Source: Candidatus Thorarchaeota archaeon
GTDB lineage: Archaea > Asgardarchaeota > Thorarchaeia > Thorarchaeales > Thorarchaeaceae
DNA: 27,026 bases
Assembly: GCA_019057475.1 (NCBI GenBank)
Contig: DXJO01000009.1
Location: 1 to 27,026, forward strand
Direction of reading: 5' to 3'
Shown: piece by piece, positions 1 to 27,026 of the stretch
Layout of the letters: each line of letters begins with the position of its first letter
How positions within the stretch are numbered: the first letter of the stretch is position 1
Program-made: the position numbers and the translations under genes
The notes under the pieces: model-generated
The model's input: the letters and a program-made list of their open reading frames with translations, nothing else
What the model was told of the DNA's origin: nothing
Databases searched by the model: none

Positions 1-738
1 ATGCAATCTAGCAAGTCCAAGTCTTGCTCTCCCCCTGTTCTTGCTCCCTCTCTTCTTTCGTGATAGGCTCTTGGATAGTTTCCTCAGCTTTCTCAGTCTC
101 TTCTCCAGGACACGCGGATTGGAATACATGGTTCCATCAGAGAGAGTGGCCAGGGTCTTGACACCAAGGTCCACTCCTGCAGGTCCACCACTTGGAGGTT
201 CAGGGCTACCTATCTCCATCTCAACAGTCACTGATACATACCATCTGTCAGCTCTTCTGGTCACGGTGGCCGACAGGATTCGTCCTCCGAAATAACTCTC
301 TCTCTTCTCCTTGAGCCTGATTCTTCCCAGTCGTGGTAACTGAATCATTCGACCAATGAATCGGATGGTGTCAGTGAGCCTGAAACTGTCATGTATACCC
401 CGCTTCTTGAACCTGGGAAATCCCACTCTCTTCCCGGACTTCAATCCCCGATAGAAGTTCTTGAAAGATCGTTCAAGGTCTCTCAGGGCCTCCTGTGGGG
501 CACACTTGGAAACCTCGTACATCCATGGATAAGCCGTTCTCTTCAGTCGGTTCAGTTCCCTGTGTTGTGTAATAGCACTGGTAAAACGCTTCTTGTCCTG
601 ATTCTGACGGTAGAGTGCAATTCTTTGCTGCAGACCCCAGTTGTAAGCAAAACGCGCACACCCCGCATGTTGAGAGAGCCTGGTGCTCTGCTGGTTGTTT
701 GGGTCCAGTTCGTATTTGAAGGCCCTAGCAATCAGCAT
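1..738 (-). CDS. tnpB: RNA-guided endonuclease TnpB (IS607-like), 5' portion; runs off the left edge
   Basis: Hand translation from ATG at 738 gives an open 246-codon frame: MLIARAFKYELDPN...HAGCARFAYNWGL...PWMYEVSKCAPQEALRDL...GFPRFKK...IQLPRLGRIRL...RILSATVTRRADRWYVS...GVDLGVKTLATLSDG (RuvC-I). Absent from the ORF track because it has no stop in the window. No tnpA upstream. Confidence 0.95.
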   Translation of the reverse strand, partial: MLIARAFKYELDPNNQQSTRLSQHAGCARFAYNWGLQQRIALYRQNQDKKRFTSAITQHRELNRLKRTAYPWMYEVSKCAPQEALRDLERSFKNFYRGLKSGKRVGFPRFKKRGIHDSFRLTDTIRFIGRMIQLPRLGRIRLKEKRESYFGGRILSATVTRRADRWYVSVTVEMEIGSPEPPSGGPAGVDLGVKTLATLSDGTMYSNPRVLEKRLRKLRKLSKSLSRKKRGSKNRGRARLGLARLH

Positions 739-785
739 GGAACATCCACACCACTCAGTCCTGAGCAGTATGTTATAACCACCCA
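1..785 (-). mobile_element. Non-autonomous tnpB-only IS (IS607/IS1341-like); left boundary uncertain
   Basis: Only ~45 nt lie between the tnpB start and a - strand TGGG (782-785). This interval holds a TTATAA box (773-778) and a hairpin (749-770). The boundary is inferred. Confidence 0.5.
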
Positions 786-788
786 CAA

Positions 789-1762
789 ATGTCCCGGATT
801 GCACAAGTTCCTCGCAGCTGTTGCATACCCTAATAGCATTGTTCGCTCTCGTCCTCTTGGGATTGGGAGTGCCGCTAGTTGCTGCTCAAGGCAGCGGAAT
901 CCAGTACCAGCACTCAGCAGGTATTGTGACACTGGAAACAGAAGATTTGAGCCTTAGAATCACAGGCGTAAACGAGGTTCCGCACTTCCATTGGTGGGAC
1001 CGTGATAGTCCGACTGTGGACTATCATGTCATGTTTGTGAAATTCTTTGAAGTAGATGACACGAACTCAAACGGTGTGTATGATATCGACACCGATGTTA
1101 TGGTTGGCCCACCCCTTGCCCTACCAACAGCTGACTGGGAGTTCAGTGGTTTCGAATTAGAGTAAGAGGGAGACAACGTTACTGCGGTTCACTTCAACTT
1201 CACAAGTACCGAGGAGCATGAACCAAGACCGATGGACGCCGGCGAAATCTATGGCAGTCTTCCTGAGATGGACCCTTTTAATATCATGATCCAGATACGT
1301 GTTCACATCGATCTCAAGAATCCTGGCGAGATGAAGTTCGACCTCATTGTTGATGGTTGGCAGTGGACCTATGATAACACAATCTTGGTCTTTCATTTCA
1401 CCGTAACAGAGAGCAACCATAGTGTGAGTCAAGCTGGCACTGATCCGACTAATTTCCAACGCACGGGAACGAAGTTCAGTTTCGGCAATGGCTATATGGA
1501 GTACAATGAAACCGCCGTGGCTGCACAGAACACCTTGGAGGTCAAAGCCAGCTACGGTGAAGGAACGACTCTTGAAGCAGGCGAGTCTGTATACTTAGCC
1601 TTTGAGAACTTCGGAAATGAAACTCTCGAATACGACCCTATTCTCGGTATTGAGCCATACACTGCTGGAGTAGATATTCTCCTCGCCAACCTCCCATTGA
1701 TTGGTGCTGGTGTATTGGCTGTTGTCGTAATCGCAGTCATCGTTCTTAAGCTCAAGAAATAG
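789..1762 (+). pseudogene. Disrupted single-pass cell-surface glycoprotein (signal peptide, DxNxNG loop, C-terminal TM helix + KLKK)
   Basis: ORFs 821..1165 and 1232..1762 share a frame and are separated only by TAA at 1163-1165. The 66-nt gap reads EGDNVTAVHFNFTSTEEHEPRP with two N-glycosylation sequons. ATG at 789 (MSRIAQVPRS) is one base out of frame with the hydrophobic signal core. Confidence 0.75.
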
Positions 1763-1769
1763 TGTGATA

Positions 1770-1806
1770 GTGGAGGCAGATGGTATGCCTCCGCCGCCTT
1801 TTTTTT
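1770..1806 (+). terminator. Hairpin plus T-tract terminator
   Basis: GTGGAGGCA...TGCCTCCGC stem followed by a T run, just after the stop at 1762. Confidence 0.65.
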
Positions 1807-1972
1807 ACACGCATTCAGGGATTCATCAGTCAATATCATTCTCTGACATTGGTGTCAGCCCCGTGGCAGACTACATTTCCTAGCAAAGGAGTTTTACCGT
1901 AAGCTTATTGATTCGGTTCGCCTTACAACAAAAGCTACAGCTTGCGAAAATTGTGGGCGTGGAGTTGGTTCA

Positions 1973-3187
1973 ATGGTCGATTGCGATGTCATAATAGTTG
2001 GAGGTGGTCCCGCAGGATCAACTGCAGCAAGGAGAGCATCCCAAGCTGGTCTCAGTGTTGTTCTGTTCGACAAGGCTAGGTTTCCTAGATACAAGCCGTG
2101 CGCAGGGGGAATACGGTTCGATGTAGACAGTCTCCTTGACTTCGACATTAAGAGCATCGGTCAAAGAAAGATAAGCGGCGCTACGATGTTTGCGCCGTCT
2201 GGTTTTCGGGTAGATTGTATTCTTGAAGACCGATCAGTGCCAGGCAGCATCATCAAACGCGAAGACTTTGATCATCTTTTGCTGAAGAAAGCCGCAGAGG
2301 CAGGTGCTGAAATTCGGGAAGATACTCAGATTGCAAAAGCGAGAGAAGAAGAGAGCCATGTCGTAGTGACCACGAAGGAGGGTGAGGAAGTCACAGGGAT
2401 GTATCTCGTGGGTGCAGACGGCATCAATAGTATAGTGGCGAAAAGTCTAGGTTTCTACGATGGATGGCAAGGCGACTCAGCCATGGTAGCAATTGAGGTC
2501 GAAGCTGAGGTGGGTAGCACTACTGTGAGGGAGATTTGTGGTGAGCCTAGCGGATACGACGCCGACCTTCTATTATTGTACTTTGGCGGCTTGTCGCACG
2601 GTTATGCATGGTGTTTTCCAAAACGAACTGTATTGAGTCTAGGCGCATGCTGCAGACAAGACAGGGGTGGAGAGTTGAGACCAGCGTATGAGAAATGGTA
2701 TTCTGCATTCAAGGATGAGTATGGCATTGAGCCTCAAATCCTATCTGACACGGCAGCGCGGTTTCCCATCAAACGAGCCAAGAATATTGTCAAGGGTAGG
2801 ACCATCCTTGTAGGAGACGCGGCCGGTCTAGTTGATGCATTCACTGGAGAAGGAATTCCTGAGGCCATAGAATCTGGTATACTCGCATCATCTGCTCTAA
2901 ACAAAGCCGTGAAGGAAGCCAACCCCCGCTCCCTCAGGGAATATGAGAAAGACTGCAAGAGAGAGATTATCAGTGAATTGAATGCCATGGAGTTCATGGC
3001 TAACATGTTCTACAAGAGCAGGAAGAATATGGAAACTATGTGTCGCTTCTTTAGAGACGACTCACACGCAAACTTCTTGATAGCGGCTGGAATTGGGGGC
3101 TTGGTGACGAAGAAGGCACTCAGGAGAAAGATGATGCTCCGAATGGTGAGGAAAAGGCCTAGAGAAGCTATCTCACTTCTCATTTGA
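1973..3187 (+). CDS. Geranylgeranyl reductase family flavoprotein
   Basis: GGGPAG FAD motif, RYKPCAGG, R.xFD, GADG, GYAWCFP, LVGDAAG and FTGEGI motifs. Confidence 0.9.
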   Translation: MVDCDVIIVGGGPAGSTAARRASQAGLSVVLFDKARFPRYKPCAGGIRFDVDSLLDFDIKSIGQRKISGATMFAPSGFRVDCILEDRSVPGSIIKREDFDHLLLKKAAEAGAEIREDTQIAKAREEESHVVVTTKEGEEVTGMYLVGADGINSIVAKSLGFYDGWQGDSAMVAIEVEAEVGSTTVREICGEPSGYDADLLLLYFGGLSHGYAWCFPKRTVLSLGACCRQDRGGELRPAYEKWYSAFKDEYGIEPQILSDTAARFPIKRAKNIVKGRTILVGDAAGLVDAFTGEGIPEAIESGILASSALNKAVKEANPRSLREYEKDCKREIISELNAMEFMANMFYKSRKNMETMCRFFRDDSHANFLIAAGIGGLVTKKALRRKMMLRMVRKRPREAISLLI

Positions 3188-3326
3188 GAGACTAGTCTGC
3201 AGGAAATCATGATTCGACTCACGAGCTCTCATAGTCGAGCAACGGAACAATCAAAAGCCGGAGACGAGGGAACTCAACAACGCTTGGACCTGAGCGCTAT
3301 CAGAGTCAACTGGAGAGATAGAACTG

Positions 3327-5336
3327 ATGTCCCCCTCGTCTGACCTTCAAAATCGTGCGATCAATACGATTCGTTTCCTTGCTGCTGACGCTATTCAAGC
3401 CGCGAATTCAGGACACCCCGGAATGCCAATGGGTGCGGCTGCCATGGCGTATACATTATGGACGCGTCACCTTCGGCACAACCCCAAGAGCCCTAAATGG
3501 TCTGATCGCGATCGCTTCGTCCTCTCTGGGGGTCATGGCTCTGCACTTCTTTACTCGCTCCTGTACCTTACGGGATACGACCTGTCAATGAAGGACTTGA
3601 AGAACTTCCGTCAGTGGGGCAGCATTACCCCAGGACATCCTGAGTACGGTCTAACTCCAGGCGTTGAGGTCACGACTGGGCCCCTTGGCCAGGGCTTCAG
3701 CAATGCAGTTGGGATGGCGATGGCGGAAACCCATTTGGCAGCCGTCTTCAATCGACCGAAACATGGGATAGTAGACCACTACACGTACGCAATTGTGACA
3801 GACGGGGACCTAATGGAAGGCATCGCCTCTGAAGCCGCATCTCTAGCAGGGCATCTGCGGCTTGGCAAGATTGTATTTCTGTACGATGATAACAGAATTT
3901 CCATTGACGGTAGCACTGATGTTGCGTTTACGGAGAACGTGGGTGCTCGGTTCGAGGCATATGGGTGGCACATACAGCATGTTGATGATGGTAACGATGT
4001 GGACGCAATCGATAAGGCGATTGAGGAAGCAAAGAAAGACTCCCGTCCATCGTTGATTCTCTGTCGTACGCATATCGGATATGGCGCCCCTAGCAAGCAA
4101 GACACAGCAGCCTCCCATGGTTCCCCACTGGGGGATGAGGAACTTGATGGTGCCAAGAAGAACCTCGGATGGCCGACTGAACCACGTTTCCATGTTCCTG
4201 ATGATGTGCTCAAGCATTTCCGCGAGGCTGTGAAACAAGGTGCAGAGATAGAAACTGAATGGAAGTCACACTTGAATGACTACCGTAAGGCGCATCCCGC
4301 TCTTGCAGCAGAGCTGGAACGACGCATGGCGGGAAAATTACCTGATGGATGGGATATTGGCTTAGTTTCATTTCCTGCTGATCCGAAAGGCCTCGCGACA
4401 AGAGCAAGCTCGGGGAAAGTAATCAATGCACTTGCTCCACACCTACCAGAACTGATTGGCGGTTCTGCGGACCTCACCGGATCAAACAAAACGTGGATTG
4501 ATAGCTCCGACTCGTTCCAGGCTGATAGCCCTGACAATCGAAATATCTTCTTCGGAGTGCGAGAGCATGCAATGGGAGCAGCAGTGAATGGGATGGTGGC
4601 ACACGGGGGCCTGAGACCATACTCCGGCACGTTCCTGGTCTTTGCAGACTACATGCGCCCCGCAATTCGGATTTCAGCTCTGTCCAAGCACCCAAGCATC
4701 TGGATATTCACACATGATAGCATAGGCCTAGGTGAGGACGGTCCGACTCATCAGCCGATTGAACACCTCGCATCATTGCGTGCCATTCCGGGCCTCCGAG
4801 TAATTCGACCCGCAGATGCAAATGAGGTCGTTGAGGCGTGGAGAATTGCCATCCTGCATAAGGACGGTCCCACATTGCTATCATTGACCCGTCAGAATGT
4901 GCCCACTCTGGACCGCAATGCGTTCAATCCAGCAAACGGTCTTGCGAGGGGAGCATATGTCCTGCGTGACATTGGAAATGGAAACCCCCAAGTGATATTG
5001 ATGGCCTCAGGCTCAGAGGTGGAACTGATAATAGCAGCAGGAGAACAGCTGGCTTCAGAAGGCGTAACGGTGCGTCTTGTATCATTTCCGTGTTGGGAGC
5101 TATTCGAAAATCAAGACGAGGACTATAGAGAATCAGTGCTTCCGGCCCGGGTACGTGCCAAGCTCGCGGTGGAGGCAGGCGTTTCCCAGGGTTGGGAGCG
5201 ATGGGTAGGTGACCAAGGTGGAATCATCTCTATCAACCAGTTCGGTGCCTCGGCTCCAGCCAATGTGTTGTTTGAGGAATATGGGTTCACCGTGGAGAAT
5301 GTTGTGAAACAGGCTCGTCGCCTGATTAGCCATTAA
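3327..5336 (+). CDS. tkt: Transketolase (single-chain, bacterial type)
   Basis: [35 protein letters not shown] (TPP motif), FGVREH and [16 protein letters not shown]. Confidence 0.97.
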
Positions 5337-5450
5337 TCTGTCCAAGGCTCGTCTTTAGCGTTGATGCCACCATTAAATTAGTTCGGTGCCGAATATTGCG
5401 GTATTGAGTTATTTGCAGTCAATTGGTTTTCAACATAGGAGCTGACTGGA

Positions 5451-5924
5451 TTGAAAGATATAGAGTTCCGAGAGATGGGCCTCAGATTGATGGAAAAGGC
5501 GCAGGCGGCATATCTTACGAATGTCGATGAAGATGGATTTCCACAAACCAGAGCCATGTTCAATCTCCGCAACAAGGAGAAATGGCCGATGCTGCTACCG
5601 CTCTTCGTAAATCATGACGACGATTTTATGGTCCTATTTTCCACTAACACCACCTCTACGAAGACCGTGCAGATGAAGGAGAACCCAAAGGTTTCTGTCT
5701 ATTACTGCCAGCCCGAAGAGTGGAAAGGTATGATGCTAAGTGGGGCGATAGAGATTGTGACAGATCTCAGTCTAAAGAAATCATTATGGCACGACGGCTG
5801 GGAGAGATATTATCCTAAGGGTTATGATGACCCCGATCATACTGTTCTTCGGTTGTTCCCTACAGCTGCAAAAGGTTGGAGCCAGACAAGAACATTTCAG
5901 TTCAAGATAGAAACGACCAAATGA
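5451..5924 (+). CDS. Pyridoxamine 5'-phosphate oxidase-like / general stress protein 26 family (FMN split barrel)
   Basis: DEDGFPQTRAM, FSTNTTSTK...NPKVSVYY and YYPKGYDDPD pattern. Confidence 0.8.
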   Translation: MKDIEFREMGLRLMEKAQAAYLTNVDEDGFPQTRAMFNLRNKEKWPMLLPLFVNHDDDFMVLFSTNTTSTKTVQMKENPKVSVYYCQPEEWKGMMLSGAIEIVTDLSLKKSLWHDGWERYYPKGYDDPDHTVLRLFPTAAKGWSQTRTFQFKIETTK

Positions 5925-6083
5925 TACATGCAAGAGAGGGCGGTTTCCGCATCACGAAGATTCATCATCTTTCGAGAGGAATATACTCAAGGAATGTGGT
6001 TAGAGCACACTATCTCGGTCCATGACAAGTTCAAGAGATGGTTTGATGACTTGATTGGTGAACTGGATACACTGTGAATTGTT

Positions 6084-6503
6084 CTACTCCAACGCTTTAG
6101 CACCGTTTAGGTCGCTCCACCCGATGACAAGTGGCGCGATCAGTGTCCACCCGATGGAGCAACCTATTGCCCAATGCACAAGCAAGTTCCTAGCGAAGAG
6201 CAGGTTCGTCACGAAGGCTATGACAAATGAGATGATGCCGAGATATCCTCCTTCTTTGCACGCGGATTGTAGATACCATACAGCCATGATAGAAAGTACC
6301 GAACTGATAAGCAGCAGGGGACCCCAAAGCGGCAGTTGGATTGTCCATCTTACAATGTGACCGCTAATGTATTCTCCAACTATCATCTTGAGTAGATTAG
6401 AGCCATCCATAAGTGTGATAGCCCACGCAATGAATGCCGAAATGCAAGCTACGGAAAACAAAGCGAATTGTAACACGACTAGTTTCACTATTGATGTTCG
6501 CAT
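6084..6503 (-). CDS. Hypothetical membrane protein (about 4 TM)
   Basis: 139 aa with four hydrophobic segments. Confidence 0.6.
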   Translation of the reverse strand: MRTSIVKLVVLQFALFSVACISAFIAWAITLMDGSNLLKMIVGEYISGHIVRWTIQLPLWGPLLLISSVLSIMAVWYLQSACKEGGYLGIISFVIAFVTNLLFARNLLVHWAIGCSIGWTLIAPLVIGWSDLNGAKALE

Positions 6504-6674
6504 GAAGACTCATTCCATGACTGATTATGCTCTGCCGCGAGCTTGGCTCCTGTGCATTTCACTCCCTGCTCGATTGAGCTTGGAAAGCTAATTCTCCATG
6601 CCCCTTGTCAGAGATTGATTGTGTGCCATGTGGAAAACTCTATTAAATCAATCAGTCGCTGACAAGCATCCGCG

Positions 6675-8291
6675 GTGAATGACTTGTTGGGAGAAGAAAC
6701 GATAGCTGACGACAATGTGGACTCAGTTGGGGTAGACATGCGCATTAGGATAAAGGAACTCCTAGGTAGAATTGCCACCTCCGAGCCCTCTCTAGAGGCA
6801 GCTGAACTCGCGAAACGGACCACAACTGAACTGCGTGTTGAGGACGAGGACCTCGTCAATTTCACTCTTGTCGAAGCCATGAATGTTCTGAGCCGCAGGA
6901 GATACGTGCGTGTGCCGGCTGATGAAAGAGTGCTCCTAATTCCACATTGCTTGAGAGACCCCGAACGATGCAAGGCACCAATCGATGATGAGGGATATCA
7001 CTGTCTGAAGTGCGGCGCGTGTATCATTGCAGAGATAACGCGAAAGGCTGAAGAAAAAGGAATCAAATGGTATATGATCGGAGGCGGCTCACACGCCATA
7101 AGGATCATCAAGAATGTCCGGCCCAAGGCGATACTTGGAATTGCATGCTATGATGAGGCGATGATGGCCCTTGCGAAGACTGCCGAATATGGCATTCCAA
7201 CTCAAGCAGTCTTGCTCAGGAAGGCTGGATGTATCAACACAGAGGTGGATCTTAACGATGTCTTAGCCAGTTTTGATCTCGATAATGTTGTTGCAGTATC
7301 CACGTCGAGTCCCCATACTTATGGTACCACAAGATATGTGGCGACCGTTAACTCAGCCCGTCGCTATCTGCGAAATCGCGACTTCCTGACCTACGCCTCA
7401 CAGTTGGTCCCTGAACCAGTCGGCTCTGAAACGTGGTCGCTCGCTTGGGGATATATGCGGCGCTTTGATGATATGCTTGACGCCCCGACCCTGAGTAAGA
7501 AAGCGGCCTTCAATCTTCTAGAGCAGGAACGTAGCATTGTCGAGCCGGGTTTTGCAGGTGACCTTGAGGTGTCATCCGATGCACCCATTCGCCACCGCTG
7601 GCTGGCACAGTTCTTTGACAATGAACGAAAATACTACTCGGGTGAAGCCCTGCATGTGGTGAAGGATCTGTATGAGAGTGCCTGGGGTGACGTCGAGAGG
7701 AAGGGCATCGTGCTCTCGCAGAGAGATATGGATAAGCTCACGTACAAGAAGGCCCGTTGTTTCTTCAAACTGTACTTCATCTTGGGTGATTTCGATTTAG
7801 GGGGCCATCTTGATGACTTCTCCTATCTGCTGGGCATGGGTCTTGGCATGCTCGATGATATACTAGATGTAGCACAGGACTACGAAGCAGGGTATGTGAA
7901 CATCACTCGTGAAGAGATGGAGGCGCTGGGTGTAGATCTTGAGCCTGGCGACCAGGATTTTGTGAAACAGATCATCGACGCAGGCTATATGACTCTCAAA
8001 TCAAAGAAGATACTGTCATTTATGCTCAAGGCGAGGGAGCTGACCCGCTGCATCCGGACCCCGCTTATCAGCAACTTCCTCCTACGCCTGACTGAAATCT
8101 TTGCAGCTCCAATACTGGAGGAGAGAATGGTGCCGGGCCAGCGCTATTTCTTCAAGGGCGGTCGTTTGGCAGACTTCATACTACCGGAAAACGAGTCTAT
8201 CGCCTACAAGGTTGGACATAAGTTCATCAAGTTCTTCCTCATGTATCCACAGGTGATTTCACCGTTCTTCAAACGACCCTCGAGTATTTGA
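6675..8291 (+). CDS. DUF116 domain fused to a class I isoprenoid synthase (squalene/phytoene synthase-like) domain
   Basis: N-half has LLIPHCLR...C...CLKCGAC...GGGS...ILGIAC...GCINT (DUF116). C-half has YMRRFDDMLD and GMLDDILDVAQDYEAGYVNI Asp-rich motifs. Confidence 0.75.
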   Translation: MNDLLGEETIADDNVDSVGVDMRIRIKELLGRIATSEPSLEAAELAKRTTTELRVEDEDLVNFTLVEAMNVLSRRRYVRVPADERVLLIPHCLRDPERCKAPIDDEGYHCLKCGACIIAEITRKAEEKGIKWYMIGGGSHAIRIIKNVRPKAILGIACYDEAMMALAKTAEYGIPTQAVLLRKAGCINTEVDLNDVLASFDLDNVVAVSTSSPHTYGTTRYVATVNSARRYLRNRDFLTYASQLVPEPVGSETWSLAWGYMRRFDDMLDAPTLSKKAAFNLLEQERSIVEPGFAGDLEVSSDAPIRHRWLAQFFDNERKYYSGEALHVVKDLYESAWGDVERKGIVLSQRDMDKLTYKKARCFFKLYFILGDFDLGGHLDDFSYLLGMGLGMLDDILDVAQDYEAGYVNITREEMEALGVDLEPGDQDFVKQIIDAGYMTLKSKKILSFMLKARELTRCIRTPLISNFLLRLTEIFAAPILEERMVPGQRYFFKGGRLADFILPENESIAYKVGHKFIKFFLMYPQVISPFFKRPSSI

Positions 8292-8342
8292 GGCGATGCT
8301 GCCAACAGTAAGGCATGCTCTTCACCAGTACTCGGACGCAAG

Positions 8343-8975
8343 GTGAAAATTATGATTGTTGAAATGGAGCTGTTTCCAACTCTTGAGTTGGGTTGGCTCA
8401 ACGGGTGGATTCTGATAGGCGTTCTATACGGGACATTCGGTATGTTACTCCTGCTATTTCCCAAGGCGGTGGTAGCAAGACTCTATGCATATGATAGGTC
8501 ACGATGGAGCAAGAAGCAGAGAGCATACCACGTGATAGGAAAGCTACTAATCCTTGTCAATCTCGTTCTGACAATCCTCACTCCATTGAGAGTTGGGTCT
8601 ACTGTCTTTATCCTTGGAGTGATTCTATTTGCTATCGGTTTGACTGGATTCACCATAGCTCTCCTCAATTTCAGGAACACACCTCTCAATCAGCCAATCA
8701 TCAAGGGGCTCTACAGTATATCACGCCATCCACAGGCGCTCATGCTGCTTGTCGCGGGTGTTGGGATTTCCCTTGCCATAGGCTCGTGGATTGCACTTTT
8801 CTTGTTAGTAATAGCTTCACTATTCGGTCGCTCTAGGATTCTGGTGGAAGAGCGCGCCTTGTTGGGGCAATATGGTGATTCGTACCGCGAATACATGAAA
8901 CGTGTGCCACGGTATTTCTTGGTCAAGACACGCATGAAGGAGAATAAGGAAGAGCAGAACGAGTTGAAAATATGA
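8343..8975 (+). CDS. Isoprenylcysteine carboxyl methyltransferase (ICMT/PEMT) family membrane protein
   Basis: GLYSISRHPQ, EERALLGQYGDSYREYMKRVPRY and multiple TM segments. The start may be 8352 or 8364. Confidence 0.85.
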   Translation: MKIMIVEMELFPTLELGWLNGWILIGVLYGTFGMLLLLFPKAVVARLYAYDRSRWSKKQRAYHVIGKLLILVNLVLTILTPLRVGSTVFILGVILFAIGLTGFTIALLNFRNTPLNQPIIKGLYSISRHPQALMLLVAGVGISLAIGSWIALFLLVIASLFGRSRILVEERALLGQYGDSYREYMKRVPRYFLVKTRMKENKEEQNELKI

Positions 8976-9412
8976 GCGAAGAGTTTCTTAGGATGATGGA
9001 CAAGGCACGAGAGCCAACTGAAGAAGAGATGATGAATTTCGTGGGGGAAAGGGCAGAGGAGGCGTGGACAGAGCTAAGACAGTTCATCGAGGACAACTAC
9101 GACTTTGTGCCTGAAACAGTATTCTACGGAGCAAAGTACGGATGGACGGTTCGTTACCGCAAGAGTAGCAAAACATTATGCTCGCTCTTCCCTGAGAAAG
9201 GTGGATTCACAGTCCTGATAGTTCTTGGTAAGAAGGATTCCGAGAAGGTCCTCTTAATGCGAGATGAATTGAGCACTAGAATGAATGCCATTCTGTGGAG
9301 CACAAAACAGCTACACGACGGCCGCTGGCTATGGATTAAACTGTTGACAGCAAGTGATACTGACGACATAAAGTTGCTTTTGCAGGTGAAGAGAAGGCCA
9401 AAGAAGCGTTAG
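8972..9412 (+). CDS. DUF3788 family protein
   Basis: YGWTVRYRKSSKTLCSLFP, VLIVLGKK, HDGRWLW, LLQVKRRP. ATGA overlap with the upstream gene. Confidence 0.8.
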   Translation: MSEEFLRMMDKAREPTEEEMMNFVGERAEEAWTELRQFIEDNYDFVPETVFYGAKYGWTVRYRKSSKTLCSLFPEKGGFTVLIVLGKKDSEKVLLMRDELSTRMNAILWSTKQLHDGRWLWIKLLTASDTDDIKLLLQVKRRPKKR

Positions 9413-9732
9413 TTGTCATGGCTAATGTGACTGCCAAGCTTATTTTTTGGAATGATTTCTGGGGACTCCTCGTTCCTACGGCATCAGTACGTGATGGCTT
9501 GATCCCGCAGATGTGTCGAATCTCGTTTCAAGCGACTAACGAGTATGTCGGAACCTGTCAACTGCCACAGATGTGGAGTAGGAGCGTTGATGACTTGAAC
9601 GTTCATCCAGAAGCTAAAAGGACGTGAGCCCGAACCCCATAATCCCGTTCCGACAGAGTTTTTATATCCTGAAAAGAAGCGATGGTTACCAAACCATCAA
9701 TCATGCTTACTTCGAGTGAAGATGGTGGTACT

Positions 9733-10233
9733 ATGAACAGCGAACCAAGTCCAGTTGGCTACTGCGGCCTCTATTGTGGTGCGTGTGCAATTCATCAAGG
9801 AATGATTAGGAACAGGGCCATGCAGTTGCTCGAAGTGCTAAGCGCTTATCAATTTCGAGACATCGCAAAGGAGGCTAAGGAATGGGCTCCGGAACTAGCT
9901 TACTACCTGCAGTTCGAAGAGGTGCTGCAAGCTCTGATGAAAATGTTTGGAGAATGTCCTGGCTGCTTGGCAGGTGGGGGACCACCAGTCTGTGTGATTC
10001 GAGATTGTTGCAAGAAGAACGGATTCTCCACGTGTGCGGAGTGCGACAAGATGCCTTGCGACAAACTGGAACCACAAATCCAATGTTACCGAGGGCATCT
10101 GGATATGCTCAGTAGAATCAAGGAGATAGGAGAAAACAAGTGGGCAAAGGAAATGGCACAGAAGGTTAGAAGGGGGTTCTCTTATGTCGAAGTCATGTCG
10201 GGGAGTGAGGTACGGACAGATGACCAAGACTAG
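9733..10233 (+). CDS. DUF3795 family Cys-rich protein
   Basis: GYCGLYCGAC...CPGC...CVIRDCC...TCAEC...PC. Start placed at ATG 9733; the track starts at 9682. Confidence 0.8.
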   Translation: MNSEPSPVGYCGLYCGACAIHQGMIRNRAMQLLEVLSAYQFRDIAKEAKEWAPELAYYLQFEEVLQALMKMFGECPGCLAGGGPPVCVIRDCCKKNGFSTCAECDKMPCDKLEPQIQCYRGHLDMLSRIKEIGENKWAKEMAQKVRRGFSYVEVMSGSEVRTDDQD

Positions 10234-10386
10234 AGCAGTTTCTAGCATCCAGCTACAACTACCCGCTTTCTAGGGAAGTTGATGAATGTTGTGGGAATCC
10301 CATCTCGCAGGGCCGCGCCGTTTCCAGCCTAAACCGTTGCACCGAATTCCAAGGGGCCTTCACTCCATTGATCGTTTGCACAGACA

Positions 10387-10881
10387 CTAGATGTCACGCT
10401 TGACATACAACTGTTTCTTCAAGAGTAGGTTGAAGCCCCAGGGGTTTTCAATCTTGCTTGCTAGGGAGTACCCAAGCTTCTTGTAGAATCTCACAGCCCA
10501 TTCCGCCCTCTCATCGGTGACAACTTCCATTGTATGGAGGCCTATCTCTCTGGCCCTCCGCTCCAGATGAGTCACCAGAGCAGTGCCCACTCCCCTCCTC
10601 TGGTAATCCGGAAGCACGTAGACATGTTGGACTCTGCCGGTTTTCCCACTCCTGAGTTCTATAGCTGCGACGCTCACAATTCTGCTTTTACTCCTACAGA
10701 CATAGAAAGTCATTCTCTTGGTACGTTCCAAGAACTCATCTAAGGAGAGAAGCGGTTCTCTGAAGTGCTCCTCCGGAATAATACTTCGAAATGCCTCTCG
10801 ATTTGCTGTATTGATGATCAGAAGAATCTCACGGGCATCGTTAAGCTGTGCTTCCTCAATCACATAGTCGAACATAGTCAA
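10387..10881 (-). CDS. GNAT family N-acetyltransferase
   Basis: VYVLPDYQRRGVGTAL (motif A) and AVRFYKKLGY. Confidence 0.9.
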   Translation of the reverse strand: MTMFDYVIEEAQLNDAREILLIINTANREAFRSIIPEEHFREPLLSLDEFLERTKRMTFYVCRSKSRIVSVAAIELRSGKTGRVQHVYVLPDYQRRGVGTALVTHLERRAREIGLHTMEVVTDERAEWAVRFYKKLGYSLASKIENPWGFNLLLKKQLYVKRDI

Positions 10882-10998
10882 GCACTATTCCTTTCACTGT
10901 GGACCCGAAACGAGATATGGATTGTGAACCTGTGCGATTCGAGAGCCCAAAAGAAATAATTCAAAGCCTGAGTATATTATCATGGAGGTTGTACAGAG

Positions 10999-11535
10999 TT
11001 GCCAGATGAAAGGCTAGAGAGTCCAGAAGAGGGGGCTATCCTCAGGACTGGCGATAAATGGTTTGAACCCGTCAGTTTCAAAGCTACCGTGATTAAAGAG
11101 GGAAGCTGCCGAGCAAGTCATAAGGAGGGCGAGTTGTTTGAGTTTGACTGGAGAACCCCTTTGGGTATATGCTCAGAAAGCTTTGTGGGTATGTATCCCG
11201 TTCTGCATTCCCTTCGTGTCTACGGGGATATGAGAGAGTTGGGTAGTCCCGAACGCAATGTTAGAATCTATAATTGCCCTTCAAGAGTGATACAGTTCAG
11301 GATTGAAGCTACATACCACTGCAATCTGTGCGGTCAAGCGCTTCCTATCGAGGATGAAGAGATTAAATCTTGGCGGCTTGGTCAAGGAGAGGGCAATCTT
11401 TGGGTTCGCGTCTGTGAAACATGCTTCTCAGAGCACAGGAGCAAGAAACTTGAGTGGTATACTCCCAAACATCATGGACTGCGTACTAGCCTTCAGCCCT
11501 GTAGAAGACATCAGTTCCCACTTCATCCTTTGTGA
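10999..11535 (+). CDS. TIGR04076-like Cys-containing protein with C-terminal CxxC...CxxC zinc ribbon
   Basis: GSCRASHKEGELF...PLGICSESF...YNCP, then CNLC and CETC. GGAGGT upstream. Confidence 0.6.
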   Translation: MPDERLESPEEGAILRTGDKWFEPVSFKATVIKEGSCRASHKEGELFEFDWRTPLGICSESFVGMYPVLHSLRVYGDMRELGSPERNVRIYNCPSRVIQFRIEATYHCNLCGQALPIEDEEIKSWRLGQGEGNLWVRVCETCFSEHRSKKLEWYTPKHHGLRTSLQPCRRHQFPLHPL

Positions 11536-12535
11536 TATCATTGCTCTTGCGTAGTTTCTCAAGTGTACTTGCTGCTGCAGCTGGCATTATTCCTAATGAG
11601 TGCGACACATCGACTGTGCGGCAGGGCCTGCGCCGCAGAAGAGAGAGTATTTCCTCCTCAAGAGCACGGCGAGTCTTCCAGACAACCGTCTTTCCTCTGG
11701 CGTCATGGACTCCGTATATCCACAGTCTGTCCGGGCCAAGATGTTGTTCAAGTTCCTTTCCGAAATTTCTCAATGTCTTGATTGAAATGGGACGGACTGT
11801 TGGTACCGCTGCAGGACGCCACGGTGTGTACACTTGTGCCAGATCCGGGCTTATGTCGAGAATGCTGTCGATTAGAGCCCGTTTCGGAAGGCCCTTGACG
11901 TTTGTGAGTCCTCTTGGGCCACGGAGCAACATCACCTCTAGGGCGAGCATACCCTTCATCTCCCCACCAAGCTTCTTGATTGCATCTTTGATTTCATGAA
12001 GCTTGAATGCCCCCTTGGAAGGGCGATTTATCCGCTTGAAGGTGTCTTCGTCGCCTGCATCGAACTTAGCGGTAACTATGTCAAATTCCAAGACCCCTTT
12101 GCGGATGTCCTCACTAGGCAGCAGAGATGCATTTGTCAGGAGGACTATGGGCAAGTCCTGTGCTGTTCCTCTAATTCTGGATACAATTGAACCGATGTTG
12201 GGATTGAGCGTTGGTTCTCCGGTCCCCGAGAACGTCAGGACATCTACGGTCCCTCTGTCCAATCTGTTCAGTGTTTCCTCGACTTCGGAGATGATTTCGT
12301 CAGAGAGAGGTATCTCGTTCAGGATTTCCTCAGGTGAAGTCACATGCTTCTTTGTGGGACCCAGCTGGCAGTAGATGCAGTTGTAGGTGCATTTCTTCGG
12401 GGGAGTAGTGATATCCACTCCCAAGGAACGTCCGTAGCGCCATGAGGATACTGGACCGTAAGTATACGTCACCGATGTCGCCTCCAAGCCTTGCTGACCT
12501 AAGTGTGTTTTCCGTTCACTTATCGCAGTTGGCAT
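11486..12535 (-). CDS. Radical SAM protein (COG0731-like) with C-terminal winged-helix-like tail
   Basis: YGPVSSWRYGRSLGVD, CTYNCIYC, TFSGTGEPTL and LLTNASL. Confidence 0.85.
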   Translation of the reverse strand: MPTAISERKTHLGQQGLEATSVTYTYGPVSSWRYGRSLGVDITTPPKKCTYNCIYCQLGPTKKHVTSPEEILNEIPLSDEIISEVEETLNRLDRGTVDVLTFSGTGEPTLNPNIGSIVSRIRGTAQDLPIVLLTNASLLPSEDIRKGVLEFDIVTAKFDAGDEDTFKRINRPSKGAFKLHEIKDAIKKLGGEMKGMLALEVMLLRGPRGLTNVKGLPKRALIDSILDISPDLAQVYTPWRPAAVPTVRPISIKTLRNFGKELEQHLGPDRLWIYGVHDARGKTVVWKTRRALEEEILSLLRRRPCRTVDVSHSLGIMPAAAASTLEKLRKSNDITKDEVGTDVFYRAEG

Positions 12536-12564
12536 TGCTCTTGGAACACGTGTTCTAAGGAATT

Positions 12565-14163
12565 CTATCTTATGATTGATTCGTAGACCTTAACCAAGGA
12601 TGTTGTGACAGCCTGCCATGAGTAGAGGCGTTCGCATGTTTTACGGAGTGACTCACTCAGTGTAGATGACTTTGAGAGAGTCAACGCATGTTCAATCCTT
12701 TGTGCGATAGTCTGGATACGGTTCTGGGCCTCCAGAGGAAACCGCAAGTCATTCTCAGCAAGCTCAGCAATAGACTGCTCAAACACGAGCGCACTATCAC
12801 GTAGTCCCGAGAAATCCGTCACTAATGGAATGACACCGGCCGAAGCAGCTTCCAGGGCGACAAGTCCGAATGATTCAGGAACGAGAGAGGGGAAGATGGC
12901 AACATCTGCACAGGGTAATAGATACTGGAGAAGAGCGTGATCAAGGAATCCTGTGAACAAAACGTTCGTATCTGGCATAGATTCGCATGAGTTAGCATTC
13001 CCTTCAGTCCATTCTACAGCAGCAGACAGCAGATTCTCAGAGTCAGGGAGTTTCTTCGCAGCATCTAACCAAGGCTCAAACATCGAGCCAATACCGTAGC
13101 GCCTGAACATAGCAAAGGCTTCCAGCCATTCCCGCATGGGACCAGCGCCCACTACGATTAGCTGGCATTGAACTCGCTTAGCAAGCTCATGGTACGCTAT
13201 CAGAAGATCATGAGCGCCTTTTCCAAGAATGAGCCGTCCAACAAACATGATGACTGGCTTCTCCCAGTCAAAACTAGCAATGCGATGCTGCAGGTCTGCA
13301 TCTGGATGCTTTTGCGAATATTGTTTGGCAAACTCGAAAACCGATTGGGGAACCTCGCCTTTTCTAATCCACTCGTAGAATGTCTGACGAATCATCCGAC
13401 TTTGCTCAGCATCTCTCCCAATGAGCTGTTCACTATGATCTTTCAACGATGAAGCGATGATCCGAGAGCATTCGTTCTGGGGGGTAGGCTTGAAAACACT
13501 GGTATCAACTCCCAATGGCACCTCGTCTATCTTGCCAGATAAATCCGGATAGCGTTCTGCAAACATCTCCATGACTTGTGATTTGAAATACTCGTTCCCA
13601 ACAAGGACTGCACTTGCCCCTTCTAGCCCGTTTACAGCTTGCTCAAAGCAGGTGGGATCATCTTTGACAGCATAGACAAGCGCACTCCCGTGTAATGCTG
13701 TCAAGTATGGAATGCCGGTCCTCTTGCCCACTTCTCGAGCAATCGCAGGCATCATGATGGCATGATTGGCATGTAGGACAGCTAGCTCGTCTTCTTGCAC
13801 GCTTGTCGCTATTGCATCCGTATTACTGTCCATGTAGTTCTGCAGAGCTCCAAAGCTCATTTTGGGAAACTCAATAACCTCTTCGAAGTAGGGGTATCTA
13901 TCCCAGACGAAGACAGGTAGGACTGGACCGATGTCTGGTACGTGGACTACTACACCATCAGGGCGCAGGACCGTTTCCTCAATGCTTCCATCTGAACTGT
14001 GCATCCTAATGGCGGAAACGAAAGGAAACCTTGCAGTATCCCGGTCTTGGCAGAACAGGTGTACTTCATGACCTTGTTCCCAAAGAGTTCTTGCTACATT
14101 CTGAACGTAGATGTTGCTTCCTGACCCTGACAGCATCCATCCATGTAGAATCCCAATCCGCAT
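12565..14163 (-). CDS. Glycosyltransferase family 4 (GT-B)
   Basis: LSGSGSNIYV, LHGS, PLGVD, FVGRLILGKG and PESFGLVALEAASAG (Ex7E). Confidence 0.9.
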   Translation of the reverse strand: MRIGILHGWMLSGSGSNIYVQNVARTLWEQGHEVHLFCQDRDTARFPFVSAIRMHSSDGSIEETVLRPDGVVVHVPDIGPVLPVFVWDRYPYFEEVIEFPKMSFGALQNYMDSNTDAIATSVQEDELAVLHANHAIMMPAIAREVGKRTGIPYLTALHGSALVYAVKDDPTCFEQAVNGLEGASAVLVGNEYFKSQVMEMFAERYPDLSGKIDEVPLGVDTSVFKPTPQNECSRIIASSLKDHSEQLIGRDAEQSRMIRQTFYEWIRKGEVPQSVFEFAKQYSQKHPDADLQHRIASFDWEKPVIMFVGRLILGKGAHDLLIAYHELAKRVQCQLIVVGAGPMREWLEAFAMFRRYGIGSMFEPWLDAAKKLPDSENLLSAAVEWTEGNANSCESMPDTNVLFTGFLDHALLQYLLPCADVAIFPSLVPESFGLVALEAASAGVIPLVTDFSGLRDSALVFEQSIAELAENDLRFPLEAQNRIQTIAQRIEHALTLSKSSTLSESLRKTCERLYSWQAVTTSLVKVYESIIR

Positions 14164-14261
14164 CGCGATTCTGATATGGTATGAACCTAAAGATTAGCCT
14201 TCGTGTTTCTCAGAGCACACATAGTGAGAGAGCAATCGCCAGTGACGCAGCAATAACCCAT

Positions 14262-14543
14262 TCAGCCTAACCAATTGTAGCCCTTGCTCCGATGGATGAT
14301 CTCGGTCACTTTGACTTCGCGCTCAACTACGAAGTAGATGGCTCTGTAGTTGCCAATCCTTAAGCGAAAAAGTGGCGGATTTAGTGGAAAGCTGAGTTTC
14401 CTTATGTCGGCTCCGGAGCATGAATGAAATGGATCCTGCTCAAGGTTTCTCAATGCTTCTTTGATTCGTTCCTTTCGCTTCATGTCCAGCAGATTCAATT
14501 GAGAAATTGTAGTTTCCGATAGGAGAACCCTATACTTCGCCAA
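14262..14543 (-). CDS. relE: RelE/ParE family toxin
   Basis: DIRKL...FRLRIGNYRAIY...EIIHRSKGY. Likely TTG start at 14543 overlapping the antitoxin stop. Confidence 0.85.
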   Translation of the reverse strand: MAKYRVLLSETTISQLNLLDMKRKERIKEALRNLEQDPFHSCSGADIRKLSFPLNPPLFRLRIGNYRAIYFVVEREVKVTEIIHRSKGYNWLG

Positions 14544-14718
14544 GGGAGGTGAACCCCTCTTCAGCAAGGATTCGTTTCTGGCGCTCCGCGAACTCAAGCT
14601 GTTCTGCGACCTCCACGAGCCGTCGGATCAATTGGTCATAGGTTTCCCCCTTTCGCCCTTGCTTCTTTAGCAGATCCCTAGTTTCCTTGGTCAGTGGAAT
14701 GGTAGTCGTTTCACCCAT
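14530..14718 (-). CDS. Ribbon-helix-helix antitoxin
   Basis: MGETTTIPLTKETRDLLKKQGRKGETYDQLIRRL, acidic tail, directly upstream of the toxin. Confidence 0.8.
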   Translation of the reverse strand: MGETTTIPLTKETRDLLKKQGRKGETYDQLIRRLVEVAEQLEFAERQKRILAEEGFTSLGEV

Positions 14719-14720
14719 CT

Positions 14721-14755
14721 CTATCATATCTTATAACATTGATAGTTGTTTATAA
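14721..14755 (-). promoter_or_regulatory. TATA-like boxes within imperfect inverted repeats (putative TA operator)
   Basis: TTATAACA...TGTTTATAA and CTATCA...TGATAG upstream of the antitoxin. Confidence 0.45.
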
Positions 14756-14845
14756 TCTCGTCGGATACCCTTGTGGAATCACTCTGACCTAGTGCTGCAT
14801 GATGATGTTGCAGTTTTTTATGGTCATGACACGATACTTGTAGGC

Positions 14846-15241
14846 ATGAGCTTTCTAGTCGATCCATTGTTGCTTGCAGTGTGTGGTGCATCCATCGTCT
14901 GGCTGCACAACCGATTGTTCCACCGTGTCACCCGGCGTGCCAAGACATACCTCGCGGCATTAACGCTAATCACGTTTTGGATCGTCGCGGGCTCTATGTA
15001 CCTCAATCTAAGCTGGTTCGACTGGGTCTGGCAGGGGATAGGGCAGGCTGCATCAGGCCGCGACTTCATGATTAACAGCGGCTTATTCGACTTCGAATAT
15101 GTCAATACAGCGGGTTTCATTGACACCGTTGCCCTTATCCTGTTCCTTCTGTACCCCATGTGGCTCTATTGTGGCATCTTCTTGGGCTACTTTCTATTCG
15201 GGCGTCACGAGCGGCAAACAGGTATGGTTGGACTTCTCTAG
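14846..15241 (+). CDS. Hypothetical membrane protein
   Basis: Three hydrophobic helices, likely start MSFLVDP, 20 nt before the SDR gene. Confidence 0.65.
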   Translation: MSFLVDPLLLAVCGASIVWLHNRLFHRVTRRAKTYLAALTLITFWIVAGSMYLNLSWFDWVWQGIGQAASGRDFMINSGLFDFEYVNTAGFIDTVALILFLLYPMWLYCGIFLGYFLFGRHERQTGMVGLL

Positions 15242-15261
15242 CCGTTATGGATGGTGAAATA

Positions 15262-16266
15262 ATGACCAAAGAAAGGGTTGTCCTAGTGACTGGCGCTTGC
15301 GGCTTTGTCGGTAGCCATTTGGTAGACTACTTGCTGCAGATGGCTGGAACTGATGTGCGTGCCACGGACTTGCCCTCGGCCAACCGTGCCTTCCAGAACC
15401 CGTCATCTGAGTTTGTTCCCAGTGACCTACGAGTCCCCGAAACCCTTCAACAGGTGATTCAGGGTGTAGATGTAATCTATCACGCTGCTTCTCTTTTCCG
15501 CTACTCAGCATCCTGGGAGGATCTATACGCTGTCAATGTTGATGGTACACGTAACTTGGCTGCTGCATCCATTGAAGCTGGTGTGTCCAAGCTCGTTCTC
15601 ATTAGCACTAGTGGTGTCTATGGCGCATCGCGCTCATTGCCAATCAGAGAGGAAGAGCCCAAGCGGCCGTCCAACGCCTATGAGAGGTCCAAGTGGGAGC
15701 AAGAACTGGCCGTACAGGAAACCTGCTTGGGCAGTCGGTTGGAAGTTGTCATCCTGAGACCAGCGCCCATTTATGGTCCCCGCAATCATTATGGCATCGC
15801 TACTATCATTCGGATGATTGCTAAGGGTCAACTTCCCGTCATATCTGAGAACCTCAACAAGCTAGTGCCACTGGTGCATGTGGCCGATGTGGTTGGCGCA
15901 GCAGTTCATCTGACGGACTATCCGGGAGCGACCGGAGAAGCTTACAATGTGGTGGATGACTCCACGTACCGCAAGTACGATCTCTTCTCCTCTCTTGCAC
16001 CCCTGCTGGATACTAAGGTCTATCACACTCAGATTCCGACCCCTCGAATCGCCCTTAGAACATTGGCACGCTGGTCAGAGTGGAAAGCAAGACACATAAC
16101 TCATGGCGAACCTAAGGTGGAACTCGCGACAGTTGATATGATGTACAATGGATACTGGTATAGTAACTCCAAATTGAAAGCCACTGGCTACCGACTTCTA
16201 TATCCAGACCCCCGTATTGGCCTGAAAGACACCATCGACTGGTACAGACTGCATGGCTGGCTCTAG
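15262..16266 (+). CDS. NAD-dependent epimerase/dehydratase (extended SDR, 3-beta-HSD-like)
   Basis: VLVTGACGFVG, YHAAS, VNVDGT, STSGVYG, YERSK and LRPAPIYGP. GGTGA precedes ATG 15262. Confidence 0.9.
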   Translation: MTKERVVLVTGACGFVGSHLVDYLLQMAGTDVRATDLPSANRAFQNPSSEFVPSDLRVPETLQQVIQGVDVIYHAASLFRYSASWEDLYAVNVDGTRNLAAASIEAGVSKLVLISTSGVYGASRSLPIREEEPKRPSNAYERSKWEQELAVQETCLGSRLEVVILRPAPIYGPRNHYGIATIIRMIAKGQLPVISENLNKLVPLVHVADVVGAAVHLTDYPGATGEAYNVVDDSTYRKYDLFSSLAPLLDTKVYHTQIPTPRIALRTLARWSEWKARHITHGEPKVELATVDMMYNGYWYSNSKLKATGYRLLYPDPRIGLKDTIDWYRLHGWL

Positions 16267-16347
16267 ACTAGGGGTCGCTTCGGGTTCAACACCAAATCAG
16301 GAGAGAGTTTATGACGCCCGAGGTCATCTATTCATTGAGCGTTGAGC

Positions 16348-16710
16348 ATGAGAGAGTGGACACGAACTTACTACTTGATAGCACTTCTTACACTTGAGAA
16401 AATTGTTCAACATGTAGTGGTGACCTTGTGTTTTCTTTTCGACTTTGGAGGAATCAGGGCGACTGTGGCGGTCGACTACAGGTATCTGATGGTGGCCGGC
16501 GGCATTGTCGCAATCCTGTTCTTCATCGCCCTTTGGGCTCTGCTAACCGAGAAGACCTGGTCCATATCTCTAGTGGCTGGATTAGCAGTTTTCGACATTG
16601 TCGGAGAATTCATTGCTCAGGGCACTATTTTCATCACACTCATGGTTTCCTTTGTCGTTGCGATTGTTCTATTGGTCCTGTGCTATAAGACACGCTCACG
16701 CAAAAGTTAG
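16348..16710 (+). CDS. Hypothetical membrane protein (about 4 TM)
   Basis: Hydrophobic ~120-aa ORF. Confidence 0.6.
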   Translation: MREWTRTYYLIALLTLEKIVQHVVVTLCFLFDFGGIRATVAVDYRYLMVAGGIVAILFFIALWALLTEKTWSISLVAGLAVFDIVGEFIAQGTIFITLMVSFVVAIVLLVLCYKTRSRKS

Positions 16711-16887
16711 ATCTGCATGAGAGGAAGTGGTTGTTGGGCAGCTTAAGCATTGCGTATCTAGCTTATGAGCCTGACCTCAACGGGACTCCCAAAGAAAGCC
16801 CAATAATCTACGGTATTATGGATTGAGCAAGGCCTTATTGACCGGGAAAATAGAGGTCAGGCGATTAGTTGATGGGGTTCCTTTCAA

Positions 16888-18852
16888 TCACTTCGCTCGT
16901 CTGATTTCCTCAACGGCTTCAGGATTGACCAGCGAGGAGGTATCACCTAGATCCTCTCCTAGGTAAGCGGCACGTATCGTTCGACGCATCACCTTTGCAT
17001 TGCGAGTCTTTGGCAGGTCGCTGACAAACAGTACTGCTCGCGGAGTAAGAGGTCTACCCATGGCAGTTGTTACCATTCTCTTGAGCTCCTCTCGAAGCGA
17101 CTCAGAGGAGTCGTTCCCGGGTACAAGCACACAGAACACAACAAGCTCATTCAGCTTGACCTCATGAGGGACGCCAATGGCTGCTGCTTCTGCCACAGCC
17201 GGATGACTCACAAGGACAGATTCGGCTTCAGCGGGCCCGAAGCGCTTGCCCGCGATCTTGATTATGTCGTCGGATCGACCTAGAATGTACCAGAGACCAT
17301 CGGAATCAATAGCAGCGAAATCCCCGTGCACCCATACGTTAGGCCAACGTGACCAGTAGGTTTTCTCGTAGCGTTCGGGGTCCCTCCAGAATCCTCGTGT
17401 CATTCCAATCCAAGGGGCCTTGATGACAAGTTCCCCAACCTGGTCGCGGACAGGCGTGCCATCTTCGTCAAACACGTCGGCAGCAATTCCTGGACAGGGA
17501 GCCGAAAAGGCACATGCCTTGAGCGGCAATAGAGGGTTGCCCATCACTATGCCTCCAGAAATTTCTGTCCCACCAGAGTAATTGATAATTGGGACAGTTC
17601 CTTTTCCAACTTTCTCAAACAGCCACATCCAAGGAGCAGGATTCCACGGCTCACCTGTGGAACCGAAGAAGCGAAGTGATGACAAGTCGTGTTTCCTCAC
17701 GGGAGCTTCTCCGTAAGTCATCAACAGTCTAATCAGTGTGGGTGATACACCGAGCATAGTGATTTTGTGCTTCGCGACCTGTTCCCACACGCGACCAGGA
17801 CCAGGGTAGTTGGGCGCGCCGTCGAATATGACGAAGGTCCCACTCAAGATCAATGTGCCGAAGACTAACCAAGGACCCATCATCCATCCCATGTCAGTCA
17901 TCCAATAGATGATCTGACCCGGATGTAGGTCAGTGCCAAAAGCCATGTCTTGAGCTGCTTTGACTGGAAATCCGCAATGAGTATGAACAGCTCCCTTGGC
18001 AAGGCCTGTGGTGCCTGATGTGTAGATGATCATCAGGGGATCGTCTGCCCCCATGATTTCAGTTGGAGCACTATCCGATTGGCCTGAAGTGATATCTTCC
18101 CACCAGTAGTCCCGGTCTTCCCTCATATGGACTGAGGTTTTGGCCCGGTTCAATACAATCATGTGTTCCAGTGTAGGAATCTGCTCTGCTGCTTCATCAG
18201 CGATAGGTTTCATAGTTACTAGTTGCCCTCGACGAAAGAAGCCATCAGCAGTGAACAGCGCCTTGGCTTCTGCATCGGCCAGACGATTTACAATCGCGTT
18301 GACTCCAAAACCTGAGAACAGGGGCAAAATTATGCCGCCAATCTTGGCTATCGCCAACAAGGCGACCACAATCTCAGGGACCATCGGCATGAAGATTCCT
18401 ACTGGGTCACCAGAACCTAGACCAAGAAACCGTAGCGCATTGGCAGCCTTGTTGACTTCTCGAAACAGCTCTCCATAAGTCATTGACCGTGTTTCACCAT
18501 CTTCTCCTTCCCAGATGAACGCGTCACGCTTCTCAACTGATGTGCCCATGTACTTGTCAAGGCAATTGTGGACTACATTCATCTTCCCGCCAATGCACCA
18601 ACGCGGCCATGCCATCCCTCGGGAAAGATCCACAACCTGCTCATATGGTTCATAGAATCGGATGTCAAGATACTTCAGAACTGCATCAGTAAACCAAGCG
18701 ATATCGTTCGTAGAGCGTTTCATCAGTTCACTAAAGCTCCCTATTCGATGCAATCGCATGAACTGAGTTAGGTTCGCCTCCTGCACATATTCGGGCGTGG
18801 GTCGCCAAGCAATCTCGCCACCAAACTTGAAGCTTTCTTTCATTGAACTCAC
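16888..18852 (-). CDS. AMP-forming acetyl/acyl-CoA synthetase
   Basis: YTSGTTGLAKG P-loop, TDMGWMMG, STGEPWN, SGGTE, GRSDD and PKTRNAKVMRR. Confidence 0.92.
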   Translation of the reverse strand: MSSMKESFKFGGEIAWRPTPEYVQEANLTQFMRLHRIGSFSELMKRSTNDIAWFTDAVLKYLDIRFYEPYEQVVDLSRGMAWPRWCIGGKMNVVHNCLDKYMGTSVEKRDAFIWEGEDGETRSMTYGELFREVNKAANALRFLGLGSGDPVGIFMPMVPEIVVALLAIAKIGGIILPLFSGFGVNAIVNRLADAEAKALFTADGFFRRGQLVTMKPIADEAAEQIPTLEHMIVLNRAKTSVHMREDRDYWWEDITSGQSDSAPTEIMGADDPLMIIYTSGTTGLAKGAVHTHCGFPVKAAQDMAFGTDLHPGQIIYWMTDMGWMMGPWLVFGTLILSGTFVIFDGAPNYPGPGRVWEQVAKHKITMLGVSPTLIRLLMTYGEAPVRKHDLSSLRFFGSTGEPWNPAPWMWLFEKVGKGTVPIINYSGGTEISGGIVMGNPLLPLKACAFSAPCPGIAADVFDEDGTPVRDQVGELVIKAPWIGMTRGFWRDPERYEKTYWSRWPNVWVHGDFAAIDSDGLWYILGRSDDIIKIAGKRFGPAEAESVLVSHPAVAEAAAIGVPHEVKLNELVVFCVLVPGNDSSESLREELKRMVTTAMGRPLTPRAVLFVSDLPKTRNAKVMRRTIRAAYLGEDLGDTSSLVNPEAVEEIRRAK

Positions 18853-19048
18853 TCCACGGGTCTAGTGTGATAGTGCGGCCGCTATCGAATCGCGCTCACG
18901 CCTTATGCATCGGCCTATTATAATATGGGGATTACCTGCAATTGCACTGCCTTAGAGAGCGCAAATGTGCTGCGACAGGAATCAAGAATGCTCTCCCATG
19001 TAAGAGAGCTTCCGTGACTCGCCGACAATGGTGAACAAAGCTGGCGCA

Positions 19049-19088
19049 GAATGAGGGGGCGCTCAGCAGTGGGCAAAGAGTAAGCTCC
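19049..19088 (+). repeat. Array repeat copy 1
   Basis: GAATGAGGGGGCGCTCAGCAGTGGGCAAAGAGTAAGCTCC. Confidence 0.9.
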
Positions 19089-19147
19089 TTTTCCCAAATC
19101 CGTCAACCTCTACTTTGTTCACCATCTTGAGTGAGTGGGATAGCCTG

Positions 19148-19963
19148 TCATCCGTCCGGCGCTCTCTCTCGAGCAAGCCGCTCCCTTTTGAACACAGCCA
19201 GGAGTATGATTGCTGTTAGCCACAGGAAACCCAAGTACAGGAAACCGAACTGTTGATCACCGGATGACACGATCAATATGCTTGCTAGGTAATTGATTGA
19301 CGAATGTCCAATTATGCATACGAAAACACTCTCAGTATTGTTGTATAGCCAAGTGAAAAAGAAAGCAAGTGGCACAGCCATCAGTAGCAACCCAATGAAT
19401 GACCCCTGGGACTCCGCATACCCCGGGATGGCGAAGAGAGGCAGATGCCAGAAAGCCCAGAGCACTGCAAGAACCAGAGTTGACGTTGTTGCGTTATGCT
19501 TGGTCTGCAGCTTTGGAAGTGCGTAGCCTCTCCAGCCGGGTTCTTCTAAACCACCGCTCAAGAAGACACTATACAAGAACAGGAGGGCCAAGTCCAGCCA
19601 GTGACTGCTGTAGATGATAGGAGAAGGACCTCCCAAGAGAAGATTCAGACCAATTGCACCAATGTAAAGCGCCGCTGGCACGAAAAATGAAGCCAACAAC
19701 CATGTGGCCTTCACTTGCCACTTGATACTGCTGGCAACTAGCTCATGGACAGAAGACCGTCCCCCTTCCCTTCCTTTAATGATAAGTGCAGATAAGGCTG
19801 GTCCCAAGATTCCGAAGTATAGTAGTGGTTCAAGACCTTGCATGCTTCCAGCTACGGAAGCGACTACGGCAGCTGACAGCCAACACGCCCAAGAGATTCC
19901 ATAGGCAAGAATGAAGAACATCGCAAGCGGTTTCATTCCTTGGCTTTCTCTCACGACGGCCAT
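19148..19963 (-). CDS. CPBP/Abi (type II CAAX) intramembrane metalloprotease
   Basis: LEEPGWRGYALP, LWAFWHLP and IIGHSSIN motifs. Confidence 0.92.
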   Translation of the reverse strand: MAVVRESQGMKPLAMFFILAYGISWACWLSAAVVASVAGSMQGLEPLLYFGILGPALSALIIKGREGGRSSVHELVASSIKWQVKATWLLASFFVPAALYIGAIGLNLLLGGPSPIIYSSHWLDLALLFLYSVFLSGGLEEPGWRGYALPKLQTKHNATTSTLVLAVLWAFWHLPLFAIPGYAESQGSFIGLLLMAVPLAFFFTWLYNNTESVFVCIIGHSSINYLASILIVSSGDQQFGFLYLGFLWLTAIILLAVFKRERLARERAPDG

Positions 19964-20077
19964 CTTGGACCCTCGTTTATTGGTCCGACCTAGACAATAC
20001 TATCTCTTAAACCTTCCAACGTGATGATGCCTTCTCCAAACCTGCTGTCGCGTAGACGCCTTTCAACAAAAGACCGT

Positions 20078-20109
20078 GAAATGAAAAGGGTGCTCAGCAG
20101 TAGGCAAAG
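20078..20109 (+). repeat. Array repeat copy 2
   Basis: GAAATGAAAAGGGTGCTCAGCAGTAGGCAAAG. Confidence 0.9.
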
Positions 20110-20142
20110 ATGTTTATCAGAAACCATTCCTGCAGAATCAAT

Positions 20143-20616
20143 ATGAGCCTTCTAGAAAGATTGGGTGAATACCTCATTTGGGCAGATGCAGCAATCTGGG
20201 AGATTGTGAAGGATTTGAGTGATGAGGAGTTCGACAGATCCTTTGGCGAATATGGGGGTAGTACTAGGAAGCGGTATACTCACTTGGCAGAGGACACTTG
20301 GGAGTGGTATCATGACTGGATTGGGAAGGCCCCCGAGCAGGAGCCAGACTTCCAGAACATGACGAGGGAGCAACTCTTTGACTGTCTGTCGGATTATAGT
20401 CACAGGTTCATTGAGATGATTGAACACCGAGCAGTGGGAGAAATTGAGCTTAAGACAGCAGGAAAAGCAATCCCATTGTCATTCGATGAAATCCTCTTCC
20501 ATATTGTCAACCATGCCACATATCATCGAGGACAGATTGTGATGGGGCTACGAATGCTTGACAAAGAGGTACGCATGACAGATTATGTCCCATATAGGAT
20601 TGACACAGCAGAGTAG
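20143..20616 (+). CDS. DinB/YfiT family protein
   Basis: YLIWAD, first His in YTHL, ILFHIVNHATYHRGQI. TTTATCA box about 25-30 nt upstream of ATG 20143. Confidence 0.88.
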   Translation: MSLLERLGEYLIWADAAIWEIVKDLSDEEFDRSFGEYGGSTRKRYTHLAEDTWEWYHDWIGKAPEQEPDFQNMTREQLFDCLSDYSHRFIEMIEHRAVGEIELKTAGKAIPLSFDEILFHIVNHATYHRGQIVMGLRMLDKEVRMTDYVPYRIDTAE

Positions 20617-20637
20617 TGAAGTGTTTCTTGCCATAAG

Positions 20638-20666
20638 GAAAAGAATGCTCAGCAGTGAGCAGAAGG
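20638..20666 (+). repeat. Array repeat copy 3
   Basis: GAAAAGAATGCTCAGCAGTGAGCAGAAGG. Confidence 0.85.
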
Positions 20667-20669
20667 CAA

Positions 20670-21251
20670 TTAGAGGGTTTTCTTCTTCAGAAACTCGTTT
20701 CTAAGTAGTCCAAAGAAGATGGTACCTGAAGAAGTTCCATCAGGGTTCTTCTTGTTTTCTCTAATATGACCTTCTTTAGCAAACCCGCATCTTTCTGCAA
20801 CACCAATACTCCTGACATTAGTATCATCTGTTTCGATTCGTATTCTATGAGCATTCAGAATCTCAAAAAGTGATTTGACTACAGCTTTCACAGCCTCTGT
20901 TACGTATCCTTTTCCCTCATGTTCTACATCTGCGAAATAGCCGATTCCAAACTCAGGCATATTCCGACCTATAGGACCTATGTAGAGCTGAGCCACAAAC
21001 TGTTCGGACTCTTTGAGGAAAACCCCCATGAAGAAATGAGTACGTTTTTCCCACTCGTTTACAAGATCAGCTATCATCTTCTTAGCATCTTCTTCGGTCT
21101 TGATTTCCATTGCTGGATTTTGTTGTTCATACCTCTCTAGATGTGCATGGTTTCTCTGGCTCATATCAAAATACCAGCTCTCGTCACCTTCACGATATGA
21201 ACGGAGAATTAGTCGACTAGTTTCTATGACCGATGGGAGTGTGGTATCCAT
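20670..21251 (-). CDS. RimJ/RimL-type GNAT acetyltransferase
   Basis: IETSRLILR, IGYF...EGKGYVTEAV, NVRSIGVAERCGFAKEGHIR. Confidence 0.9.
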   Translation of the reverse strand: MDTTLPSVIETSRLILRSYREGDESWYFDMSQRNHAHLERYEQQNPAMEIKTEEDAKKMIADLVNEWEKRTHFFMGVFLKESEQFVAQLYIGPIGRNMPEFGIGYFADVEHEGKGYVTEAVKAVVKSLFEILNAHRIRIETDDTNVRSIGVAERCGFAKEGHIRENKKNPDGTSSGTIFFGLLRNEFLKKKTL

Positions 21252-21343
21252 ATCATAGACACCTTGCCTTAGTGATGCCCAAGAACATAATCATATCTCA
21301 GTTCCGGTAAAAAATAATTTGTTCTAGTTTGAGAGATAATTGC

Positions 21344-21468
21344 AAAATGAAAGGGTGCTCAGCAGTAGGCAAAGGGTAAGCTCCCGATAGCGTCGGGGCA
21401 ACCTGACGATTGCACCGCTACCCCGTCTTAGCCTGCACCTCAATCTGTCCGAGGATAGGATATGCAAT
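21344..21468 (+). repeat. Array repeat copy 4 (long, structured form)
   Basis: 21349-21440 is nearly identical to 24791-24883, with weaker similarity for about 28 nt further. Confidence 0.95.
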
Positions 21469-21511
21469 GGTGCGCAGCCTTGTGGGCATTGTGTCTGAGG
21501 ATGTGACCATA

Positions 21512-21913
21512 CTAGTACGACTCGATAATCAGACCCGAGATTTGCTGAAAGTGCTTCGTGTTGCGTGTAAGTAGTCTTCGGATCCCATATGCAAGAGTGG
21601 TTCCAGCAATCATAACGTCACGAGCCCCAACTGGTTTCCCTTTGTTCATCACATCTGCTAGAAGCCTTGCTGACTCCATTGCTGCTTCTCTCTCAAAGGG
21701 AAGAACTTCCATTCGTGTCAGAACCTGCTCAAGCTCTTCAGCTCGTTTCTTCATCTTCGATTTCGAGGTGTTCTTTGAAATCCGATACAACCCTGTGTAT
21801 AGCTCGAAGACATTGACCTCTGATGTGTAAAGCGCCTGCTCCTCTGAGCTGGTTAGCCATGAAATTGCCGCGTCGTCCTTTCTGAGAAGGTCCACCAAGT
21901 ACGTCGTGTCCAA
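21512..21913 (-). CDS. vapC: PIN-domain toxin VapC
   Basis: (L)DTTYLVDLLR, NVFELYTG, RDVMIAGT, LLTRNTKHF. The true start may be slightly upstream, overlapping the antitoxin stop. Confidence 0.92.
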   Translation of the reverse strand: MDTTYLVDLLRKDDAAISWLTSSEEQALYTSEVNVFELYTGLYRISKNTSKSKMKKRAEELEQVLTRMEVLPFEREAAMESARLLADVMNKGKPVGARDVMIAGTTLAYGIRRLLTRNTKHFQQISGLIIESY

Positions 21914-21918
21914 GAGTA

Positions 21919-22167
21919 TCAGCTGAGGTCAACTCCTTCCGGACGAAGGGTTTCTCGTATCCCGTCAAATGTGTCCTCCAGCCGTGCAATCTCCTCACAG
22001 GTCAGGTCACTCCAACCTTCCGACGACTCAGCCCATAGACGTAGTGAGGCTGATGTCTTTGTTCTACAGAGTCGGGCGATGGCGTCCCCAAAGCTCTCTC
22101 CGGGAAGGCGCATCTTCTTGAGAAGATTGTAGACTTCCTCTGTGATTGAGATTGTCTTCGAACCCAT
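21919..22167 (-). CDS. vapB: Archaeal VapB-type (RHH) antitoxin
   Basis: KTISITEEVYNLLKKMRLPGESFGDAIARL, directly upstream of vapC. Confidence 0.88.
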   Translation of the reverse strand: MGSKTISITEEVYNLLKKMRLPGESFGDAIARLCRTKTSASLRLWAESSEGWSDLTCEEIARLEDTFDGIRETLRPEGVDLS

Positions 22168-22178
22168 TCTAGCTCACA

Positions 22179-22212
22179 ATCTACATATACATATGTAGAT
22201 ATATAAAGATGT
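22179..22212 (-). promoter_or_regulatory. vapBC operator palindrome plus TATA box
   Basis: Perfect ATCTACATAT-AC-ATATGTAGAT inverted repeat abutting CTTTATAT on the - strand. Confidence 0.75.
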
Positions 22213-22403
22213 GCACGGAATCAAGAGCTAGAGGCTATCCTAATCCCAATGTGAGAGAACCGATTCCAGCACAATGAAGGAACCTCAAGGACAGATACCT
22301 ACAATCCCGATTGGTTAGGCATTCCAACCATAGGTAGGTGCAGATAAGCATCAGACTTCAATACTAACAGATGTGGCTGTATGTGAAATTGAGTTGAAGA
22401 TGG

Positions 22404-22982
22404 ATGACTCGACATTACGCACTCTTCTTCGATGGAGCATGTGAACCAAGAAACCCCGGCGGTATCGCTTCATATGGTTTCCAGCTCGCGGTCAATGGAA
22501 AAGAGCTATTGAGTAACAAGGGAGTAGTCGGGGAAGGACATGGTATGACAAACAATGTTGCTGAGTATCATGCACTTATCCAAGGATTGAACTGTGTCAA
22601 ACAGCGGGCTGAGAAAGGCGATACAGTTGCGGTCATTGGTGACAGCCAGCTGGTCATAAGACAGATGACTGGGGCTTACAAAGTCAGATCGCAGAGTATC
22701 ATTCCGCTATTTGCTCGAGCTAAGAAACTGCGAAATCAGCTTCGTGGGAAAGGAGTTCGAGTGCGTTTCAAATGGGTACCAAGAGATGAGAACGCCGTGG
22801 CTGATGCGCTCTCTCACGCAGCGTTTGAAGAGTACTGCATAGAGAAGGGCTATCTGTTCAGCGCGTGTGAATGTGGTGGTACACTCATTCCTCGAAAAAA
22901 CACAAAGACCGGCCACAAGTTTTTCGGTTGTTCAAGATTCCCCGAGTGTAGGCGCACTGCACCTTTTCCTGATAAGTCCTGA
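22404..22982 (+). CDS. Ribonuclease HI fused to a topoisomerase-type C4 zinc ribbon
   Basis: FDGACEPRNPG, TNNVAEY, GDSQLV, WVPRDENAVAD, then CECGGTLIPR...FFGCSRFPEC. Confidence 0.88.
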   Translation: MTRHYALFFDGACEPRNPGGIASYGFQLAVNGKELLSNKGVVGEGHGMTNNVAEYHALIQGLNCVKQRAEKGDTVAVIGDSQLVIRQMTGAYKVRSQSIIPLFARAKKLRNQLRGKGVRVRFKWVPRDENAVADALSHAAFEEYCIEKGYLFSACECGGTLIPRKNTKTGHKFFGCSRFPECRRTAPFPDKS

Positions 22983-22995
22983 CAATCTGTGGAAG

Positions 22996-23037
22996 GAGGA
23001 GGAATGTTCAGCAGTGGGCAAAGGGAAAGCTCTCGAT
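22996..23037 (+). repeat. Array repeat copy 5
   Basis: GAGGAGGAATGTTCAGCAGTGGGCAAAGGGAAAGCTCTCGAT. Confidence 0.85.
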
Positions 23038-23124
23038 TCAGCTAACCCGTCATCTTTTACACATTCGTTTCACGAATGAATGCCGCTTGGTGTGAAATCA
23101 AGAGCTCGTAGGAATGGAGATTGT

Positions 23125-23712
23125 CTAGCTTGGCCTCTGTGAGATTATCCACACTTCAATGAGGACTCCGGCAAGTTGGGACAGTGAAACTATATGCATA
23201 TCTGGACTGTTTGCAGATGGGTCAACAAGCTGTACTGAATCCCCATCCAAATCCTGCACTAGAGCAACATGCTCCTCATCATCCCCTCCCGTCAGTTTTC
23301 GCTGATTAATACATACCACCACATCGTCATCGTAATTCAGGTGATCTATCAGGAATCCATCCAGAGTGGCAATGCTGGCCGCCCGATAACGAAAAAGATG
23401 GAGCGGTATATTATGTCGATTGAAGTATCGTTGAATTGAGAATTCCTCCGATCTTGTCTGTGTCCCCCATCCTGATTGTGGTTTGGTGCCTGTCCGAACC
23501 CAACTGAAGTGACACGTGGCGTCCTCAGGGACAATCAGTCCTAGCTCATTCCCGATCAACTCCTGTTCTGGAACTGGCATCTGGCGCCGTTCGAATACCA
23601 TCTGGAGGATTGCTGGCACACAACAAAACGGCAGTTCAAGCCTACGCTTGTACGGAGGATTGACTCTCCCTGGCGTTTCTCGATTGCTTGGCATAACCAT
23701 TACTAAATACAC
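23125..23712 (-). CDS. Papain-like (C39-like) cysteine peptidase domain protein
   Basis: CCVPAILQM (Cys-helix), EEHVALV (His) and LVDP (Asp) in the C39-like order. Start uncertain. Confidence 0.65.
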   Translation of the reverse strand: MYLVMVMPSNRETPGRVNPPYKRRLELPFCCVPAILQMVFERRQMPVPEQELIGNELGLIVPEDATCHFSWVRTGTKPQSGWGTQTRSEEFSIQRYFNRHNIPLHLFRYRAASIATLDGFLIDHLNYDDDVVVCINQRKLTGGDDEEHVALVQDLDGDSVQLVDPSANSPDMHIVSLSQLAGVLIEVWIISQRPS

Positions 23713-23781
23713 TGATTGTTCGTTTAATGCTGTCGGAGTTCATTGACAGAGTGTCAGCTGCAGAAAAGAAGTGTTGCAGAA

Positions 23782-23814
23782 GAAAAGAAGGGTGCTCAGC
23801 AGAGGGGATGGGCA
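23782..23814 (+). repeat. Array repeat copy 6 (diverged after the core)
   Basis: GAAAAGAAGGGTGCTCAGCAG-AGGGGA-TGGGCA. Confidence 0.8.
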
Positions 23815-23915
23815 GGATCCGTGGAATCTGCCCCGGCCGCTCTTATTTTGGTTTATGAGGTAGGAGCCTTCCATGTGGAATCGTGTCGAAGAGTCTGACT
23901 ATTGTACAGACTTGA

Positions 23916-24677
23916 CTACGATGTTTCGATTGGATTGCGAATCGGAATTCCCAAGTAGCCCCGGATATTGTAGAAATGTTCTCTCTCATGCTCCAGAAGA
24001 CGTCTCAAGACTTTATGGGCAGACCATAGTTCGTCTGGGTAGCTCGTGTATTCTGATCTAGTAAAGCACTTCCCGGATACCAAAGGAATCATCTCTCCAA
24101 GGGTTTCAACACAGGCGATTCTCACAACACTAAGTCTATCAATGATCGGGAGTTCCTGAATCTCCGACTCCGTCATGCCCACATTTCTCCTGTACGCGGT
24201 ATCTGCATCCGGACCCAAGCGTGAAACGTAGAACTCCTCGGCATTGCATACGTGAGATAGAATATCCAAGATGTTGCGTTTCTTGTGCGGCGGAACCATT
24301 AGCATCATTTGCGGGCGAATGTCTGCAATCAGCTCTTGCAAGTCTCTCCTGCTGTGACTCATTAGATGAATAGCTCTCTCAAGTGAAAGCTGAGTCACCT
24401 TCCTCCTATCAAACTCAAAGAAGGCGACCTCCCCACCCGACTCTCCGAGTTTGCGGATACCGGCCAATTCCTCACCAATTACAATCTTCGGCTCGGTAAT
24501 CTCAGATATATCCTCGTCATGACGCCTTAACCAATCAAGGTGGTACTGCAGCTCCTGCTCAAGTCTGTCCAAGAGAACCAATCTGCTATGGGCTCGAGCA
24601 TGTGTTCCCAAGTAATCTATGAACCTGCCATACCAGATTCCAGTGTTGCTGCGCTCAATGGCCACTGCTAGATCCAT
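23916..24677 (-). CDS. HicB-like N-terminal domain fused to a DinB-like domain
   Basis: N-terminus AVAIER...WYGRFIDYLGTHARA; C-terminus ILSHVCNAEEFY...KVLRRLLEHEREH. Confidence 0.65.
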   Translation of the reverse strand: MDLAVAIERSNTGIWYGRFIDYLGTHARAHSRLVLLDRLEQELQYHLDWLRRHDEDISEITEPKIVIGEELAGIRKLGESGGEVAFFEFDRRKVTQLSLERAIHLMSHSRRDLQELIADIRPQMMLMVPPHKKRNILDILSHVCNAEEFYVSRLGPDADTAYRRNVGMTESEIQELPIIDRLSVVRIACVETLGEMIPLVSGKCFTRSEYTSYPDELWSAHKVLRRLLEHEREHFYNIRGYLGIPIRNPIETS

Positions 24678-24786
24678 ATTATGTCACAACCACACTTTAT
24701 GTTGATTTCACTGGTCTTGTTTCTAACTCAACAGGGTGGTGATAAAGACCTCTGGATATGGCTTCTCCGCTGGTAGCAATACATTA

Positions 24787-24911
24787 GAAAGAAAGGGTGC
24801 TCAGCAGTGGGCAGAAAGGTAAACTCCCGATGGCGTCGGGGCAACCTGACGATTGCGCCGCTACCCCGTCTTAGCCTGCACCTTACCCTGTCCGAGAACA
24901 GAGTGAGCAAT
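24787..24911 (+). repeat. Array repeat copy 7 (long, structured form)
   Basis: Near-identical to copy 4. Confidence 0.95.
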
Positions 24912-24961
24912 AATAAACAGACTTCGAGGCGAAAAGTAAATGTGGAGTTGGTGCAGGATTC

Positions 24962-25345
24962 TTAGATTACCTTCGAATGTTCTTCAATCCAATCAGTGAG
25001 TTCTTCTGAGTCGATATCCCCCTGAATAACTCCTAGGAGAGTGGTTTCTGCATTCTCTACGGTAGCAGTTAGTCTGTAACCATTCAGAAGTAGAAAGACC
25101 TTTGCAGCTGTCCATGCAGTTCTCTTATTTCCATCTACAAAGGGATGTCTTGTAGCAATGCAATGAAGTAGTGTAGCAGCCTTAGACCATATCGAAGGAC
25201 TTGTTTCAGTACCAAAGATGGACATCATTGGGAGTGCTACACAGTTCTCCAGAGCTTCTTCAGAGAGAATGCCATCCTCTCCACCAAAGACCTCAATCAT
25301 TCTATTGTGAATGCCCATTATCTCATCGAATATGAGATACCTCAC
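24962..25345 (-). CDS. doc: Death-on-curing (Fic/Doc) toxin
   Basis: HPFVDGNKRTA Doc-type motif and IHNRMIEVFGG. Confidence 0.92.
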   Translation of the reverse strand: MRYLIFDEIMGIHNRMIEVFGGEDGILSEEALENCVALPMMSIFGTETSPSIWSKAATLLHCIATRHPFVDGNKRTAWTAAKVFLLLNGYRLTATVENAETTLLGVIQGDIDSEELTDWIEEHSKVI

Positions 25346-25370
25346 TTCTAAGAACTCCCAAGATTAGCAC

Positions 25371-25580
25371 TTACTGTGCTAGTTTCTCGAGGAGCTCCGA
25401 ATCTTCCTTGACAATCTCATCGAGAGCTTTTTTGAAGGCAGCATCGAAATGCTTTCCACGAGCCTTCACACCACATAGACGTAGAATCGTGTCGTCAATC
25501 CGTTCACCTGGAAGCCTCATCTTCTCTATCAGTTCATAGACCTCCTCTGAGATTGAGATTGTCTTTGTAGTCAACGACAC
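25371..25580 (-). CDS. VapB-type (RHH) antitoxin partnering Doc
   Basis: KTISISEEVYELIEKMRLPGERIDDTILRLC, homologous to 21919..22167. Ends in ELLEKLAQ. Confidence 0.85.
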   Translation of the reverse strand: MSLTTKTISISEEVYELIEKMRLPGERIDDTILRLCGVKARGKHFDAAFKKALDEIVKEDSELLEKLAQ

Positions 25581-25586
25581 CAGGCC

Positions 25587-25629
25587 TCAATGGTACATCG
25601 ATTGTGATTGATATAAAGATGTACATTGA
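25587..25629 (-). promoter_or_regulatory. TA promoter with inverted repeat bracketing the TATA box
   Basis: TCAATGGTACATC...GATGTACATTGA (one bulge). Shares ATATAAAGATGT with 22201-22212. Confidence 0.65.
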
Positions 25630-25662
25630 ATATGGATTCATCTTTAGATAATTGAAGAATGC

Positions 25663-25702
25663 GAAATGAAAAAGTGCTCAGCAGTGAGCAATGGGTAATC
25701 CC
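25663..25702 (+). repeat. Array repeat copy 8
   Basis: GAAATGAAAAAGTGCTCAGCAGTGAGCAATGGGTAATCCC. Confidence 0.85.
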
Positions 25703-25848
25703 TCAATACTCTATCACCGCCGCCTCTATTTCTCTCTACCTTCTTGTATGCGCTTTCCGTCAATATCCCTTCTAGTGAAAACAAAAAGAATTAGATATAC
25801 AGAGGCAATATGCTCAGAGCAAATGATATTGCAAACTTGGACATGGAT

Positions 25849-26790
25849 TTAGTCTGGAAGTCTATTCAATTGTGTCGTTTCAATTAGGTTATACTCCTTG
25901 AGAGCTTTTAGACATTGGACGGTTATTTTTCCAGCCCATTCTTCTTTAGCGATTGGCCAAACAGCTTCATATTGGCCCCACTCCCAAGTCGGCCACCAAC
26001 CTCCGTCATCAGACTGTCTTTCAATTTCAGAGTCAAGAAACACATGTACTGTATCAGGGAAGAGTCTATACATGATTGATTCGGGATCAGGTGCTAATGA
26101 AAAAATTCTAATCTCACGCAGTGTTTTTTCATTCAGTGGCGAGATTTTTCGTAGCGTGCGCTCGATTTTGTCTTCTGCTTTCATCCTTAGAGATTCGGGG
26201 AGGCAGTGACAGGCGCGATTCCAGCAAATTACATCATAGAGAAGTCCCTCGATATATTTCGAGCTATCAAGATTGAGGAGAACTCGTCTATTGACTAAGC
26301 TCAATACTTCTTCAGGAACATGGATCGCGTACTTATTCAGGTATCCTACAAGCTCAGCATTTGGATTCGGCCACTTCGCTTCTGGTGGTGATGTGATCTC
26401 GTCTGCATGCCACCAGGGTGCATGTGGTTCTTCATTTACATCCATGAATGTAAAAGGCCAAAATCCACCATCCGATTGATAGGTTGAAATCAGATATTTG
26501 ATGGCAGATTGTACGATGATGTCTTCGGGATCTACCTCGATTTCAACACAATATTGTAGTCCCACTGATGTGGCCATCGGAGAAGATGCTTCGAGTCTGA
26601 AATCAGGTTCTATAGCATTGCCAAAACCTCCATCTGGGTTCTGGTACTTAGCTAAAGCCCTCAAGACTTCATTCTTAGAACCATTCTCGAAGTGATATTC
26701 GAACAGTTTCCTATCAAGAATCCGAGCATGATTTCTAACAAAATCGCATGCTTGATGGAATTTTCCTCTCTTCAGTAGCAGTTCATTCAC
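25849..26790 (-). CDS. Prenyltransferase/squalene-cyclase repeat (alpha/alpha toroid) protein
   Basis: QW-like repeats QNPDGGFG, QSDGGFW and QSDDGGW, plus HAPWW. The first track codons (26791-26811) appear to belong to the IS end, so GTG at 26790 is used. Confidence 0.75.
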   Translation of the reverse strand: MNELLLKRGKFHQACDFVRNHARILDRKLFEYHFENGSKNEVLRALAKYQNPDGGFGNAIEPDFRLEASSPMATSVGLQYCVEIEVDPEDIIVQSAIKYLISTYQSDGGFWPFTFMDVNEEPHAPWWHADEITSPPEAKWPNPNAELVGYLNKYAIHVPEEVLSLVNRRVLLNLDSSKYIEGLLYDVICWNRACHCLPESLRMKAEDKIERTLRKISPLNEKTLREIRIFSLAPDPESIMYRLFPDTVHVFLDSEIERQSDDGGWWPTWEWGQYEAVWPIAKEEWAGKITVQCLKALKEYNLIETTQLNRLPD

Positions 26791-26944
26791 CGTTACCCGA
26801 AACCTAGACAATCCTAGACATCAAGGTCCTGAACTGATGTTCGGTTCCTGCTTCATCGAGGTTGCTTTTTGTTAATTCCGAAGAATTAACTGAAAGTCTT
26901 ACGTCCTCTCCACGGGCATTTTACGTCCCCGGCCAACTGACGGT
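26790..26944 (-). ncRNA. TnpB omegaRNA-like scaffold / IS607-like right end
   Basis: The - strand reads ACCGTCAGTTGGCCGGGGACGTAAAATGCCCGTGGAGAGG...GTTAATTC-TTCG-GAATTAAC...CCTCGATGAAGCAGGAACCGAAC...TGTCTAGGATTGTCTAGGTTTCGGGTAACGG. It has GCCYGTGGAG and TGAAGCAGGAA blocks that I recognise from tnpB 3' regions, a cUUCGg hairpin, tandem direct repeats and an AACGG end. Confidence 0.7.
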
Positions 26945-27026
26945 GACGGTAGAGTCATCCTTGGACTTGGTTCTCGTCCTGGACTGACACTACATGTACA
27001 GGTCCCTCTCTGGAGTATATTAACAC

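Follow-up and report, generated by a model that had tools for sequence, protein, structure and literature searches.

At the 3' ends of tRNA and tmRNA genes, tandem islands are built by an integrase acting at a fixed crossover, such that the incoming DNA restores the end of the gene and the displaced fragment remains at the far side. Free-standing homing endonucleases that accompany ORF-less introns, as well as the rDNA-targeting R2 elements, employ a nuclease to cut those alleles of a conserved gene that lack the intron or insertion. In the IS200/IS605 elements, TnpB makes an RNA-guided cut next to a 5' TAM, and this cut has been proposed to drive homologous repair that favours the element (Karvelis 2021, PMC8612924; Meers 2023, 10.1101/2023.03.14.532601). 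The aCas1-TnpB loci of Asgard archaea have been described, with no target named and with the suggestion that the guide possibly lies upstream of the GTTCACTCA motif (Altae-Tran et al. 2023, PMC10691335, citing Makarova et al. 2020).

Here we analyse a stretch of 27,026 nucleotides of Thorarchaeota DNA (hereafter, the window). Our literature searches, from which subscription papers were mostly absent, returned no description of the arrays or targets reported below.

The array and its repeats

The first-pass annotation of the window proposed an array of gene cassettes delimited by eight copies of a single motif, and our analysis agrees. The eight cores (at 19060, 20091, 20646, 21356, 23005, 23793, 24798 and 25675) all lie where they had been placed, 8 of 8 on the plus strand, compared with a mean of 0.07 and a maximum of 1 chance match in the shuffled window. 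The motif is absent from the first 19 kb, as had been noted, and is not scattered genome-wide. Two amendments are needed: the motif is not uniform, the copies in the window being ~27 to 122 bp long with only one end in common, and the limits given for the array (19049-25702) are too narrow, as it runs past both.

Read in reverse complement, the motif is the 16S rRNA 3' trailer, and each of the eight repeats is a 5'-truncated trailer copy consisting of the processing-stem strand and the T-rich tract. The trailer comes immediately after the 16S gene and base-pairs with the leader, covariation being seen at the stem base in 18 of 18 genomes; the duplex (-77.6 kcal/mol, vs -44 for shuffles) contains bulges, with no canonical bulge-helix-bulge (BHB) site assigned. 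A core of ~20 nt is common to all copies and is conserved because it pairs with the leader. Altogether, 176 trailer copies were mapped in 26 Thorarchaeota genomes. On 16S-bearing contigs, 61 of the 63 copies are located downstream of the 16S gene on the same strand, and for 16 of 102 copies the best match is to another genus. The copies are between about 24 and over 200 nt long; the distal end is fixed, and the starts span about -44 (in insert-free coordinates) to +130 relative to the 16S end. As a single strand, the repeat is no more stable than shuffles (z-scores of -0.7 to +0.4 for three copies, both strands), so that an attC-like hairpin and a free-standing RNA were both rejected. The possibility that the repeat is a 3' RNA of the giant gene described below was ruled out as well, given that the 16S gene adjoins it and the paralogs of the giant lack it. 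Searches of the window for Rfam families and tRNAs found no real family and no tRNA.

The window most likely forms the distal portion of an array beginning behind the single 16S gene of this genome, which is located on another contig, C9 (C9:14000-15531). The outermost module (16721..19049, minus strand) holds an annotated acetyl-CoA synthetase-like gene (16888-18852). Its outer repeat is absent in this genome, and we count it as an additional module because four congeners align with the window to ~16720, where they have a trailer copy followed by a different module. Copy 1 (19050..19122), a diverged, short-type copy (trailer HMM E 1.3e-8), lies on the minus strand, that is, in the rRNA sense, as do all the others. 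It is followed by a type II CAAX (Rce1-like) protease (19148..19963, minus; PF02517, E 9.6e-16) and by copy 2 (20078..20107), which retains only the stem base and the T-tract and has an identical junction in the congener G084. The next module, a DinB-family protein (20110..20616, plus; PF05163), is the outermost one in G084, block 20078-20631 being 88% identical to G084:C336. Copy 3 (20632..20670), decayed, abuts the stop codon of a GNAT acetyltransferase (20670..21251, minus; PF13302); copies 2 and 3 lie between divergent and convergent genes, respectively, as had been observed.

Copy 4 (21340..21461) is long and of the host-genus type, starts ~37 nt past the 16S end and is 88.5% identical to the C9 trailer over 122 nt. 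It precedes a VapBC pair (minus) with an RNase HI carrying a zinc ribbon (plus), and this block (21512..22982) recurs in G083, G084 and G085 with other neighbours. Between the diverged copy 5 (22990..23053) and the decayed copy 6 (23780..23839) lies a C39-like peptidase (23125..23712, minus), so assigned from Atlas look-alikes at 0.95-0.97; its module is outermost in G085 (block 22993-23770 in G085:C27). The following cargo protein (23916..24677, minus) had been read as HicB-DinB, of which the DinB part corresponds to a weak C-terminal DinB_2 match below the cut-off (PF12867, E 6e-4) and the HicB part is unconfirmed; Pfam bears out the CAAX protease, DinB, GNAT, VapB with PIN, RNase H with zinc ribbon and Fic/Doc with antitoxin. 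Copy 7 (24786..24907), again long and of the host-genus type, starts ~35 nt past the 16S end and matches the C9 trailer at 93.8% over 113 nt. An antitoxin with a Fic/Doc toxin (24962..25580, minus) follows, a module that is complete in G083 and truncated in G081. Copy 8 (25661..25740) starts ~18 nt past the 16S end and is of the type of another genus' trailer (G065/G067). Beyond it are a 320-aa cargo protein with a weak prenyltransferase-toroid match (25849..26811, minus; E 0.02) and, at the contig break, a multi-copy element (26790..27026), 131 bp of which match the C9 end, the same element, as well as many other contig ends, at 95%. Most likely, 25741-27026 continues into C9, and we infer a join between C41 and C9. 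Most copies in the window are too decayed for dating the cut predicted below.

The content and order of the modules change exactly at the repeats, as the first-pass annotation had anticipated: in four congeners, blocks start and stop at trailer copies, and the same modules occur in different orders, with the breaks at repeats. Because relative orders are reversed between congeners, module addition was not purely serial, contrary to what had been supposed. The same module is found with a host-type trailer middle in different congeners, and blocks of several modules are common to different genera. A proximal insertion was observed in G000 vs G085.

The boundary is indeed non-attC: none of the 8 copies has an R-box pair within 40-160 nt around it. 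The mechanism originally proposed, in which a site-specific recombinase works in trans at a dedicated, regenerated core near the stem base, would fit the presence of the ~20-nt core in all copies and the 8 tyrosine-recombinase matches that G000 encodes elsewhere than in its arrays. The pairing with the leader, however, explains the conservation of the core, the repeat is a host rRNA trailer and the copy starts vary. Moreover, a tyrosine recombinase is missing from every array examined, in line with the initial report of no integrase, and none was detected in 4 of the 5 array-bearing genomes; the best IntI match (TIGR02249) in the 96% complete genome scores 31.5 bits vs a cut-off of 265. We regard this mechanism as highly improbable. 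Still less probable are retro-copies, whereby the processed pre-rRNA trailer would have been joined to other RNAs and reinserted: the fixed end at the T-rich tract and the truncated 5' ends do resemble reverse transcripts, but the copies keep an unspliced insert at the 16S 3' end, a telling point if the insert is indeed removed from the RNA by splicing, the cargo lies in both orientations, divergent gene pairs included, and no RVT_1 was found in G000. The genome-level searches for recombinases and reverse transcriptases were loose first-look searches in which weak genes may be missed.

The aCas1-TnpB element and its guides

Beside the 16S gene lies an element of two divergent genes, outside the window: a giant of ~1,700 aa, aCas1 (C9:15748-~21000), and TnpB (C9:21191-22933), followed by a mini-array of guides (C9:~22965-23045). 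aCas1-TnpB is represented in 36 of the 59 genomes of the family and in 2 genomes of one other family (251 sampled), and in about 11 genomes, from 7 genera, the closest giant subfamily is located at the 16S trailer array or inside it; in the array-bearing G009, G041, G065 and G067, the query used found no giant.

Pfam and PDB sequence searches with the giant came back blank. In the structural model, residues 1-159 match the Cas1 catalytic domain (5vvk, 8flj, 3nke and 4w8k; Z 9.0-9.3, rmsd 3.3-3.4 over 127-130 residues), with Z only moderate because the domain is helical, and E13, H101, D109 and D112 of the fold are conserved. Residues 539-777 match the RecA/KaiC fold (Z 11.8), and a putative PD-(D/E)XK nuclease domain is suggested by invariant motif residues and weak Atlas leads. 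The fold search with residues 800-1693, which barely probed the remainder, returned only a C-terminal TPR-like bundle. TnpB matches NF040570 above the cut-off and looks catalytically intact: the RuvC-I D, the alternative E and the RuvC-III D are kept in 30 of 30 loci, in accordance with the rearranged RuvC set (RIIr), which has G at RuvC-II and an alternative E (PMC10691335). A dead guide protein was ruled out by this alternative glutamate.

At the aCas1-TnpB loci, where TnpB adjoins the Cas1-like gene, the GTTCACTCA motif is found downstream of tnpB, and the guides that match targets, in rRNA, mvhD and tRNA genes, come after it, following a short repeat and often as a mini-array. The guides of 13 elements match four 16S sites, on both strands, with a longest match of 27 nt, whereas random 12-mers hit 12 times in 5000; all four sites are preceded by GGAT or GAAT, a GRAT flank that is the predicted TAM. 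At 4 of 4 guide sites, some alleles carry inserts of ~30 nt, via which the linked 16S allele is usually predicted to be resistant. The host site is intact for 3 of the 13 guides vs 7.7 expected (naive P 0.008, P-values here ignoring relatedness); for three 16S guides, 12-14 nt match their own allele, and a match of 16 nt links one guide to the insert junction of another genome. The element of this genome has no guide against the 16S 3'-end site.

Similar relationships are seen at other loci. For mvhD, 17 of 18 guides match another allele for at least 11 nt and 0 of 18 match their own linked allele beyond 8 nt, relatedness being ignored. The 23S trailer, chosen as a negative control, turned out to have its own array: a guide match placed the element G054:C2 behind the 23S gene in advance, and the location was then confirmed, with a displaced trailer copy present and the guide seed mismatched to the element's own 23S allele. 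For the acd array, which is similar, a guide was predicted as well, but a pattern search stayed at the control level, with none found in about 70 post-TnpB regions.

The elements are flanked by direct repeats of the target. Together with the Cas1 fold and its four conserved residues, and with the proximal insertion noted above, this would agree with guided integration, in which TnpB points and the Cas1 domain inserts DNA casposase-style, the trailer being a long target-site duplication and the modules gene-sized spacers, by analogy with CRISPR adaptation. Nevertheless, the duplicated length varies, the trailer copies that flank one element are of different types, the insertion point lies downstream of the 16S guide sites, TnpB itself appears intact and the Cas1 domain may only acquire guides. 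In contrast to casposons, the core element has no additional gene of the size of a family B polymerase, and terminal inverted repeats or shared cassette ends were not noticed. Guided integration thus appears quite unlikely.

Proposed guided allele replacement

What the sequences show is a mobile two-gene element located behind the 16S trailer in many Thorarchaeota, with short guides matching conserved 16S sites and a linked allele that is usually, to all appearances, resistant. The array itself, we believe on somewhat better than even grounds, has built up as scars left by RNA-guided replacement of alleles at the 16S 3' end, by a guided cut and one-sided homologous repair that displaces the trailer. 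Once donor DNA bearing the element encounters a sensitive allele, TnpB would cut about 15-21 nt past the TAM. The left end would be repaired by homology from the resistant 16S end of the donor, copying the donor trailer and whatever follows it, element or cargo, and the far end would be joined to the trimmed right arm of the recipient by microhomology, via an older trailer copy or through the giant with its Cas1, nuclease and RecA-like domains. The right arm would persist as a trailer copy, and the observed pattern is of this kind, the distal end being constant and the start varying just past the predicted cut; the eight repeats in the window would be old right arms. Recombination between direct repeats would later delete and reorder the modules, the outcome being seen in the congeners. 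How new cargo first enters the array is outside this account.

The predicted cut falls +4 to +10 past the 16S end, with the cut distance borrowed from ISDra2 TnpB (PMC8612924). High-confidence copies start mostly at +2 to +19 past the 16S end or just downstream of the 1492 site, none of them upstream of the 1492-site zone, and the starts cluster immediately beyond the predicted cuts, although the first hairpin of the trailer is variable and may bias the start points. This sharp onset is unaccounted for if host homologous recombination alone were at work, with circles or transformed fragments bearing a piece of trailer entering by a single crossover behind the 16S gene and aCas1-TnpB being one passenger that protects only itself. 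Reversed module orders, multi-module blocks that cross genera, the host-type trailer middles in different congeners, the 16 of 102 copies that best match another genus and the many arrays now without an element all favour that explanation, which nonetheless leaves out the first duplication as well as the presence of arrays at 16S, 23S and mvhD, where guides have been identified. We consider it unlikely.

A broader reading, which we advance tentatively and hold at somewhat less than even chances, is that the Cas1-TnpB family is a programmable, self-updating gene drive with integron-like capture. The Cas1 domain of the giant would add guides to a minimal array, TnpB would cut rival alleles of essential genes, the giant would aid end joining, and rRNA micro-introns and synonymous recoding would let the hosts escape. 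As a by-product, genes would be captured in an integron-like manner next to rRNA and housekeeping genes, and the family would be an extant link between TnpB transposons and type V CRISPR-Cas.

If the guided replacement model is true, the uncharacterised aCas1-TnpB loci gain a function and named targets, cassette arrays can form with neither an integrase nor an attC site, and the small inserts near 1391 and 1492, both universal 16S sites, are resistance alleles. Thorarchaeota genera would exchange 16S 3' ends along with their trailers, a concern for 16S primers and for the phylogeny of Asgard archaea, and a multi-guide mini-array TnpB beside a Cas1 domain would bear on the origin of type V CRISPR. 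The central step is directly testable because guides, TAM and sensitive and resistant targets have been identified.

Comparison with known systems

With integrons and CALINs, including those of archaea (Ghaly et al. 2022, PMC9668308), the arrays share tandem one- or two-gene modules, TA-rich cargo and shuffling at direct repeats, whereas the repeat here is a rRNA trailer of variable length, without attC boxes, unusual hairpin stability or IntI. As in the tRNA and tmRNA islands, the gene end is restored and a displaced fragment is left, but there is no integrase and the starts vary. The predicted cutting of an intron-less or uninserted allele resembles that by homing endonucleases and R2 elements; here, no reverse transcriptase is involved, and the cut would be RNA-programmed, multi-site and retargetable.

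In IS200/IS605, the flank serves as the guide and the empty donor joint as its target, whereas here several guides are directed at rival alleles of an essential gene, with targets up to ~8 kb away, self-protection by inserts or synonymous codons, no TnpA and an accumulating array of cargo. The described aCas1-TnpB loci likewise have a Cas1-like gene beside TnpB, GTTCACTCA downstream of tnpB, flanking repeats and an Asgard range; the loci analysed here differ in that the guides lie downstream of GTTCACTCA, the targets are rRNA, mvhD and tRNA genes, and the flanking repeats are displaced host sequence.

Displaced copies of the 16S trailer

The repeats first noticed in the window stand: eight motif cores (at about 19060, 20091, 20646, 21356, 23005, 23793, 24798 and 25675) all lie on the plus strand, with none in the first 19 kb, against 0.07 matches in the shuffled window. 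The first-pass annotation of the cargo between them is also borne out in general, apart from its HicB assignment, which is unconfirmed. The rest of the 3.34-Mb genome has seven copies of the motif on contig C9 and otherwise just two isolated, orphan ones, at C28:15830-15980 and C42:290688-290813. A search of 185,579 genomes recovers the exact 22-nt core in 30 stretches, whose titles name Thorarchaeota, Promethearchaeota, Hermodarchaeota or an uncultured archaeon; the stretches that could be matched to genomes belong to the window's own family.

The only 16S gene of this genome (C9:14000-15531) carries one motif copy within its leader and another, inverted, immediately 3' of the gene. In reverse complement, the motif is the 16S trailer, made up of the processing stem's 3' strand and, behind it, a T-rich tract. 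The leader-trailer duplex has an energy of -77.6 kcal/mol versus -44 with shuffled trailers, and the base of the stem covaries in 18/18 genomes. No attC R-box pairs were found at the repeats, and no IntI was found.

The same multi-copy element terminates both the window's contig and C9, and the modules of the two are neighbours in four congeners, so that the two contigs very probably represent one array of about 15 modules with an unassembled join. At the window's ends, an IS200/IS605-type TnpB gene (1-831) and a short multi-copy element (26790-27026) are sequences that break many contigs.

A trailer model identifies 176 displaced copies in 26 genomes. Where a contig holds the end of the 16S gene, copies lie downstream of it and on its strand in 61 of 63 cases; the sole exceptions, two inverted upstream copies at G029:C81:53898-54463, possibly reflect an inversion. 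The single-contig genome G058 (CP070658.1) has an array at 1017014-1022625 but yielded no 16S match, which suggests either an assembly gap or withheld sequence.

The cassette-like behaviour that had been proposed holds across congeners, where module content and order change at the repeats. The outer border at window position ~16720 is common to G081, G083, G084 and G085, with a different adjoining module in each; shared blocks begin and end at trailer copies, some in reversed relative order; and the S9-peptidase module lies directly behind the trailer in G085, with two more modules preceding it in the window's genome. The recombinase acting in trans that was invoked for the serial addition of modules is a weak, very improbable candidate: no tyrosine recombinase is present within the arrays examined, and none was detected in 4/5 array genomes. 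Retro-copying of the trailer is weak too, and scarcely credible; RVT_1 has no match in the window's genome.

A candidate engine behind the 16S gene

Behind the C9 trailer, a 1,693-aa ORF lies head-to-head with a 580-aa TnpB. The frame of this giant protein (L002:5749-10830) is open for 1,751 codons, including ~57 upstream of the called TTG, where its homologs begin, so a non-canonical start is likely. In a model of residues 1-810 (pLDDT 81), residues 1-159 match the Cas1 catalytic domain (Z 9.0-9.3) and residues 539-777 the RecA/KaiC fold (Z 11.8), with invariant residues between these regions forming a PD-(D/E)XK motif; E13, H101 and D112 are conserved, with spacings that would fit a Cas1 active site. 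The TnpB has a rearranged but complete RuvC site in 30/30 loci, and a GTTCACTCA motif lies downstream of tnpB. Together, these features fit the aCas1-TnpB loci that have been published without targets (PMC10691335). In about 11 genomes from 7 genera, the closest giants lie at or inside the array of 16S trailers, and several other trailer copies have 3' fragments of the giant behind them; the element now appears to be absent from several array genomes. Two giant paralogs in the window's genome (C53:7049-9286 and C54:171720-173867) are paired with 715-745-aa Cas12-like proteins rather than the 580-aa TnpB. Duplication of the trailer catalysed by Cas1 itself would agree with the fold of the giant but is at odds with the variable copy lengths, and we consider it decidedly unlikely.

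Guides, alleles and copy starts

In the 16S-type elements, the GTTCACTCA motif is followed by a short repeat (CAGGTCGG) and 12-27 nt matching 16S. The four target sites, near 1345, 1391, 1492 and the 3' end, two per strand, are each preceded by GGAT or GAAT, and at 4/4 sites some alleles contain hairpin inserts of ~30 nt. In the window's genome, such an insert breaks the match to its own 27-nt guide after 10 nt. An intact host site is retained for 3/13 guides versus 7.7 expected (naive P 0.008, kin not being independent), and these three either match over 12 nt or come with a mutated repeat. One guide of G076 has a 16-nt match at the insert junction in G060's allele, suggesting counter-escape. 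Other TnpB guides of the same family (L234, L227, L220, L230, L228, L146) contain tRNA-gene-like segments (tRNA-Arg-like, a tRNA-Asp-like 5' end, a T-arm), some adjoining a tRNA gene of differing sequence.

For ISDra2 TnpB, the cut falls 15-21 nt away from the TAM (PMC8612924); on this basis, the 3'-end guide is predicted to cut between +4 and +10 past the end of 16S and the 1492 guide near -50. The start lies between +2 and +19 in 29 of the 63 high-confidence copies; copies extending into the gene, which often keep the unspliced insert, begin no further upstream than about -44 in insert-free coordinates, the single longer copy being the native trailer at a contig edge. The window's own copies (+18, +35, +37, the rest decayed) fit this pattern and do not prove it. 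The fixed distal end requires no enzyme because older sequence simply begins there.

The reading we favour, with modest confidence, is that an RNA-guided cut within a sensitive 16S allele would be repaired, on the side facing the gene, by homology with a resistant donor; the donor trailer and the DNA behind it would be captured, the trimmed arm of the recipient would stay as the repeat, and later recombination between repeats would shuffle the modules. Plain homologous recombination accounts for the shuffling as well but explains neither where the copies start nor which loci carry them, and is unlikely.

Arrays at other gene ends

Guides against the G-C-M-Q codons of mvhD occur in 15 elements. 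Beyond 8 nt, 0/18 match their own linked allele, and 17/18 match another element's allele over at least 11 nt (naive P 0.006, again with non-independent kin). The aCas1-TnpB element at mvhD in the window's genome (C18:35404-51177) has a displaced 5' mvhD fragment on its upstream side and, downstream, two 3' fragments; the cargo that separates them consists of a PIN gene and a methyltransferase.

The 23S gene, chosen as a negative control, proved in the window's genome to have five downstream copies of its own 3' end or trailer (C46:38079-47545), on the strand of the single 23S gene (its end in L050), setting apart units of one to three genes. A guide on G054:C2 has a 16-nt match to this 23S trailer; its element, predicted from the guide to adjoin a 23S gene, was found behind one, with a displaced 23S trailer copy on the far side and a mismatch to its own allele at guide position 4.

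A fourth array, again in the window's genome, comprises ~12 copies of the 3' end of acd, an acyl-CoA dehydrogenase gene (C26:102020-133416), whose left edge is sharp and falls 14-20 nt past a GGAT; a search for its guide found none. More acd-end copies lie on C28, C51 and C22, and the orphan trailer copy on C28 adjoins one, suggesting traffic between arrays.

A literature search of partial coverage found no papers on such arrays or targets. As a combination, an RNA-guided allele drive that would assemble integron-like arrays out of the ends of host genes has no counterpart among known systems.

Follow-up and report, generated by a model that had tools for sequence, protein, structure and literature searches.

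The locus analysed here, a 27,026-nucleotide (nt) stretch of a Candidatus Thorarchaeota genome (the window), resembles several described systems. Like archaeal pre-rRNA processing stems, its repeated element is found directly 3' of the 16S rRNA gene, shows extensive covarying pairing with the leader, and has a U-rich end. Unlike such stems, it also occurs as many extra trailer copies across a gene array. The predicted leader-trailer duplex, on inspection, has bulges and internal loops without a clear canonical (3-4-3) bulge-helix-bulge motif of the splicing endonuclease. Integrative elements accrete in tandem at the 3' ends of tRNA and tmRNA genes, as in the tycheposon-built islands of Prochlorococcus. 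In our locus, as in these islands, successively acquired cargo is set apart by direct repeats that derive from the 3' portion of a stable-RNA locus, but each module is a single gene, not a whole element, and has no integrase, and the anchor is an rRNA trailer.

Chromosomal integrons and CALINs (integrase-less attC clusters), including archaeal ones (PMC9668308), likewise form an array whose repeats all point the same way, one at each boundary, with an order that varies between close relatives, and carry small promoter-bearing cassettes rich in toxin-antitoxin, GNAT, and DinB genes. In contrast, the present locus has no attC R boxes and no IntI; its repeated unit comes from a host rRNA flank and is not a hairpin site, several of the copies amount to half-sites or bare cores, and the anchor is the 16S gene, not attI. 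Nuclease homing with flank co-conversion (the guide logic of TnpB and IS200/IS605, or free-standing homing endonucleases) is similar in that a TnpB gene adjoins its target gene and the guide matches the uninterrupted 16S sequence; it differs in that the genome studied here has no TnpA, and TnpB-driven growth of the array is a step that we infer.

Identity of the two long copies

The initial annotation had described two long repeats that differ by about five A/G transitions and one indel within 21349-21440 and 24791-24883, and had placed them about 45 to 50 nt past toxin stop codons. Both descriptions were confirmed, the measured distances being 44 to 51 nt from the stops of VapC (21512-21514) and Doc (24962-24964). 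The pair 21349-21453 and 24791-24896 shares 91.5% identity across 106 nt, and homology that includes a further hairpin remnant extends over ~21340-21467 and ~24783-24910. Read as the minus strand, the element is shown to be a paralogue of the 3' external transcribed spacer (trailer) of 16S rRNA, and both window copies are paralogues located away from the 16S gene:

21340-21467, minus strand: copy A (long), aligning with nt 37-158 of the native 16S rRNA 3' trailer (160 nt in all)
24783-24910, minus strand: copy B (long), aligning with nt 35-153 of that trailer

A sister copy on contig C9 of the same genome (G000) begins no more than 40 nt from the 16S 3' end. Trailers adjacent to 16S were also found in other Thorarchaeota (three metagenome-assembled genomes [MAGs] by exact match), and homologous trailers lie directly after 16S in most genera sampled. 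The native trailer is predicted to pair with the 16S leader over four helices, giving a long pre-rRNA processing stem, and additionally has local hairpins and a U-rich 3' end. Of 11 genomes in which leader and trailer were cofolded, 10 gave a single extended duplex (-95 to -141 kcal/mol). Helix 1 covaries across genomes: one position is G-C in four and A-U in six, a second alternates between U-A and G-C, and G051 carries a matched AGAUG/CAUCU insertion. When cofolded with the leader, the native trailer gave a ddG of -26.6 kcal/mol (z -8.4), and the minus-strand readings of the window copies gave -28.9 kcal/mol (copy A, z -8.5) and -27.4 kcal/mol (copy B, z -6.8), as opposed to z scores of +0.4 and -2.3 for their plus-strand readings; shuffles gave -7 kcal/mol. 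Both long copies are paralogues of the pre-16S 3' trailer, with the 16S leader as their main pairing partner, and are not a new RNA gene. The undescribed stand-alone ncRNA proposed initially becomes a duplicated piece of this trailer, no new ncRNA family is needed for a fold inherited from pre-rRNA, and the genomic context is the interesting part.

The meaningful strand, a question that the initial annotation had left open, is settled as the minus strand. Three local hairpins on this strand show modest covariation: their positions are 89% paired versus 29 to 53% with slid partners, six pairs are changed on both sides, and none of 500 shuffles matched either the pairing or the covariation score. 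The U.G/C-G alternations of hairpin A are consistent only with the minus strand; the covariation of hairpin B comes from two related sequences and may reflect a single event. A hand-specified structure was used for covariation, as RNAalifold on the isolated element gave a weak and partly spurious consensus for either strand (-17.2 and -14.1 kcal/mol). The earlier view that a structured RNA gave rise to the element stands, as do its minus-strand CCCGA/UCGGG hairpin and U-rich tail. The stems named initially can be drawn on either strand, but stand-alone folds were no better than dinucleotide shuffles (z -0.7 for both copies on the minus strand; -1.7 for copy A and -0.45 for copy B on the plus strand). 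The UUCG-type hairpin H1 is decayed in copy A, with two mismatches, and intact in copy B except for one U.G pair.

Three further candidates were rejected. A 60-amino-acid (aa) ORF (24728-24910, minus strand) spans copy B only, copy A having no equivalent; the box of a C/D-box sRNA reading (AUGA...CUGA) is not conserved in copy B, as judged by eye; and the repeat could not be traced to a tRNA or tmRNA.

Trailer copies and cassettes in the array

The core GCTCAGCAGTGGGCA occurs eight times on the plus strand between 19061 and 25676, in addition to one unrelated match; these nine matches compare with 1.0 expected, and none of 100 shuffles reached nine. A profile of native trailers recovered exactly the same eight copies, in a single orientation, and nothing further in the window. 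Six of them are shorter than copies A and B and had been regarded as remnants, a description that fits the bare cores of 30 to 40 nt at 20092 and 20647 but not the nearly complete copy at 25663-25742. The shorter copies, together with a possible terminal one, are as follows:

25663-25742, minus strand: short-type trailer copy, positions 18-98 of 105 (profile E, 1.2e-8)
23771-23849, minus strand: diverged trailer copy, core 23780-23816
22988-23093, minus strand: diverged trailer copy of medium or short type, core 22990-23038
20628-20670, minus strand: core-only trailer remnant
20076-20124, minus strand: core-only trailer remnant, abutting the DinB start codon
19046-19133, minus strand: diverged trailer copy, core 19048-19093
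16715-16750, minus strand: candidate terminal copy in decayed form at the far array boundary, CTGCCCAAC..TCATGCAGA, seen by eye only and missed by the profile

In most copies, the proximal 85 nt are absent or unrecognisable, and the U-tract is gone from some (e.g., CCTCCTCCTTCCACAG at 23006). Alignment to short-type trailers is weak for the copies at 19061, 23006, and 23794.

We observed that the trailer copies, all co-oriented with the 16S gene, separate accessory modules of one to three genes, with eight copies lying between cassettes in the window and five more on C9. The array begins with the 16S gene of contig C9 and, most likely, continues into the window read backwards. The window holds the following genes:

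24962-25580, minus strand: cassette K7, VapB/Phd-like antitoxin (25371-25580) and Doc/Fic toxin (24962-25345)
23125-24677, minus strand: cassette K9, 195 aa and without a family match, and cassette K8, 253 aa with a weak match to DinB_2
21512-22982, minus strand: cassette K10, VapB (21919-22167) and VapC PIN toxin (21512-21913)
22404-22982, plus strand: antisense gene of K10, RNase H-zinc ribbon
20670-21251, minus strand: GNAT
20110-20616, plus strand: DinB
19148-19963, minus strand: CAAX/Rce1-like protease
16888-18852, minus strand: AMP-dependent ligase

Such cargo (toxin-antitoxin pairs, GNAT, DinB, and a CAAX-type protease) is typical of accessory genes. The arrays of three relatives end at C41 16695-16720, matching the site at 16715-16750, and since they end at ~16700 we place the ligase inside the array. 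On C9, the first cassette encodes a 1,693-aa protein without a match in Pfam, NCBIfam, or PDB. Cassette order and content vary among genomes of the same genus, at 89 to 96% identity: G051 has 16S-trailer-K3-trailer-K10, G010 has K3-X1-K7-X2-K10, and G038 and G046 differ again. Likewise, K7 stands in a different context in G010, and the K10 block has different neighbours in G051, G046, and G010; the copy at 22988-23093 is homologous to the G010 copy upstream of the same cassette, K10. The locus is an integron-like, trailer-separated array of swappable accessory genes, and in the literature we found no description of rRNA-trailer cassette arrays in Asgard archaea.

Probable exchange between copies and proposed growth of the array

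Within the element, all four gametes were present at five of six informative site pairs. Three genomes have three different trailer types in the copy upstream of K10, with the distal part shared mosaically. Exchange is also suggested by the one copy whose trailer type is native to another genus. The earlier suggestion that recombination is involved is supported. The far edge (..UUUUGCA) of every copy is precise to a few nucleotides, whatever the trailer type. Past the 16S gene on C9, the first cassette contains a TnpB gene (NF040570, 114 bits), and 17 nt downstream of this gene match 16S exactly; by our own reading, the guide match reaches 27 nt when 16S is read without a 30-nt insert (L001:5358-5387). 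The host 16S copy carries that insert, and the guide matches the uninterrupted (intron-less) 16S.

From these sequence comparisons, it seems most likely that the copies originated as rRNA tails that became displaced and now provide portable homology through which cassettes are exchanged, with entry at the 16S 3' end or trailer. Tails would be left behind as new DNA enters there, and cassettes would then be gained, lost, and reshuffled between trailer copies by homologous recombination or gene conversion. Entry would probably be set off by double-strand breaks from selfish nucleases that target the 16S 3' domain; the candidate nuclease here is the TnpB with a guide for intron-less 16S, its link to array growth being suggested by one locus. 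The hairpins of array copies would be inherited from pre-rRNA under relaxed constraint, and the U-rich end may still aid termination of cassette transcripts. Several points run counter to homologous exchange: the precise far edge is more simply explained by a site-specific enzyme, the core shared by divergent copies is just 15 to 35 nt, which is short for homologous recombination, and the model does not account for the first arrival of a new gene between two trailers.

Alternatively, a dedicated site-specific recombinase, either unrecognised or encoded elsewhere, might use the trailer core as its attachment site (integron-like and attC-analogous) and excise and insert cassettes at a fixed point beside ..UUUUGCA, a reading that we consider unlikely. 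It would fit the co-orientation of copies with one per cassette boundary, the precise far edge common to three trailer types before K10, the resemblance of the cargo to that of integrons, and the presence of eight tyrosine recombinase genes in the genome, three of them at contig ends; the reported enrichment of integrase-less attC clusters in Asgard archaea (Ghaly et al. 2022, PMC9668308) counts for it as well, and, as MAG contigs are fragmented, a linked recombinase could sit in a gap. However, attC boxes (RYYYAAC/GTTRRRY) are absent in and around every copy, R''/R' boxes 50 to 150 nt apart were found on neither strand of the long copies, and no box pairs occur in 16.7-27.0 kb. The best match to the integron integrase IntI (TIGR02249) in this 96% complete, fragmented genome scored 31.5 bits against a cut-off of 265; all recombinase genes lie off the array contigs (no PF00589 match on C9 or C41), and the cassettes encode no recombinase. 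Moreover, the mosaic copies and four gametes indicate crossovers spread along the element, and two copies are bare 30- to 40-nt cores with no partner arm. The folded single-stranded DNA (ssDNA) recombination substrate suggested initially, taken as an attC-like site, fails for want of attC boxes, an integron integrase, and a Y1 transposase.

Array copies selected as functional RNA within cassette transcripts, i.e., as a 3' UTR module that terminates, stabilises, or directs processing, possibly via pairing with the 16S leader, would explain why copies with a U-rich end lie on the coding strand 44 to 51 nt past toxin stops, why local hairpins are mostly retained, and why both long copies fully retain leader complementarity. 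We regard this as distinctly unlikely: stand-alone folding is not above that of shuffled sequence, hairpin H1 is decayed in copy A and in L051:1916, some copies miss the U-tract and most the proximal 85 nt, and copies also follow antisense genes (DinB and RNase H), where a 3' UTR role is impossible. Highly improbable is an independent novel ncRNA or plus-strand folded ssDNA, whether a GNRA-capped rod, a MITE, or an IS200/IS605-type end. The GCAA-capped rod can be drawn, and the plus-strand fold of copy A is slightly better than those of shuffles. Nevertheless, the rod proposed initially shows no covariation (81.5% of cells paired, equal to the shuffled mean; covariation score 0.056 versus 0.062 for shuffles), and its stem base is broken in the native 16S-adjacent copy (CCUGAAC variant). 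At the gathering threshold, Rfam gave no match in the window and, on sister loci, nothing beyond rRNA and a tRNA; at permissive thresholds, the sole sub-threshold match was Xist_exon1 (18 bits versus a gathering score of 50). No target-site duplications were found in the flanks, copies are confined to arrays except for one orphan, and no Y1 transposase (PF01797) was found in the 96%-complete genome.

Displaced rRNA tails acting as portable homology remain our preferred reading. A bolder version, which we hold to be possible but doubtful, is an "rRNA integron" in which trailer copies would be the working sites of a dedicated, 16S-anchored gene-capture system of Thorarchaeota, new cassettes being installed beside the rRNA gene by the RNA-guided nuclease TnpB or an unrecognised recombinase, and in which the retained leader complementarity would be functional, e.g., in processing or silencing read-through transcripts. 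Asgard archaea are the closest prokaryotic relatives of eukaryotes, and here an essential, universal 16S rRNA gene anchors a fast-changing accessory array without an integrase or attC, with an RNA-guided nuclease aimed at the same gene. If the proposed mechanism is true, it would add a gene-capture route beside integrons and tRNA-targeting islands, and would tie together selfish nucleases, rRNA mini-introns, and accessory-genome growth. The trailer core could also be used as a marker for such arrays in metagenomes.

Trailer types among genera

At least two trailer copies were present in 15 of the 61 sampled genomes, these 15 coming from five genera. The trailer type of the copy at 25663-25742 is native beside the 16S gene in another genus (g12), and this copy had alignment scores of 107 against G060 and 97 against G033. 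Trailer type (long or short) does not track genus assignment. In other genera, copies also include the last ~40 nt of mature 16S.

Identity of the repeat with the 16S rRNA 3' trailer

The window spans the full length of contig C41, part of a 3.34-Mb archaeal assembly that is 96% complete. Both long copies reported in the initial annotation are present (21349-21453 and 24791-24896, 91.5% identity), and the differences between them in the span originally considered are indeed five A/G transitions and one indel. Their common core, GCTCAGCAGTGGGCA, has eight plus-strand occurrences from 19061 to 25676 (9 matches versus 1.0 expected; 0 of 100 shuffles reached 9). A BLAST search of the genome with the long copies returned four further long copies from contig C9, plus a diverged copy from contig C42. 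C9 also carries an archaeal 16S rRNA gene (14000-15531, Rfam), and one of its long copies begins <40 nt from the 16S 3' end, oriented so that the minus reading runs collinear with the rRNA. When one genome per species was scanned for the exact pattern, the matches were Candidatus Thorarchaeota MAGs only, and in three of these loci the element again adjoins the 16S 3' end. Among 61 genomes of the order, most genera have one common plan for the region that follows the 16S gene:

Part 1: hairpin immediately 3' of the 16S gene
Part 2: cUUCGg-capped hairpin, often present
Part 3: GGURCAGGC motif
Part 4: GGGRnnUUnCCC
Part 5: CAYUGYUGAGCMCCC
Part 6: U-rich tract

Inverted partners, namely GCUCARCAGUG.GCAG, GGGUAAGC, ACCCUGUC and GCCUGUAC, are found in the 16S leader. 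Leader and trailer were cofolded for 11 genomes, and in 10 of these they formed a single long duplex (-95 to -141 kcal/mol). Within helix 1, one position is G-C in four genomes and A-U in six, and a second alternates between U-A and G-C; genome G051 carries a matched AGAUG/CAUCU insertion in the duplex. Thus, the collinear adjacency to 16S, the leader-trailer duplex and the compensatory changes identify the element as the 3' strand of the pre-16S processing stem, i.e., a pre-rRNA trailer, which is a known kind of sequence. In one genus (locus L031, contig C75 of genome G008), the sequence following 16S is unlike the trailer; it may run on towards a 23S gene, with the rRNA genes possibly still linked.

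Functional strand and structure

Folded alone, neither strand of the two window copies was more stable than dinucleotide shuffles (minus, z -0.7 and -0.7; plus, z -1.7 and -0.45), nor was the native, 16S-adjacent copy (z -1.0 and 0.0). Pairing with the 16S leader brought the two window copies, in their minus readings, a gain of -28.9 and -27.4 kcal/mol (z -8.5 and -6.8), level with the native trailer (-26.6 kcal/mol, z -8.4), and the plus readings showed no such gain (z +0.4 and -2.3). Local structure was assessed by applying a hand-specified structure to an alignment of 18 sequences from several genera, comprising three hairpins:

H1, minus strand: CUGUC-UUCG-GACAG
A, minus strand: GCAAYY-loop-GGUUGC
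B, minus strand: CCCGA-CGCCA-UCGGG

These hairpins were 89% paired in the 18 sequences, versus 29-53% with slid partners; six pairs changed on both sides, and 0 of 500 shuffles reached the observed pairing or covariation score. In two sequences of genus g12, hairpin B has become CCAAC/GUUGG, i.e., three compensatory pairs, which possibly stem from a single event. Variation in hairpin A is confined to U.G/C-G alternation, neutral on the minus strand and producing A.C mismatches on the plus. The rod proposed for the plus strand fared no better than chance (its 81.5% pairing matches the shuffled mean; covariation score 0.056 versus 0.062 shuffled), and in the native copy the pairing at the base of its GNRA-capped stem is disrupted. 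The leader pairing and hairpin covariation on the minus strand, together with the absence of leader pairing in the plus readings and of covariation in the plus rod, identify minus as the functional strand. The interpretation in the initial annotation is partly supported: the element does derive from a structured RNA, and of the two strands between which that annotation did not choose, minus is the meaningful one, but the element is not a new ncRNA. Its fold belongs to a pre-rRNA spacer and not to an autonomous RNA.

Trailer types and cassette arrays

Trailers are of a long type with hairpins A and B (~160 nt) or a short type (~100 nt). A profile of native trailers searched against the whole window recovered exactly the eight core-bearing copies, all in a single orientation, and nothing beyond them. 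The suggestion that the short copies are remnants of the long form is only partly right. The sole bare cores are those at 20092 and 20647, and 25663-25742 is a near-complete copy of the ~105-nt trailer type adjoining 16S in g12; short-type trailers give weak alignments to the copies at 19061, 23006 and 23794.

Comparison of 16S-adjacent trailers from other genomes (L015, L016, L017, L018 and L043) showed that the types cut across genera: g8 has a short trailer in G017 and a long one in G041, and g12 has short trailers in G060 and G033 and a long one in G036. On this mixing, the trailer adjoining the 16S gene itself appears to have been exchanged horizontally. Long copies within a genus are mosaics, with all four gametes at five of six informative site pairs. 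The copy preceding K10 (the RNase H plus VapBC cassette) belongs to a different type in each of three genomes, and its distal part is common to G000 (the present genome) and G010 despite unlike upstream cargo.

Every window copy sits between small gene modules, as follows:

AMP-dependent ligase
CAAX/Rce1-like protease
DinB
GNAT
RNase H plus VapBC
195-aa protein, unknown
DinB_2-like protein
Phd/Doc
320-aa protein, unknown

The antitoxins at 21919-22167 and 25371-25580 have a ~93-nt stretch in common (71% identity, repeat D5) and differ in their toxins (PIN versus Doc), as if one toxin had been exchanged for another beside a shared antitoxin.

All C9 copies are oriented as the 16S gene and all copies on the window contig, C41, are opposite on theirs, which fits C9 continuing into reversed C41; contigs of relatives confirm this link. 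More specifically, a single G051 contig carries 16S, trailer, an S9-peptidase cassette (C9:25481-27741), trailer and the RNase H/VapBC cassette (C41:23037-21513). Cassette order in G010 is K3-X1-K7-X2-K10 (K7 being Phd/Doc), G046 has the VapBC long copy before the C9 toxin-antitoxin cassette, and the order in G038 differs again. The arrays of three relatives end at C41 16695-16720, which places the AMP-ligase gene inside the array in G000; a decayed terminal copy is visible by eye at ~16715-16750.

Two or more copies were present in 15 of the 61 sampled genomes, representing five genera, and often lie ~1 kb apart adjoining the 16S gene (e.g., in G041). In some genera, copies also take in the last ~40 nt of mature 16S, and the displaced tails there seem to include part of the 16S gene itself. 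Copies away from gene or array are as follows:

G019, C9:10054-10096 and 11548-11590: extra copies of the last ~40 nt of mature 16S
G053, C15:34219-34258: the same
G059, C15:5847-5880: the same
G000, C42:290703-290832 (L003:9703-9832), plus strand: full-length, diverged (~85%) orphan trailer copy outside any array

The orphan copy is flanked by an octopine-dehydrogenase-like gene and a gene of 248 aa, in a locus 89-97% conserved in three relatives. It retains partial 16S-leader complementarity (ddG -19.6 kcal/mol), is preceded by a TATA-like box, and may be either a relic or a small RNA gene.

Proposed gene capture at the 16S rRNA gene

The observations together describe an rRNA-anchored cassette array. 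It functions similarly to an integron or a tRNA-anchored island, but lacks the defining features of either: no attC boxes or integron integrase were found, and no tyrosine recombinase on the array contigs. Target-site duplications were not found either. Ghaly et al. (PMC9668308) described integrase-less attC clusters as enriched in Asgard archaea, with no mention of rRNA, and our literature search found no description of such arrays. We rate the array, on sequence comparison, as a variant of known gene-capture sites, and the mechanism as a proposal.

The first cassette 3' of the 16S gene encodes a 580-aa TnpB (NF040570, 114 bits). Downstream of this gene (L001:12990-13050, on C9), 17 nt are identical to 16S, and then come 13 nt that match the 16S 3' end in antisense. 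By our reading, the 17-nt match extends to 27 nt of 16S read without its 30-nt insert, a hairpin at L001:5358-5387. In the proposed mechanism, insert-free 16S alleles would be cut and repaired by copying from an allele with the nuclease cassette, a downstream trailer copy providing the far homology arm. Repair would install a new trailer plus cargo and push the old trailer downstream, and later trailer-trailer exchange would delete and reshuffle cassettes. In G000, a block of trailer, K1 (the TnpB cassette) and cassette K2 lies between 16S and the old trailer, which retains the G051-type AUCUG variant matching a G051-type leader; the difference between the two genomes looks like one installation step.

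A site-specific enzyme acting at trailer copies, instead of pure homologous recombination, is retained as a rival, since the far edge (..UUUUGCA) is precise in every trailer type and the common core is short. We consider such an enzyme unlikely, and favor homologous recombination. TnpB models matched 16 times in the genome (7 above cut-off) and Y1 TnpA transposase not at all in this 96% complete assembly.

Another TnpB (165 bits) is encoded at the left end of the window (1-804, minus strand), where its N-terminal part is present, and a candidate omega-RNA-like right end was noted at 26770-27026 from the sequence alone. The 16S genes of the same-genus genomes G051, G046 and G038 (L028-L030) carry a 30-nt insertion in their last 120 nt that is absent from G000 (150 versus 120 nt aligned), and the G000 insert sits further upstream; mini-intron positions thus differ between close relatives.
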